This document shows positions 1 through 64,000 of a stretch of DNA of 64,000 nucleotides, piece after piece; position 1 is the first letter of the stretch, and each line of letters opens with the position of its first letter. Below the pieces are notes generated by a model. It was given only the letters and a program-made list of their open reading frames with translations, was not told the origin of the DNA and searched no databases. A program made the translations under genes and the position numbers. This stretch comes from Vermamoeba vermiformis (taxonomy: Eukaryota): positions 372,001-436,000 of the forward strand of contig JBEWZL010000232.1 in the NCBI GenBank assembly GCA_045837725.1. Reading direction: 5' to 3'.

Positions 1-1713
1 GAGAGGAATGCAAGAAGATTATTGATATTTCAAAGGTATTTAGAAATTTAATCCATTTTAACCCGCAGCGAAAGAGAATTGACGAAATTAATGATCTACA
101 AATTAATAATTTGCATATTTTTGCTATATTTAATTTAAATATGCTCCTAAAAGAAATTTGTTTACCAACGCTTCTAGATTCGGTCGGATTCCACTTTTCT
201 GAATCACACCGCACTGTTACGCTCAAAAATTATTATTACGCGAGATATAATATCTCCAACATTATATAACATCGTCTTTAATCTTAATTTTAACCTATTA
301 AGCGATTAATTAGTTTGGATCAGTTTGTAGCCGTTTTAGTTAAAAGAGATAAAGCGGAGAATTATATATTAACGCTATTTATCCTATAGGAACTCGTTGA
401 TTGGCCAGCAGGAGAGGATCCTTATGAGCCTAAAAAGTTGCCTGCAGTCTTTGCGCAACAGCCTAAGCTGATCGCTTTTCGTACCAACACCGATCAGCTT
501 CTTTGGGAAATCAGTAAGTTACAATCCGAGTTTATAAGTACCGATAAGAATGTACTTCAATGTGTTTGCACGAGAAATTATACCAAACTCGAGTTTTTAA
601 GACGAGTTTTCTAACGGATTTGATTTGTAGTCTCGAAGCTCTCGGTCTTACGAGATTTCCTAGTCATCTCAGACTCATTGCCCAAATGCATCACCATATC
701 ATACACTCTCAATAGAATCAAAAAGGTAACTCTCCGATTATTCATTATTTAGGCGCGATCGCGTCGATTCTCGCCGGCGAGCTCCGATTTGTGGAGCCCT
801 CGCCCACCTCCATCCTTTTTATACTTTTATGGAAAAGGAGTTAATCTGCCGTGTATATCACCTTTTTTGCCAAGTCTAACCATCTTTGAACTAGATTCTG
901 TTCACCGATCCTAACGAGCCGCTCTATCCTCAACGAAGGCCTACTTTTCAATATGTAGAACCTCCTAGTGGTACCACTAATAACAACAATAGCACCGAGA
1001 ACAATACCAACAACGTACGGGACCGATCCTACACTACTCCCGATTTTCTGCCTGCGCAAGAGCCAAATTCTTCATGGGTGCCTGCCGCGGCTAAAGACGA
1101 CTCGTCGAGCCCTCCTAATAGTGCTGGTAATTTAGCTAGTCCTAGGTTAGCTAAAAGGCCAAGTACAAAGTCACCTCGTGGAAGGATCAAGGCAAAGGAT
1201 ATCCGAAAGCCGGAGCTATTACATGATGAAGTGGATGGTACGTACTATAGTTAAATATTGTGATTCTTCGCGAGCTAAATTAATCTCTGGATCCCTAAAA
1301 CGAATCCAGAGTAATCTTGGATTCGCGAATCCGAACCCAAGTTTTTTATTGCTTAAAGTTGCATTTTATAGACACTATTTATAATATAGTATGTTTTCAA
1401 TAGCTCAAGCTGTTATTTTAATTACAGGAGACCCGCAGAAGTGGGATCAAATATTTCAATCGCCTACAGACGGCAGATCGATGCTACGATCAAGCTCAAG
1501 AAAAAGAAATGAGGTGGACAACTTAATTATGAAGAGTAAGTCGTTTTTTTATACAAAGACCTTCCATAAGCAATTACTTCGGATTCGGACTGGATGTGCT
1601 AAAGAGGAAATTATTTTGAAACGATCAATAGTACTTAACAGTAAGGCAGTTTAAGGTTCTATCGCGTAACTTAATTAGCTTACGCGAGTAACTTGAGCAG
1701 GCCAAAGCCTTAA
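1..1713 (+). CDS. Hypothetical multi-exon protein, 5' truncated by the window edge
   Basis: GT-AG-bounded exons can be joined in frame: ELVDWPAGEDPYEPKK (~390-513), SKLSVLRDFLV (~631-725), ILFTDPNEP...HDEVD (~895-1237), GDPQKWDQ (~1428-1534), TYASNLSRPKP* (stop 1711-1713). No recognisable domain. Confidence 0.5.
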
Positions 1714-1959
1714 ATACAAATGAATTTTCGAACAGGTGATCCGATTAACGCGGAACCAGAGCAAAAATTTTGGCTTTCAGTTCGAAAACTCGCGTCATTT
1801 TTAGTGATTTACTGAAATTTGTCCTATTGTGTGTTTCTCAGCATTCGTTTTCCGTTTTATTTCACTCTTTTCGTTCAATCAATCGACCACCGATCAGCTT
1901 ACTTTCGCTCGATCGGATCTTTATTTATTTGTACATAGTATTATTTATTTGTATATACG

Positions 1960-4374
1960 ATGGAAGTCTATATCCAGCCTACCAGTTATGTAGTATATAA
2001 GGCTCTTAAGCGCTCCAGTCCTGCTAAATCCAGAGCTAAGCGAAGAAAAACGCGCAATGGCTTGTCTTTGACCAAGTCTCAAAGCAATGATTACTTCGCA
2101 CTTAAATCTGAAGCTAGTCGTGAACGAAGTTGCACCTTTGCTGAACCATTTTCAACAGAAACAGAAACGCTTACACAGGAGATGCGCGATCGCGTGCTTC
2201 ACAACATGATCTCGCGGCCGGAGTTATTCCGAAACACATCTTCACCTGCTCCTAACCCGCGCCTCAGCAAGATTGAAGTAAGTACTCTCCCTAATATATG
2301 CCGCGCTATACGGCCAATTACCGTTAATTTGTGGCTGGCACGGCATAGAAAATCTTTTCGATATTCCCCGGGAGCTATTTATTTTTTGCTTGTTTTTGCT
2401 AAATAAGTAAATATGATCTAATATTTGGTATATTTGCAGCTCGACAAAGAACTACTTAATCAAACATTAGTTGCAATTTGCGAGGGATACCCCGTTGATT
2501 TCGGAAACGCCCTTTTGACAAGTAAGTGTCATACTGTCATATATATTTATTATCAAGTACCGTACACAAATATAGATACGATACGTTTCAATATCCTGTA
2601 TGTGATACTGATTTTTGTGCGTCGGATCAGCCCTACCTTACAACGAGCCAGAAAGAAAATTGAAGAAATGGCACTCGTCACCTGAAGAGGCCCATCGACC
2701 TGAAAGTACGTTATTAGTTGATTATGCATATGAAGATATTCATGGGATTAATATTTGTGATTTTTGAGTAGAGGGCCATTTGATGCCGTTCAAGATCCTC
2801 AACAAGGACTTGGATTACACTTATTTTGCGAGTGAATTCAAAGACAATTTGCACTTCAATTACATTAGCAACGATGAGATTGGTCCTGCGATTTTATCGA
2901 TTGCTGTGGCTCCTATTAAAGATAGCAGCGACCAATGCCAAATGTTTGCCTTATTAAGAACAGACAAGGTAAATATTTCATAATATTGCATCTATTTTTA
3001 TCAATTTTATTATTCAATTGATCGTTGACGGGATTCAACTTAACATTCCTTTTTTAGGTTACGGAGCACATCCGACCTTTGCAAGTGTTTCCAATCAAAG
3101 AGCTCAAGGACGATAGCAAAGACTGGCTGAAAAAGTTCATCAAGCTGCGCAAGGACTTGGTGGGTGTTCATTTCAATCAAGTCAAGGACAACGACCTCGA
3201 TCGCAAGCTGCTGGAGTTTGAAAACAACGAAATCAACACGCAGTACAAGTTTGGCTTGTTGTACGTCAAGAACGGTCAGACTACTGAGAACGAGTACTAC
3301 GGCAATAGTAAGGATATAATACGTTCATATATAACGGTGCGCGTATTAACTGAATGTGTCGTGTAGCGCAATTGAGCGAAGATTACCAAGAATTTTTGAA
3401 TTTTGTGGGCGAGACCATCACGCTCAAAGGATGGAACAAATACGACGGAGAATTGGACACTAAGAGTACGTGTTATGACCCTTACTTGTCGTTCATGAAC
3501 GAGCGGTGCTAATAATGAAATTTCTATTTTTAGAGGACACCACTGGCACGCAGTCACTTTACGCCTCGTGGTATGATTACGAAGTGATGTTCCATACTGC
3601 GACGATGTTACCGTTCTCTACTGTCGACGAGCAACAAGTAAGCATTTAGTATTATATTGTTCATTATAGGAATTAAATTGGAATTATGATCAATTTCCGC
3701 GATCCAAAATTATAAACCGCCGAGTTTTTCCAACGGTTTAAGTAATGCCCAAATCTTTCTTAAAATTGTTAAATGAACAATTATTTGCTTGAAATAATAT
3801 TACTCTTAAAGCGGACTATTATTAATATGAAATTTTTAACTATCAGATCGAGCGCAAGAGATTTATTGGCAATGACATAGTTGTGCTGATTTTCAACGAC
3901 GGCACGACACACTTCGACCCCTCACAAATGCACTCGCACTTCAATCACGTGTTCGTTGTCGTGCAGGTCGACAAAGAGACGAAAGCTCGCACGGGCAAGA
4001 CGTGCTACAAGATTGCGATAGTGACTAAAGACGGCGTGCCTGCATTCCCTCCTGACTTCCCACGCCATTACTGCTTCGAGAAAGGCACTGAGTTCCGCGA
4101 CTTCTTGTTCTCAAAACGTAAGTGAACGATATATAATTATATATAATAGAGCGCTAGTATTAAAAAGTTGGTGGATCACGCGGATCTAAACCGCAACTTT
4201 TTTCAATCCCAAAAATGACAAAGATATTAATACTGTATTATAGTGATCAATAGTGAACGAGCAGCTGTTACTGGTCACCCAATTTTCTCGCGCAAGATCC
4301 AACGCACACGACGGGATATCTTGAGCAGCTTGATCCAGCCGTACACGAAGAAACGAGCGTCCAAGGCCAAGTAA
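1960..4374 (+). CDS. Rap/Ran-GAP domain protein (RapGAP)
   Basis: Spliced exons encode the RapGAP motifs YKFGLLYVKNGQTTENEYYGN, YEVMFHTATMLPF, QIERKRFIGNDIVVLIF and SHFNHVFVVVQ; stop at 4372-4374. Confidence 0.92.
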
Positions 4375-4863
4375 TAATATAGTAGGTCTATCGTACTACT
4401 ATTTCTATTGTTAATACTTGCGGCTATATTTATTTATTATGGATTACGATTCACAAACTTGAAGTGCGATCCAATCTAGATTTTGTAGTAATTTATTTGT
4501 TAATTAATGTACACCAACGATAACTATCCTAATCGATGTATCATAGAGTATCATCGACATTGCAGAAAATGCACTGTTGATGAATGTAAATAAATTAAAC
4601 CAAAGTACATTATAGATCTCGCAGTTTGTCTTAGAACCAACAAGCTTGGTATCTTGCATTCATTTTGAAGAATTGCTTTAACTCTACAGTGATAGTATTC
4701 GTGCGGAGCTCATTTGCAGTATCACGGAATTGCTGTACCTCATTACTGCTCCCCTTCCCGAGTGATTAAATTCTTGGGTTGTTGACACTTGGGGATTTAA
4801 AATCAATTTTACATATAAATAGTATCTTATTTTACAACTCTAATAATTACTGTTTCTATTTTC

Positions 4864-6895
4864 TTATTCCAAACTATTCGTCTTCTCGCGCGGCGTATTC
4901 AGCTGCGTCAAACTGGTGCCAGTCTTTTCGTCAGTAGACTTATTAGAAGCACGTGACGAAGTGCCGCGATTAGGATTGGGTGCAAATGCGAGAATGGAGG
5001 CCATGCTTTGGGCATTGAGACACATGTACACTGCGTACCAGAACAAAATAAACGCTGTTGGAATGCGCAAGAATGGCGTCACTAAGAAAATAGCTGCGGC
5101 AATGAAACAAATGATGAAAATTCCGCTGACCATAATCCGCGTGGTCGTCTATAATAAAGTAAGAAAAAAACAATAGCCTTGCATAAGTATGATAAAGTAC
5201 TTGCCTTTTTAAGCATTTTATCGGCGTGCGATTGGTGCTGAGCTCGTTGTTTCAGAAAAGTGATCACTTTAGCTGCGGTCAACCAGTAGAAAACTGAGAA
5301 TGCCACTCCGAATGCAGCGTAGATAATGCCGAGTACTAATAAAGATACATTGACGCCGGCACCTATAGTAAGATAGTCGTATTGGTAAATTGTTATAAAA
5401 ATTAGTAGTGGGTATAATGTCGTACCAATTGACCGGGTCACGTTGGTTGCAATCTCCGCGGCGAAGATAAAAGCAATGGCAGCAATGCAAGGTTTCAACG
5501 ATTTGCCCATAAATTTGTAAATTTTCAACGAGCTCGATGAGATTATGTCGTACCTGGATCCAAAGTGTCAAAAAGTGTCAACACAAATGTCAAACTGAAG
5601 TTCGTACCAGTAGAATGTGATCAGAATGATAGACGTAAATGTGAACGGAAAACTGATCGTAAGTAATATAGACGATGGCGTATAAGTAATTATTGAGCGA
5701 GTGAATGCTGGATCTACCGCTGAATAAACAAACCGAACTAAAAAAAGCAAGGATTAGAATAATTCAGATTAAATCTCGTTAAAGTCAATAATTAATGATT
5801 TATCTTACTAGAGTTTGCAATGATTTCAGCTGCTAAGCAGATTTGAGCCAAGCCGATCTTGCATCCAACGGATTTAACAAACAAGGCGATTCTGTAAAGA
5901 GCCAAACCGATGTTCGTAAGAATAAATCCTGAGCAGCTCACTTGTAAGAATATAACGTAGCCTTCTTTTGATAATTTATCCCACTCGTTAATCTCTGAAA
6001 TGAAGGGCAAGAAATTAATTAACAATTTCGCCGACTTTACGAGTAGCCTTTTTCCTAATTAGGAATAAAATTGACGACATTATCTCTCACCTGATGGATC
6101 GAAAACAGCTTCGACGGCTTGATCTGGCGCAAGTTGATCCAACACTGGCGTTGTGTAACGTAATAATGCTTGACAGATCGGCACGTAAATGTTTTGAAAG
6201 TCCCTGTCGTCGATATTGAATTGAGTTTGGCCGGGAACCACTATAAAATAATTTTAATTAATGATATGACAGCTTAGATAGATAATTAAAAAAATTCTGT
6301 TCTTTGAATTGCCTTTTTAAGATCTGGATCTGTGTTCTTGCGGGAGAGCAATCCGCAATTAAAGAAAGACCAAAGATATTGAATTAATAAATATACGCAT
6401 AATATTTTCAAAATTACGTCGAATATTTGAGAAAATTGAAGAAAATTTACCTCCGTCTGAAGAAACCACAAGAGCGATTGCACCAGCCGCTTGAAGGGTT
6501 CTTACGAGCCCCATAGAGGCACCGTTTGTTATTACTATAAATCCAGTCATATTCTCGCTCTTATCGGTGACCATGAGGCCTTGGATCGTCGAAAATACTT
6601 GGCTCGAATCTTTGTATTGAACTGGAACGCATGAAAATGTAGTGTTAAGTGAGGGAATAGTCACTGTAGCATGAGTATATATCGCTATAATAAAATTTAG
6701 TCAATTAATGAAGAAACTACGCATCTAGGTATCAAAATGATTTGATCTGTGCCATTTTATCAAAATATCATTAATATGACCGTTATAGTGAACATTATTA
6801 TTAAATTATTATTGTATTGCATTTTTGAGTATTTTAACCGTACCACACAAGCATAAAACCAACGAACAGACCTCGATCCAACGACCAGCTTTCAT
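4864..6895 (-). CDS. Signal peptide + PA-like domain + multi-pass (about 7 TM) membrane protein
   Basis: N-terminus MKAGRWIEVCSLVLCLC, PA-like LVRTLQAAGAIALVV, then successive hydrophobic helices in ORFs 5792-6025, 5568-5750, 5082-5528 and 4864-5133. Confidence 0.65.
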
Positions 6896-7267
6896 TTTGT
6901 TAATTATATGACAAGGACTTTAATAGGCGCTAGGTCACTAATAGGGTAGATTTGTGGTGTATTGGACCACTGAGGTTGTAAATTAGAACACATCGCACTC
7001 AAATTACTGAATGACAGCCCAATGACACGTGTCAAACAATGTGACAGAATCCAAAGTAAGGAAACCACTTCCGAAGATGTACTTAATATACTTACTTCCT
7101 TATTATTCGATAACTATGGATGTATTCAAACCCCTTATTTTTCTGTGTCAGATCTAGTGTAAAATAACAGTCAAAATTGTTTTTATTGTACAAGCCTTAG
7201 ATAGGCAATACAGCATATAGAAGTCATCGAATCCAATTAGATGACAATTATATGACCATAATATACC

Positions 7268-10200
7268 TTATTTAGAGGCAATGATCGCTCTAGACTCGAC
7301 GCGTCGTTCGAGATCTCGCATCAACTTTTTCAAGTTTTCGGGCTCGACGTAGAAATAATAAAAGAGATTTCGTTCAATCTGTGCTTCTTTCGGCATCGCT
7401 TGAAGTTTCTATAATACAAAATCGTCAGAATTGCAACTTATTCTAGCAGATCTACAGAAATATTTCCATAAAAGGAAAAAATGGTTATATGAGCATTGTA
7501 AGCATACCGATTGTTTCTCTTGCTGAACCTTCATAATAGACTCCATAGAAGCACTTAGGCCGTTCAACGCATTTTCCAATCGCTGCTGCGCGTCGGTAAT
7601 AGCCTATTTGATTTCAAAAATTGTTAGATCTTGCGTACTTTGACTTCTAATGGAACAGTATTGCCTAATATGATCACGAATATTATGATATAACAATTTA
7701 TTAAATGATAAAACGGTTTAAAAAATGCGCGACGGCGATTACGTCCGAATCCAAGCTCACACGCCAAAAAAAAATATTGATTCAAGAAAACGAATCTAGA
7801 TATATTTTGGTTAAAACATACCTTGGGAGTTAAATTAGGCTGCGTTATTGCGGTAGACGAGCCGAACAAAAGCGCGCGAATGCGTTGCTGGATCTCTCGC
7901 CTAAATTTCAAAAATTAATCAAAAATACTTAATCAAATCACATTATATTCGGAAAATTATATTGTGGTTCAATTCTATATTCGTTCTAGAATGCGAAATC
8001 TTTTCTCTCCAAATATTATCTCTAGCAGCTCCAAATCCAGATCAATTTTACGTACGCTTGCTCGATCTCCTCAGATCTGATTCTGCCCATTTCAGCGCAA
8101 CGCTTGTCTAGTGATCTAAACTTATCGGTGACCAGTCTAGCTTGCTCAATTATGGCTTCAACGCTGGAGAAAGACTTCGCGTCGTCTGTACGCGGATGTA
8201 AGAACTAAAACCAACCATTAAATAAGGTTATGAGCATACCTGATCGTAGTAGTTGATAGATATCAAGCAATGATTGGTCTTTTAAGTCGATCCAGCCAGA
8301 ATTCTTATCGTTGTTTCGAGAATCCAATGCCGAGCCTTCTGATTGGAAGCCAGACATCCACTTCTGTTATAAGCGTTATTATAAGTACATGGGAGGATAA
8401 ATCATTGAAGGACTACGTTGAGAATAACATAAAATGACGCTCTAAGCGGATGTAGTTTTGTACGTACCAAGCGATGATCGAATCCAGAAACAGATCTGTC
8501 CAGAACGGTTGCAACGGCCGTTAATAGGCAATAAGCATCGACTACTCGTCGCATCTCAGTCTTAAGGCTCATTGAAACGACTTTAAAGCGAGCTTGTTGT
8601 TGGAGTAGATGCGACAAGATCTGAGCAGGTAGAAATGGATTAGAACCGCCTAAACTCACATATATATACATACTTGGCTTTGTTTGAAGTTAAGGTAGTT
8701 TTGACGAGCGATTTTGAGGTTGTAATCGCCCCACAAGATCTGAGTTTGTTGGAGCTTCGAAAGTTCAGTTACCAAACTAGGCAAGAGGACTTGAGTCATT
8801 TCTGCCAGCGATCTATTTACTGAACTATATTGCTTCTTAGTTTCAGCAATCTTATCGCTAGAATAATGAAGATCAGTTCAGTGAATCCAGATGTAGCAGA
8901 GAGAAAAAGTATAAAACGGTCCATTTGAGACAATAACTTACGTTAAGGTATTGGTATCATATAATTGATACTTTTGAGCACTAGCAGCCTGATATTGCAT
9001 CATTTCAAGACCGGTCTTAACGCGAGACAACTCTTGAGCCGTTTTGATCTCTGTCTTCATGCCAATAACATAGCTGTAATAATAATTATAAGATAAGTAT
9101 ATAGTCAATCGGATTACTATTTATATAGCTAACTGTTCAATACGTACGCATTTTGTAAACGTTTCAACTCGCGTGAGTGCTCCGCATGGCTTTCAACTGA
9201 ATCGCCTTAATATAATAATTAAGCATACATGTGACTTAATATTAAGATAATATGATACTTACCCTTAATATAAAGCACCATCGGATCTTGAACTTTTAGG
9301 AGCGAGTACTTGTCGTTAGTCTCATCCAGACTCATCGAATTCTGTTATTATAGATTAATACCGCGCATCAATAGCGTTATTAGATGGTACTAACTTGCGA
9401 GAACTTGCTTTGGAGGCTGATCAGCATCTGAGTGAACTCTTCCTCGGCTTGATAGTACTCGTGGAACGAGAGAACAGCCATAGAAGTGATCGCTAGAAAA
9501 AAGGGGTTAGTTTCATCGCTGAAGACCATATTATTGAGTACTCTATCGTGCTTCGAGGGTAAGATCCGAAAATAAATTGAGCTCAATAAGAGCGTTATTA
9601 CTAGGTTGATAGTATGCACGTGAATATGCACTTACGTTGATCAGTAATCTGTTTGCGACCAGACTCGTACTGGCCTTGTAGTTGTACGATGTTGGCCACC
9701 GACTTGGAGATCTGACCAACAGCCTCGTTCAACTGCACATCATTAGCATATTATTATTTGGCACTAGGGATATCTTTTGATAGTACCTGACTGTTAGTAG
9801 CCTTCAATTTCTCGCCGGTGGTTCGGATGGACTCGTCTTCAAGTCGTTTGTGCAATTGCTGAACATCTACGAGGCGCTGATCGAGCTTAGATTGTTGAGT
9901 AGTAAATCGATCGCGTGTATGAACGAGGTTAGTAAGCTCTTGCTGGTTTTGTTCGAGTTCCTTCTTTAGATTCGCGATCTCTTCTCTGTTATCAAATAAT
10001 TTGTTAAAATTGAAGCTCTAACCTTAGTAAGCATATATAACGTACTTTAATGAGTCCACGGTCTCTTCTTCGTTGAAAAAATTGATGCTTTGTAACGCGT
10101 CTTCGAGATCCTCCTCCTAGTTCAATTTAAATTAATAAATTTGCAACTAAATAATTATTATAAACTATCTTACGTCTAACACTTGCTCTTTGGCTTGCAA

Positions 10201-10444
10201 AGTCGCGAATCTGATCAAAAAACCGGTTAGAAATTAATTTTACAAAGTGATCGAACACTACACACTTTTTTAACTCTTCATCCGTTACTAAATTATTTTT
10301 CTTAATATTATTGCATATCCATGATAATAAAGGCTTGGTTGCTTCTTCAGTAATGAACATCCAGTCAAAAGATTCAGGACGGACCTTCGTCTTTGACGTG
10401 TAGCCCAAATCTTGCAATAAATTATAAAACTGTGTGCCACTCAT
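7268..10444 (-). CDS. HAUS3: HAUS augmin-like complex subunit 3
   Basis: N-terminus MSGTQFYNLLQDLGY...ESFDWMF...LLSWICNNI..NNLVTDEEL matches the HAUS3 N-terminal pattern; coiled-coil exons follow; C-terminus RNLFYYFYVEPENLKKLMRDLE...ASK*. Confidence 0.85.
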
Positions 10445-10477
10445 TATTGGTACTGCTTGAAATAGGTCCTAATTAGA

Positions 10478-10510
10478 GTTTGAATTTCAAAAACCGATTT
10501 GGCGGGAAAA
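10478..10510 (-). promoter_or_regulatory. E2F-like site plus CHR-like TTTGAA upstream of HAUS3, in a bidirectional promoter
   Basis: Minus strand reads TTTTCCCGCCAAATCGGTTTTTGAAATTCAAA about 35-65 nt upstream of the HAUS3 ATG. Confidence 0.4.
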
Positions 10511-10714
10511 CATGATCTCAGTTGTTTTTTGGGTCTCGAGTGTAATACGAGTTACAACGTAGCCAATGATGCGCGTCAACTCGATATTTCTATTTATGGC
10601 GAACTATCATCGTCACGACACTTTTTTCATGCGTGGTCCTATTCAAAGTTATTTCGCAAAAGGGAACCTTTAAATACAACTCACGGCTTTGTTAATTTTT
10701 TTTAACAAGCACAA

Positions 10715-13448
10715 ATGCAAGACAAGGAGGTATTTATACCACAATCGATACTCCAAAGCGAGGACTTCGACGCGATCAAATCCGCGATATTTAAAAAATT
10801 CAAAAACTCGCTTACCAATGTTCGAACGTGGGCGGCTCAATGCTTACATAAGGTAATATTTGATTAATTTATTTTAAATAACTGAAAAAATGTCAAACTG
10901 ATAATTTTTATTCGATCTAGTATCGCCAAGATGACATTTATTGGGGACCTGTGGTCACCAAAATATTAATATATTTGGCCACACAAGCCCAAACAAAAGA
11001 TAATCTAATCGACAAAATCTTAAGCCAAAGTTCGCATTTTTGGATTTCCCGACTTGGTAAGTCCCTTCTGATCTCGCGGATCACCTTTAAATAATACTAT
11101 TACTCCTTTAGATAATTATTTAAACGATGAAGTGGGCTCGGATTGCTTATTCTTCCTTTATAAAATGAACTTTGTGACGGTGAAAGCCGTTACGCAAAGT
11201 CCCTCGCTGTTTGCTCATTTTGCGCGCTTATACAACGTTCATGACTTTATGAATATTAAATACGAAGGTATATTATACTAATACAAAAGCGCGTAAGTAT
11301 TTTCTAATGGATCTGCCCAATTTTTTTGAAGGCTTTTCGCTGGTCTATAATTTTTTGGTTGAAAATATGAACAGTAAAGAAGCGCTGATTGGAATAGAAA
11401 AATTATTTGAAGTCTATCAATCCGACTTTAAATACATTATCAGTCCAAGCCTCGCCGAGATCCGTTTACTCGTTGAGAAATACACGAGCTACAACACCGC
11501 AATTATCAACTTTTTGAAGGAAACCAAACTATCGTTTCCTGCAGTAGGTAAATATTAATACTAAGATAATTATTAAGGTGTATTTGGCCACTCAATAATG
11601 ATTTCAGATAATGCCTGCATTTGTTTGTACAGACCGGTAATTGAGCCGTATGCGTGGTACACCGTTAAACAGTACGTATAATGTGGCTACTATTATAATA
11701 TACAAGTATTAATGAAATTATTGTTAATAGGCCAGCAAAAGTTTCCGGTACGCGAAGATTGTAGTACGCAACAATTAACATTAATATTCTAACTGCTGTA
11801 TTATGGTAGAAATTCAACGTTTTTTGCGTGATATAAGCGAAAAAAAATTCAAAAAGAGATTAGAGTTAAAAGGAAAAAGTTTGTTAACACTTACAAACGC
11901 TGGCATTTGTAAACAAATACTCGCCGAAGTAGAATGGTACCTAGTACAAGCCTATGGTATGTCTTATTCATTTAAACTGATATGACTGACTTTATCAGAT
12001 ACGGCGTATAAGCTCGATGAATCTGCTTTTTGCCTGCCGATCGGATTCACTCCGACCTCGCAATTTCCGTTGAATATGCTTCCAACGGAGATTACAGAAG
12101 CAATTTTATCAGAATTTCAAACCGATCAATTAGCACGAGCAATATTCTGTTTGTCGAAGGGTTGTAATCAGATCAAGAGAGTTTTTGATTGGAGAAGATT
12201 CTTGAAGCGTCAATTCCCGCTAAAATATGATATGATCAACGATACATTAGCAGAAAATCCGAATTTCAAATGGAATCACTATTGTATGGTTCAGAACAGG
12301 TACGACAAGGCTAATCGAGTAATGACACTTATTGACCGTGTCATTTTTAGGCTCAGATCGAATTGGAGTCAGGGTGCATTTTCCAAATTAGTTCTCCCTG
12401 GAAGCCCGTGCTCGATGGATGAAAATTTGTTCATCGGATGCAGCAAAGTTCCTCGTGCCAATGACACAAACTTCGAGTCAGACGAATTTCTGTTCTTTTC
12501 GCCAAACGATCAGGAAGGAAGCTTTGAGTTGACAGAAGAACACGTGGGATACTATTGGCTGAATTGGAACGATACAAAGGATTATTACAAGGTCAATTTT
12601 TTTGCGCCGGTCTCAGATGCGAGAGTGTGTCTTATCGACACTATTTCAGAACTTCCAAAGATTGCTTTAGTATTCAGACACTATTTGGAGATATGGGAGG
12701 GCAGCTCGATGTTAGCAGATGTTCAGACACCGATATTAGACCCCTTGGTCAGGAGATCCGTGTATCACAACCAGTCACTCTACATCGGTAACTTTTCAAG
12801 TATTTTTTTGGGCCACTTGAATTAATTAATCCAATATTAGGTCCATATAAGTATCGTCTGGATAACAACATGGCGAGAGAGCAGGTTCTAGGAGATCACG
12901 AGTTCGTGTTGGACATTGGCCGCAAAAACGATTTAATGATTTGCGGTTCTCGGTTAACCATCAAATCGTGCTCCGATCATCAAACGGTAGCATCATTTGC
13001 CAGTCCAACAGCGCTGGCCAGCAGTGCTGTATTTTTGGATGAGCATAAGTTTGCCGCAAATGCATCGCAAGTCGGAATAATTCGCCTGTTTGACGTACGA
13101 AATCTAGGGGCTGGTGCGACATCTCAGGTAATCACTGAGAAAATTTTTTTACTATATTTAGAAAACACAGTCGTTTCTAACCGTTGCTTTGATGAATTTC
13201 ATCAGATTGATTTGCACTCGCTCAAACACAAGTTCGGATCGCTTGACGGACCGAATCAACGTGCCGTAAGCGAAATGGATAATGGCATAGTCAATGTATG
13301 GAACTTGAAGACTTGCAAATGGACGACAGCTTTTGACGCCAATCAATCGGCCACAGAGTATCTCATCAACGCGAGATATTTGTGCGCTGGATCTGCGAAT
13401 GATACGACAAACGTATTTGATTTCAATAACAACGCAAAGTATTATTAG
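10715..13448 (+). CDS. F-box protein with C-terminal WD40-like repeats
   Basis: F-box-like FPLNMLPTEITEAILSEF...CLSK at ~12064-12160; WD-like ends GIIRLFDVR, GIVNVWNLK, TTNVFDF; upstream exons start at MQDKEVFIPQ. Confidence 0.7.
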
Positions 13449-13791
13449 CTTACGGAGCGGACTATTCAAAAAGGTAACGAGAGATTTACCAGCGCAAATG
13501 ATACGTGTCAATTTTTTTTTCGTGATAAATTGCAAATTTAGCTTTATAGGCTCTTCAATCGGCCCAATCAATAGTTCAATCAATATGTTGTGATGTAAAG
13601 CTTGCTATTTATAAATTTCTTCGTATAAGCATCATAAGCGAATTGCAATATTTTTTGTGATCCGCGACTCATACTTCAAAAATCAAAAATTACAATCATT
13701 ACCCGCTGTTTTGAAGCATTACTTTTTGTTTTTTCGAAACCGAAACTGAATAGCACAAGGGCAGTGTATTATACCTTGTGACTATAATACC

Positions 13792-16329
13792 ATGGCCGAA
13801 GAAAGCACGGCAAAACGACGGCTCATAACAATTGCAGCCTTGTTGGGCCTCATTACGGTTCAAACATTGGTCGCTATCATTTACAAATTGGCACAAAAGA
13901 ATGGCAAATACGAGTTCTCAACAGCTTCAGCACTCACCATGGCAGAGTTCATCAAGATCTGGCTCAGTTTTGGTTTGCACGTCAAAGCGACTGGATGGAA
14001 AGACGCAAAATCAGAATTATTATCAAATTTGAAGAAAGCACCGTATATTCAATTAATAGGATTGGCTCTATCGTACTTCATCAACAACCATCTCAATTTC
14101 TACTTGTTTTTATGGGCCGATCCGGTATCCATAACTGTCATGAAATCAGGTGCTTCTTTTATTACGGCGATTCTATCATGGATAGTTCTATCAAAATTAA
14201 TAACAAAAGTTCAATGGAGCGCCATCTTGCTGCAAGTGGCAGGCTTGTGTTTGTTGCAATACGATCCGTGTCGCCATTCAACAACTCTCAAACTCAGTGG
14301 CTACTTCGTCATGTTCATCAGCGTTACCATAGCATCGGCTAATGGCATTTGGAATGAACGTCTGCTCAAGTCTTACGATTGTTCTCTCAACATCCAGAAC
14401 ATGATCTTGTACTCAGCCGGAACAGTCTTCAATTTCACATTATTCCTTGCTAACAGTAGTGAAATGGGCTTTTTCCAAGGTAAGCATAACCTCCATTCCG
14501 ACGCTTAATTAAAAGGCCGATTTTTCCGAATTTGAAATTATCTTCCGTTCGAAAAGGAAACAATTTGAAAAATTGAATAGAAGCAAAATTAACCGGGCCT
14601 ATTGAATTTAATATCCGAAAAAGATTAAAAAGTTAGATTATTCGCCAGATCCAATTAACGAAATCTCTTATTAAATTAGGCTACGACTTTCCAGCAGTCG
14701 TCATCGTGTTTCTCAACGCAGTTATTGGCTTGACGATCACTGTTATTTACAAATATACCAATGCCATTGCAAAAACGTTCTGTTCGGCAGTTGCAACAGT
14801 GGTGTTGTTCATCGTGAATGCAACGCTGTTCAACTTGCCTGCATCGCTCAATTCAGTGCTCAGCTGCATTGTCGTGTTCGTGGCAACGTATTTGTACACA
14901 CAAGGTGCAATGGCTGCTCCAAGCGCTCCAAGTACTTCAACCGCATCCACGAATGGAAAAGACTACGATAAATTACCTACGAGCGAATTGGATATTGAAG
15001 AAGAACCTGTTCAACGATCTAGATGGTCTAAAGCCTTTGGACAGATTACTGCTAGGCGAATTGGCGGATTAATATTTACCGCGGTTGTGATCGCCTCGTT
15101 GGTGATCTCGTTCAACTCCGTTTCCACCGGATCTCCTCCAGTAGTTCAAGAACCTCAAACAAATGATACAATAGTAGTACCTACGAGTACTGTTGAAGTA
15201 CCTACAAGCCCTATTGCAGTACCTGTTCAAGTTGGAGAACCTCCAAGACCTTCAGCCACATCCATGCTTCGCCAAATGGATCTGTCTGGAATAGTATTGC
15301 CACCTCAAGCATCATACTTCGACGATATACTAGTAGTATTGCACTTCAACAATCCTCGCTACAACCATTTGCCGATCCTGCTCGAGCAATACGGCAAGGT
15401 ATTCAAAAACCTGCTTGTATGTGGCCAACAACCGCATCCTATGGTCGATTATGTCTGCAAGACCAGTGAGTATTAATATTATATCTCTATATAGTATTTT
15501 AATCCTCATCGGTAAATTTCAGATCAAGTGAACAATGGCGGGCATACAATGTACGGATGCATTGCCGATTTAATGGAAGCTTATCCTTCGAACTACACTG
15601 GTTATTTATCATTCCACTTCGATTTGTTCGTCAATTACTGGAATTTATACGGCTTGGACAAAAATAAGACTTGGATCACGAAGACAAAAGACAACGAAGG
15701 ACCTCATTCCTTGGCCAAGTACCCGAAGAATAGCCCATGTGAGTACTATACTACTAACTATGACATATATGCTAACTCTCATTTAGCTGGTTGGGGTTGG
15801 TGGGGATCGAAGTGGGGAGTTCAAGCAGTGCGACGGGCGATGCCTAACATACCAACGGAATACAGAATGAAGATGAATGAAAGCACTGGAGCAAACGATA
15901 TATTTTGGAGAGGTATAATTCATCGCCGTAATCCGAATTCGCTTCGTTTATTAATTTTGTTGGATCACATCTAGGCATGGGAGATTTATTTTACGTCCCG
16001 CAACGCATGAGGACGGAGTTTATATCCCTCACCCGCATTTTTGTTCGGGCCGAGGTATTTTTGGAGATTGCTATCCCGACTATACCCATTATAATGGAAT
16101 TACCGGAAACTCCCGTCCATTTGTCAGGTATGACTCAATTAACGTCTATTTAAGTCAATGCTAATAATGTATAATAGGTACATTTGATTGGAGTGGTAAG
16201 AGTTTCGAACAGTTCTGGCATAAAGAGCACCATTTTGGCCATCCGTTTCAGTTCCACCAAAAAGGCATGTACGAACGGTTCCGACAGAGTATGAGTCTAG
16301 GCTATGAATTTAATGTTACTGCGACCTAA
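13792..16329 (+). CDS. Nucleotide-sugar transporter (SLC35A-like) fused to a STELLO/DUF288-C-terminal-like putative glycosyltransferase, copy A
   Basis: Transporter motifs TMAEFIK, YFINNHLNF, FITAIL..QWSAILLQ, GIWNERLLK, LNIQNMILY, YKYTNAIAKTF. Then an extra TM and a Pro/Thr stem, then FDDILVVLHFN..YGKVFKNLLVCG, GYLSFHFD..NYWN, GMGDLFYVP, VFLEIAIPT, HPF. The transporter-to-GT junction lies inside one ORF (14706-15476). Confidence 0.85.
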
Positions 16330-16672
16330 TAGCGCGAGTAAAATAATAAAATTGTGTACATTTTCGAAGCAACACGAGACCGAACTGCTCGCTAGATCTC
16401 TATTATAATCTCCCGATAAATTTGTATTGAATCATATATTCTTGCATCGATATAAGATATTGAGCTACAGTGCGAAGGATGACGGTCAATTTAGGACTTC
16501 AGACAAGATCGGAATGACATCCCCGAAAAAAAGAATTGATAGATCTATTATTGAATGGAAGCTCCAAAGATGATACCTTGTGAGCGTTGGTACACCCTAT
16601 GTATTGGAGAATAGGAATAGGATCCAGGTTAAAAGGCCGTTGATTTACTTTTCTTGGTACATCCGGGATCTA

Positions 16673-18211
16673 CTACAGCTTCAAAATGTCAGGCAATCGT
16701 TCTTCGTCTCGGGGCAAGTTGACTGCAACAACGGTCGGATAAGGCATAGTACTCGTATTATAGTCATTAATAGTATAGCGCACGGCGTGGAACAAGCCAT
16801 AAATAATTTGATGGTACGGGACGTTGAGCGCCTTCATTTGTTTTTCAGTTGCCTCCTTGAAACTCTCGTCGCGGGAGGTCATCAAAATTACTCTTGAACG
16901 ACCCGTATTATAGGCACGTCTAATAACCTCGACTGAAGGAAAAGAGAATTGTTAATTTTTGGATGCGCATGAAAAATAAATTATTAAATTAATCAGGGAC
17001 GCTTACTATTTTTCTCCAGAGGTCCAGTAGTTCCCCAGAAAGGTGGAAAATGTTGCGCTGATGATTTAACCAGAGTACCATCGATATCAACGAGTAAATT
17101 GTTGAAGGTCTGTTTGTAACGAGTCCATGCTTCAATTGTGCCCCAATCTGCGTATTCAGTAACGTGGTGAGCCCTGAAACGTTTATCTTCTAACATTAGG
17201 CCATAAATTACATGAGAAATCTGAAGAATAAATTATTAATAATTATTGAAAAAATTAGAAAATAATTATTTCTTCGCTTCTTACATAAATTTCTCCTGTG
17301 TGAGGCAATGAAACTAATTCTTGGTATTTTTGAGAGAACATTTCGGCAGAACTGAACGAATAGCCACCAACGCAAAATCGATCGGAGATGACCTTCTTTT
17401 CGACAATGTTCTCAATGAGATCGTCATGGTGAATAACAATGAAGCTCTTGCCGCCAACGTCGTAGTCAGTATTATCAATCTTCTTCGTACACACAAAGTT
17501 GCCCGGTTCGATCCTAGAATAACGGTAAAAAAACTTGCTTCACTGAAACTACAAATTTGATATACCAAATGCAAATATCCGTATACTGCATGTAATTAAC
17601 TGCATATTACTATACGGATACAGCTGCAGTATTAAAACAAAATCATAACGAAACTTTCAGATCATAAAAATTCCAATCTTTGCATGCATTGAAAATGATT
17701 AAAAACTAGGACGAACTATTATACGTTCGCTTTATAATAATATGTTAGCGATATATTAAACCGAAATCATCTCGTGTTTCAATATTTCAGTAAGGAAAGC
17801 AAATTTTCTATGATTGCGAAAATCAATCTTTTCTATTCCTTACCTGTATTGATAACAATTATCGCAATCTTTGACAAATATCGGTCCAGTAATATTCGCT
17901 TTGACTATTCCTTGGTGCACTGTCATCGATTGATCGGCGGTGGGTGCATCCAGCAAAACTGGCTCGACTTTGTTCAAGTAGCTCTCGTCCTTGAACATAT
18001 TCAATACGAGGTCTATTCTTCCTTCCAAATACTTATCGACATGTTCTTTGAGCAAAATAACGACGATTCGTTTGACGTTTGCAAGATCTAACTTTGCAAG
18101 TGCATCCACAATCATGGCTTTGCCGTTGGGCTGAGTGAGAAGCCATTTTGGCTTTCCTCCTCCAAATCGCGTTGAGCGGCCAGCGGCAGGCAGTACTAGT
18201 GTGGTAGACAT
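16673..18211 (-). CDS. Sugar-phosphate nucleotidyltransferase fused to a HAD-family phosphatase (bacterial capsule-locus type)
   Basis: Exon 1 has LPAAGRSTRF..KPKWLL and VKDCD; exon 2 has IVEKKVISDRFCVGGYSF; exon 3 has DWGTIEAW followed in the same exon by HAD motif I VDIDGTLV; exon 4 has MTSR and INDY. Exons 1 and 2 join in frame (YR|IEPGNFVC). Confidence 0.88.
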
Positions 18212-18386
18212 GTCTTGGTTGAATTGCGAATTAATTTTTTTGGTTCAACCCGACGAAGTTTCACACCGCGGTATAATAATTAAAACACATAAACGTAACA
18301 TCCGGGCAATTCGCCTGATATATAATCACGTAACTAGCGGTTTTTTAATTAAATAAGAAACGATTTATTAAATATATACAAACAAA

Positions 18387-19289
18387 TTACATTTTAACGG
18401 ACTGGACTTCGCGTTCCAGCGCCTCGAACAAAAATGAGATTACGTGCTCTTCTTTCGCGTATTGAACTACGCGCAGTAAGTTCAGAATTTGGAATGAGGT
18501 GTAGTATGCTTGGTACCACTCATACTTGGCGAAATGATTCACGCACAATTTGTCCAAGTACTTCAATGCAATCGCCATCTTGGTGCGATCCAATTCGTCC
18601 ATATTCTTCAACATGGTGCTCGTCCAAGCATGCGCTGTGTCTTGTCGCCATTTAACTACGTCTTGCAAGGGCGACTCTAAGAACGTATTCAAAAAGTCGA
18701 TAACGTAGATCTCTTTCGTGTAGAACTGGCCCAATGAGTTGATTAAGACGTTAGACATGGTTAAATCACCGTGGCAGCGTCCTACAGGTAACAAAACGGT
18801 GCATTTCTCGGGAGTAATCGTGGTCTCCAAGTACTTGACACATTTTTCCAAAGTGTTGAAGTACTTCGGGTTGTCAGCGAGTATCTTCTGAACGTGCGTA
18901 TTATTCTTCATTATATTAAGCACTTCTTTTGTCTTCGATAAGAACACTTGCACATCCAGCGGTTGCAACTCGGATTCGGCGATTTCATTTTGAATCAGCT
19001 CTACAATAGCATCGCTGAGTGAAGTAAGACCATCCTTCGTGCATGAACTCGCATAGCTAAAGCATTCGTTGTAAGGCAAATACTCCATCTCGACCGTGGT
19101 TCGATCGGATCCGTCTGACTTGCACGAGTGAATTCTGGCGGTCTTAATTTTAGGGCTGCCTTTGAACGACATTTGTTTCTCGATCTGAACTAAGAGGCGT
19201 GAGCTGCCTTGCTTGACGACGATAAAGTCGGCACCGCGTTTCATGAGGTGAACGCCGCCTTCCGGAGAATGACCTTGCAACTTGAGCAT
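18387..19289 (-). CDS. APH/choline-kinase-like phosphotransferase (capsule-locus type), intronless
   Basis: 300-aa uninterrupted ORF with Brenner-type CHGDLTMSNVL, VIDFL and ESPLQDVVKWRQD. Confidence 0.88.
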   Translation of the reverse strand: MLKLQGHSPEGGVHLMKRGADFIVVKQGSSRLLVQIEKQMSFKGSPKIKTARIHSCKSDGSDRTTVEMEYLPYNECFSYASSCTKDGLTSLSDAIVELIQNEIAESELQPLDVQVFLSKTKEVLNIMKNNTHVQKILADNPKYFNTLEKCVKYLETTITPEKCTVLLPVGRCHGDLTMSNVLINSLGQFYTKEIYVIDFLNTFLESPLQDVVKWRQDTAHAWTSTMLKNMDELDRTKMAIALKYLDKLCVNHFAKYEWYQAYYTSFQILNLLRVVQYAKEEHVISFLFEALEREVQSVKM

Positions 19290-19866
19290 TGGTGTCTATT
19301 AATGAATTACGACAATAAGAGTGGTGTCTTGTTGCGCGAAGTAACGCAATGAAATAACGAAAGTAACATTTCAAAACAACCTGCCAGTGTGACGTCTAAT
19401 CAATTCCCCAACGTAACCATAAATTTGATAAAATTCAGGCACGTGCATTAGAGCGCGGATTCTCCGTCTCATCTCTTTTCGGTTCAGTGAATATTTATGT
19501 CTTTGAATCACTCAATGGCAAAACTCGATCATTTTGATGCATTACTCCTTTGAATTTGTAGTGAATAGTCCGTACCTGTTTATCGAAAATACGGAAAGTA
19601 GTAATACAGCTACGTTGTTTATATTTGAATTACAGCAAGTAGAATCGTTTCGACTTATTTTCAACCCGGAAATGCCTTCCGCTTTGACTTCCGTTACAAA
19701 TCCGGAAGACTGATGCCGTCAGAACGACCCTTATCAGTCTCAATACAGTAGCACTATTGAACACTATATTATACCGAGCATGCTCAATCTTGGGTAATTA
19801 ATTGAATGCCGCAAAGTTTGCTATTGGATTTCACATTAAGGGTAGTTTATTAACAACGTGGAAAGT

Positions 19867-21855
19867 CTATGAATCGATATGCTCCACAGTACGACGAGAC
19901 CTGAGCCATTGCCTGACACCCATTGCTGTGCCAAACACAACTACGGAAAGGACAATAGCGAGCGGGTAGATCCACAACCCCAACTGCGTTGTCTTCTCTT
20001 CAACGACACTCTCGGCTTGAGGTTCTTCGTTGGCTGGTGAGTTAGGTTCTTCAGGCACGCAATAGCACTTCCGCTGGTAACACTCGAAGTTACATGTCGC
20101 GTTGACAGGTTTGGCAAAGTTGGCGCAATCACTGTGTGCTGAACAAGTTGTTCCGAGTGCCAAGTAGTAGTAACCTGAGCGCGGCACAACGGTGAAAGTG
20201 TGGCCTGACACAGCGGCGAACAATGAGCACTGTTTGTCCGATTGCTTTTCCTAAGTGAACAATTTGTCTTATTAGCCTCAAGTATCTCTTTGAAAACTTG
20301 CTAAAATCGCGTAGTAGTTTCCTATAGCAATGCGTACCTTGTAACAAATGGACAGTTGCATGACTGTAGAGTTAATGACAGTCGCCAGATCCTTGACGGT
20401 GATGTTGACATTGCCAGGACCGCTACTTCCTGGCACGTACATCACCTTCCAGTGTCTGTTCAGCACGTACATCAGTCCAAAGTCCGCATTGGCTTGCCAC
20501 TTCAGTTGATCTGACGAGTTGTGAGCGACACACAGCGACGAAGGGACGTCAGCAGTTGAGTCCAGAGCATTGATGTCAGTAATTTTAAAATGCGGTGAGC
20601 TAGAGGCCTCTCGTACTTCTTGACCAGCGTAGCGCGTAAGACTGGCAAAATCTTTGTTGTACGTGTCTGTCAAACCGGAAGCGATCCGTTAGATCACATT
20701 TTAATTTTTAAACTCTGTTTGTATGCAGAGTATATGATTAAGGGACGTAAAATACGTACTATCATAATTCCAAAATTGCCAAGTACCAGCGGTGAGTTGA
20801 TATTCGCGCAGGTATTGCATGTTGAGTGCGAACTTGTCAGTGTCGCTGAGCGAATCAGAATAGACCTCTAAATTATGAATTACGCCGTAGAATGGCGAGG
20901 TTGTAAATGGAGAACCTCCGAGTACCAACCAGCCTAATAAGATTTAGTTAGGCAATTTGATTTGAAACTTGATCCAATTATGGAACGAAATCTTATTCGA
21001 TTTATACTCAATTAGTATATGATTAGCTTACCATCTATGCCTTTAAATTCATCTACGAGCTGATTTTCAACCCTCATTCCGCCAATTTGCAACGAGATCA
21101 GGTTTTTGTTGAGCGAAGCGTAGATGAGCGTCGCGCTGTAGTCTCCGACATTTACAGCATTAACGTAGTCGTTGGAACATACTTGAACTCCTCTATTTTT
21201 CCAGTAAAATCCAAAACACTTCGTGTCGTACTCGTATTGAAGAGTTAAAGCGTCATTGGTCGTGGTAAAAACTAATATTCGTTAGTTCGATGCCTTCGTC
21301 GTTAATATATAGTCCATATTAATGCTTCTTACATGTAAACGGTACTGTAGTATTTCTTTCGTTCCTGGTGAACAAGGAGATCAACGCTACGATCTGGATC
21401 TTCGACGACGGGAAGATAAAAGGACCAGTTAGCGATCTAATAACTATCATTAGCATTATATTATACCTTATAATGGTCGATATGATAGCCAGGAGCTATT
21501 AAACGTAATATTTTTTGAAAATTAATGAAGCAATTTCAAGACATTACCAGAAGCTAATATGACAATAATTTAACGGCGCTTACTTGCTCTGCAACACATT
21601 TTTCGGGATAAACGCAACTGCGTTCTTATTCGCCCTAACTGAAACCAGATTCGGTTGTTGAAACGGATCCGCTTGTTTGTAAATTACTCCACGGTTGTCA
21701 GCCCATGAAAATATAGCTTTAGTCAGTGAATTTGTTACATTGAACTTTGCTGCTGCTGTTGGGAACTGCACTTCAGGGGCAGGGAATGAAAACGAGTGGT
21801 CCAAGAAATATACTAAAACTAATACAACAACTATAGGCAATAAGAAGGGTTTCAT
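19867..21855 (-). CDS. Type I membrane protein with a LamG/ConA-like ectodomain and a Cys-rich segment
   Basis: Signal peptide MKPFLLPIVVVLVLV; LamG-like ending LVLGGSP..FYGVIHNLEVYSDSLS; Cys cluster C..HSDC..C..C..CYC; TM LWIYPLAIVLSVVVFGTAMGV followed by basic residues. Confidence 0.6.
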
Positions 21856-22004
21856 TTTGTCTGCCGTGCACTACAGCTGACTAAAATACTAGAAAATCAG
21901 ACGGCAACACAAACGGAGAATTGGGTATGGTACGTAGATCTAGATCTCGGTTGCGATTTATAAAATTTGCAAATTTCTAGCTTCGGAAGCAATCAATGTT
22001 TTTA

Positions 22005-24438
22005 TTACGTCTTATATCCAGTACGCATAATCTTCCTAAATTTAGCGTACATGCCGTCTTCGTTAAACCTGAACGGATGTGCAAATTGGTACTCTGACTT
22101 CCAAAATTCTTCAAACGCCTTGCCGCGCCAATCAAAGTAACCTTAATATAGTTACGATTAATAATCATAATCATTACCCGTTGCCATATCAATGCAGAAT
22201 CTAATCAGCAATATATCACTGGATCTTTCAATTCTTTACCGGTCAAATTTGTCGGACTTGCAGGAGCTTCCAAGATATAAGGAATCGTTGGTATAGCTAG
22301 CTCTAAGAACACCTTATTCTTGACGAATAAGCGCGTTAGGGCGATGTACTCGGTTCTCAATCTTTGCGGGATGTAAAATAGATCTCCCATGCCTAGATTG
22401 AAAAACTATGTCAGATCTCGCTACTTTTCGAAAGAAATCGAATCAACGTACCACGCCATATTAAGTCATTAGCACCATAAGTATCTTGCAATCGATCTTT
22501 GTATTGCTTTGGCAGCTCTTTCATCGATTGCCGACAGGCTTTCAGACCCCATTGAGTATGCCACCACCACCATCCAGCTATTAATTGTAAAGTATAATAC
22601 GGTGAGTTACGAATATACATTTTGAAGTATTATTGTTCGGCTTACTTGGTCCGGTGGTGTCATTTTGAAACGTTGACATCGAATACGGTCCGAGACTGTC
22701 TTCTTCAGTGTACGTTATCCAAGTCTTGTTCTTATCGAAGTTGTTGAACGACCAGTAGTTCAGTAGCAGATCGAAGTGGAAGGATAAATAGCCCGCGTAA
22801 TTCGGATAGGCTTCCATAATATCGGCGATACATCCGTACATTGTATGACCGCCATGACGGACTTGGTCTGAAAGTGCAATCAATAAGTAAGCTAGAATGA
22901 GCAATGATATGAGAATCATTCTTACCTTTAGTGCAAACATAATCGATTGCTGGATGTGGATCCGGACCGCACACAATAAAGTTTTTGAAAACTTTACCGT
23001 ATTGCTCGAGCAAGAGCGGCAAATGATTATATCGTGGACTATTGAAGTGTAGGACTACCAATATGTCATCGAAGTACTTGTGCGAGGGCGGCAAAGTCAC
23101 AGACAATCTCTCGATCCGGAGCTCTCCATCCGAAACAGTGTGCGGTGTAATTTCATCAACCTGTGGTACGTTCTCGGGTTCAATCGTCTCTTCTACTCCG
23201 TTGATAATTGATTGACTTGATATAATTAGCGAAGCTATAATCACTAATGCGAAAATTAATCCGCCAATTCTTCTCGCTGTGATCTGCCCGAAAATCCTCT
23301 TCCAAATCGATTTCTTTGGTTCTATATCATCTTCTATATCCATCTCGCTCATCGGTAATTTATCGTAGTCTTTTCCATTCGTGGATGCGGTTGAAGTACT
23401 TGGAGCACTTGGAGCAGCCATTGCACCTTGAGTGTACAAATACGTTGCCACGAACACGACAATGCAGCTGAGCACTGAATTGAGCGATGCAGGCAAGTTG
23501 AACAGCGTTGCATTCACGATGAACAACACCACTGTTGCAACTGCTGAACAGAATGTTTTTGCAATGGCATTGGTGTATTTGTAAATGACAGTGATCGTCA
23601 AACCAATAACTGCATTGAGAAACACGATGACGACTGCTGGAAAGTCGTAGCCTATTTTAATAAGAGATTTCGTTAGTTAAATCGGATCTTCGCGTGTCAA
23701 AATTAGTTTTTTCCGTAAATCATGAAACAATTCGTTAATACGATAAGTACCTTGGAAAAAGCCCATTTGACTGCTATTAGCAAGGAATAATATGAAATTA
23801 AAGACCGTTCCAGCTGAGTACAAGATCATGTTCTGGATGTTGAGAGAACAATCGTAAGACTTGAGCAGACGTTCATTCCAAATGCCATTCGCTGATGCTA
23901 TGGTAACGCTGATGAACATGACGAAATAGCCACTGAGTTTGAGAGTTGTTGAATGACGGCACGGATCGTATTGCAACAAACACAAGCCTGCCACTTGCAG
24001 CAAGATGGCGCTCCATTGAACTTTTGTTATTAATTTTGATAGCACTATCCATGATAGAATCGCCGTTATAAACGATGAGCCGGATTTCATAACGGTAATT
24101 GACACCGGATCGGCCCATAAAAATAGATAAAAATTGAGATGGTTGTTGATGAAGTATGATAGAGCCAATCCTATTAATTGAATGTACGGTGCTTTCTTCA
24201 AATTTGATAATAATTCTGATTTTGCGTCTTTCCATCCAGTCGCTTTGACGTGCAAACCAAAACTGAGCCAGATCTTGATGAACTCTGCCATGGTGAGTGC
24301 TGAAGCTGTTGAGAACTCGTATTTGCCATTCTTTTGTGCCAATTTGTAAATGATAGCCACCAATGTTTGAACCGCGATCAGCCCGATCAACGCGGCAATA
24401 GTTATGAGCCGTCTTCTAGTAGGGCTTTCTTCGGCCAT
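22005..24438 (-). CDS. Nucleotide-sugar transporter fused to a STELLO/DUF288-C-terminal-like putative glycosyltransferase, copy B
   Basis: Paralog of 13792-16329 with a matching exon layout. The transporter part is nearly identical; the GT part is diverged (GYLSFHFDLLLNYWS, GMGDLFYIP, VFLELAIPT, AHPFRF); stop at 22005-22007. Confidence 0.85.
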
Positions 24439-24498
24439 TTTATATATACATGTATTATACTCGGTGAGGCGAATTACAAAATGAGCCTGAGTAACGAA

Positions 24499-24818
24499 TC
24501 AAAACGCAATTTTTACGTCTGATGTCATACGTCGCTCCTTTTTTTGTTGTGTGTACCATCAAAACGCATTATGCCTCAATATGTGTTGTGCATTGCGGTA
24601 ATGTCTTGAAATACAGTATTGATGTCTCGGGTAAAGCTTTGGTACGCTTGATTTGTGTTCCGTAAAAGTAATGAAAACCGTTTTTCTTCGGATCTTGATT
24701 CAATTCGCTTAGGAGGCCCAATTGCACTCCATATGTTATTTAATACGGAGAATTAGTATTGTTCGTATTTTAAGTCTCCGTATGAGCTTGCGAGGCTAAA
24801 AATGTCATTGCGTTTTGA
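24499..24818. promoter_or_regulatory. Repeated TCAAAACGCA motif in the divergent promoter between transporter-GT copy B and GH32
   Basis: TCAAAACGCA at 24499-24508 and 24559-24568, and its reverse complement TGCGTTTTGA at 24809-24818. Confidence 0.45.
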
Positions 24819-24862
24819 CATCCACATTCAAATTTTCGTCCTAAACAACAGAAGCACAAATC

Positions 24863-27039
24863 ATGTGGTCATTGCAATCAATGCAACGTATAGTACTAGT
24901 ATGTTGCCTTGTATTCGTTACTGTTGCTGTTAGTGAGCTGCAAGATCCAGCTCGACCAAAGTTTCATTTTCTGCCGGAAGAAAATTGGTAAGTAATTGAT
25001 TTCAACATATCTCAATAAGGGTTATAGTATATTTATGAATATAGTCTAGCAAATAGACGACAAAAATATTGCACTTTGCCATCCTAATTATCTTACCCTA
25101 TAAAAAGGCTGAACGATCCCAATGGAATGTTTTATTTTAATGGTTATTACCATGTATTTTATCAATATGCGACGACTGTTCAATGGACCAATTTGAAATA
25201 TTGGGGCCACGCTGTTTCCAAAGATTTAGTCACTTGGCAACGCTTACCTATCGGACTTTATCCCGATCAACGTACGTTCTCTCAATTGCCAAATTCATGC
25301 TAACATATATGGCATAGCTGGCGCTGATATTTATGGAGTTTGGAGGTAAGCAAAGGAAAGTTCCGCTCTCAAAAAATTAATTTGAAATTCTTTTTTCTAT
25401 TTAGTGGCAGCGCTATCGTAGTCAATGATAGTATGATTATGGCTATATATACTGGTATCAATCAACCCACTGTAACTGACGACGGAGCGCAAGTAAGTTA
25501 ATTTTTTTTGTTCCGCGAAGATTTATTGCTGAGAGACTAATTCCCCGTTAGACGGTCTGCCTAGCCTATCCTAATAGTACTGATGGCATTCTAGTCAATT
25601 GGTACAAAGACACCGCCAATCCCGTGATATCTGGCCCTCCAGATTTCTTGCAAGGTTTACTCGTGGCATATCGCGACCCGTGCATTTGGAACCAAAACGG
25701 AACCGTAAGAACAAATCCAACGATTGCAGCACTACGTAGACTAACTATAGCCTAGTACTACTTCATTTTGGGTAGCGGAGTTCGTCATTTGCATTCGATT
25801 GCGTTGTTGTACAAGAGCACGGATCTGCACTCGTGGAGTTACGAAGGCGTATTTGCAGCAGGCAATGACGACGAAGGCTGGGAGTGGGAGTGTCCTGATT
25901 ACTTCAGCCTGCCCACCCCCGACGGCAAGACAGTAGATTGCTTGTTCTTGTCGATTCCTGGCACTGGCATTGGTTGGAAAGTTGGGCACACTGACCTCGC
26001 GACGATGAGATTCCATTCTCGGTCTGGCTCTGCTTTCCGTTATGACGTTGGTTGGAACTACGCACCTAGAAGCTTTTATGATCCGATAAAGGTCCGTAAC
26101 GAGTTCCTATTGATATTCCTAACATTTTTCATTAAGAAACGTCAAGTTCAGTTCGGGTGGTTAAATGAAGGCAGATCTACCGACAGTAAGACATTGTATT
26201 GATACTTACTATTTGATATTTAGTCTAACATGATCATACTGTTAGTTAACGAAAAAGAAGGATGGGCTGGTGTGATGACACTTGGCCGCGAGATCTACGT
26301 GTAATGCAACTTTTTTGACGCGTTAAAAGTATCCCTTGGCTGACGTTTTTATCGATGCACCAGACGTGAAGATTATACTCTCGGATTCCGTCCCCTCGAA
26401 GAACAACAGCAGCTCAGAACAGGGGTCATTTTCACGATGTCAAATTACACGTTCCCGACAAATTACCTCAACTGGCACAACGTGTTCAGAGAATTCAAAG
26501 GCAACCAATACGAGTTCATTGCTAAGTTCAAAATCTCCAAGGCTTCGCAGACCTCGTAAGAAAATCCGAATCTTTTCTGAGAATTATTATGTAGTTGACC
26601 TGACCGATTATTTTTAGCGATCGATTTGGTTTGATTTTGTACGCAGATCCAGGCTTCACTGAATACACGAGAATATTTTTCGACATGTCCGCCAATACCG
26701 TGGGCTATGATCTCACACGCGCATCGACCAATTCACAGACTGATCACAGCATTAACCAGTTGAATTACAAAATCCCCTCGGATACTTTAACGTAAGCTCT
26801 TTATTATTTCATCGAACAATTACAAGACTAACAGTGGATCCGATAGGTTGCAAGGGTTTGTCGACCACTCAGTGATCGAAATATTCGTCAACGAACAAGT
26901 CGTAATAACACCGCGAGTGTACCCTAACAATCCAGATTCGAAGCACATTGGCCTGTACTACGAACAAACAGCTGAAACACAACCCTCGAAGATTGTCCTC
27001 GAGTCTTTGGTGATATACGGCGTTGATTCTATTTGGTAG
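24863..27039 (+). CDS. Secreted glycoside hydrolase family 32 (beta-fructofuranosidase/invertase/inulinase-like)
   Basis: Signal peptide; RPKFHFLPEENW|LNDPNG, WGHAVSKDLVTW, WSGSA, YRDP, WECPD; C-terminal beta-sandwich FVDHSVIEIFVN..TPRVYP. Confidence 0.95.
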
Positions 27040-27100
27040 AAATAAAAACTAAAAGTGATTTTAATCGTTTTTTTTCTCCAAACGAAAAGTGGAAATTGCA

Positions 27101-27122
27101 AGGGTTAGGGTTAGGTTTAGGG
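27101..27122 (+). repeat. Short interstitial TTAGGG-like tract
   Basis: AGGGTTAGGGTTAGGTTTAGGG between two convergent 3' ends. Confidence 0.5.
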
Positions 27123-27224
27123 TAAAACATTTTTTCAAATTTTTCTTTAGTTTTCGAACCGGCTATGAACAGAACCGGGCAAGAACTTTAGCGATCTATT
27201 TATTAAATTATAAATATAATTGTT

Positions 27225-28413
27225 TTAATCATTTGAATAAGAATAATCGCTGTCGCTCGCATCTTCAAACTCATGATCGTCTTCAAATTCATCGTCCTCT
27301 TCGTCCAACACAAACTCTTCATCGTTATCATCGTCATCTTCAAATGTAATATCAGGATATTTCTTGCGCGCTTCGATTTTCCAAGTCGGTCGTACGTTCA
27401 CAAAGTACGTAATTGACAAGTGCTTTAACGTCTTCAAATTATCTACAAACTCGTTGAGCGCTGCTTCGGTGACTTTAACTGCAGTTGAAAGCACTGTTAG
27501 TATCAAATATAATCGACTATTTTGCATTGCAAGCTAAACTTGCGATCCGGATTTCGAACAATTATAAATAAATCATATAGGGTTATAATACTTGCGACAT
27601 AAATGAAAAATATACTATTATTAAGGTGTTAAGTAATGATCTATTGAAGGAACTGAAGTTCAAAACGTGATCTGCGGAAATTGTTTCGTGTAGTAGACGT
27701 ACTTGAATACAACATCACCACGCTACGTAATGAAGGATGCTTTGATAATGTTTTGAGCGCTTCGTTGGTGAATTTACACGTCTCCAAGTTGAGCACACGA
27801 AGATCTGGAAATTTGAGCAGATCTGTCATATCATCATCGTTCAAATTCGAGCAAACAAGGTCGAGGTGCATTAGATTAGGACACAACTATAATGAGAATA
27901 ATATTATTAATCAAATACGGTCGTATTTAATTTTTGAACTTCAATATTTTTACCTCCGCTAGTCTCGTGAGATCGTGCCGTTCAGGAACATCGTCTAAAT
28001 TAAGGCGCATAATGCACCAAGCACGTGAACCAAATGATTTCAGTGAATCAAAGGACATTTTGACCAAGTGATGACGCCAAAGCGAAACAGATTTGCTAAT
28101 CTCGAAAAAGTACTTGCAGATCGCACCGCAATTAACTATAACGATAAATTTAGATAAAATATTATTAAGTATGTGCATTTCTTACCAAGATCAGGCACTG
28201 TTAAATTAGAGAATATTTTCTCGACGATCTAAAAAATATTTTGTTAATTTAGAAAATTAAAGTAATTATTCACGCAGCAAAACTTACTTCGCCCGGAAAT
28301 ATATCGAGAAAATCAGGTATTTGAGCATTTTCGAATTGAACTAATCTTTGTTTTTTCGCTGCAGGCTCATCTTCCGCAAGAACTTCTTGTTGGATTCTCT
28401 TTCTCTTGCTCAT
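27225..28413 (-). CDS. F-box/LRR protein with an NLS and an acidic tail
   Basis: MSKRKR...PAAKKQR, F-box-like FLDIFPGE|IVEKIFSNL, LRRs CPNLMHLDLVCSNL and LRVLNLETCKFT, D/E-rich C-terminus. Confidence 0.75.
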
Positions 28414-28584
28414 TGTGCTGTGCCTTATGTTGTATGTATGTCTTCTAGAATAATAACAATTCTAAAGTGCCCATTATGCTTGACGTTCACCTGCACAAAA
28501 AGTTACGTTCAAAAAATCTGTAAATCCACAAAACGCGAAAAAATTAACGACAAAAATAAGATTTTATATACAAATTAAAATAAT

Positions 28585-28816
28585 CTACTTATTTATCTTC
28601 GTCGCACTTAAATCTGCGGTAGAATTTTCAGATGCGTTTTGTCCAACATTTGGGTCTTGATTGCCGGTTCTCTTTTTCTTGTCTACGCTTTTATGAACCT
28701 TAGCGGGCTCAAATATCGCGTGGTTCGATTTACCACTCGTTTTCTGCAGCATTTTCTCTTTCTCTAGACGTCAATTAAAAGATCGGCTTAAATTAATTTA
28801 GAATAGACTTACCCAT
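28585..28816 (-). CDS. Putative small hydrophilic protein (about 60 aa), tandem copy 1
   Basis: ATGG|GTAAGT intron ...CTAG|AGAAAG gives MEKEKMLQKTSGKSNHAIFEPAKVHKSVDKKKRTGNQDPNVGQNASENSTADLSATKINK*. Confidence 0.45.
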
Positions 28817-29137
28817 ATCGGCTTATATTACGGTAATATAGTTACTAGCAAATGTACTTTGATCTCTAAGAACAGTAAAATGTCTTCTTGTGCTCGAGCT
28901 GGTAGTTTAATTTAATTGAAAATGACATGCCGAAAAAAATTCAACGTGGGCCACGTTCCAGACAAGAAAGGGTTTAACCACTTTAGAAGGCAAAATATGC
29001 CAGCCACAGGTTAAATCGACGACTATTACTGACGTTCAACTGGACAAAAAGTTAACGTAGCAAAATACAACTATGTAAATCCACAAAACGAAACCAACGA
29101 CAAAAGTAATTATCAAATTATAATAATAACAATCTAT

Positions 29138-29365
29138 TTATTTATTCGCACTTAAATCTGTATTTGTAGAAATGTCAGATGCGTTTTGTCCAACTTCATT
29201 TGGAACTTGTTCGCCGGTTCTCTGTGTCCTGTCTGCGCTTTCATAAACCTTAGCAGGTTCATAGATATCGTGATTTGATTTACCACTCGTTTTCTTCATC
29301 ATTTTCTCTTTCTAGATGTCAATAGGAGTTCGCTAAATTTAATTTTGAATAGACTTACGTCCCAT
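29138..29365 (-). CDS. Putative small hydrophilic protein (about 55 aa), tandem copy 2
   Basis: MMKKTSGKSNHDIYEPAKVYESADRTQRTGEQVPNEVGQNASDISTNTDLSANK*, collinear with copy 1; the start (29365 or 29302) depends on which acceptor is used. Confidence 0.4.
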
Positions 29366-29910
29366 ATCCGCTTATATTACGATAGATAGTTACTAACAAA
29401 AGTCCTTTGACCTCGAAAACAGTAAAATGTCTTCTTGTGTGCTCGTGCTGGCAAAAAGTAACCGAAAGTGACATTCCGAAAAAATTCAACGGCTCACGCC
29501 AAAGAAAACCAAACGTAATTAGTTTAATACTTGCAGCTTAGCATTTATTTTGAAAGTTTTTTTTACAAGTTTAGCATTCGATGAGCGGATCTAAATGTCG
29601 TACAATTTTAATCGTTCTTATTGTTTTCTGAAGGCCATAAGATCTGCCATAGAAAAATCGATCTTAAGGCCTACCAGAACAACGCAAATCAAAAGATTAT
29701 TGCCTTATTTAGAAATCGCGTCATCGAACGAATATTATTTTCGCTGGTGATGAAAAAATCTAACTATCTACATTGGTTTGTTGAAATTGATAATCAAAAT
29801 CGAAGAATACTATAACAATACTAACATTAACACATTAGTATCGCTATAATACTCTCCTGCGCATTATCAAGTGGTGGATTTGGTTTTTTTGAATTTAGGC
29901 GGGAAAATGG

Positions 29911-31136
29911 TTACTGGTACGAGGCTGAATAAGACTCCTCCCAATTCGTTACGAGCCTACCAACCGGCTCGATTTCCATCTTAAATATTGCTGAGGTCAT
30001 CTTCCTTGTTGCCTCAATTACCTAAATAGGAAATCAAAAAGTCAGTACACGATCCACAAGTCAGAAAGTATTAACAGAAATAAATAATCATCGAAATAAA
30101 ATATAAATGTCATTATACGAGCTATTATAAGGCGTATTTAGACTTACGATTTCGGGATCTTGAATGTTACGTTCCAAAACATCATCTGGACTTTCAGCCG
30201 CTTGGCTCAGATTAGTGCTCGCATGTGGCAGGCCCATCAACGATGTTTCTCGCCACAGTGCATCGATTTCAAGCGATCTTTCTAAGTGATTACTATAATA
30301 GGAAAGGTTAAATATAGTAATCTGATAAATTGGGGGTTTTCGGCGTGCTAGTATCACGTGCATCAGATATTGAGCTTAAATCCGATTTATCGAGGTATAT
30401 AATATTATGTGGGCTATTTTACGGTTGAAAATAAAGCTTACCGGTACATTGCTTTTAAATCCTGAACTGCAACGCTCTCGAGCGGAGTATCGTAGCCAAC
30501 GGACTTGATTTCGATTAGGTCCCTATGTATATGCTATTAGGATATTTTAGGACAATAAAACATGCTCTAAACGGAGATAAGGATGTAAATCCGGGATTGT
30601 TTATCAAAACGAATACTTACTTGGCTGTTTGCGAAACAATAGTCTTTAAATCCTCTTCAGCTCTATTTACACGTTCAGTGACGCTATCTACTTCTTGTTT
30701 CGGACGTTCCTTAGGTTTAATCTGCTTCGTTCTGAAAAAAGATCAGATCAGCAATTGATTCGTTCCAGGATCAATTAAATCGATATCATCGACATAACTA
30801 TATCGCACAAATGTAATAAGCATGACCAACAATTATTTCTCAACACAAAATCTTGGATCTAAATTAAGAACGATCCGATCAGACTGACAGATCCAACTTT
30901 TTAACCCTTGAGCAGCTTGTAAACAATTTTAGGACTCATAAATAAAATGTACATACGGTGACTCTATAGTAATAGGCACTGAGGATATAGTAGCTGCTGC
31001 TGCAAGCCTTCGAGCGGATACGCCCTTAATGGCCTTGGGTACAGGCTTGTCTGCATTTAAAATAATTATTACTCTATTTTTCATTATTATTGGCTTATGA
31101 ATATCGCTTACTAGGAGTTCCAATGCAAAGACCCAT
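29911..31136 (-). CDS. Probable Ragulator subunit LAMTOR1/Ego1-like protein
   Basis: N-terminus MGLCIGTP (myristoylation/palmitoylation-type MGxC); central EDLKTIVSQTAKDLIEI; C-terminal KMTSAIFKMEIEPVGRLVTNW. These resemble the LAMTOR1 pattern. Confidence 0.6.
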
Positions 31137-31668
31137 AGTTTAAATTTGGATCGAAACAATTTTAAGGGCTAGGCTACAACCGCGCGTTAGCGTTTGCACT
31201 ACAGCACAATAGATAATATATGACCTATTCTTACCTGGGAGAGCAATGCGTGGTCGTGCATCAAACGCGAGCAAGACAAAAAAACCATTTTTAGACCGTG
31301 AATTTATGATTTATCCGTCATCCGTCAGAATCTGAAATGAAACAAAAGAGTTAATATACTTGTACGTGTGCTGTAGAGGTACCTGCCCGGGTCGAACTCG
31401 CTTTCTGTCCTTCAGATAAAAGTTCGCGATCCGAATTAAATTTTCGGGCTTTATTCATTGCAAGAATTCTTCGTGCAAGGCCGGAGATAAAATGAGGTAA
31501 ATATTATTGGGTTATTATAAATGAGTCGCCAATCTTTCAGATATTATTGGAGACTCACATTTTGGATGCCAAAATAAACAATAAAAAATTGTGAATTGTT
31601 CCTCCTTTTACTTTTCGCTTATGTACATGATAATATGTTAAGATATATGTTTCTATATCCGACCCAAA

Positions 31669-34600
31669 TTATTTCTTATCCAAATCCGAGAACAATTTTT
31701 TCGTTTTTTCTCGCAGATCTTCAACGTTCTCGCCTTCCTTCGAGTACTCAATGACCAAGTGACGACCGTAGAAGTGAGAGTTTGATAGTGCCTCTCTAGC
31801 AGCCTTAGCTTCTTCTTCCGTCAAGAACTCAATAAAAGCAAATCCACGATGACCTTTGCCTCCTTGTTTAACCGGCAAACGTACGCTCTTGAGCTCGCCA
31901 AATGCGCTGAACAACTCTCTGATTTCTTTTTTGTTCGCTTCGAATGCCACGTTGCGGACAAGCAGTTTAGCACTGGGTTTAACTTTCTCAGCAGCCTTGC
32001 GCCTGGATTTGAAAGTTTAATTAATCATCTAGCTCGCTTTAAATGGTTAATATGACTTACTTAGCAGCTCCGTCTTCTTTCTTCTTGTTTTGAGTAAATT
32101 TAATGACGATGTTGTGGTCGTCAAGCAACTTGCCCTAAAGATCGCGTACAGATCAGTCTAGATCCGATAGAACGAGCTGCAATAAACGTACCTGAAGCTT
32201 CTTAAAGGCATTGAGAGCATCATCTCGCTTATGGAACTCAACGAAACCATAACCAAGCGAAGTCTTTTGGCCGTCTTTAATACCTTGAGCAATTTTAACG
32301 CTACGAAGCTATAAAATAGGGTAAGTACTCGCTCAAAGGTCTATATTATGCTCTTACTCGTCCAAAGGCCATAAACGTGTTTCGTAGAGTTTCTTCGGTC
32401 GTATTGAAGTTCAAATTCTTAACGTACAACGAAGCTGAAGTTGGATCTTCTTCCATATTCTCATCTGGTGCACTTGTAGACTTCTCCTCTTCCTTAGGTT
32501 CGTCTATTACGTTTAAATAATTAATAAACATTCATCGCGTACTGGAAAATAAAATTGATAAAATTGGATCTTGCTTAATTACCTTTCTTAGGAGCAGCCT
32601 TTGTAGGCTTAGTGCTCTTCTTTTCGACAACTTCTTCTTCTTCCACATCGTCGTCTTCTTCTCCGCTGATCTGTTGTTTGCCAGATCCGTCCATAATTCC
32701 AACAGGAGCCCATTCCAAGAACAACGGTGCACCTTGATATAATCTATACGCCAATGCCTTGAACGCCTTTCTCGCTTCTGAGGGCTCCAAGAACTCAACG
32801 AGGGCAATGGTCTTTGTTGGCGGCAAAATGACTTTGTTAACGGATCCGAACTTTGAAAACATTGTGTTCAATTCACTCTCTTCAGAGTTGAATGGAATGT
32901 TCTTAACTAATATAACAGTCTTGCTGCGCTCAATAGCTTTGTTGTAATGACCACGCATAGCATCGAGTGAGACACCTTGCTTGGCGAGCCATTTCTTCGT
33001 ACGATTGATCGCGTGTGTTTCTCCGAGCGTTAATCTCACGGCTACATTGCCTGCTTCGGGATCGAAAATATCACTCTTTTCAACGCCGTATTGAGCTGCC
33101 ATGGAGTCTGCTACTGCATCAGCCTAAAGTCATAAACAATTAATACAGCTGCTCGAATATGAGTATCAACTTCAATTAATATTCGTATTTAATCATATAT
33201 ATTGACTTAATCTATTAAGGACGCAAAATAAAGATTTACTATGAAACTTTTTTAGGGATCCCGAAATATCTACTTACGCGCATGAAGAGAGTGTTCCAGT
33301 TAACGTCGTTCTGAGCCAAGTTTTGCATCTTTTCGGTCTTTTTCTTTTGGAATTGAGTGCGATAGAACTGCGCGTCTTCATCGTCTTTGACATCTTTTTG
33401 AGTGTTCTCTTTAGCGGGCAAAATATGCAACAAACGACCCTAATATCCACGTTATCATTACTATTCTTAATATTCCATAGCACTTAAAAGATTTTTAACG
33501 TACTTGGAAAATTGTACCGTCGAGGTTTGTAATGGCTTTAACGGCGTCTTGTGGGACCAAGTACAAGACATAGGCAATGCCGCGAGACTGCTTAGTCTCT
33601 TTATTGATAGGAACGTGAACCTATTGAATGATATATAGCATTAGAATCTGATCATAGAACTATTAAACAGAAGCATTGTTGCGTACCTCGGAGATCTGAC
33701 CGTACTTGGAGAACAGCTTGTAAATGTTGTCTTCAGTGACTGAAAATGGCAAATTTCTCACGAACAATCGACCATTCTCGCCGACCTCTTGCAACTCTTC
33801 GGGAGTCAAAGCGGTCTTGATCTTCTTTTTGTTCAGATCCGGCAGATCATCGTCTTCAGCATTATTAGCTTGTTTACCATTAGTAAATGCTACGCCATCC
33901 TCTTCATTATTTTTATCGCCATTATCACCATCTTCTTCCATTTTATCCTCGCCGTTGGCTTCTTTCTGATCCTCATCATCGCTATCAAACTTGCTGAAAT
34001 CAAAGTTGGATTTCATTCTAGACTTCAAATAATCCAAGTCTGAGACCTCAGGATTATCCACAACTGCATCTTTAGGCTTCTTATCCTCTTCATTATCTTT
34101 TTCATCCTCCGCATCCATCGCGTCTTCATTTTGAGGATTTTTGCCAGGCTGAAATAATATTATTAAATATTCGATTAATCAATATGTATATTATGTACCA
34201 TATCTTGATATTCTTCGTCATCAGATTCGTTATCGTCTCCAAAAGTTAAATGGGTTCGCTTGACCGTCAAGTTTTGACCTCCAGGCTTCAAATTAGGAAC
34301 CTCTTTAACGATTTTAATGACCTTCTCCTCCTCTTTCTTTTCCTTAGCAACAACTTTCTCTTTCTTTTTGCCTACGAAATTAATTAATTATTTTCAAAAT
34401 CTGGATCTGCTTTAAAAAATATTCGGCAACGTTCTTAATATTTTTTTAAGCATAATTATACTACAGTGCGTACCTGCATTCATGCTATCGTCATTAGCCC
34501 AGAACTTAGTCTTCTTATTAGCCACGCTCAAGAACTCCTCGAATTCAGGATCGTTTTCAGCGTTATTGCCTTCATCCACTTGATCTCTCTTTCTTTTCTT

Positions 34601-35396
34601 GCCTTTGCCCTCACTTTCGCTCGCAGATTTCTCATCAGCAGCGGCTTTCTTGCCGTTGGCTTGTTGATCCTCTTTCGACTTTGGATCGTCTTTGCCATCT
34701 GCATTTCCTTTAGTATGCTTGCTCCATGGGCGAGGAATATCAGCACTTCCAACCTGCAAATAATTTTGCTGGTTAGATCTGGACCAGTTGAAACGAGATC
34801 TGCGCGTTAATGGCTGAAAACTTACAGGTAGCGCGAATTCCACCGAAATCTTAGCAGTATCGATATATGTATTGTCAAAATGCTCTCTTGCAGCTCTTGC
34901 TTCTTTATCTGAACGGAAACCAACGAATCCAAAACGACGCGATCTGCCGTCGCTTTTAACGCAGACAATTTGTCAATATTGATATTATTTACATAGAAAT
35001 AAAATATATCTTACGCGGTCTTCATAATCTTGACATCGGTGACTTCGCCAAATGATGAAAACACATCTTTGAACTTTTGATCTGTCAAATATTTTGGTAA
35101 ATTCTTGATAATAAGACGAGATGAACTCTTGCGCGAAGACCTATATTTAGAGTAATAATTAATAAATTATTAACGGCTGCAAAAAGTAACGAGCAAATCC
35201 CGATCAGATCGCATCCATTAAAAAGTTCTACAGCTCTATAACCGAAAAATATATACATTGCAAATTTGCAATAATATAAAGAGGTAAAATATTAGTTTAT
35301 CTGACAATGGGATTAAATCCAGATCGGATGTGGCAGATCCATGCCGAGCCACGTAAGTAGATGGCCCGTACATATTCAGAGATAGTGTACTTACAT
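31669..35396 (-). CDS. RBM19: Multiple-RRM ribosome biogenesis protein RBM19/Mrd1
   Basis: SRLIIKNLPKY, SRRFGFVGF, FWANDD, GRLFVRNLPF, WNTLFM, AVRLTLGETH, RSKTVILVKNIP, PLFLEWAP, SLYVKNLNFNTTEETL, HRGFAFIEF, HFYGRHLVIEY. Confidence 0.96.
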
Positions 35397-35592
35397 TTTA
35401 GAGCTCACTTGTGCTACGTCAAATAAATTGCGAAAATAAACTGAAAAGTTGCAGCCAAATTTTACCTCTTTGGATCGCGACATAAAAAAAGACGGATGTT
35501 ACGCTCAAAATTGGCTCATTAGCCTATTTATATTTAACATCTCTTTAGTAAATATTTCTACACTATTGTATACACTGGGAGTTTTAAAAAAT

Positions 35593-36077
35593 CTATTGTG
35601 CTTCAGCCTCATCGACTTCACCATTCGTCCTCTTTTGTTCCTCGCACTGGTCAATAAATTCACTATATAAATCAATCTCCTGCGTTAAATCTATAATAAC
35701 CATATTAGTACTCGTCTATCGCATTGCACGATCGCCGTACTTGAAGCTTCGCGTCATCTTACTTAATTTCTAATAATTAAATAAATTACAATAATATTGT
35801 ACGTACTATTAATTTGCATTGTGTAATTTGTATCGCAGAGTCGACATTTAATTCGTCCTATTCCATTAACTTTGTCCCTGTAATTTTCCACGTTAGCATC
35901 GGTAATTCATCGATGAAGCTAGAACCAGCACAATAGTATTTCAAATAATATAGGCACGTACATAATACATTCTAAACTATTTTCTCGGCCACAGAACGGG
36001 CAGTCAAAGTTTTTCGGTAACTTCGTGTTGGTTTTTTTGGGCTTGATCACCTTCTTTCTCGATTTTCGCTTACCCAT
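35593..36077 (-). CDS. ELF1: Transcription elongation factor 1 homolog (Elf1/ELOF1)
   Basis: Three exons give MGKRKSRKK...FDCPFCGRENSLECIMDK..GIGRIKCRLCDTNY..IN..LTQEIDLYSEFIDQCE; missed by the ORF track. Confidence 0.92.
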
Positions 36078-36544
36078 TGCTGCTAGGTATGTGTATTGTT
36101 GTTCTTAAGGTATGTAAAACTTAACTACATTGCTTAAAGAACCCCTTTTATATTTTTGCCAGACGAAGAATTTTTTGGCTTGTTTTTTTGACCGTTTTTT
36201 TTTCATTATTTTTTGCCGCCTTTTTCTTCCTTTACTTCCTTATCCTCATCTCTGACACCACTACTCTTTTATTAGTACCTATTGTTATGTTCCATTATTT
36301 CCTCGTGTTTTTTTTGTTCTGAAGTGGATGGAGGTACGATCACATCGACATCTTTCGGCTAGTTCTTCCTTTTGCTTGTATTTCTTCTACGATCGAACTC
36401 ATACGTCAATTTAATCGTATTAGTTTGTAAACAGGAGAATATATTCATAAACTTAAAAGCAAAAGGAATAAACTGGTTGGGATGGGATTTAAAATTATTT
36501 TTATTCCGTTAATTTTTTAAAATTAAATTAAAATATGTGCACCA

Positions 36545-37506
36545 TCAAATCGTTCGTTGAGAATGGTCCGCTTGGTTAGATTCTTTAGCCAATTTTTGCA
36601 AGTGCCAAACAACGGATACAGGAATAAACATCTTGTTCCGCTCTGAAAAGAACTTAGGTTCTTCGAAATCCTATTAATTAACATCAGTGCTACTGCGTCA
36701 TTACATTACTGCACAAGACAGACGTACCAGCACTTGGAATCCGTTAGATTTGAAACACTTCCAGTAGGCTGATAGAGGTCGATGGTGCTCGATGAAATGA
36801 TGATCTGGAAATCGATCGGCGCCCCAGTAAGTATCGAAGGCAAAGTCTTCAAAGTAGCTTTGCTGAGTTCTGAAGTAGGTCTGGTAAGTTCTCGTGCCAT
36901 CAGCTTCGATCGGTGTCGCGAAACAAGGATGCAAAATGACTATGATTGCACGACCTCCTGGCTTCAACACTCTATTGAACGCCTACATGGAAGGATTAGT
37001 CAGATTCTCGTGGCTCGTGCAATGCTCAAACCTGGATTGCATCTTGGTAGAACGGTGTGTCCATCAGAACATAATTGTTAACGATCAAATCGATTGATTC
37101 ATCATCAACGGTACGTAGCTCAGTAATAGAATCGATTCTAGCTTCAATCTTCGAGGCGACTGGGCCTACAAAGATCAAACTGAGTTCGAATCCATTGCTA
37201 CGGTTTCTTTGATTGCTTACTCTCTGATACTCGTTTCTTAGTAACTTCTAGCATTTTAGAAGACAGATCCACGGAATGCACGTGCTTAGCACCTTGACTG
37301 GCGATTTTAATGCTCAAATACCCAGTTCCGCATCCAGCGTCGAGCACAACTTTATCAGTAACATCTCCGAGGTACGAAAATAATACTGGATCGCTAGAAG
37401 TGGTTCTATTATAATCGCCCTCAGTTCCAATTTGCGAATCCCAGGCTTGCGCCTTCTGATCCCAATTATTCGCGATGACTTTCAACTCTTGTTTGTGCTC
37501 CATCAT
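36545..37506 (-). CDS. Class I SAM-dependent methyltransferase, bacterial-like
   Basis: VLDAGCGTGYLS motif I, VDLSSKML, LKPGGRAIIVILHPCF, HHRPLSAYW. Confidence 0.88.
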
Positions 37507-37750
37507 GTACGTCGTAAATTAAAATGAATTTTTCAACCGCAATTATCACGACACCAGAATAGGCTGCAATAAGTTGGTTACTTTTCGGAGATCTCTGCTG
37601 GACAACAATTCTCAAACTTTTGCTAAGTATCGTTGATAGCTATTGTCGCATCTATGATTCTATTCAATAGATTGGTCGATGGAAGATTCTGCTCGTGCAT
37701 AAATTAACGTGAGGCGACTTTTCGTCAAACAGATTTTTTTCTGCTTCATA

Positions 37751-39224
37751 ATGACACGCAACTTGATTTTGATAGGACTCGTGATTTCTTTGCTTGCAAT
37801 AATTAGCATGGCTGGCACCCCTAAAACTGTGCATAAGCGAGGCGACGGTTGGGAGGTAAAACGAAAATATCTCGATCTGCAACAAAAATATTCAAAAGAG
37901 GCGCATATTTTTAGAAAATTGCGAAAATAATATGACTGCATCACTATATTTTCGTCATATTAATAACAATTTTTGACGCAGTGGTTTTGCATTGGAGCAT
38001 GTGACACGGCAGATCTTCTGTCACACAAGCCCAAGCCACGAAGCAACACTGGCGGCATAGCACTTATTGGGGGCGGTACTGATGATGACCCTGCATTCAA
38101 GGTATTATAGTGTTCTTAATGAATTTTACGTTACGGTCACATCCGTTGAACGTGACAGGACCATTGACTGACACATTTCAATTTATAGTGGTTATTGGAA
38201 CAAGGACAGTACGGCCACTTCGTCGTTATTAGAACTCACGGATCTGACGCCTATAATGAGGTATTATTACTAGAATAAGTGAGGTAAAGCTGACGCAAAT
38301 TTCAGTACGTGTACGAGTTCGGAGCACGTGCCGCCTCAACCTTAATAATTTCAAGCCGCACTGGATCCAACAGCGATTTTGTCAACGACATCATCCTCTC
38401 AGCAGATAGCTTGTTCATTGCTGGAGGAGATCAATACGAGTACTGGACCAACTGGACAAACACACGTGTTCAACAGTCATTGCAGACTCTCGTGAACAAC
38501 GGTACTTCAATTGGTGGAACATCAGCAGGCATGGCTGTAATGGGAGAGGCAAGTACAATACTATGGATCACGTTTCAGCGTTCTAATGCCCAGCTGTAGT
38601 TCGTGTACACTTGTGCAAATGGCACCTCCGCAGAGTCGCCGATTGTTTTGAAGAATCCATTTGACGACACGATGAGCTTTGGCAGAAACTTTTTGAACCA
38701 GCCAATCATGAAGAATATCATCACAGATACTCACTTCCGTCAATACGACCGCCTTGGACGTTCGATGGCTTTCTTGGCTCGGATCTGGAATGACTACCCT
38801 GATGGTACGTTTCACATACTTTCAGTAGTATTTTATCTAATTGTAATGCAGTTGACGTTGTCAAGGGAATTGCATGCGACGAACAAACAGCCGTAATTGT
38901 CCATGGAGGTTCTGGACATGTGATGACACGTGTCAACAACCCTCAATCAAAGTGGAATGACTGTACGTAGCGCATGAAATAGTTAGAGCTTGCGACTAAT
39001 GGATAACTATAGTGCATGTTGCGTACTTCTTCTTGTCAAAGAGACCACCAGCAGTGTGTCAGCCAGACACGCCGTTGACATTCGGAAAGATCTCAGTGTG
39101 GCGACTTCACAACAATCAAACATTCGATCTCATCAACTGGACGAGCAATCAAGGCGAGTACTATGAACTCGATGTCGAGAACGGTGATTTGTCATCAATC
39201 GGAAACAGCGGCCAAACTTATTAA
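37751..39224 (+). CDS. Secreted cyanophycinase-like peptidase (family S51)
   Basis: Signal peptide; GGIALIGGGTD, LFIAGGDQ, catalytic IGGTSAGMAVMG, TDTHFRQYDRLGR, GIACDEQTA. Confidence 0.88.
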
Positions 39225-39465
39225 ATATCGGTTGTCGTACGTCTTTTAATTTTTACCTAATTAACTATTATATCTACGATCGTTGCCACCATTTAATTTG
39301 AGAGAATCGATTTTCTGAAGTAAATTTCGAGGTGCTCACAAATCGTCCCTTCTAAAGTTAGAATCAGAATTTCAATGTGACAGGTCCCTTATTAATTTAC
39401 TTGCAATGCGATTCATTATACTACCGCTTATTGAGCCGACAACAACAGGTCAAGTTTGAAAAAAA

Positions 39466-42045
39466 ATGTCGGCAATTTCAACGAGACTTGTTCTTCAACT
39501 TGCCATAATAACCGCCCTTGTATTGGGCATTCGATGCGGTAAGTAAGGCATTATGCCAGCTAGTACAATAATAATATGCGTAGTTTTTTAATTCTACGAT
39601 ATTGACGTTATTATTTATTTCAGCGATTTCAGCACCCGATCCGATTGATTGGATTTCGTCTGTGCCTGCATTATATCGACGCGTTGTTCCTAGCCATCAA
39701 AGTACCGTCGAGCAGAACCCTCCTTCGTTCTGGTGGTCCGGCTATCCGAGCATTAGTCCGAGTATCAACTTCACCGTATCTTTGTGGGCCAATGCCACTT
39801 CAACCGATGTAAACCCTCAGTGGACCTTCACGACATCGGTGAACTACTTGAATATACCTTTTACTCTCCCGGTTGGAACGCAGTATCTCTGGCAAGTGAC
39901 ACGTATCACCGTGTCATCAGGCACGTCAGTCCCAAGTGCTGCCCGGTCCTTCTATCTCTCACCCACGGCACTGCCTTTTGTTGTGCCATCAACTGTCATT
40001 GAAGACGTGAAGAAGTCGGCACATCCAAGGCTTCTCTTGAAAGGTGCTGCTCGTGCTGCTTGGCTCGCGTCAGATCTTGGAACAAGTTTCAAGTCTCGGT
40101 TACCTACAGTTAATATCGATAGTTACTTTGGCGTTGCGTTGCCTCCGACACCTACTGCATTGTACACCGATTATCCCAACAGTGACGCACTAGCCGCGGC
40201 TGCTTCCAACGACTACCATCAGTTTGTCCAGACAATCAACTTCTCCATTCGCAATTTGATCGTAGCCTATTGGTACAACCCTACGAATACAACAGTTCTG
40301 GCTGAGCTTAAAAGAAGAACTATTGCTTTTGCCAATGCCAACCCGAACGGAACGACGAGTCATAAAGTGCAAGACCAAGCCAACAGACTCGTCTTATTGA
40401 CACTAGCGCAATCTTACGATCTCATTGGGAACTCCTTCAACACGTCAGAGAAGTCACTCATTGTCTCGGTCATTGTCAATAGAGCCAATCAGATGTACAA
40501 CGCTTACTACCAGTTCACGTCGCTGTTGATTTCGCCTCACGATTCGCACGGCCAAAACAATCTCGGGTACATCGCGCAAGTGGCAATTGCAATGCTTGGC
40601 GAAGTGCCTGAAGCGGACCAATGGGCTACATCGATTCCCATGAACTTCAATTTGTACAGCTCTTGGAGTGCCGAAGACGGTGGCTTTGGAAATGGTTTTG
40701 GATACGCTTATTGGGATGCATATGGTGGTCCTCGATGGGACTTCTTCGAATGGGCCACTGGCGTCAAAATGAACAACAAGCAGTTCATTGTTGAATGGCC
40801 CAAGCAGTTCGTCTATTTTGGACCGTACGCTGCAATCCGTGGAGGCCTTGGCTTTGGCGATGATGGCGAGAAAGACATGATTGGTGCCATGCCCGTTGTT
40901 TGCAACAATTTGATCAGCAGAGTCGTGTACAACCATCCAGATATTTACGAAGCGGAATTGTACAACTATTATTGCTCGCAGTTCCCGAGATACAGCCAGA
41001 TTTTAAGTTTCAGATACGATGATACGATATGGTCAGCTGACTTTAAGAACGTTACAACGTTGACTAAGGACTATCCAAAGTCGATTCATTTGAAGACTGC
41101 AGGCTGGGCAGCATTCCATAGCTCATTGACGGAGTACAATAGAACTGCGCTATTTTTCAAGTCAAGCAAGTACGGCAGTTACAATCACAACAGTGCCGAT
41201 CAATTGAGCTTCACAATGGTTCACAAAGGTCAACAAATGTTCATTGCGAGCGGTCACTATATGACTCGTACATGTCACCGCAACACAAGAACTGGCGCAA
41301 GCAAACAATAGCCATGACAGGCGGTGTCACAATGGACGGTGGCATCGGTCAAGCATTCGACACTATGGAAGCCTCTGGAAATATCACGCAATACGCCACA
41401 ACCAATGACTATGACTACGTGACCGGAGATGCATTGCTTGCGTATAACGCAGGACTGGCAACGGATTCAGAGCTCCTTTTGACACGTGCCATTCGTTCAT
41501 TGGTCTATCTCAGAGGTGCAAATCAGTTCTTGATCTTTGACCAATTTGACGCTGTTTCGCCACGTCAGTTCGAGTGGAACTTCCACGCTTATGTCAATTT
41601 CACTGAAATCTCGCAATCGCCGCTGATCATTCAAAGCACCAAGGGTGGCGTGTCAACGTGTCTCAACTTGCTTTACTCGTCAACGCCAGTCACTTTTTGG
41701 CAAACAGATCAGTTCCCTAGCAACGCGAATACTACTTTGCCGAATCAAGCGCACGGTCAATTCAAGTTCAGTTCAAAGGCTACGAGTGCTTCGTTTGTTA
41801 TTCTTATTGATCCTGATTGCACAGGATCTGTCCCGCAAATTAATCAATCGAGCAATAATGAATGGTCGTTCGATATTAATGATACACACGTCATATTCAA
41901 CGGCAATGAGTTGATTGTCAAGTCTCCTGACAGTAACAATAACAATCCAAATGGGCAGCCCAGTGCAATTTCAAGCTCGAGAGATCTACATGTCAGCGTT
42001 GCAATCGCAGTTCTTTCGTTTATAATGTTGGTTCTTCAAATGTAA
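39466..42045 (+). CDS. DUF4962 + heparinase II/III-like polysaccharide (oligo-alginate-type) lyase with signal peptide and GPI-like tail; frameshift at ~41260
   Basis: VEQNPPSFWW, HPRLL, PHDSHG, DGGFGNGFGYAYW, GFGDDG, GWAAFHS, FKSSKYGSYNHNSADQLSF, then frame-shifted YDSYMSPQH, DYVTGDA, FEWNFHA; one intron only; hydrophobic C-terminus. Confidence 0.85.
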
Positions 42046-42216
42046 ATTAGCTTAATTGGAATAAAACTAGTGTTTTGCTAACATTGGGTTGAGACGTTTG
42101 TTGTTTCTATTTTGGGCGTACCCTTTTTCAGACGCGGTCCTTCTACGTACCTTTTTTGTTTCAATCAACAGCGCTTGTAGCAACCACCAACTCTTGTCAG
42201 TATATTAATTGCTATA

Positions 42217-45018
42217 ATGGACCCACTTTTGAATGCTGATGGCTACAAACAACGCGATCAGAATGAAGAAGCAGATGAAAGTACTTATCTTGGCTCGCAA
42301 GACGGTATAGCGGAATACGGCGAACAAGAGTATGGAGAAAAATATACTTATGCTGGAGAGGATCTTGAACCCGTTTTGGAGAAGGAAGAAAAACCAGATT
42401 TCACTTCAGTTGACGGATGGGTCGTTGAAAGTGGTCGGATAGCTTTGCCACGGGAAATTACCGTTAGATTAGAAAAGATGAAATGGAATGCCAAATTTCA
42501 GGTATTAATTTTGATTTAATTATTGAAAATTTCGATTAATTTTTGAAACGCGATCCTAACGTTTAACTTTGTGTTTAATCATAGGATTCATGGGAGAATT
42601 TATTAAAAATTATGCGAGGTTCAGAATTCAGAATAGCAACTGTAACGGAAGCAATGGTCATGATCCACAATTTGTACACCGAGTTCGTGCGCACAGCGCG
42701 GTTTTATGCTGAATTACTCGTCAAGGAAAAATTCAGCGAGAAAAAAACAGTTAAAGTTATTAACGTCGGAGGCATAGCAGGTACGTTAAAGTTTGAAATG
42801 ATCTGGGCCTCAGTCTTTTATCTTCCGTTAACGCCGAAATGGTTATAATGACGATTTCTTATAGGAGGAGATAAATATATTGCGGATGGAATTTTCTTCA
42901 AGTTCAGCACGGATAGCATCGGGATCTACCAAGGTGAGCTGAATGCGGCCAAGGCAGCAGGCTTAGAATTGCGCAATTTGGACTCAATGATGTCAATGAA
43001 TCACGTGGGCGTGAGCTTCCCGCTATTGGCTGTTTTTGACTTCTATGGCTATCGTGTCACGTGCATGTCATTGCTTCCAGTGAGCGGATCCAAAACACAA
43101 AAATACGGATCTGCTACGGCAGGACAAACAGTATTAATGGACGACGCTGCACTGGTTGAAAAAATAGAGAGTTTGGCACAAGCTATGAACTTACAGAAGC
43201 ATATTGGTGGCTGTGTCAAATCTACTGCTCGACCGATCACTCTTGCGGTAGACTGTGAAGGTCACAGAGGCACTGACGGAAGGTAAAAATATCACAATTT
43301 AATTTAATAATGATATTAATCGATTAATTTCGTAGAATTTATATTTTAGACACCGCTAGAGGTATGACTTTGTGACGCTAGATCTGAGTTAGCTCGATCA
43401 ATTTGGTATTAATATTTAATATACAGCTATGGCACCTGAGCCGCCATCAGGCAAAGGCACAGTTTTCTATCGATTATTCCGCTCGGAGTTTGTCCGAGTG
43501 TTTTCAAAGCCGCTGTGCTGCGACTCGTTCACGTCGTTCTGCGCGCACGAGCCAAAAGAAAAAGAGTTCCAAGCGAATATCAAGGAAGCATTTAACTACT
43601 ATATCAACGTGCATATACCAAAAGCAGTTGATCAGCTTGAATCAAAAGAAAGTCCCGCGCTGCTGTTCAAAGAATGGGAAACTTCCATTCACATGATACA
43701 CGTGATCACGGATTCAATAGCACGTGGACGCAAGCACATAGAAGATAATATCAACTTGAAGACATTTTTACACCATCACGGCATCGGCATGAGGCATTTA
43801 GGCATAGTTTTTGCGTGCTGCAAAGCAGAGTACTGGAAAGAACGCGTTGCCGTTGAAATGATTCTCAGAATTTGCAAGAACACCGCTAAAATATTGTTCA
43901 GAAGAGCTTTTGAACGATTCAGAACTCCGAACAACGAAGCTTTCGTAAAGTTTTTCATCGACTACTTGGTACGCCCAATACTATATACTGTAGTTAATGT
44001 ATGTTATATTAACCTCTCGAATAGAACTTGCTTGCCGGCGAATCAGAGCTGTCAAGAGAGTATTGGAATGGTGAAATTATGGAGAGTATCAAACTGTCCT
44101 ACTTCTACCACCAAGGCGCTGAATTCGACGTTGAATTTTTCAAGCAACTTAGGGACAAGATCGACTTCCAGGAGTTTATTGCATCGTTTGCTAAGATGAC
44201 CGGTTAGTTTGATTAGTTAACTAACTTTATTGCGCAATCTAACTTTTGACAGGTGTCACTTTTACGGATCTGTCTGGCATCAACTTCGCTATGGGTAAGA
44301 TTGCTTACTAGCATATATTACATGCCTAAACTTATGTCTATAGCACAACCGTTCCAACTACACGACTTGGGTGCCTTGAGATCAACTACGAAAGAATTAT
44401 CGGTGTTGTCTATTAGCGAGCTATTCTTCTGTGCGAATCAAATTCTGAAGGCCTCGGATCTCGGTGTCAAAGTCGTACAAAAGAATCTTGATAAATTCTT
44501 GAACCTGATCTTGGACTTGCCTGAAGTACCGAGCAATCCGTTCTACGATATCATACTAGCAATGCTCGGCCACGAAGTTCATGACAAGTTGTGGGAGTTG
44601 TACTACAAACGGAATTATTTGGACAACGAGCTCAACGATTGGTCATTCGATGCTACGCTAAACTATGGATTTTTCTACAACCAATACGTCTATCAGCGAC
44701 TTTTGCACGTCATCAGCAATGAACGAGCCATCAAATCTTTGACCCAAGCGGAACATCAATACTTAATGTCGTTCTTATTGACCCTAACAAATACCGAAGA
44801 TGATTTGAGGAAGTCGATCGGTCAGGTGATCCTTGGAATGTACTACAAAGCCACGGATCAGCAGCTCAAGTACGAGACGACAAAAGAGGGGCTTAAAGAC
44901 GCTAACCACAACATTGAAGGAATGGTGAATGCGTGGGTATATAACTCGCGCGTATTGTATTTTAAATACTTGCACAAACGACTTTAAGATCCGAGGCCAG
45001 GATCTTTGGAGTTTTTAA
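42217..45018 (+). CDS. Clu (clustered mitochondria) domain protein
   Basis: GGIAGGDKY..GIFFKF, AAKAAGLELR, DFYGYRVTCMSLLP, DCEGHRGTDGR.YILDTAR, YRLFRSEFV, LHHHGIGMRHLG, VEMILR..KN. Confidence 0.85.
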
Positions 45019-45079
45019 GTACTTCAAGACTTGTAATAAATAAATGTAGCATAGAATTAATGTCGTTATAATTCCCTCG

Positions 45080-45245
45080 CCAAAAAACCGAAACAAGTTC
45101 TGTCGCGGGTTCCGAAGAACTCTCTTTCCGTGTCCCAGTCCTGTGACTCACATCTACCCTACCAATGTGGGTCGGTTTTTGTGTCCGCTTTCGTCGGCCC
45201 GTTTGGGCCCGGGGGGTTGGTTCGTAACCGATTCTTGATTTTTTC
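45080..45245 (-). ncRNA. Candidate structured non-coding RNA, family unknown
   Basis: GC-rich intergenic island with stacked hairpins. Minus strand has GAGTTC-TTCG-GAACCC, CCGAC-GAAA-GCGG and GGCCC-AAAC-GGGCC; T6 runs lie at both ends; strand is uncertain. Confidence 0.35.
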
Positions 45246-45370
45246 CGATTGCAAAAACCATTGCTAGCAGCGCGATTTTTTCCGAACAATTCTGACTTCC
45301 TTTTTCATTCAAGCCGATTCTAGATTATCGTTTACCACACGTTGTGATCTTCGACATACGTAATTAAGCG

Positions 45371-48163
45371 ATGGAAGATTCAGATAAAGGGGACCTTTTG
45401 TCCATCTGTTTGGAAGATCTGCCGGACGAATTGCTTTGCAAGGCATTAATGTTTACTGAATTTGCTCCTTCAGGTAATATTTTATTTTGAACTCTGATAT
45501 ACACCGCAACCAAATAGTTAATTAATACTACTAATAATTTATTTATTTTTAACTATTAGCATTAAAAATGCCTATTTATCGATAATCTTCTCACTGCCGT
45601 ATTATACAGCTTATTTAGTTTGCCATAAATGGCGCCAGGTGATGCTAGCGCCCGGATTTGATCGGCAAGCTTGCTTCGACCGGTGGAGCGAAGACATCTG
45701 CGTTTGGGATTATGATAAAAAATCCGAAAGCGACAAGAAGAAGTTATTGGCTGAATACCTAATTCCTCTGGCGAATGGTACGGACAAAATTTTGCTGATC
45801 GGGTTTTTCATAATTATAAATTCGCTTATAATTCATCTATAGACGGTAACGTGGATTGGAAGCGATATTATATGATGAGGTAATGGTTCCAACCGATTTA
45901 TTATATGACATTTTGGGCTAACGTCTTGGATCAGATCCAACTACGAGCAAGCTTTGAAGCTTTTCTTTCCTTACAAACAAAAATCAGATCTTAAAAAAGA
46001 CCGCATTAAATACGCATTGAAAGTTATCCAAAGTGGCTTACTACCGAAAATGTATGAACATTCTTTGGTCTCGACGGTCCTGGTTCGCGACATTGGCCTG
46101 ATCTGCTTGGAGCAAAGTGAAGACCATGAAAAGTTTTTCAGACTTTACTCATTACATATTTTTCCTGAACAAACAATTCTTACTAAGGAGCAGAATGCTG
46201 CTGACCAAAGGCTAAATGCAAAGTACGTACTTAAATGCCACATGATTTAATACTAATCTTATTGCTTACTATAGAATTTGCAAGGCACTGCTTGAATATT
46301 ACCAAGGTGCTAAATTGCATAACAGTCCTATACAAAAAGAATTGCTTCCATTCATTGTGTCACAATTTCTCCACTTCATTCCCATCAATGTTAATGGCAA
46401 TTGGGACTTTCAAGAGTATAGGAATAAAGTAACTTCTTTAAGTGGGTAAGTACTCTGTTGCACTTTCATCCAAAAGATTCAACATTACAATAATCAACAT
46501 ATTTATGAATTTTAAACCTTGGGCACTGTTTCATAATCTGATGTAATATACAGCATGGTTCAAAGAGACTTAGAGTCAAATCCAGCAAAAGAGAGCAAGT
46601 TCATTGAGTGGCTCAGTGGCACTTTTCTTCACAATTACTCACCAGACTTGTGGTATCCTCAAGTGTTTGAAAGCTTTTGCAATGTTGCAAACAATGATCA
46701 ATAGTAAGACTACAACTTAACTGCTGAAAGTTTTTGAGAAAGTAATTGACTGTTATAATCAGTGAAAGCGCTGCTAAAGCAATATTTGGACTCATTTACC
46801 AAGATAGAGACCGCCTGCATTCACCAAGTCATTTGACATTGGTTGTGAACTTCATTTTGGCAGCTGGAGCAAACTTCAGAATTGATCCCAATATCTTTAA
46901 AACATTTGCATCATTAGGTGACCTCTTCAAACCAGTAAGTCTCAATAAGACCAATTTTTGAAATCTTAAAACCAGATAATAGTGTTGTTAGTTTCATTCA
47001 GTCCACCTCCAACTCTTTATTTATTACTAACCTGCTGTGTAGTTTATCTTTGATAGTACAGAAAAGTTCTGTAACAAACTTTTGTGGACAAACACTCAAA
47101 ATTACTTAGAATTCACACTACTGAAAGCACATCCTTCTGAAGCACAAAAAATGGTGATTGAAATGATTGAAAAGCAAGCAGAGCATATCTTTTGGATTTT
47201 AGGGGAATCATTTAATCTGATCAGACAGAGTCTTGGTGACAAATGGATTGACTACAGATTTAGAATTGTTGATATGATGCTTGATCTATTCCCAACAGAG
47301 ATAAGGCACATGAAATTAACACTTGGAGATGATATTGACAGCTCAGCAGTAAAAATTGAGAATATTCCAGCAGTTAATTTGGACACCAAGCAATTCAATT
47401 GTTTGAGCTTATTAATGACACTGCCAAAGATTTATCCACCAGAAACTCAACACCAAATACTCAATGTGGCAATTACACAATTGAATAACAGTTCTAAATG
47501 GGAGAAAATGCAAAGCAAAATTCTCAAAATGCACTACATGAAAGAGATCAACGATGATACATTGCCGTATTTTGTCGCCCTATTAACATTAACTGCCTCA
47601 AGTGTACCCTCGCCAGGAATGGTCGAGGTTAATGTGGCTGAAGTGATCATCAAACTGATTGCCAAATATCCATCCTCAACACCTGACATTCCATCAAGAG
47701 CACTCACTTGCATTCAGCCATTTGCATCCAAAGTACTAAAAGACGTTGTTGCCTGTGCTCATCTAGCTTACAACTACAGTATCAAGGCCTTGAAAGAGGC
47801 TTGTAGTGCAGCAATAGTCGTGGATGGTGTAACAACATATATAGATATACATGACTGGACAACCAAAGTACAAGGTAAGTGAACTGTTTTCAGTGCCATG
47901 TCTAACATGAATTTTCAGGTCTAATCAATCAAGGAAAGTCATATTTGCAGACAGCGAAAGACACAGAGCACTATGATGTTGTTCTATGCTTCACATTGTT
48001 GTTAATGACCTCAAATGTTGATCCACAAATTGAACAGTTCACAGGCCACAACTGTGATTGGAGTGTTGTTCTTGCTGCATTGAATGATTCTTTGGTACAA
48101 GAGCAGATTGGTGAGGCTATTGTGCCATTAATTGAGAAATTTCTTCATCATGTAGTCAACTGA
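45371..48163 (+). CDS. F-box protein with a long helical-repeat C-terminus
   Basis: CLEDLPDELLCKALMF (F-box-like), LVCHKWRQV, VDWKRYY, then long helical exons to the stop at 48163. Confidence 0.65.
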
Positions 48164-48264
48164 ATTAAATTGGGTCACAAAAACCTTTGGCATGATGAGT
48201 TGCTATGGTGTTTAAAAATATTTACATGGCACTTATAATAACAGTGTGGTTATTAAGCAGATAA

Positions 48265-50516
48265 TTAGGCTGAATGTGGTGCTGCTAGCACTAAATCATC
48301 CTCTTGATCTTTTGACGGATCCAAAGCTTCAGTAACTTCAATAGCGTCTTTAGTATTCTCTGGCATATACTTGAATAAGCCATAACTACGCGAAATTTCC
48401 GCGGTGTTGACTTTGTATCCAAAATAGGAAACTGCAAATAACAGCGACGAGCAAGTAAAACCGATCGCAAAGATCAAAAATATTGTGCGAACACTGAGTG
48501 ATTGATAATCGTATATAGCACTGAATACTACTATAGTGAATACTTCGGCTATAATAAAAGGTATTAGCCTCATTAAGTGAATTGGATCTGGAGCGGATTT
48601 GACTTACTGAGTACGCGAATAATATTCTCGATGATAATAATTCTATCAGTCAATTGTTCGGGTGTAGCGATTTGTAATAGCGCCGAAGATTTCGCAGAAA
48701 TTATTGCTACAATAAATAATCAGTTTGAGAATTTTTCCGAGCAAGTTTGGATATTACATCCGCCAATTCCACGAAGAGCAATGCAGGTGTAGAATAATAG
48801 AGCAGTAGGCGACCAATATAAAATATATAACATCAAGTTCTGAACGATAAATCCGGCAATTATCATCCAATGCGATTGCTTCAAATTAATTTGGCCAAAC
48901 GCATCCACGATGACCGGGCCCATTTCTGAACAAAAAATTTAACATTAGCAAGCATTCAATATTAACAATAATATACTCACGAGTAGAGAGTCCCGTTAAC
49001 AACGCAATTAATGCTATGCCAAAGCTAGCAGAGTTGGCCACGTGAAATTCTGAGAACGCCAACTTGATCAAACCCTTCGATATAAAAATTAAGTTTTTTA
49101 AGGTTAAATATTAAACTATAATTATACGTACGATGTCTATAGCCGTCAATGCAAGACTACTAGCGGGTTTGAGCATACTTAATGATAACAAATACCCGTC
49201 GCTGACTAAGAACGAAAATACTTCGAACAGCGACGCGACACCACGATGTCTATTTATAGGCAATGTCATTTCATCGTTATCTTGGAACCGCAATGAACTG
49301 TTAACTATAAGAAAATAAGAATAAGTTAGTTAAGGTTATAATTAATAATGATAATTTGATGCGTACTAAATTCTTCTTGTCTGGCCATGTGCGGATGTAA
49401 CTTGGTCAAGTAGCTTAATAGCAGTACAATAGCCGCGCATAAGATGTGAAGTACACCGTCGAAGACAAAGTTAAATTTCAGTGAATTGCCGAACCAAGAT
49501 ATTAATAGACCTCCTAGACCTGCACCGATCAACATTGCATCTGATCAACTAAATTAGTACCGAAATTTCTACGGTCTGAAAATATTGGCGTAATTCACTG
49601 AATAATTTGGCGGGCAATTTTTAATGGGGAAGCTAAAGTGGTTATTGCCTAATTTGGAAAATATGTCATGATTCGTACTTAGCGATGAGAATTCGGCAAC
49701 AGATTGAGCTACATCGATCTTGCTAAGCGGAGTGTACTGCAGCATAGTTGATCTTTGGCAGATCCGCAAGGCACTCGTGAGCGTGGCTTGAATGAAGGCA
49801 ATCACGTAGATCAGCCAATACAACTCTTTGGTCACTAGCAGCAAGGCGAATGAAAATAACGAATATGCACATGAAAATGCGATCTGATTGGTCGAGGTTA
49901 GTGTTTGACAGGCGATTGTGACACGTGTCACAGAAAACGATCGTTTTTCAGCTTACAATAAATAACTTCTTTTCCAATGAATGGCTAGATATTAACGACC
50001 CTAATATTAAATGCGTTATTATTATTGTAAACATTAATAGAGGCCACTTACGCATAATTGGCTCCGCAAAAATTGGCGGCAAAATCCGCAGGATGAAGTA
50101 GATGCCGACAGAAGTCAATGACAGGCCTCGGTCATTTAAAAAATATAATACAGCTATGAAGGTAAGCCATTCACCAATGCTCGATAACATTGAGAATATA
50201 TTCAACAAGAGAAAACCCTTCAAAATTTACGAAAATTAGTAAAACTAGGTTATATTCGCATATTATGAAATAATATAAACCAAATATTGTTGTACATATT
50301 ACTTATAATATGTAAATAATTTCAGCAAATTTTTCCTACCTTGTTTTGCCAGATGGCGAAATATTTTTTCCATGAGCCGCCTCGAATCAATTCTTCTTGT
50401 AACGGCTCTTCTATTAATAAATCATCCTATAATTTTTATGATTACAATTTTAGAAAATTGCTTGACAAACTTTCTAGATTGATCTTCGGATGTCGCCTCA
50501 CCTCTAAATCAGTCAT
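48265..50516 (-). CDS. Major facilitator superfamily transporter (H+ antiporter/MFS_3-like)
   Basis: LSSIGEWLTFIAV, LRILPPIF, MLIGAGLGG..FVFDG, ALRGIGG; about 12 hydrophobic segments across exons. Confidence 0.75.
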
Positions 50517-50841
50517 ACTTAATGAGTATCAACCATTTAATTGTTATTTATAGGCTGGTTGCTCTTCGTTGTCACGTATATGAAAAATGGAGCAGGCCGG
50601 AAGCGGATACAAAACCAAGAAATTTCTTGTGAACATCCGGTACAAAGATCCGGTCAAGTCTTCAGTCTCGGTTTACACGTGTATATGCGACTCTTATACG
50701 CTGCTTTAAAAGAAAAGTAGGCAGATTTCATCTCGCAGCGAGGTTGAAAAGGCATGTGACCTTCCTTTTATAGAAATATCGCTACACGAAACTAACGAGA
50801 GGAGATTGCAGTAATTATACGAGACGTATACAACGGAGCAA

Positions 50842-53337
50842 ATGATGAGTATTAGATCGAGTCTCAGTGTTGTTTTCGTGCTGCAAGGTACGTACCGATC
50901 GAATCCGCTGTAACCGAAACAAGAATTCGTACTGAAATGATATCATTAATTATGAATATAATCAAATCAATAACTACATCAATATATTGTAAATTCAATC
51001 CGTTTTATAGTCCTATTAATTCTCCAGAATAACCCCAGAAAATTTTCGGTGATCCGACCGATCCAAGTCTTTAAAATTGTACTCGGAGCTACCAATTTTC
51101 CTTGCAATATTTTGATATTAATTGCCACTGTTATTAATTATTGTATTGCAGTTCTCGTTGGTATCGTCGTTAGTCAAGAGATTCCTTCAACGGTTACTTT
51201 TACCAACAAAGGAACGATTGCCAGCTTCGCCTCAGATCCTGGATTTACCTATTACAACGGCTCTGCATATTTTTTCGGAGGTTATCTCGCATCCACCGCT
51301 ATGAAGGTCGATCTGACAACGTTAGCTAAAACTACATTACCTGCTTTCAACGTTTCGCTTCGTGCCAGCTGTGCTGTAACTACTGAAGCAGGCGTTACAT
51401 ATATCATAGGTAAATTCATATACAATTTCGGTATCTTTACTTAACGTTCGTTCCAAATCCAGGAGGAGATGAGGATCCTTCCGCGGGGGGTTACGGCTCA
51501 ACCTCACTTAGAAAGCTTGTTTTAGGCGGTACATCGTATACCAGCCTTGCCACCATGTCGATTGTGCGCCAATACCACCGTTGCGCGTACGATCGAGCGA
51601 CGAAGCGAATCTACGCAGTTTCAGGTGTAATTGTGAAGCCTACATTCGTTAGACTAAGCTCTATGGAATATTACGACATTATTGGTGATACATGGACCAC
51701 TGCTGCGTCTATGCCCGTCCTTAGAAACTTTTTTGGCTTCGCTAACGGCAACGACGGTAATTTGTACCTGATGGGCGGTATTGATAGCGGAGGCACCAAC
51801 CAACTCGATGCATGGAGTTACAATATTACAGCTGATGCTTGGACCTCCATTACTGCGATTAACACAGCGAACTCGAGAATCGGTACGTTTTAATTAATTA
51901 ATTCTTTCAGAAATTCTAGAAAATTTGAATTAAATTATTTTCTATTAGGTACTGCGTTCTATGAGACTGCAGGATTGATTTTATTATTATCCGGTGATAC
52001 TGGTGCGTGCGAGTACTACAACATCAAAACCCAGATCTCGACAACATTCACATGCATTGGCTTGCCTAACTCTGATGTCTCATTGGCTGCTATTAACGGA
52101 CCAAATATCTATGTCATTCAAAACAACGGTGTAGTGTACGAGGCCAATTGCGTTCTCGCAAGTGCTTGTCCTTACGGATGCAACAACGGAGTTTGTAACA
52201 ATCCTCCTGCCGCACCTGTTGCCCCACCAGTAATGTTGCCCGTGCCGCCAATCACTGTTAATCCGCCCGTGGCAGCAGTGCCGTTCTCAGCGTGCAGTCA
52301 ATGCAAGGCACCTACGCCTTACTGCATCACTTCATTGCAACTTTGCATTGGCAAGAGAGTGACTCCCATCTTGCAGTGCGTCGAGTCTGTTGGTGCTTTG
52401 CGACGCGGCCACTTCTCGTACAATAGCGCTGCTACCAGCACATTCAGCATTGACAGCGGATCTGCTAACAACTACATTTCACCCACTGGATCACCGACTG
52501 CTCAGTTCACTCCAGGCCGTCAAAACATCTACCCTGTTGACGCCTTCACTGTAGGTCTATCTAAAGTACAACTGTTCATTACTAACGTTTGCTATGCCAG
52601 GTGGACTTTGCTCCAAACACAGTGGCGACATGGTTCGTTGATGGATTTACTTTGAAGTTTAACGTTTCAGACAGCGCCTTGGACTGCCCTAAGAGTACGT
52701 ACATTATAATACAAACTATTATTAACAGGGTATTAATATTGGATTTTCTATTTCAGATGTTGAATTTTCGGTCAAAGTTACTAGCGTGCCCAGTGACGTG
52801 CAAGCATTTTTGAATAACTTAGTCGTCGTCTTTTCCAAGGCAATGGGCATCGCTTCAGATAGAATCACAGCTATTCTCAGCAACGCTCGAAAACGACAGT
52901 CAGATCTCGAGCAAGAAATTGCGATGACTGTCCGACAAAGTGACAATCCTGGTGATGCCTCAGCAGCGGAAGTAGTTTCAAACTTTATTCGAAATCAAAC
53001 TGCCGTTGCTGATGTCCAGAGTCAAATCCCTGAAGTGAAGACTGTTACCGGCAAGCCGCCACCATGTAAGTCAAGATCCCATCCGGATGCAAGATCCGAA
53101 TTGACTTTCTCTTTTTTAGCTGAGGTATCTGGTCTAATTACTGAAGATATTGAAAGGACTCCTAGACGTAAGACACTACTATTGTACAATAGATAATTAT
53201 GAGTGACTAATAACGTTATTTTTGTAGCGCCTCGTGTAATGCAAGCGAGTGCACCCAAGAGCAGTGTTGTGCATTCAATCGTATCGCATGCTCCACTAGT
53301 CATAATAACGTTGTTTATAGCAAATAGTTTATTTTAA
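50842..53337 (+). CDS. Secreted/GPI-anchored Kelch-repeat protein with Pro-rich linker and Cys-containing C-terminal modules
   Basis: Signal peptide; Kelch signatures AYFFGG, YIIGG, IYAVSG..MEYYD...W, LYLMGG..WSYN...W; PPAAPVAPP linker; hydrophobic C-terminus. Confidence 0.75.
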
Positions 53338-53537
53338 AGCCATAGTGCCGTATTAAATAAAAATCTCCTTGTGAGGATCGAGAACTCTTTGTTGATCCGT
53401 AAACCATTACCTTCACTCGAAATATGCGTACGAAGCTCCAAACACAAGATGCGCATACTGATCTCGTGAGGACTTTCTTCTCGGTCCCAAGTAGCAACAG
53501 AATTTTTTTCGGTTATTTTCAATACATCCGTCTGACA

Positions 53538-54814
53538 ATGACAACACAAGAGAGCGTAATTCGTTGGTGGAACGGCAACCACCAAGCCGAGTATGAATTT
53601 TTAGAGGAGATGCAAAAGCATATTAAGCAGACTAAGACAGATCCGCAGGATGTGCTCAAAGCTTTGCAAGTCTTTATGTTGCAACGCCAAGGAGTTCTCG
53701 TGGACGACAACAAATTCGATATTAGCCCTTATTTAAGCTATATTCTCGGCATTACTGCCGGTTTAGGCCTTGGCTTGTTTTTGCTGGCTGAATCTGCCTA
53801 TGATTTTGGCTTGTGGATGATCTTTTTATCTTTATTCCATTTATGGGAATACACTTACGTTGCTTTATTCCACGTGGAGAACCTCAGCTCTAATTGTAAG
53901 TCCATTTAACAATTTTAAATATTTTTTTTGAATTTGAATCCGCGATTTACGTTCCTTATCTTCAAAAATTAATCTTAAAATCAGCAAATAATATCGAATA
54001 ATATTATGATGTAATATACTAACCAATTACCTGGCCAGCTTTCTTATTGAACAACGGATGGGAATACCAAGCCGCCTTGTGGTTTAGCGTGGCTGAATAT
54101 TGGATTGAATGGTTTTTCTTCCCAAGTTTGAAGGTAATATTCATAATAAGAATTTAAATCAATTTACTATCGAGTTTTCCAGATCGACTATTTTTGCTCG
54201 CGCTTTAACCTTCTTGATCTACCAATCTTACCTTCTCGATTTATACTTACTCGTGCAATATAATAGGGCAATTACTTCTTTATGATCCTTGGTCTTATTG
54301 TGGTTATCGCCGGCCAAGCTATTCGTACTTTAGCCATGTACACTGCTGGATCCAACTTCCATCATATCGTGCAAACCAAACAAGCTAATACCCATCAATT
54401 AGTCACCGATGGAATCTACAAGTATGTATTAACCTACCAAATAAGCTATGGTCAAGTTTCAGATCCTCTCGCTTTTTTCATGAAAAAATGAAACTAATAC
54501 TTTGCTTCAAATAGCTATTTCAGACACCCTTCCTATTTTGGATGGTTCTGGTGGTCATTGGCGACTGAAATTTTAATTTTCAATCCGATCTCATTCGCTG
54601 CTCGCTGCTACGTCTCGTGGAAGTTCTTCGCCGATCGCATCCCGTAAGTTCTTCTTCAACTCCTTGAATAATATTGCCTATTATTGTCATAATACATGCA
54701 CATATTAATTATAATGCCTATAGTTACGAAGAAGAGCATTTGATCCGACAATACGGAAAACAATACGTCGAGTACCGCAAGCGCGTGCCCGTGCTCATTC
54801 CTTTCATCAATTAA
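53538..54814 (+). CDS. ICMT: Protein-S-isoprenylcysteine O-methyltransferase
   Basis: FHLWEY, GQAIRTLAMYTAGSNFHHIVQ, HQLVTDGIY, FRHPSYFGWFWW, FFADRIPYEEEHL, YVEYRKRVP..IPFI*. Confidence 0.95.
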
Positions 54815-55145
54815 TAAGAAAATTCTTATATAATTTGCATTATATAATGCATCGACAGTAGTCAACACTTGGTGGTAGTTTGTTGAAGTGCGTGATCGAG
54901 TTTTTTATCGAAGATCAAACTTGAACTTGCTACAACGAGTATGTAATTATATAATCCCAATATAAATGGCGTATTTGTGATTAGTATTAGCATATTATTT
55001 GCCGCATATTATATTATTCTTCCTTGTGTTTAAAAATTTGGTAGCATGTGTTTTGAAAATGACCCGCAGGTCAATGTGTTCCAAAACAAACGAAATCTGT
55101 TCTGCTCAGTTTATTTTACATTAATGATTGCCATACATTAATTAG

Positions 55146-58100
55146 GCAGAGTTGTATTAGATATTATTGACTTAGGCGTTCAAACAAAATTACCCAAAAC
55201 AGCTCGTGATCTGCTGCACAACTGGTTCAATAACGATTTTATTTGCAACAATAATACAGGTATGTTTACATAGTAATGTGAAATATCGCTATTATTGCTT
55301 TACAATATTGGAGATTTTAACCGAAATTAATTTTTAATTATTTACTTTTGATACTTAAGTCATTTAATGCATTAAATAGCATCCTGATAATTACAAATAA
55401 TATTTGGTCATTATTTATCCATGTTGACTCGTTATTAAATTTCGAAATCTTTGTGACAGATCAGTTTGACAGCCCATCCGAAACATGGACAAATACAAGG
55501 GGAAATACAAAGAGCTGCTGCAATTCGTTAAAGAGTTGCAATCGGAAATAAGCACATTACAGGCTTCAGCTTCGGGCACACAGCTTTCACCGCACGTTGA
55601 ACGAATCTACAACTTGATCTCCGACAAATTAAACGAGAAAAATAAGAAAAAGGTATGACGAGCTATACCATAATATTATAAAGCTAAATTTATTGATTAT
55701 AGAAGCGTCTGTCAAACCCCGATACTTCAGCCAATATCACAAGTCCGCGCCAATTAAAAAATTCGTCCTCATCAACTCCTAAAGAAGCAATTAACGCGGA
55801 AAAATCTAGTGCTAAAATAGACATGAGAAGTTCCGCCCAAGTAGCTGTTCCTACTGTCCTTTTATTGGGCTCACCAAATTCTGTGAAACTGAAAAGTGTT
55901 GATGACCGAGTTATTCCGCCGATCTCCACGACACAAGTACAATCAGCAAAGCTTAAAGACTCGTCAAACAACGAAAAATCGAATCAAAACACGAGCACGA
56001 AAGAACCAGCGACAACTCAACCCGTGTCACCCAGTGAAAGTTCGCAACAAAAAGTCGAAGAGAAAAACAGTAGCAAAGGCATCGATAGCTCTAACAGTAG
56101 CAGCGCGGGAACTCCTCTCGGTACACCTGGAACAAGTGGCAATAATACACCTGTGGGCTCACCTAGCGCATCATCATTCTTCGCCTCTGCACGACCCACT
56201 TCAGTCATGTTGGCACGACCGAATTCAGGAGAGTACGCTGGGGAAGGACAACAAGATTCCACGGCACAAAACAAAGGCGGATTTATTGCTCGACAACCTT
56301 CACAAAGTGTTGTCGGTGAACGTCAAAACAGCGGCTGGAACTTCTCGTCGCGTGGTCGACAAGAGCGACCGGCAGAAGTTCAAATTGGCGCGAAGACACG
56401 CACAGCGACTTCAGATAATGTCCCAGTCGACACTCCAACAGTTTCAAATATGACACCTGTCACTGAAAGCGTATTTGTTACACCAACTCAAGATGCAAAA
56501 TTAGCCGACCAATCACTTCAAGCGGTTGACAGTCCAGCCAAAACTGAAGTGAGTACCACGGTAGAAATGAAAGAAACAATGAATGAAGTCCAACAACAAC
56601 AGCAACAAGCCAATGAAAGTGTCAATAATGAAGTACTGGCTGAAAGTGTCACGAGTGAAAGCACTGTAATTTCACTTGAAAAGACTGAAGTTGTGACTAT
56701 GACTTCTGAATTCAAGTCTAAAGCCAACAACAATAACAATCGCAATTCACTCAACTTGGCGCCTGATTTTCGGAGCCCGTTCGATGATTACAACCCACTC
56801 GAAGAGACAATCATTATGCCCTCGACACATGCTTATAATAACGAACCCAATCCAATGGAAGACACAATTATAATGCCCTCGACGGCTAGCTTTAATGACG
56901 AGCCAAACCCGATGGAAGAAACAATTGTGATGCCGTCATCAGTTGACGGAAGTGCGCCGTTCCAACAATCAACCAGCACTTCAGCGGACGGTTTTAATTC
57001 TCCGCAGTTACAGCCTCGTTACAGCATGTCATTTAATTCTCGGAAATCGATCAGCCCTGGTAATGCGCCGAGAATTACGCTGATTGGTGCAAATAGAAAC
57101 AGAGGTGACTCCGGCGACAGCGGATCTCCGAGCGACAGTCCAAAACAACGATCAGCCGCAAAGACTTATTCGAGCGATTGTAAGTGACAGTATTTCCATA
57201 TTAGGAAAGTCTCGCTAATGTCTTTTTCTTAGCGCTGGTGAGTCCAAAAGGTGAAAACAAAATCATCAAGATTTATTTGCCCAATCGATTGATGCACAGT
57301 GCGTTCTTGCCCAAAGACAAAGTACTCAAAGACGTGTTGCAAAAACTAGTTGAAACTCGTTCAGATCTGACCGATCCAAACCTCGTTGCCAAGGACCTTG
57401 ACGGCACGCCGTTGGACGTCAATTTAACCATTGGTCAACTTCCAGCGGAGATATTGTTCGGAGGTGCTAAGGGTAAGAGAATCATATTTTTATAAAGTTC
57501 TAATTTTAACTGCTGTCTCTCAGAAAACGAACCAAAGTCACAGGAATCATCCGAAGACGAAAAAACTGCAAACGTAAGAACGAAATTTCGCGATGAATTA
57601 TCAACTAATTGTTGCTGTTTTTGTAATTAGAGACCCAAACGAAAGACATTTGCACCAATTAAAGGCTTGGCAAAAAATCTCACTTTGCGCGCCAAGAAAA
57701 ATCGTGACAGCGGCTCCATTGAAGTGGATTCAATTACTGAAGTCAAAGCGAAATCTCATTTAGCACAATCCGCATTAGATGTTACAACGACTCCGAGAAG
57801 AAAAAAGAGCGTGCTAGTCGATGCCCTGGTTGACTTACCGAAATTTCAGCGAAGGCCTGACAGCAGCGACATGTCGAGTCATTCAAATGTAGATAGTTTA
57901 ATTGACAGGCCTGCATTCCAAAATAACAACGATTCTGCTCCTGGAACACCAGAAGTTCCTGGTAAGAGCCATAACTATTATTTCCTAAAAAGGAAAAATG
58001 CTAATTTTATATTTGCAGTCGCCGTGGCACCCAAGCCAAAGAAATTCGAGCAAAAAATTCAATATATTTTGGAAGAAATCGTTAAGACCGAGGCTGACTA

Positions 58101-59263
58101 CAGAAATGACCTTATTAAGTATATGGACGTAAGTCAGAGTGATAATTTCTTTCATGAACCGGAAAGTTTATTTGACACGTGTCACCCTTAAACCAGATCT
58201 TCAAATTGCCACTCAGAAAAGAAGAAATTGTCACGCCCGAAGAAGAACAACAATTGTTTATTAACATTGAAGACATTGTCGTTTTGGCCGATCAAATGAC
58301 CGCAATGTTTGAAGTAATGGTGGACATCAATAACCCTGACACGTGTCAAGTAGGAGAAGCATTCATACAAATGGTATGTCCAAATATAGTATATTCTAAA
58401 TATAGCTCATAATAACATTTATTTAGTTGCCGCAATTTGAGGCGTACAAAAAATATTGCGGCGGGCAACAAGCCGCGAATAAATTATACGTCAATTTAAT
58501 GAAGACTAACAAACGATTCAAGAAATTTATAGACGTAAGTAATAATACTATATATGTAGATTAATTTCTTATTGTTATTTTTAGATGGCGAAAGTTCAAG
58601 CGAACTTGCAAGATTTGGCCTCGTTTTTGATCAAACCGCTTCAACGTATCACAAAGTACCCCCTATTACTTAACGAACTCTTAAAAGAACTTCCGCAAGA
58701 AAATCCAGATGTGCCTAAAATTATCGAGGCTAAGACGGCTATTGAAAGATTGGTCAATGCAACCAACGAGACCAAGCGTGTTGCGGACGCCGTAGAAAAG
58801 ATTCATACATTAGATGAACAACTTAATTGGGATAAATATGTCAGCGAAGGCGGGGAGAAGATAGTATTAAGTGATATTATGGATAGAGTCAGTTACATTC
58901 GTGAAGGCGATTTGAAATTGTTGAGCAAGAGCGGCGAACAAAAATTATTTGGATTATTATTCAATTCTTTTTTGCTCGTTACAAAAATCGACGGCGAAGA
59001 ATACAAAGTCAGATATGTAGTCCCTATGCAAAATCTATACGTTTGGAACTTGGATCCGGCCGAAGGTGCGTAAAGCCGAAACTTTGCAATAATTTACTGA
59101 GCTTCCTTTTTTAGCCCCCGATGCCAAATTTGGATTTGCGTTAGTGAAGAGCGATTCAAAGTTCAGATTGAATCTTTGCGGCATTAGCGAAGCAGACAAA
59201 CATGATTGGATGACCAAAATCAATCAATGTATTTTTATCAAATTTATTGCATACAAAAAGTAA
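55146..59263 (+). CDS. RhoGEF (DH-PH) protein with a Ras-binding-like domain and long low-complexity region; 5' end uncertain
   Basis: RBD-like IIKIYLPN..LKDVLQKL; DH motifs ILEEIVKTEADYRNDL, LFINIEDI, YKKYC, LASFLIKPLQRITKYPLLL; PH motifs YIREGDL..LLFNSFLLVTK..KHDWMTKI. Confidence 0.9.
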
Positions 59264-59310
59264 AGCTTAGCTCATCGATAAATTTCCAACACAACGCTCT
59301 AAATACTCTA

Positions 59311-62300
59311 TTATTTCTTGATTAATTGTGCAACAACTTCTTCGAGCTTCTCCAATCGTTGTTTCAATGCTACGTAATCCTCTAAAGGCACCATATTGTT
59401 GTTGTTGCCTGGTACTTGCGCGTTTGGTGCAATATTTCTACGAGGAGTTGGTACATATCCTTCTAGCTGCTCGTCTCTTAGCGTTTCTGAAAAAATGAAA
59501 TTTCGTTAATATTTTCATGAACGCATTATCCGATTGTAATTCTAGCGTACCTAGCATTTTGTTTTCTTCGTAAGGATATTCGGGCAATAAAATTGACATG
59601 TTGCCTGCTGGAACGAAGTTTGTCGCTTCGATGTTATAGCGCTGTAGTGATGGCTTGAGACTGACAGGGTACGGGAATCCATTGCCCCACACGAACACTA
59701 GACCGGGATTAGATTGATTGCCTTATAAGGAAAGTATGTATACTTACGTTCGTGGTCTTTTGACAAGGCGACGGAATAACTATATTCCGCACCAATCTTC
59801 AAAAACTGAGGCTCCACTTGGAATATTGCAGAATTGAACTTGACTTCCCTAATTTGGTTAAACGGCTCTTCTAAATCGGGGAACGGAAGCTCACTGAATG
59901 ATCGAGGGTTAGGGTTTGCCTTACAATCAATTTTTAAGTACGAGGACTTACTCGCTGAATGTGCCCAATTCACCTTCAGTATTAGAGCCAAAAGAATACA
60001 GCTTGTTATTATCACCTAGTAATAGAATATGCTTGGCACCGCTAAAATGATTGAGCCGTTAATGAATGAAGATCGGAAATTAGATCTGCAAATTTACCTC
60101 GCAATCTGAACGATTCTAACGTCAGGCAACACGATCTTTTTGTTCACGACGAATCCGCCGTCTGGGTAAGTATTACCAAAATAGTAAAAACTTCCTAAAT
60201 AGGAAAAATCACGTGAGCTTGCCGGTCTCTTTACAAAGCACCTTAATTTTCGTACCTCTATTTGACAGCATAATCACGTGCTCGGGTCCACAAGCCACAT
60301 CCACAACAGGATTGTCGATGAGTTCGTTTTCTTTGAACGCGAAATTAGCCATTTCTGGACCAACGCTGATTAACTGCGGATAAGACCCGATATTTTTTCC
60401 GCCAATCTTGCCCCACATGAACACGTGGCCAGTCTTTGAGACAGCAACGATAAATTGACGGCCGCATGCCACTTTTGTGACGACAGTGTTTTGCAATGAC
60501 CGCACGACACGTGGATTTGTTTCGAGGAAACTTGAGAAACCGAGACCCAGAACACCTTCTTCACCCGTGCCCTAATTAGGAAAGTCAGTAATGCTCATCG
60601 GTAGTATCTCCATAATCCCATCCTTACCCAAGTGAAAAGCAAGCCCTTCTTCGTCAATGCAACACTAACAGAAACTCTAAAAAAATTGTGTTAACAAATA
60701 AAATTGATAAAATTAATCCTTGCAACGTATTTTTTGAACTTACGAAGTTGGCACATTTTCATCTTCTACGACTCGGTGACGAGTAATCCAATCTCGATTG
60801 ACATCTAAGTCAACAATTTCTTTGCCAACGAGGCCTTCAATCAACGACACTTCGTTAAACGGCTTTTTGGCGCCAAATAGGTCAATGCGTTGAGTTAGCC
60901 AAGTGAATGATTTGCCCTAACCCCTCAGTATTAATAATTTTATGATACTATTATAATAACATCCTCTAGTCTTACCGTTTCTGATATTGCAGCAACCGTA
61001 ACGTTGTTTCTTTCGATGATTTTTTTAGCTCGTATTGCACTGAGTTGTGGGAAAATAGGAACAACGCTGATAGCTCCGTTCATCAATCCATCACAATCTA
61101 TGATAGAGATCAATGAGCTACGACTCGTAATCTCTTTATATGCTTACCATGAGTTCTCCATTCTTGGAAACCAAGCGTCAAAGTATGAGCTACAATTAAA
61201 AATCAGAAAAATTTTGTCGCGTGAAAATTTGATAAAAAAAACGTACTGTGATTGAAAGGCACAACGTAAGTAGGCGGGAAATACCAAGTTGAGGATAACG
61301 TGTCGAAAAATCCAACGAGCAAAAACTTGTCGTCGGCTGGAACTTGATCCCAGACCTCAGGCGGAATTTCGAGCTCGCCTTTAGAGCTATGTAGAGTTGG
61401 TTCCCACAAGAAGTTATGGTTGTGGTAATTCCAATAATGTTTGCTACGTATTGCTGCTACTATCCTCGAATTATAAAGCGGAATATCCTCCGGTATATTG
61501 TACGTGACTTTGATTGGCTGAGCCGGATCCACTAAAAAAAATCATTCAGCGTTGTCCTCTACGTATTATATTCTAATAAGTGTCTTACCAACGCATGGAA
61601 TATCAATGCGACCGAACATATAAGCAACATTAAACTTCTTCATCTGTTCCTCATTCGTCCAATCAACGTACAAATTGACACCGCTACTTTCCTCGAATTT
61701 CATTACTGCATTCAAATATTAATATTAATATAAATATTATAAAGATGTAGCATAATATTATTGGTATTATTTTTTAAAATTAATGAATATTTTTTGACTC
61801 CCTTACGCTGGTTAATCCAAGCTTGAGAAATTGGGTGATAATAATCGAACTGATGTTCTGCTTCTGGTGGCATGGTGTAATGTGAAGCAACAACGACCCA
61901 ATTGCCATCAGCATCGTGCTCATAATTTCTGCCGTACGCTACAGCAGTGATCAACGGCTTTGGAACTTCTACGCCGAACAAAATTCTACAACAAGTCCGT
62001 TAGAAAAAGTAGTAAGACTCATTGCCATCATAATAACGTTATTACCTTCGAGCAGCTTTGTTCAAAGGGCACTTCGATCCAATCCACAAGCAGTGGAAAA
62101 TGTAAGCCCATTGACGGTAGTTATGAGCTCTCAATGTGATTTCCGATGCAGCCGTTAAATTGTTGATGATCAAGAGTGTTGAAAGAGGGAAACTCAGTTC
62201 TTTGTTGCGTTCTTTGACTCTAATATCCTTAATGCACTCAGTACCTATCAATGATTATTAATATAAATTATTTAATGGCAAAAAATAATTATAGATCCCA

Positions 62301-64000
62301 AAAGCATTACCTGCAACTTTGCTAATTGCATACAACGCGCCACCAAAGGATGATTCGGCCAGATCGAAGTTTTGTTTTGCCAAGTAAATGTTTCCTTGAA
62401 TGAACAAAAGCTTGGCGGCTAGCTCTGCAGGCACCACTTGATAAATCGATAACACCTCTCTGGCCTCTTGCAGTATGCCGTGTGCTTCGTCATATTGCTT
62501 GCCGTTGAAACTCAACATTGCCTCGTTAACCAAGTGCCTTGCCTTGTCCAAAGACTGGCGGACCTCGGGATTTCCAACTTCTACAGTCGTTGCAATTGTA
62601 GCTCGAGGTTCGATGGACGCGATCATTTCTTCACTGAACGGGAAGTCCGAATCAAAGAAGTGCGGGTCATTTTGAATAGCCATCAATAGAGCCAGCTTGT
62701 ACTTGATGCCAATAGCATTGCAGATCGAATGGAACAGCAAGTACTTTGAAATATCCTGTCGCAGGTTGGTGGTAGTGAACAGTTCGTCGCCCTTTAACGA
62801 AGGTCCGTACTGTCCGAACTTGGCTTCAATTTGAACTTTGATGATATGAGTCCAGTAAAACTCCGAAGCCTTTGAATTTCCGAGCAAGATGTTAAGGTAC
62901 TTCGTAATTGCTGATTCGTGTCTGTCGTGGAACTTTCTCAACTTGCGCGCCAAGAAATTTTTCACGCAGCGACAGATCATTTCGAACAGCATCAACCTGC
63001 GATAAAATCAATAAATGCAATCATAAATAAGGCTGATTTTCTTACGTTTGCAATCTTGGACTCGTAGTGAGTGAGCGTAACAAGCCCAAATATCGAATGT
63101 TGACACCGTACTTGTGCATGACTTCTTTCAACATCTTCGTCGAATCAACGTACGGCGAATTGTGAGTAAGGTCATGAGCGAGTCTTTAAACACGTTAGAT
63201 TTACTTATGATGAACGTTAAGACGTACTTGTTAATGACAACTTGGCGCAAGTGATTGGTGGCCTCGAGCACTGCAACGTTGTGTGCTTTGTAGTTGTCAT
63301 CGAACCGCGTGAAATTCGTGAACTGCGATTCTTTGGATTAGTCAACAATAACGAGGTGTTGTTACTGAACTGCGACTTACGGCATCAGGATTAAGTGCCT
63401 TCTTATATTGCATGACGAGCTCAGGACGAAGTTGGTAGAACAAGAACCGAGCGTCTAATCCATAAATCAAGTAGGCCTTGCCGTAGATTCGTTTGCCCGC
63501 CAGGCCCGATGCCAACAAGTTCACGACACTGTTCTCTGCCTCGTCATAAAACAACGTGCCTTCGCTCAATGACTCCGAAGTCATGTTTGTTCCCAAAATC
63601 TCTTGTAGATCGGTTTGCTCGACATCAATCTTCGTAGCAACTTGTTGATATTGAGCACAATCAGAGGGGTCAAGTTTGATTGCCGTGACTTCGCGGTAAG
63701 GGCACTGCAAGCTGTTAGAATCATCGTCTTAAAGACTACAATATCGTACCTCGGGTGGAAAGACTCGTGCTGTGTCCAACACCTACATCGTGATGTTATT
63801 TTTAACTACCCAAAATGAATCCAGTAAAGCCCTTACGTAATATCGCCCGTCATTGCCCCGATGAACTTCTACATCTGCAGCTGCCCACACGGTTTTCTAA
63901 CAGGAGTTAGGACGTATTCATAATACAATTAGTTTGTAAAGATACCTTTTCGGGGCTGACTTTGTGCGGTTGAAGGTTCAGCAAACGACCAGCTTTCTCC
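59311..64000 (-). CDS. Clu-domain + TPR + RCC1-repeat protein, 5' part outside the window
   Basis: FYQLRPELV..ALNPDA, MHKYGVNIRYLG, LFEMICRCVKN (Clu); TPR-like QGNIYLAKQNFDLAESSF; RCC1 repeats KVACGRQFIVAVSKTGHVFMWG and DVACGPEH; coiled-coil end, stop at 59311-59313. Confidence 0.85.

Follow-up and report, generated by a model that had tools for sequence, protein, structure and literature searches.

A candidate chimeric glycosylation cluster in Vermamoeba vermiformis: a prokaryotic/phage-type kinase and nucleotidyltransferase pair between two transporter-transferase fusion genes

In the 64,000-nucleotide stretch of Vermamoeba vermiformis contig JBEWZL010000232.1 that we analysed (hereafter the window), genes with predicted roles in making, importing and transferring an activated sugar lie together at 13792-27039, raising the question of whether they work as one pathway and how they came to be neighbours. 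The initial annotation had read the whole interval as a self-contained glycan-modification pathway comprising a kinase, a nucleotidyltransferase-HAD fusion (NT-HAD), two transporter-glycosyltransferase (GT) fusions and a secreted GH32 protein. Every one of these components was recovered where it had been placed, and the domain calls were correct by Pfam, fold model and motifs. A sixth gene, missing from that list, was found inside the cluster (gene U). The gene models were:

13792..16329, plus strand: gene A, 6 exons (13792-14479, 14680-15465, 15523-15738, 15787-15912, 15975-16127, 16178-16329), 706 aa; SLC35A-like transporter-GT fusion by PF04142, hhalign and splice joints, with a transporter at about aa 1-310 and a STELLO-related GT-A-like domain at about aa 441-706, joined by a charged linker, an extra TM helix (about aa 357-375) and a stem.
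16673..18211, minus strand: NT-HAD, 4 exons (18211-17844, 17513-17285, 17220-17007, 16932-16673), 356 aa; MobA/IspD-like nucleotidyltransferase (PF12804) fused to a probable small capless HAD phosphatase.
18387..19289, minus strand: kinase, one exon, 300 aa; APH/ELK-fold small-molecule kinase by Pfam, motifs, AF2, Foldseek and transcript contigs.
19867..21855, minus strand: gene U, 6 exons (21855-21584, 21436-21333, 21271-21032, 20933-20760, 20666-20338, 20250-19867), 500 aa; predicted type I membrane protein from a hand-built model, with a hydrophobic signal at the N-terminus, a TM helix and short tail at the C-terminus, and between them a weak ConA/LamG-like region and a Cys-rich module.
22005..24438, minus strand: gene A2, 6 exons (24438-23751, 23651-22926, 22867-22646, 22577-22452, 22392-22240, 22141-22005), 683 aa; inverted paralogue of A with identical architecture.
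24863..27039, plus strand: GH32, multi-exon; secreted protein of the beta-fructofuranosidase family, divergent from A2 across 424 bp.

The locus was modelled as six intron-bearing genes, the kinase model itself having one exon, and spliced transcript contigs agreed with the models for five of the six. Predicted splice joints were present in transcript contigs of two runs (X1 and X14), with spliced joints recorded for A, A2, NT-HAD and GH32. All three NT-HAD introns appeared as joints in contigs of both runs, the A2 joint 23651|23751 in those of X1, and GH32 joints at 24986/7|25107/8, 25704|25756, 26185|26246 and 26555|26618, among others. For gene U, exon borders agreed with an X1 contig piece (20337-20666) and an X14 loose end (21436). 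Contig depth, which is not a measure of expression, extended over all six genes in run X1. Of two raw RNA runs that carry the same species label, one gave just 2 reads and the other just 7, most of them 90-95% alike, so that either expression is not universal or the label spans a different strain. With GT-AG introns and spliced transcripts, the locus is eukaryotic, as had been proposed. GC content was 0.38-0.42 throughout, and the intergenic gaps of 149-577 bp mark a compact region of the genome in which adjoining genes can be unrelated. Elsewhere in the window, a DUF4962/heparinase II/III-like frame at 39584-42045 is a foreign-looking carbohydrate gene.

The kinase and NT-HAD share a strand, the kinase being the upstream gene and the gap between them 175 bp. 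The kinase matched the Pfam family EcKL above its cut-off (2.3e-6), and APH and choline kinase (0.002) below theirs; its AF2 model (pLDDT 89.5) had the bilobal APH fold, with 482 PDB matches at E<=0.001, and the top Foldseek matches were maltokinase, APH(2''), APH(4) and glucosamine kinase. The HxD..N catalytic loop (HGDL..SN) and the IDF motif were invariant, the metal-binding Asp was present, and H173, G174, D175, N180 and D198 did not vary in 10 sequences, identifying an APH/eukaryotic-like kinase whose substrate is probably a sugar. Its partner, NT-HAD, matched NTP_transf_3 (PF12804) at 7.3e-8 (33.2 bits, cut-off 27) and keeps the signature P-A-A-G-x-S-x-R, which places it among MobA-like transferases. 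After NTP_transf_3, the next-best match of the NT exon was IspD (Pfam 2e-4), also its best match in NCBIfam (7e-6), a collection in which no model names the kinase or NT-HAD; in PDB, the NT profile matched 4EVW, annotated 'nucleoside-diphosphate-sugar pyrophosphorylase' (3.7e-8). Over its full length NT-HAD was 37-44% identical to bacterial and phage NT-HAD proteins and retained 61 of 71 residues invariant in bacteria, including PAAG.S.RF, PKW, KD.D, DWGT, D.DG, TSR and ND. In the HAD part, DIDGT, TSR and ND were present and invariant and profile matches were weak, among them Pnkp1 phosphatase in PDB (0.0043), phrog_1238 (3.4e-10) and, faintly, TIGR01662; the same part of the bacterial orthologues scored 20.9 against Hydrolase_3 (cut-off 20.9) and 26.3 against HAD_SAK_2 (cut-off 27.5).

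The two genes probably have the ancestry of a prokaryotic/phage cassette. An NT homologue directly followed the kinase in all 80 bacterial loci retrieved with the kinase as query, mostly capsule loci of Bacteroidales, and in 10 of these it was the full NT-HAD fusion. In IMG/VR we found 138 relatives of NT-HAD, with a kinase homologue just upstream in 68 of the 80 contigs kept, which belong to large tailed phages (terminase was encoded on all 5 contigs tested, of 125-234 kb). Neighbours of the cassette in prokaryotes and phages included GT2, WavE, GT11, GT6, Wzx and an initiating transferase; an SDR epimerase/dehydratase was present in 61 of 160 cassette loci, bacterial and phage, and GmhA stood beside the cassette in only 5. 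A canonical HldE is also present in H. bilis. The literature search returned no match for the bacterial cassette. In V. vermiformis the order and strand of the pair are those of the prokaryotic and phage loci. Only eleven relatives of the kinase were found at E<=1e-3 among 5.8 billion proteins: three close ones (66-99% identical), which are its only close relatives outside prokaryotes, and others at 27-36% identity, a level of similarity at which the proteins are encoded in bacterial contigs. The conserved order and adjacency, together with so few close relatives outside prokaryotes, suggest co-transfer of an operon fragment that gained its introns later. A quick tree placed the window sequence on a long branch in a polytomy where bacterial sequences and phage contigs are mixed, and it singled out no donor lineage. 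Comparison of sequences points to a horizontally acquired operon fragment, which the initial annotation had missed. Like other acquired bacterial genes and metabolic clusters of microbial eukaryotes, these are prokaryote-type genes with acquired introns and host-like composition; unlike them, the two kept their operon order and lie between host-type membrane proteins of matching function.

Those flanking proteins, A and A2, both matched the nucleotide-sugar transporter family Nuc_sug_transp (PF04142), exon 1 at 1.1e-15 (58 bits, cut-off 27) over model positions 7-242 of 315 and exon 2 at 4.7e-9 (36.2 bits) over positions 241-315, so that the two exons cover the model to its end above the curated cut-off. 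Exon 2 is a single uninterrupted frame that connects the last transporter helices to the C-terminal domain by way of the charged linker and the additional hydrophobic helix, and a relative protein (P0021) carries the same fused exon. The genes form inverted repeats, one of 696 nt at 93% and another of 357 nt at 95%; towards the interior the figure drops to 73-74%. Their transporter halves are identical at 302 of 310 amino acids (97.4%, dS 0.24), whereas their GT domains share only 162 of 260 (62%, pS 0.77) and are saturated at synonymous sites. A and A2 are therefore mosaics in which the transporter halves have been homogenized and the transferase halves have diverged. The near-identical transporters suggest the same donor and the diverged transferase domains different acceptors or linkages; one shared donor and two acceptors would explain the mosaic.

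The initial annotation had also called the C-terminal domains STELLO/DUF288. That label held through intermediate sequences and not by direct match: no exon in the window matched PF03385 at E<=0.1, with the four frames of gene A scanned singly, at lower sensitivity. Used as query in an exhaustive HMMER search, exon 3 recovered 36 proteins, and of the 27 aligned among 34 distant ones, 16 matched PF03385 (best 1.3e-10). Exons 2C, 3 and 4 aligned collinearly to the profile of this STELLO-related family with hhalign probabilities of 97.8, 99.6 and 98.1. For a representative of the family from outside the window (P0026), the model had a GT-A fold (pLDDT 86.7) and 30 PDB matches at E<=0.001, the leading ones GT-A enzymes; the best were the Golgi enzymes B3GNT2 (E 1e-5, TM 0.47), then B3GalT5, C1GalT1 and chondroitin synthase. 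The usual xDD motif of the family, one Asp of which is invariant, reads HFD in the window protein. We know of no glycosyltransferase activity shown for STELLO proteins themselves. As described in PMC4906169, STELLO/DUF288 (PF03385) proteins are plant Golgi type II membrane proteins. The fusions resemble them in belonging to a family with PF03385 members, in the GT-A fold of its representative and in having a membrane anchor ahead of the domain. They differ in that a transporter supplies the anchor, as its eleventh helix, in place of a free signal anchor, and in the absence of a direct PF03385 match from single exons; the plant proteins act in cellulose-synthase assembly and are not known to catalyse a reaction. 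SLC35A-type nucleotide-sugar transporters are known to associate non-covalently with Golgi glycosyltransferases. A and A2 share with such complexes the full coverage of PF04142 and the proposed gain from coupling import to transfer, but here the coupling is covalent and lies inside one exon. Searched by title, the literature yielded no description of a natural transporter-transferase fusion or of this type of cluster.

Taken together, the locus is a real candidate for a chimeric cluster, and the reading we prefer, with slightly less than even confidence, is a chimeric glycosylation cluster made of an acquired kinase/NT-HAD cassette and flanking inverted transporter-GT paralogues. The cassette would have arrived as a single unit with the order of the operon preserved and would later have acquired its three spliceosomal introns; it is transcribed. 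In the cytosol it would most likely convert a sugar phosphate to a nucleotide-activated sugar in three steps, and we infer an NDP-sugar as its product. The same three activities are combined in bacterial NDP-heptose synthesis by GmhB/HddA(HldE)/HddC, where a kinase and a nucleotidyltransferase work alongside a HAD phosphatase; the heptose kinases known so far are of the PfkB or GHMP type. They are also found in the MupP-AmgK-MurU route to UDP-MurNAc in bacteria (PMC5371407). By the logic of the heptose route, the kinase would form a 1,n-bisphosphate, the HAD domain would strip the distal phosphate and the transferase would add NMP; by that of MupP-AmgK-MurU, the phosphatase would act first and an anomeric kinase second. 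AmgK is likewise an APH-fold kinase, and the fused HAD, small and capless, resembles the HAD-IIIA group to which GmhB belongs, by the phrog_1238 and weak TIGR01662 matches. The cassette differs from both routes in its protein families, in the fusion of phosphatase to transferase and in its presence in a eukaryote; its kinase is neither PfkB nor GHMP, and GmhA is as rare beside it as reported above. Hints of a heptose-like donor are weak. In A and A2, the extra helix would carry the cytosolic C-terminus of the transporter into the lumen and place the STELLO-related GT-A domain there, so that the transporter half could bring in the donor and the domain joined to it could pass on the sugar right there, A and A2 using the same donor for different acceptors or linkages. 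Luminal topology, a Golgi location and cyst-wall or surface targets are postulated here, as is the use of the cassette product by the fusions, position being the one thing that links the two. More tentatively still, and rather less probably than the chimeric cluster itself, the captured cassette may be wired to a covalent import-and-transfer machine that decorates the surface or wall glycans of a eukaryote with a bacterial-type sugar, possibly heptose-like and made via a bisphosphate, one conserved carrier serving two diverged transferases. The earlier logic of donor synthesis, import and transfer is coherent, and in prokaryotes and phages the pair is located in polysaccharide-synthesis loci. 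The initial annotation was too generous in calling the pathway self-contained: no gene for the precursor sugar phosphate (GmhA, SDR or other) was found in the window.

The strongest competing explanation, which we consider unlikely but well worth weighing, is that the neighbours are coincidental, the fusions using an ordinary host UDP- or GDP-sugar and the cassette, inserted between the inverted duplicates by chance or because insertions are tolerated there, having a separate cytosolic role. None of the 160 prokaryotic and phage cassette loci held a STELLO-like gene by tblastn or hmmsearch, and the STELLO-related GT family is unrelated to the WavE-like proteins associated with the cassette (hhalign probability 0.4). 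The region is gene-dense, gene U, of an unrelated type (its single Pfam signal, Laminin_G_3 at 0.021, is below cut-off), sits mid-cluster, and the foreign look of GH32 and of the DUF4962/heparinase II/III-like frame is in keeping with many acquired genes in the region or the genome. Against chance, four genes for carbohydrate donor or transfer are packed into 10.6 kb, and so divergent a transporter (only three near-length matches among the 5.8 billion proteins) is likelier in a specialized than in a housekeeping carrier. In a relative, moreover, orthologues of the kinase (P0002) and of the transporter exon (P0073) each lie on a 3618-base NCBI contig, possibly the same one, hinting that linkage was retained.

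It is improbable, though conceivable, that what the cassette activates is not a sugar but an alcohol or polyol phosphate, after the logic of LicA/LicC or TarI (CDP-choline, CDP-ribitol), with the luminal domain a phosphotransferase adding a phospho-substituent. The weak kinase matches to choline kinase (the Pfam match above; PDB 4R77, 0.044), the IspD matches of the NT exon and the appearance of the mycobacterial exopolysaccharide phosphotransferase CpsY (E 2.2e-3) in the fold search of the GT family all lean this way, but all lie far under family cut-offs. The SDR neighbours and the 4EVW match favour NDP-sugars instead; in structure the kinase comes closest to sugar and aminoglycoside kinases, and the GT family to sugar transferases.

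Least probable of all, and very unlikely, is the original reading in full, by which everything at 13792-27039 including GH32 is one self-contained pathway: GH32 is divergent from A2 over a short gap and occurs in the same transcript sets, but adjacency was the sole evidence for its membership, it lies outside the inverted repeat, it is not among the ten commonest annotated neighbour families of the 160 cassette loci, and the other genes suggest no fructose-related step, while its family acts on fructosyl residues outside the cell. Its identity is clear from both Pfam domains (N domain 2.6e-21 and 5e-16; C domain 2.3e-5 and 5.9e-12) and from the catalytic motifs NDPNG, RDP and EC in its frames, with a hydrophobic signal-like N-terminal exon ahead of them. 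Enzymes of this family work extracellularly on sucrose and fructans, whose fructosyl residues they hydrolyse or transfer. GH32 is probably a neighbour rather than a pathway member, and both it and gene U probably stand outside the chemistry; the earlier interpretation as a whole is partly supported, in that the domain calls and the eukaryotic nature of the locus stand and a self-contained pathway with GH32 in it lacks support.

If the parts of the preferred chimeric cluster do cooperate, A and A2 would be natural proteins in which import of the donor is covalently coupled to glycosyl transfer, a coupling so far discussed for non-covalent complexes only. The locus would also show clearly that part of an operon can pass into a eukaryote and keep the order of its genes. 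It would offer a handle on two uncharacterized groups of proteins, the kinase/NT-HAD cassette common in capsule loci of Bacteroidales and in large marine phages, and the STELLO-related GT-A domain family, and would provide a simple system for finding which sugar the cassette makes.

The region was nuclear DNA of a eukaryote; its introns were short and of the GT-AG type, and its GC fraction was 0.38-0.42. The initial annotation had reported a set of sugar-related genes at 13792-27039, and this observation was confirmed by domain matches and by gene models built from reading frames and sequence: its five component genes were modelled on the strands and coordinates it had implied, with an additional gene, U, among them. 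In window coordinates, the models were:

13792-16329, + strand: A, transporter-transferase fusion, 706 aa
18211-16673, - strand: NT-HAD, nucleotidyltransferase fused to a probable HAD phosphatase, 356 aa
19289-18387, - strand: APH-fold kinase, 300 aa, intronless
21855-19867, - strand: U, predicted LamG-like membrane protein, 500 aa
24438-22005, - strand: A2, transporter-transferase fusion, inverted paralogue of A, 683 aa
24863-27039, + strand: GH32, multi-exon

Gaps between these six consecutive genes, from A to GH32, were 343, 175, 577, 149 and 424 bp. The flanks (11986-13448, + strand; 27641-28181, - strand) held ordinary-looking host genes, whose frames were leucine-rich or F-box-like and gave no Pfam match at 0.001. 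Elsewhere in the window, eIF3_p135/CLU-like matches occurred in two regions on opposite strands (43420-47882, +; 62258-63007, -), and at 39584-42045 (+) frames of 575 and 300 aa matched DUF4962 (7.2e-17) and a heparinase II/III-like C-terminal domain (5.5e-7). The architecture is that of a bacterial-type polysaccharide lyase, possibly another acquired carbohydrate gene.

Spliced joints were present in transcript contigs, 95-99% identical to the window, from two public runs, X1 and X14, of which X14 was recorded as RNA-seq and the RNA nature of X1 is a guess. All three predicted introns of NT-HAD were matched by contig joints in both runs, the joints listed for A (after exons 2-5), A2 (one) and GH32 agreed with the models, and a 48-nt intron in A (15739-15786) was itself revealed by contig joints. 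Two raw RNA runs carrying the same species label, X21 and X23, gave 2 and 7 reads on window positions 13000-27500, mostly 90-95% alike. The locus also appeared at 95-99% in contigs of runs filed under several other labels.

The main new finding on this locus is that the kinase and NT-HAD, judged by comparative sequence analysis, form a prokaryotic cassette. The kinase had an APH/ELK fold and its catalytic residues were intact, and its sequence matches in the PDB were confined to the catalytic loop; the nucleotidyltransferase part of NT-HAD was MobA/IspD-like and the HAD part small and capless, with every motif present. No NCBIfam model named the kinase, the nucleotidyltransferase or the frequent neighbours lacking an assigned family. 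Among 5.8 billion proteins the kinase had 11 relatives, three of them close and the others about 30% identical. In the bacterial loci fetched with the kinase (the best 80 of 128 confirmed), a nucleotidyltransferase homologue lay directly downstream of the kinase in all 80, a separate HAD was found in 67, and in 10 the homologue was the entire NT-HAD fusion, 37-44% identical; the hosts of these 10 included Helicobacter bilis, Paenibacillus, Segetibacter, Verrucomicrobiia, Planctomycetota and a CPR bacterium. In Bacteroidales, the pair sat within capsule loci. IMG/VR yielded 138 NT-HAD relatives, and 68 of the 80 kept had the kinase immediately upstream. All five of the IMG/VR contigs tested (125-234 kb) encoded a terminase, and the cassette-bearing contigs are therefore taken to be large tailed phages; a capsid-family search for a giant-virus origin gave no signal anywhere, its controls being likewise silent. 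Across the 160 bacterial and phage loci, an SDR sugar-nucleotide epimerase/dehydratase was near the cassette in 61, and glycosyltransferases were frequent beside it (GT2, WavE, GT11, GT6 and EpsG). In the large tailed phages (L081-L160, e.g. L104, L129 and L093), the cassette stood together with an SDR epimerase/dehydratase and with transferases of the WavE, GT11 and GT6 types, a combination that would amount to a phage-borne glycan-synthesis module. A literature search on the bacterial cassette found nothing.

The window cassette kept the gene order and strand of the prokaryotic and phage loci. In a quick tree it formed a long branch, part of an unresolved polytomy that also held bacteria and phage contigs, and scans of JGI metagenomes with the kinase clade and with the fusion exon recovered no relative of the eukaryote. 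The simplest reading is a co-transferred operon fragment that later gained introns, and we regard it as very probable that the cassette arrived together and persists as an intact, expressed unit.

The genomic context of the cassette points to an NDP-sugar product, and synthesis of a nucleotide sugar is probable. A heptose-like route through a bisphosphate is rather unlikely. In H. bilis (L034, 4657-8135), the kinase, a GalE-like SDR interrupted by a change of frame, NT-HAD and gmhA followed one another in that order, the gmhA being bona fide and the only one in the genome; the best PHROG of the HAD part carried a heptose label, and the second-best NCBIfam model for the neighbouring SDR was a heptose epimerase. 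These are weak hints of such a route, and only 5 of the 160 loci had GmhA close to the cassette. The idea that the cassette replaces HldE/GmhB in H. bilis was rejected, since that genome has a canonical hldE on another contig.

Domain, fold and homology work on the fusion genes, as on the rest of the cluster, used single exons or database relatives in place of whole spliced proteins. The first 300 residues of both A and A2 covered the entire Pfam model of SLC35-type nucleotide-sugar transporters and were assigned to that family. Exon 2 was one open frame, in which the last transporter helices were followed by an acidic linker, an Arg-Arg motif and an extra, strongly hydrophobic helix (about aa 357-375) leading into the C-terminal domain. 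The fusion is therefore independent of splicing, and the same exon occurred in a relative (P0021) at 56% identity. Searched as single exons, the C-terminal domain had no Pfam match at E<=0.1. Exon 3, as query in an exhaustive HMMER search, retrieved 36 proteins, two of them close fragments and 34 stand-alone, mostly of 240-350 aa; 27 of the 34 were aligned, most beginning with an N-terminal hydrophobic stretch, and 16 of these 27 matched Pfam STELLO. The third-ranked relative (P0024) came from the amoebozoan Phalansterium. Exons 2C, 3 and 4 were collinear with the family profile (positions 32-79, 84-184 and 187-229; hhalign). The family gave no sequence match in the PDB, and the predicted structure of one member (pLDDT 86.7) best matched the Golgi GT-A transferases B3GNT2, B3GalT5, C1GalT1 and chondroitin synthase. 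The earlier STELLO-like label thus holds as distant homology and a probable GT-A fold, and not as Pfam membership of PF03385 proper. A search of a limited literature collection returned no title on a natural transporter-transferase fusion or on such a cluster.

Divergence between the paralogues was mosaic. Their transporter halves were identical at 302 of 310 residues (dS 0.24, dN 0.013), their stems were 33% identical, and their transferase halves agreed at 162 of 260 residues, where dN was 0.26 and synonymous sites had reached saturation (pS 0.77). Since intron positions were common to both genes, it is likely that a whole gene was duplicated and that gene conversion then acted on the 5' halves across the inverted repeat. 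In the first-exon comparison (13792-14479 of A versus 23751-24438 of A2), a database fragment (P0072) from a strain with 98% identity had an A-like start and an A2-like end with read-through of the A2 intron, which suggests a further mosaic and exchange that may be ongoing. The pattern fits a single carrier specificity serving two transferase specificities.

GH32 was complete, with catalytic motifs and a signal-like first exon. Contigs of X1 and X14 alike skipped 45 nt at 26085-26131 with AT..TC ends, which reflects either a non-canonical intron or a 15-codon, in-frame difference between contigs and window. Similarity of U exon 5 to KDZ transposases was probably spurious, recognition being below a useful level.

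Whether the fusions use the donor made by the cassette is a tentative matter, and we consider it somewhat less than an even prospect. None of the 160 prokaryotic and phage loci had a STELLO-like gene alongside the cassette, and the family profile matched none of 1963 neighbour frames; WavE was ruled out as the prokaryotic counterpart of the domain (hhalign probability 0.4). The kinase and transporter orthologues of a relative (P0002 and P0073) each came from a 3618-base NCBI contig, a hint of linkage and the sole such sign. The initial picture of a self-contained glycan-modification pathway is partly supported: the identities of the kinase, NT-HAD, transporter and transferase-like domain stand, while neither GH32 nor U has an evident role in it, and no precursor gene for the cassette lies within the window. 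A candidate chimeric cluster is the best description of the locus, with two transporter-transferase fusions enclosing a domesticated sugar-activation cassette of prokaryotic or phage type.

Follow-up and report, generated by a model that had tools for sequence, protein, structure and literature searches.

The locus studied here raises the question of how a kinase gene followed on the same strand by a gene for a nucleotidyltransferase-HAD phosphatase fusion (NT-HAD), an arrangement known from bacteria and phages, came to lie in the genome of the eukaryote Vermamoeba vermiformis, and what its two products might make there. The pair lies in a stretch of 64,000 nt, which we refer to as the window. 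An earlier note on this DNA had read it as a bacterial or viral capsule module that was acquired laterally as a unit and then gained introns. Its trio of domains may be comparable to that of the BcbE/EcbE-like and BcbF/EcbF-like capsule proteins. A literature search gave no description of the kinase/NT-HAD cassette in a eukaryote. Bacterial operons, whole or in part, are known to have moved into eukaryotes and to have become domesticated there, and the present case resembles such transfers in that the donor gene order is kept and that the genes have come to have eukaryotic introns and apparently separate transcripts.

Structure and expression of the gene pair

The features of the locus are collected in Table 1. 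The two genes are co-oriented and 175 bp apart, and the coordinates, the strand and the spacer given for them in the earlier note are all exact. The kinase is encoded by one unbroken ORF with its stop at 18387-18389. The NT-HAD gene lies downstream of it on the same strand (16673-18211) and consists of four exons and three introns; the joined frame encodes 356 aa and has a single terminal stop. Thus, the ORF and the GT..AG frames agree with the description of an intronless kinase gene and an NT-HAD gene with three canonical introns. The pair is single-copy within the window. Scans with Rfam and for tRNA genes gave no hits. The GC content of its coding sequences is 0.43-0.45, compared to 0.44-0.46 for the neighbouring genes, and the introns are AT-rich. 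An AATAAA hexamer is found in the spacer 18 nt past the kinase stop (18364-18369, minus strand), but as the hexamer count in the window is close to that expected by chance (112 found, ~110 expected) we regard it as a weak hint only.

Table 1. Features of the kinase/NT-HAD pair and of the genes flanking it, in window positions.
Feature	Position	Strand	Evidence
NST-X2, second transporter-X fusion, other arm of the inverted duplication	22011..24438	-	Pfam; inverted repeats
Six-exon gene encoding a ~501-aa type I membrane protein with a signal peptide, a luminal domain, a Cys-rich stretch and a single TM	19867..21855	-	Contig joints; assembled frame; weak Pfam hints
Kinase CDS, 300 aa, no intron; APH/choline-kinase-fold small-molecule kinase (predicted)	18390..19289	-	ORF, Pfam, invariant residues, model, Foldseek, unspliced transcript contig 18426-19341
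Spacer, kinase stop to NT-HAD start, 175 bp	18212..18386	-	ORF coordinates
NT-HAD exon 1: aa 1-122 plus 2 nt, N-terminal half of nucleotidyltransferase, PAAGRSTRF...KPKWLLT	17844..18211	-	NTP_transf_3 5.4e-8; transcript contigs
NT-HAD intron 1, 330 nt, GT..AG, GC 0.29	17514..17843	-	Contig joint 17512/17843, cut +1
NT-HAD exon 2: nucleotidyltransferase domain, second half	17285..17513	-	Joined frame; transcript contigs
NT-HAD intron 2, 64 nt, GT..AG, GC 0.17	17221..17284	-	Contig joint 17220/17286, one letter between
NT-HAD exon 3: linker (YADWGT) and HAD motif I (LLVDIDGTLV)	17007..17220	-	Joined frame; motifs
NT-HAD intron 3, 74 nt, GT..AG, GC 0.30	16933..17006	-	Contig joint 16932/17007
NT-HAD exon 4 including stop: HAD motifs II-IV (ILMTSR, R322, ND at 326-327)	16673..16932	-	ORF; motifs
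NST-X1: nucleotide-sugar transporter (Nuc_sug_transp) fused to ~270-aa C-terminal X domain of no known family	13792..16329	+	Pfam; inverted repeats I1-I5

The window was compared with DNA contigs from one run (X1) and with contigs from another run (X4) that are presumed to be RNA, a label that is our guess, and that are 95–99% alike to the window. The X4 contigs skip all three NT-HAD introns at the joints listed in Table 1 and show zero depth in the bins 16393-16623, 17548-17778 and 19396-19857. The X1 DNA contigs retain introns 2 and 3 entirely and intron 1 in part. The earlier note had proposed that continuity across the junctions be checked, and X1 DNA contigs indeed extend from NT-HAD exon 1 across the kinase and into the region upstream of it (17666-19357). 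Among the X4 contigs listed, the NT-HAD gene (16636-18207) and the unspliced kinase are found on separate pieces with different depths (59 vs. 160). The two genes therefore appear to be made as separate mRNAs, with the reservation that contigs cannot show transcript ends. Transcripts of the neighbouring genes are also present in X4, at the same likeness. Two raw RNA runs, X21 and X23, that carry the DNA run's species label gave 0 reads, which says nothing about expression.

Among the differences listed between the window and X4, 13 in the kinase are synonymous and 2 non-synonymous, and those in NT-HAD are 11 synonymous and 0 non-synonymous. Purifying selection on both genes is thus well supported at the level of sequence, with 24 synonymous and 2 non-synonymous listed differences in the two genes combined.

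Domains, predicted folds and distribution of the cassette

The kinase matches the Pfam family EcKL (2.3e-6, 27.6 bits, cut-off 22) and, more weakly, APH and Choline_kinase, the latter with 18 bits against a cut-off of 29. It has the HxDxxxxN catalytic loop (C-H173-G-D175-L-T-x-S-N180) and the downstream metal-binding Asp (D198, in IDFLD), and H173, D175, N180 and D198 are invariant across 27 aligned relatives. The structural model (pLDDT 92.4) predicts the bilobal fold of the APH/choline-kinase/protein-kinase-like small-molecule kinases; the top Foldseek matches are APH(4)-Ia (TM 0.63), maltokinase, MTR kinase, NahK and choline kinase, with a probability of 1.00. When 1.84 billion representatives were searched, 981 were related to the kinase at E<=1e-3, so that its relatives fill about a thousand clusters at 50% identity. 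The names found for such clusters are uninformative (“choline kinase,” “hypothetical protein,” “thiamine kinase-like enzyme”). None of these representatives exceeded 40% identity outside the kinase's own lineage (own cluster P0003, 67%; P0002 and P0003 are kinases 66–68% identical), and the closest bacterial relative is 35% identical.

Exon 1 of the NT-HAD gene matches NTP_transf_3 with 33.6 bits (5.4e-8, cut-off 27). The nucleotidyltransferase signature of a G-x-G-(S/T)-R loop, a Lys and an acidic metal site is found as PAAGRSTRF, KPKW and KDCDN. The fold of this domain was predicted from a model of the homolog P0016, which is 43% identical, and not from the spliced protein of the window. The model matches 4evw (TMt 0.76) and also UGPase, RmlA, IPCT and LicC (LicC at rank 36); the best structural match is an enzyme from Vibrio cholerae. 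The HAD motifs DIDGT (D244/D246/G247), T289, R322 and N326-D327 are conserved within the family, and the window retains 38 of 41 family-conserved NT-HAD positions, including DxDG. The HAD region of the homologs matches the profiles of the Pnkp1 phosphatase (1e-3), phrog_1238 (1.2e-7) and phrog_415 (1.3e-4). The HAD models of Pfam and NCBIfam gave no significant match to either the window exons or the homologs, and the HAD half of the homolog model is of low confidence (pLDDT 35–85). The closest bacterial relative of NT-HAD is 44% identical. No family with a tested function in Pfam, NCBIfam or PHROG covers either of the two proteins.

We then compared the window with 83 bacterial and viral NT-HAD loci, 69 of which contain a kinase homolog. 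The kinase is located directly upstream on the same strand in 61 loci, upstream at a distance of 1–3 kb in 7, and divergently in 1; no kinase was found in the other 14, 5 of which have no upstream room. The window has the same order and orientation, with its gap of 175 bp. Kinase and NT-HAD distances correlate over 58 loci (Mantel Spearman 0.67, a value reached in 0 of 999 permutations), as do the two distance profiles of the window (rho 0.62), and judged by such sequence distances the two genes of the cassette co-evolve. Kinase-NT fused proteins are also seen (P0053 and P0055, 541 aa, and a gene in locus L086), and the nucleotidyltransferase lacks the HAD part in 8 of the 83 loci (L075-L082).

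A constant third partner gene was sought across the cassette loci but not found, the neighbours being diverse and many of them without a family. The SDR/GMD cluster is present in 42 loci; other neighbours are GT2, WavE (flanking the pair in 9/83), Wzy, ABC, methyl-/carbamoyltransferases, DegT and SIS (GmhA-like, nearby in 7/83). In one locus, L043, the pair adjoins the full set of canonical heptose genes (SIS, PfkB-CTP_transf fusion, HAD). The cassette ranges over many phyla and T4-like phages. The placing of the trio in bacterial capsule loci is thus correct as far as polysaccharide loci are concerned, but too narrow, as the loci include LPS core, O-antigen and capsule-like ones. Its presence in some phages was confirmed: the NT-HAD fusion is found on 37 viral contigs, and four of five viral records in the first set tested contain a T4-type capsid gene (gp23). 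In the viral set nearest the window, gp23 was seen in 0 of 5 records, all of them fragmentary, and an NCLDV capsid in 0 of 9 viral records; one locus, L063, bears the name of a giant-virus MAG. A phage collection yielded one full-length match, to an unannotated marine virus, among 5 records matched, and a plasmid collection yielded no match. The cassette loci from our scans include none from Pasteurellaceae or E. coli. A distant DNA search of E. coli genomes with the H. bilis locus also gave no match, but at this divergence such a search has little sensitivity, and absence from K4 strains does not follow from it.

Origin of the pair in the eukaryote

As the cassette otherwise occurs as an operon in bacteria and phages, sideways uptake in one piece is the most likely origin: a bacterial or phage operon fragment carrying the kinase and NT-HAD probably entered the eukaryote lineage as one piece and was then domesticated. 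A unit transfer followed by intron gain and purifying selection is well supported. The arrangement shared with the 61 donor loci and the nesting of both proteins in bacterial/viral diversity are in good agreement with the lateral acquisition as a unit that had been proposed. Likewise, the proposed intron gain after transfer is borne out by the lack of introns within the NT-HAD domain of any relative examined.

The trees were obtained by quick searches, with supports given as SH-aLRT, and have weak backbones. In the kinase tree the window lineage forms a clade (support 100) nested among bacterial and unknown entries. In the NT-HAD tree, a clade with a support of 96 comprises the window, three viral contigs, two unknown entries and another eukaryote-like group. 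The phylogenies that the earlier note had suggested for each domain therefore give the expected nesting in bacterial/phage diversity but not congruent nearest neighbours, since only 2 of the top 10 are common to kinase and NT-HAD. For this reason, and because of the weak backbones, we infer a common donor from synteny and not from congruent trees.

The other eukaryote-like group is fungus-like and carries NT-HAD (P0012-P0015, loci L084-L090). As it clusters weakly with the window NT-HAD, the evidence falls short of a single recent transfer confined to this lineage. A single older entry into eukaryotes, or a eukaryote-to-eukaryote transfer, common to both groups is nevertheless unlikely. The supports for the grouping, 92 and 84, are below the threshold of 95, and the window protein is 44–46% identical to the fungus-like group, which is no higher than to bacteria and phages (44%). 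In favour of a shared entry, the L086 locus, on a 1.38-Mb contig with introns, has a kinase-NT fusion gene 1.4 kb upstream of an N-extended NT-HAD gene on the same strand. However, its kinase is only 24–29% identical to that of the window and does not group with it, though it is on a long branch. The architectures differ as well, the fungus-like group having an N-terminal extension, the kinase-NT fusion and an intronless NT-HAD domain, and the flanks of L084 and L085 show no kinase.

Vertical inheritance with near-universal loss, or two independent transfers landing side by side, we consider highly improbable: it has in its favour the presence of the second eukaryotic group and nothing more, and it has to account for an operon arrangement that is common among donor loci and kept in the window, for a kinase whose relatives among 1.84 billion representatives include no eukaryote-like one above 40% identity, and for the position of both proteins inside bacterial and phage diversity. 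Contamination or a chimeric assembly joining bacterial DNA to a eukaryotic contig, for which no supporting evidence was found, is refuted for practical purposes by the removal of three spliceosomal introns in X4 transcripts, by the host-like composition, the continuous DNA contigs and the neighbours' transcripts, and by bacterial relatives that are no closer than stated above for NT-HAD and the kinase. The argument against contamination made earlier from the introns and the eukaryotic neighbours thus holds: the introns are absent from X4 and kept in X1, and the neighbours include Rap_GAP, RhoGEF, CLU, RCC1 and Kelch genes.

Proposed chemistry and genomic setting

The cassette likely makes a nucleotide-activated sugar via kinase, phosphatase and nucleotidyltransferase steps; their order, the sugar class and the nucleotide are what we infer. 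In the donors it would be a self-contained unit inside polysaccharide loci, in which an APH-fold sugar-type kinase precedes a sugar/alcohol-phosphate nucleotidyltransferase that is joined to a HAD phosphatase of the capless, GmhB/PNKP-like kind. The kinase would phosphorylate a sugar phosphate of central metabolism at the anomeric carbon, the HAD domain would strip the distal phosphate, and the NT domain would couple the resulting sugar-1-phosphate to an NMP to give an NDP-sugar. A variant in which the phosphatase acts first, followed by the anomeric kinase and then the NT, is equally open. In the eukaryote, the donor order and orientation are kept, with three spliceosomal introns gained by one gene and a host-like composition. 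We favour sugar chemistry because the kinase fold resembles anomeric and other sugar kinases, the NT fold resembles NDP-sugar pyrophosphorylases, and the donor loci are glycan loci. The 8 loci without the HAD part suggest that the phosphatase step is not obligatory, which weakens a strict bisphosphate route.

It is rather unlikely that the substrate is instead a non-sugar alcohol (choline, ethanolamine, glycerol, inositol or similar), activated to supply a phospho-substituent in the manner of LicA/LicC (choline kinase and CTP:phosphocholine cytidylyltransferase). These likewise combine an APH-fold kinase with a small NT, and LicC and choline kinase are among our fold matches. The weak Choline_kinase, EcKL and IspD-type matches, the likeness of the NT fold to IPCT and LicC, and the name “choline kinase” given to a relative by one source also point this way. 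However, the top NT match is an NDP-sugar pyrophosphorylase, the kinase fold is nearest to APH(4)-Ia, then maltokinase, with choline kinase lower, and the genes around the donor pairs code for sugar-modifying enzymes. It is hard to see what a phosphatase would do in an alcohol-kinase route; LicA/LicC act without one, and their sequence similarity to the cassette is marginal. AmgK/MurU, together with the HAD phosphatase MupP, is another salvage pair of an APH-type kinase and an NT. The gene order and the NT-HAD fusion set the cassette family apart from pairs of both the LicA/LicC and the AmgK/MurU type.

The GDP-/ADP-D-glycero-D-manno-heptose pathway uses the HddA or HldE kinase, the HAD phosphatase GmhB and the HddC or HldE nucleotidyltransferase. 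The nucleotide-activated sugar route predicted for the cassette is similar in its three activities: phosphorylation of a sugar phosphate by an anomeric kinase, loss of the distal phosphate through a HAD phosphatase, and nucleotidyl transfer. The HAD region of the cassette family matches PNKP-type phosphatases and a phage family, and the GmhA-like SIS genes near some pairs are a further likeness. In contrast to the heptose enzymes, the cassette kinase is APH/protein-kinase-like and not GHMP or PfkB, and its NT is MobA/IspD-like and fused to the phosphatase. We rejected the cassette as a member of the heptose pathway (HddA/HldE, GmhB, HddC) on account of the APH-like fold and of the PfkB-CTP_transf fusion and separate HAD that coexist with it in L043. 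The canonical heptose enzymes beside the pair indicate that its product in that locus is probably not ADP-heptose. By analogy, the cassette may work like this pathway without being part of it.

The type I membrane protein gene sits between the kinase and NST-X2. NST-X1 has introns at 15466-15522, 15739-15786, 15911-15972 and 16126-16175, and its first exon junction is only roughly placed, near 14480-14636. The two transporter fusions are 93–95% alike in the transporter part and 73–83% in the start of the X domain. The X domain gave no Pfam match even at E 10 (7 exon pieces) and no similarity by tblastn or phmmer to the neighbour genes of the 83 cassette loci, and a search with one 71-aa exon piece found no relatives (5 candidates, none scored). 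NST-X1 may be functionally tied to the kinase/NT-HAD pair, and the position of the pair between the two transporter-fusion copies suggests that a gene cluster took shape after transfer. A GH32 gene was located at ~24.9–27.0 kb by one search alone.

More specifically, the cassette could be the missing route to an activated unusual sugar, with fructofuranose favoured, around which a Golgi glycosylation cluster was built in the eukaryote, but we hold this to be doubtful. Fructose 6-phosphate would be converted via the 2,6-bisphosphate to fructose 2-phosphate and then to NDP-fructose. The luminal X domain of the two inverted NST-X copies would be a candidate transferase; the cluster would further include a lectin-like type I membrane protein, encoded between the two copies, and the adjacent putative GH32 beta-fructofuranosidase gene. 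A literature search for an activated-fructose pathway found nothing relevant.

Several observations concern fructose, as leads at most. The core LPS of V. cholerae, the species with the best structural match to the NT domain, contains fructose, and WavE genes flank the pair in some loci, as noted above. In the type B capsule of Pasteurella multocida, the fructose side chain depends on BcbE and BcbG, and BcbF is predicted to be required as well, according to PMC13552107, which gives no domain content for BcbE or BcbF. In E. coli K4, fructose addition is ascribed to KfoE, and KfoD is without known function (PMC3673904). The C. jejuni HS1 capsule also bears fructose, and its 11-gene locus, as given in Table 3 of PMC7901785, lists no such kinase or NT-HAD.

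Taken together, two functionally linked bacterial or phage genes that entered a eukaryote jointly make a clean and checkable case, in which the operon order was kept while the genes became ordinary eukaryotic ones with introns, transcripts of their own and a host-like composition. To our knowledge there are few cases of joint transfer of linked genes into eukaryotes. Such cases show the acquisition of a whole metabolic step and not of a lone enzyme. The cassette has no curated family, solved structure or tested function, in bacteria either. Its product is probably an unusual activated sugar, and a eukaryote expressing it may therefore carry a “bacterial” sugar on its surface or on secreted glycans.

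The gene pair and its residence in the amoeba genome

A frame listing over 16000-20000 gave two minus-strand genes, encoding an APH-fold kinase and a nucleotidyltransferase fused to a putative HAD phosphatase (NT-HAD). The earlier note had described two co-oriented genes, an intronless kinase and an NT-HAD gene with three introns, and the coordinates and frames match this description, including the 175 bp spacer. The four NT-HAD exons join into 356 aa with one terminal stop, and the pair is single-copy within the window. With Pfam, the kinase scored above the cut-off for EcKL and below those for APH and Choline_kinase, while NT-HAD exon 1 scored above that for NTP_transf_3; NCBIfam gave nothing near its cut-offs for the kinase, NT-HAD or their bacterial relatives. 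The C-terminal third of NT-HAD carries putative HAD motifs (DIDGT, a motif II Thr and a motif IV ND).

Features of the gene pair and its surroundings, in window coordinates
Feature	Position	Strand	Remarks
Kinase gene	18390-19289	minus	one open frame, 300 aa; upstream member of the pair
NT-HAD gene	start 18211	minus	downstream member; three GT..AG introns
NT-HAD intron 1	17514-17843	minus	GT..AG
NT-HAD intron 2	17221-17284	minus	GT..AG
NT-HAD intron 3	16933-17006	minus	GT..AG
Inverted duplication arms	13787-15691 and 22702-24443		93-95% alike in the transporter part, 73-83% further in
X domain, first copy	15300-16329	plus	part of transporter fusion
X domain, second copy	22011-22900	minus	part of transporter fusion
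GH32 gene	~24900-27040	plus	multi-exon
Bacterial-looking genes	36700-41310		GC 0.44-0.46
Class I methyltransferase	36704-37518	minus
Peptidase_S51 gene	38294-38893
DUF4962 and Heparinase II/III C-terminal domains	39584-41308		uninterrupted 575-aa frame

The neighbouring genes encode Rap_GAP, RhoGEF, CLU, eIF3_p135, RRM, RCC1 and Kelch domains and are interrupted by short introns. Four sequencing runs were aligned to 15700-22600. In run X4, whose contigs stand under another organism label, are 95-99% alike to the window and are guessed to be RNA-derived, exactly the three predicted NT-HAD introns are absent. No X4 depth was seen in the intergenic bins or the intron 1 bin, and the contigs are also spliced across introns of neighbouring genes. 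Introns 2 and 3, together with part of intron 1, are retained in DNA contigs from run X1, which is possibly the sample behind the window assembly and thus not independent. The remaining two, raw RNA runs sharing X1's species label, yielded zero reads and so carry no weight either way. Coding GC is 0.45 for the kinase and 0.43 for NT-HAD versus 0.44-0.46 for the neighbours, and the introns are AT-rich. The spliced introns, the eukaryotic neighbours and the host-like GC bear out the earlier view that the pair is not contamination, which is ruled out for practical purposes.

Among the X4 contigs listed, the kinase (18426-19341, depth 160) and NT-HAD (16636-18207, depth 59) lie on separate ones, which points to two mRNAs, as far as contigs, which cannot show transcript ends, can tell. 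Among the listed differences that separate the window from X4, synonymous changes account for 13 of 15 in the kinase and for all 11 in the coding sequence of NT-HAD. Near-identical copies of parts of a 6-kb stretch turn up in runs X4-X20, which carry at least six other organism labels or come from water and root metagenomes; thus, the source organism seems often to accompany or contaminate other samples.

Relatives in bacteria, viruses and a second eukaryotic group

For the kinase, word-based searching gave just three close relatives (99%, 68% and 66% identity), followed by bacterial-type proteins at 36% or less. Exhaustive HMMER searching of 1.84 billion representatives gave 981 relatives at E<=1e-3, of which 51 reached <=1e-30; identity to the kinase was above 40% only in the window's own 50% cluster. 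NT-HAD exon 1 as query retrieved full-length NT-HAD proteins of ~355 aa plus some longer ones. Alignment scans, which were bounded by motif patterns so that the counts are minima, located NT-HAD on 37 viral contigs and at 46 loci in prokaryote genomes of many phyla (including Campylobacterota, Bacteroidota, Pseudomonadota, Planctomycetota, Bacillota, Elusimicrobiota and Cyanobacteriota, with one archaeon MAG).

Using the window kinase as tblastn query, we found a kinase homologue in 69 of these 83 loci: directly upstream of NT-HAD on the same strand in 61, 1-3 kb upstream on the same strand in seven, and divergent in one. tblastn did not find it in 14 loci, five of which have less than 900 nt of upstream sequence. 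The eukaryote thus retains the donors' standard order and orientation. Kinase and NT-HAD distance matrices are correlated (Spearman 0.67, 58 loci with both proteins in the tree sets; 0 of 999 permutations as high), as are the window's own two distance profiles (rho 0.62); the cassette moves as a unit.

Two observations concern individual records. Viral contigs L047-L057 and L064 share a recurrent same-strand block of carbamoyltransferase, kinase, NT-HAD, an unknown 265-aa protein, methyltransferase, GT2 and two more unknown proteins, and the records of L064 and L048 contain a T4-type Gp23 capsid gene. The NT-HAD of L006, a contig titled Rhodopirellula, is almost identical to that of Marinobacter vinifirmus L043 (branch lengths 0 and 0.002), and an identical set of WavE, Wzy and c54 genes lies downstream in both, which suggests mis-binning of a contig.

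Trees were built by quick searches, with a SH-aLRT threshold of 95 (asterisks). The full NT-HAD tree (LG+G4) held 83 rows: the window, 71 of 78 locus proteins (>=300 aa) and 11 database proteins. It placed the window with P0012-P0015, the NT-HAD proteins of a fungus-like eukaryotic group (92), within a set of 39 prokaryote and virus rows (98*). A reduced tree of 59 of the 83 rows, omitting near-duplicates and most of a distant clade and using a C20 mixture model, recovered the same group (84). Next to it were database protein P0017 and L063, a contig named for a giant-virus MAG (90), and the enclosing clade (96*) also held viral contigs L059 and L061 and database protein P0021. The kinase tree comprised 104 rows: the window, 68 of 70 locus proteins (>=230 aa) and 35 database proteins. 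Here the window formed a clade with database protein P0002 and with P0003, its own cluster (100*), sister to the metagenomic P0061 (96*), among bacterial and unknown rows with a weak backbone. Of the ten nearest locus proteins by plain identity, nine are viral for the kinase and four for NT-HAD. A T4-type major capsid gene was present in four of five viral records of one set, and an NCLDV capsid in none of nine viral records; the fragmentary records closest to the window showed no sign of either type. A bacterial or phage ancestry is clear for both genes, and their congruence rests on synteny and co-evolution, not on identical sister groups. Donor synteny, the distance correlation and the nesting in bacterial and viral diversity support lateral co-transfer of the operon-like pair, as the earlier note had proposed.

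A metagenome scan with P0013 yielded seven loci of the second eukaryotic group, with GC 0.48-0.50. Their adjoining ORFs look eukaryotic, and in our reading one may encode a fungal-type sugar transporter. In L086 (1.38 Mb) and L088 (311 kb), NT-HAD has a 250-aa N-terminal extension containing introns, and the NT-HAD domain itself is uninterrupted; the extension matches no known family. In both loci a gene with introns lies 1.4 kb upstream of NT-HAD, on its strand, and joins a kinase of the present family to a second NT domain; in L086 the cluster occupies 6450-12099. The fusion kinase, 24-29% identical to the window kinase, has a long branch and groups elsewhere in the tree. In L084 and L085 the extended NT-HAD is a single ORF, and no kinase was seen in their available flanks. 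Therefore, the NT-HAD family entered eukaryotes at least once more, or both groups share one older entry. None of the window's NT-HAD introns is common to the second group, which fits the intron gain after transfer that had been suggested earlier.

Predicted activities and pathway

The kinase model (pLDDT 92.4) matched APH(4)-Ia, an aminoglycoside kinase (TM 0.63), maltokinase, methylthioribose kinase, N-acetylhexosamine 1-kinase and choline kinase, several of which phosphorylate an anomeric hydroxyl. Its catalytic residues are invariant among relatives, and no solved structure was closer by sequence than catalytic-loop matches. NT-HAD was modelled through the 43%-identical bacterial-type P0016 (pLDDT 77, with a good NT half and a poor HAD half). 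The best match was the Vibrio cholerae NDP-sugar pyrophosphorylase 4evw (TMt 0.76), with further matches to UDP-glucose pyrophosphorylases, RmlA, inositol-1-phosphate cytidylyltransferase and LicC. The family profile likewise matched 4evw (4.6e-6), and its HAD part the Pnkp1 phosphatase domain (1e-3) and, in PHROGs, phrog_1238 and a polynucleotide kinase family. phrog_1238 is named 'phosphoheptose isomerase' yet matches the HAD part (1.2e-7); it may be a GmhB-like phosphatase under a wrong label.

The bacterial and phage copies of the cassette occupy variable polysaccharide loci, 42 of which contain an SDR/GDP-mannose-dehydratase-type cluster. Further genes nearby encode GT2, WavE, O-antigen ligase/Wzy_C, ABC exporters, methyl- and carbamoyltransferases, DegT aminotransferases, radical SAM enzymes, cupins and SIS isomerases. 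The Marinobacter locus L043 has the cassette inside an LPS core cluster, where its immediate company is SIS, a PfkB-cytidylyltransferase fusion, a GT9 heptosyltransferase and a separate HAD; WavE and a Wzy_C gene come after it. As the canonical heptose route is complete there, the cassette product is probably a different one. Kinase-NT fusions, found by HMMER and in L086, and NT-HAD fusions link all three activities to a single pathway. In eight loci the NT lacks the HAD part. The three-activity scheme, leading to an NDP-sugar, is about an even call, and any particular substrate is rated much lower. A sugar phosphate could become a sugar 1,n-bisphosphate, from which a sugar-1-phosphate and finally the NDP-sugar would be made; alternatively, the phosphatase would act first and an anomeric kinase second.

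The boldest reading is fructose activation, which we consider unlikely and do not offer as an explanation. [quoted passage not shown] In E. coli K4, kfoE is credited with adding fructose, and kfoD has no assigned function (PMC3673904). HS1.08 adds the fructofuranose branches of the Campylobacter jejuni HS1 capsule, and the 11 genes listed for the HS1 locus include neither such a kinase nor an NT-HAD (PMC7901785), which counts against a general link between cassette and fructose. The literature searched held no relevant report of an activated fructose donor. Directly beside the amoeba cluster lies a gene of the beta-fructofuranosidase family GH32, with LNDPNG, RDP and WECPD motifs and a Glyco_hydro_32N match on one exon (5e-16).

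The surrounding genes and their possible meaning

Two inverted copies of one gene, a nucleotide-sugar transporter (Nuc_sug_transp) fused to a C-terminal luminal X domain of ~270 aa, enclose the pair together with a gene of six exons that encodes a type I membrane protein (~501 aa); both copies are present in X4 contigs. The X domain gave no Pfam match and no detectable relatives, and showed no similarity to genes adjoining the cassette in bacteria or phages. Some stretches (ILVVLHFNNP, later FHFDLF and DLFYVP) leave a GT-A-like impression. A cytosolic NDP-sugar requires a Golgi transporter and a luminal transferase. As genes for a transporter and a luminal domain flank the pair, adjacency by itself suggests that a gene cluster was assembled around the acquired genes. 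A higher-GC stretch elsewhere holds further bacterial-looking genes, and the window may be rich in acquired genes.

Taken together, these results support co-transfer of an operon-like pair from a bacterium or a phage and subsequent intron gain, with one or more entries into eukaryotes. Transfer into a eukaryote is a known type of event, and the pair represents a widespread but uncharacterised, putative sugar-activation cassette.
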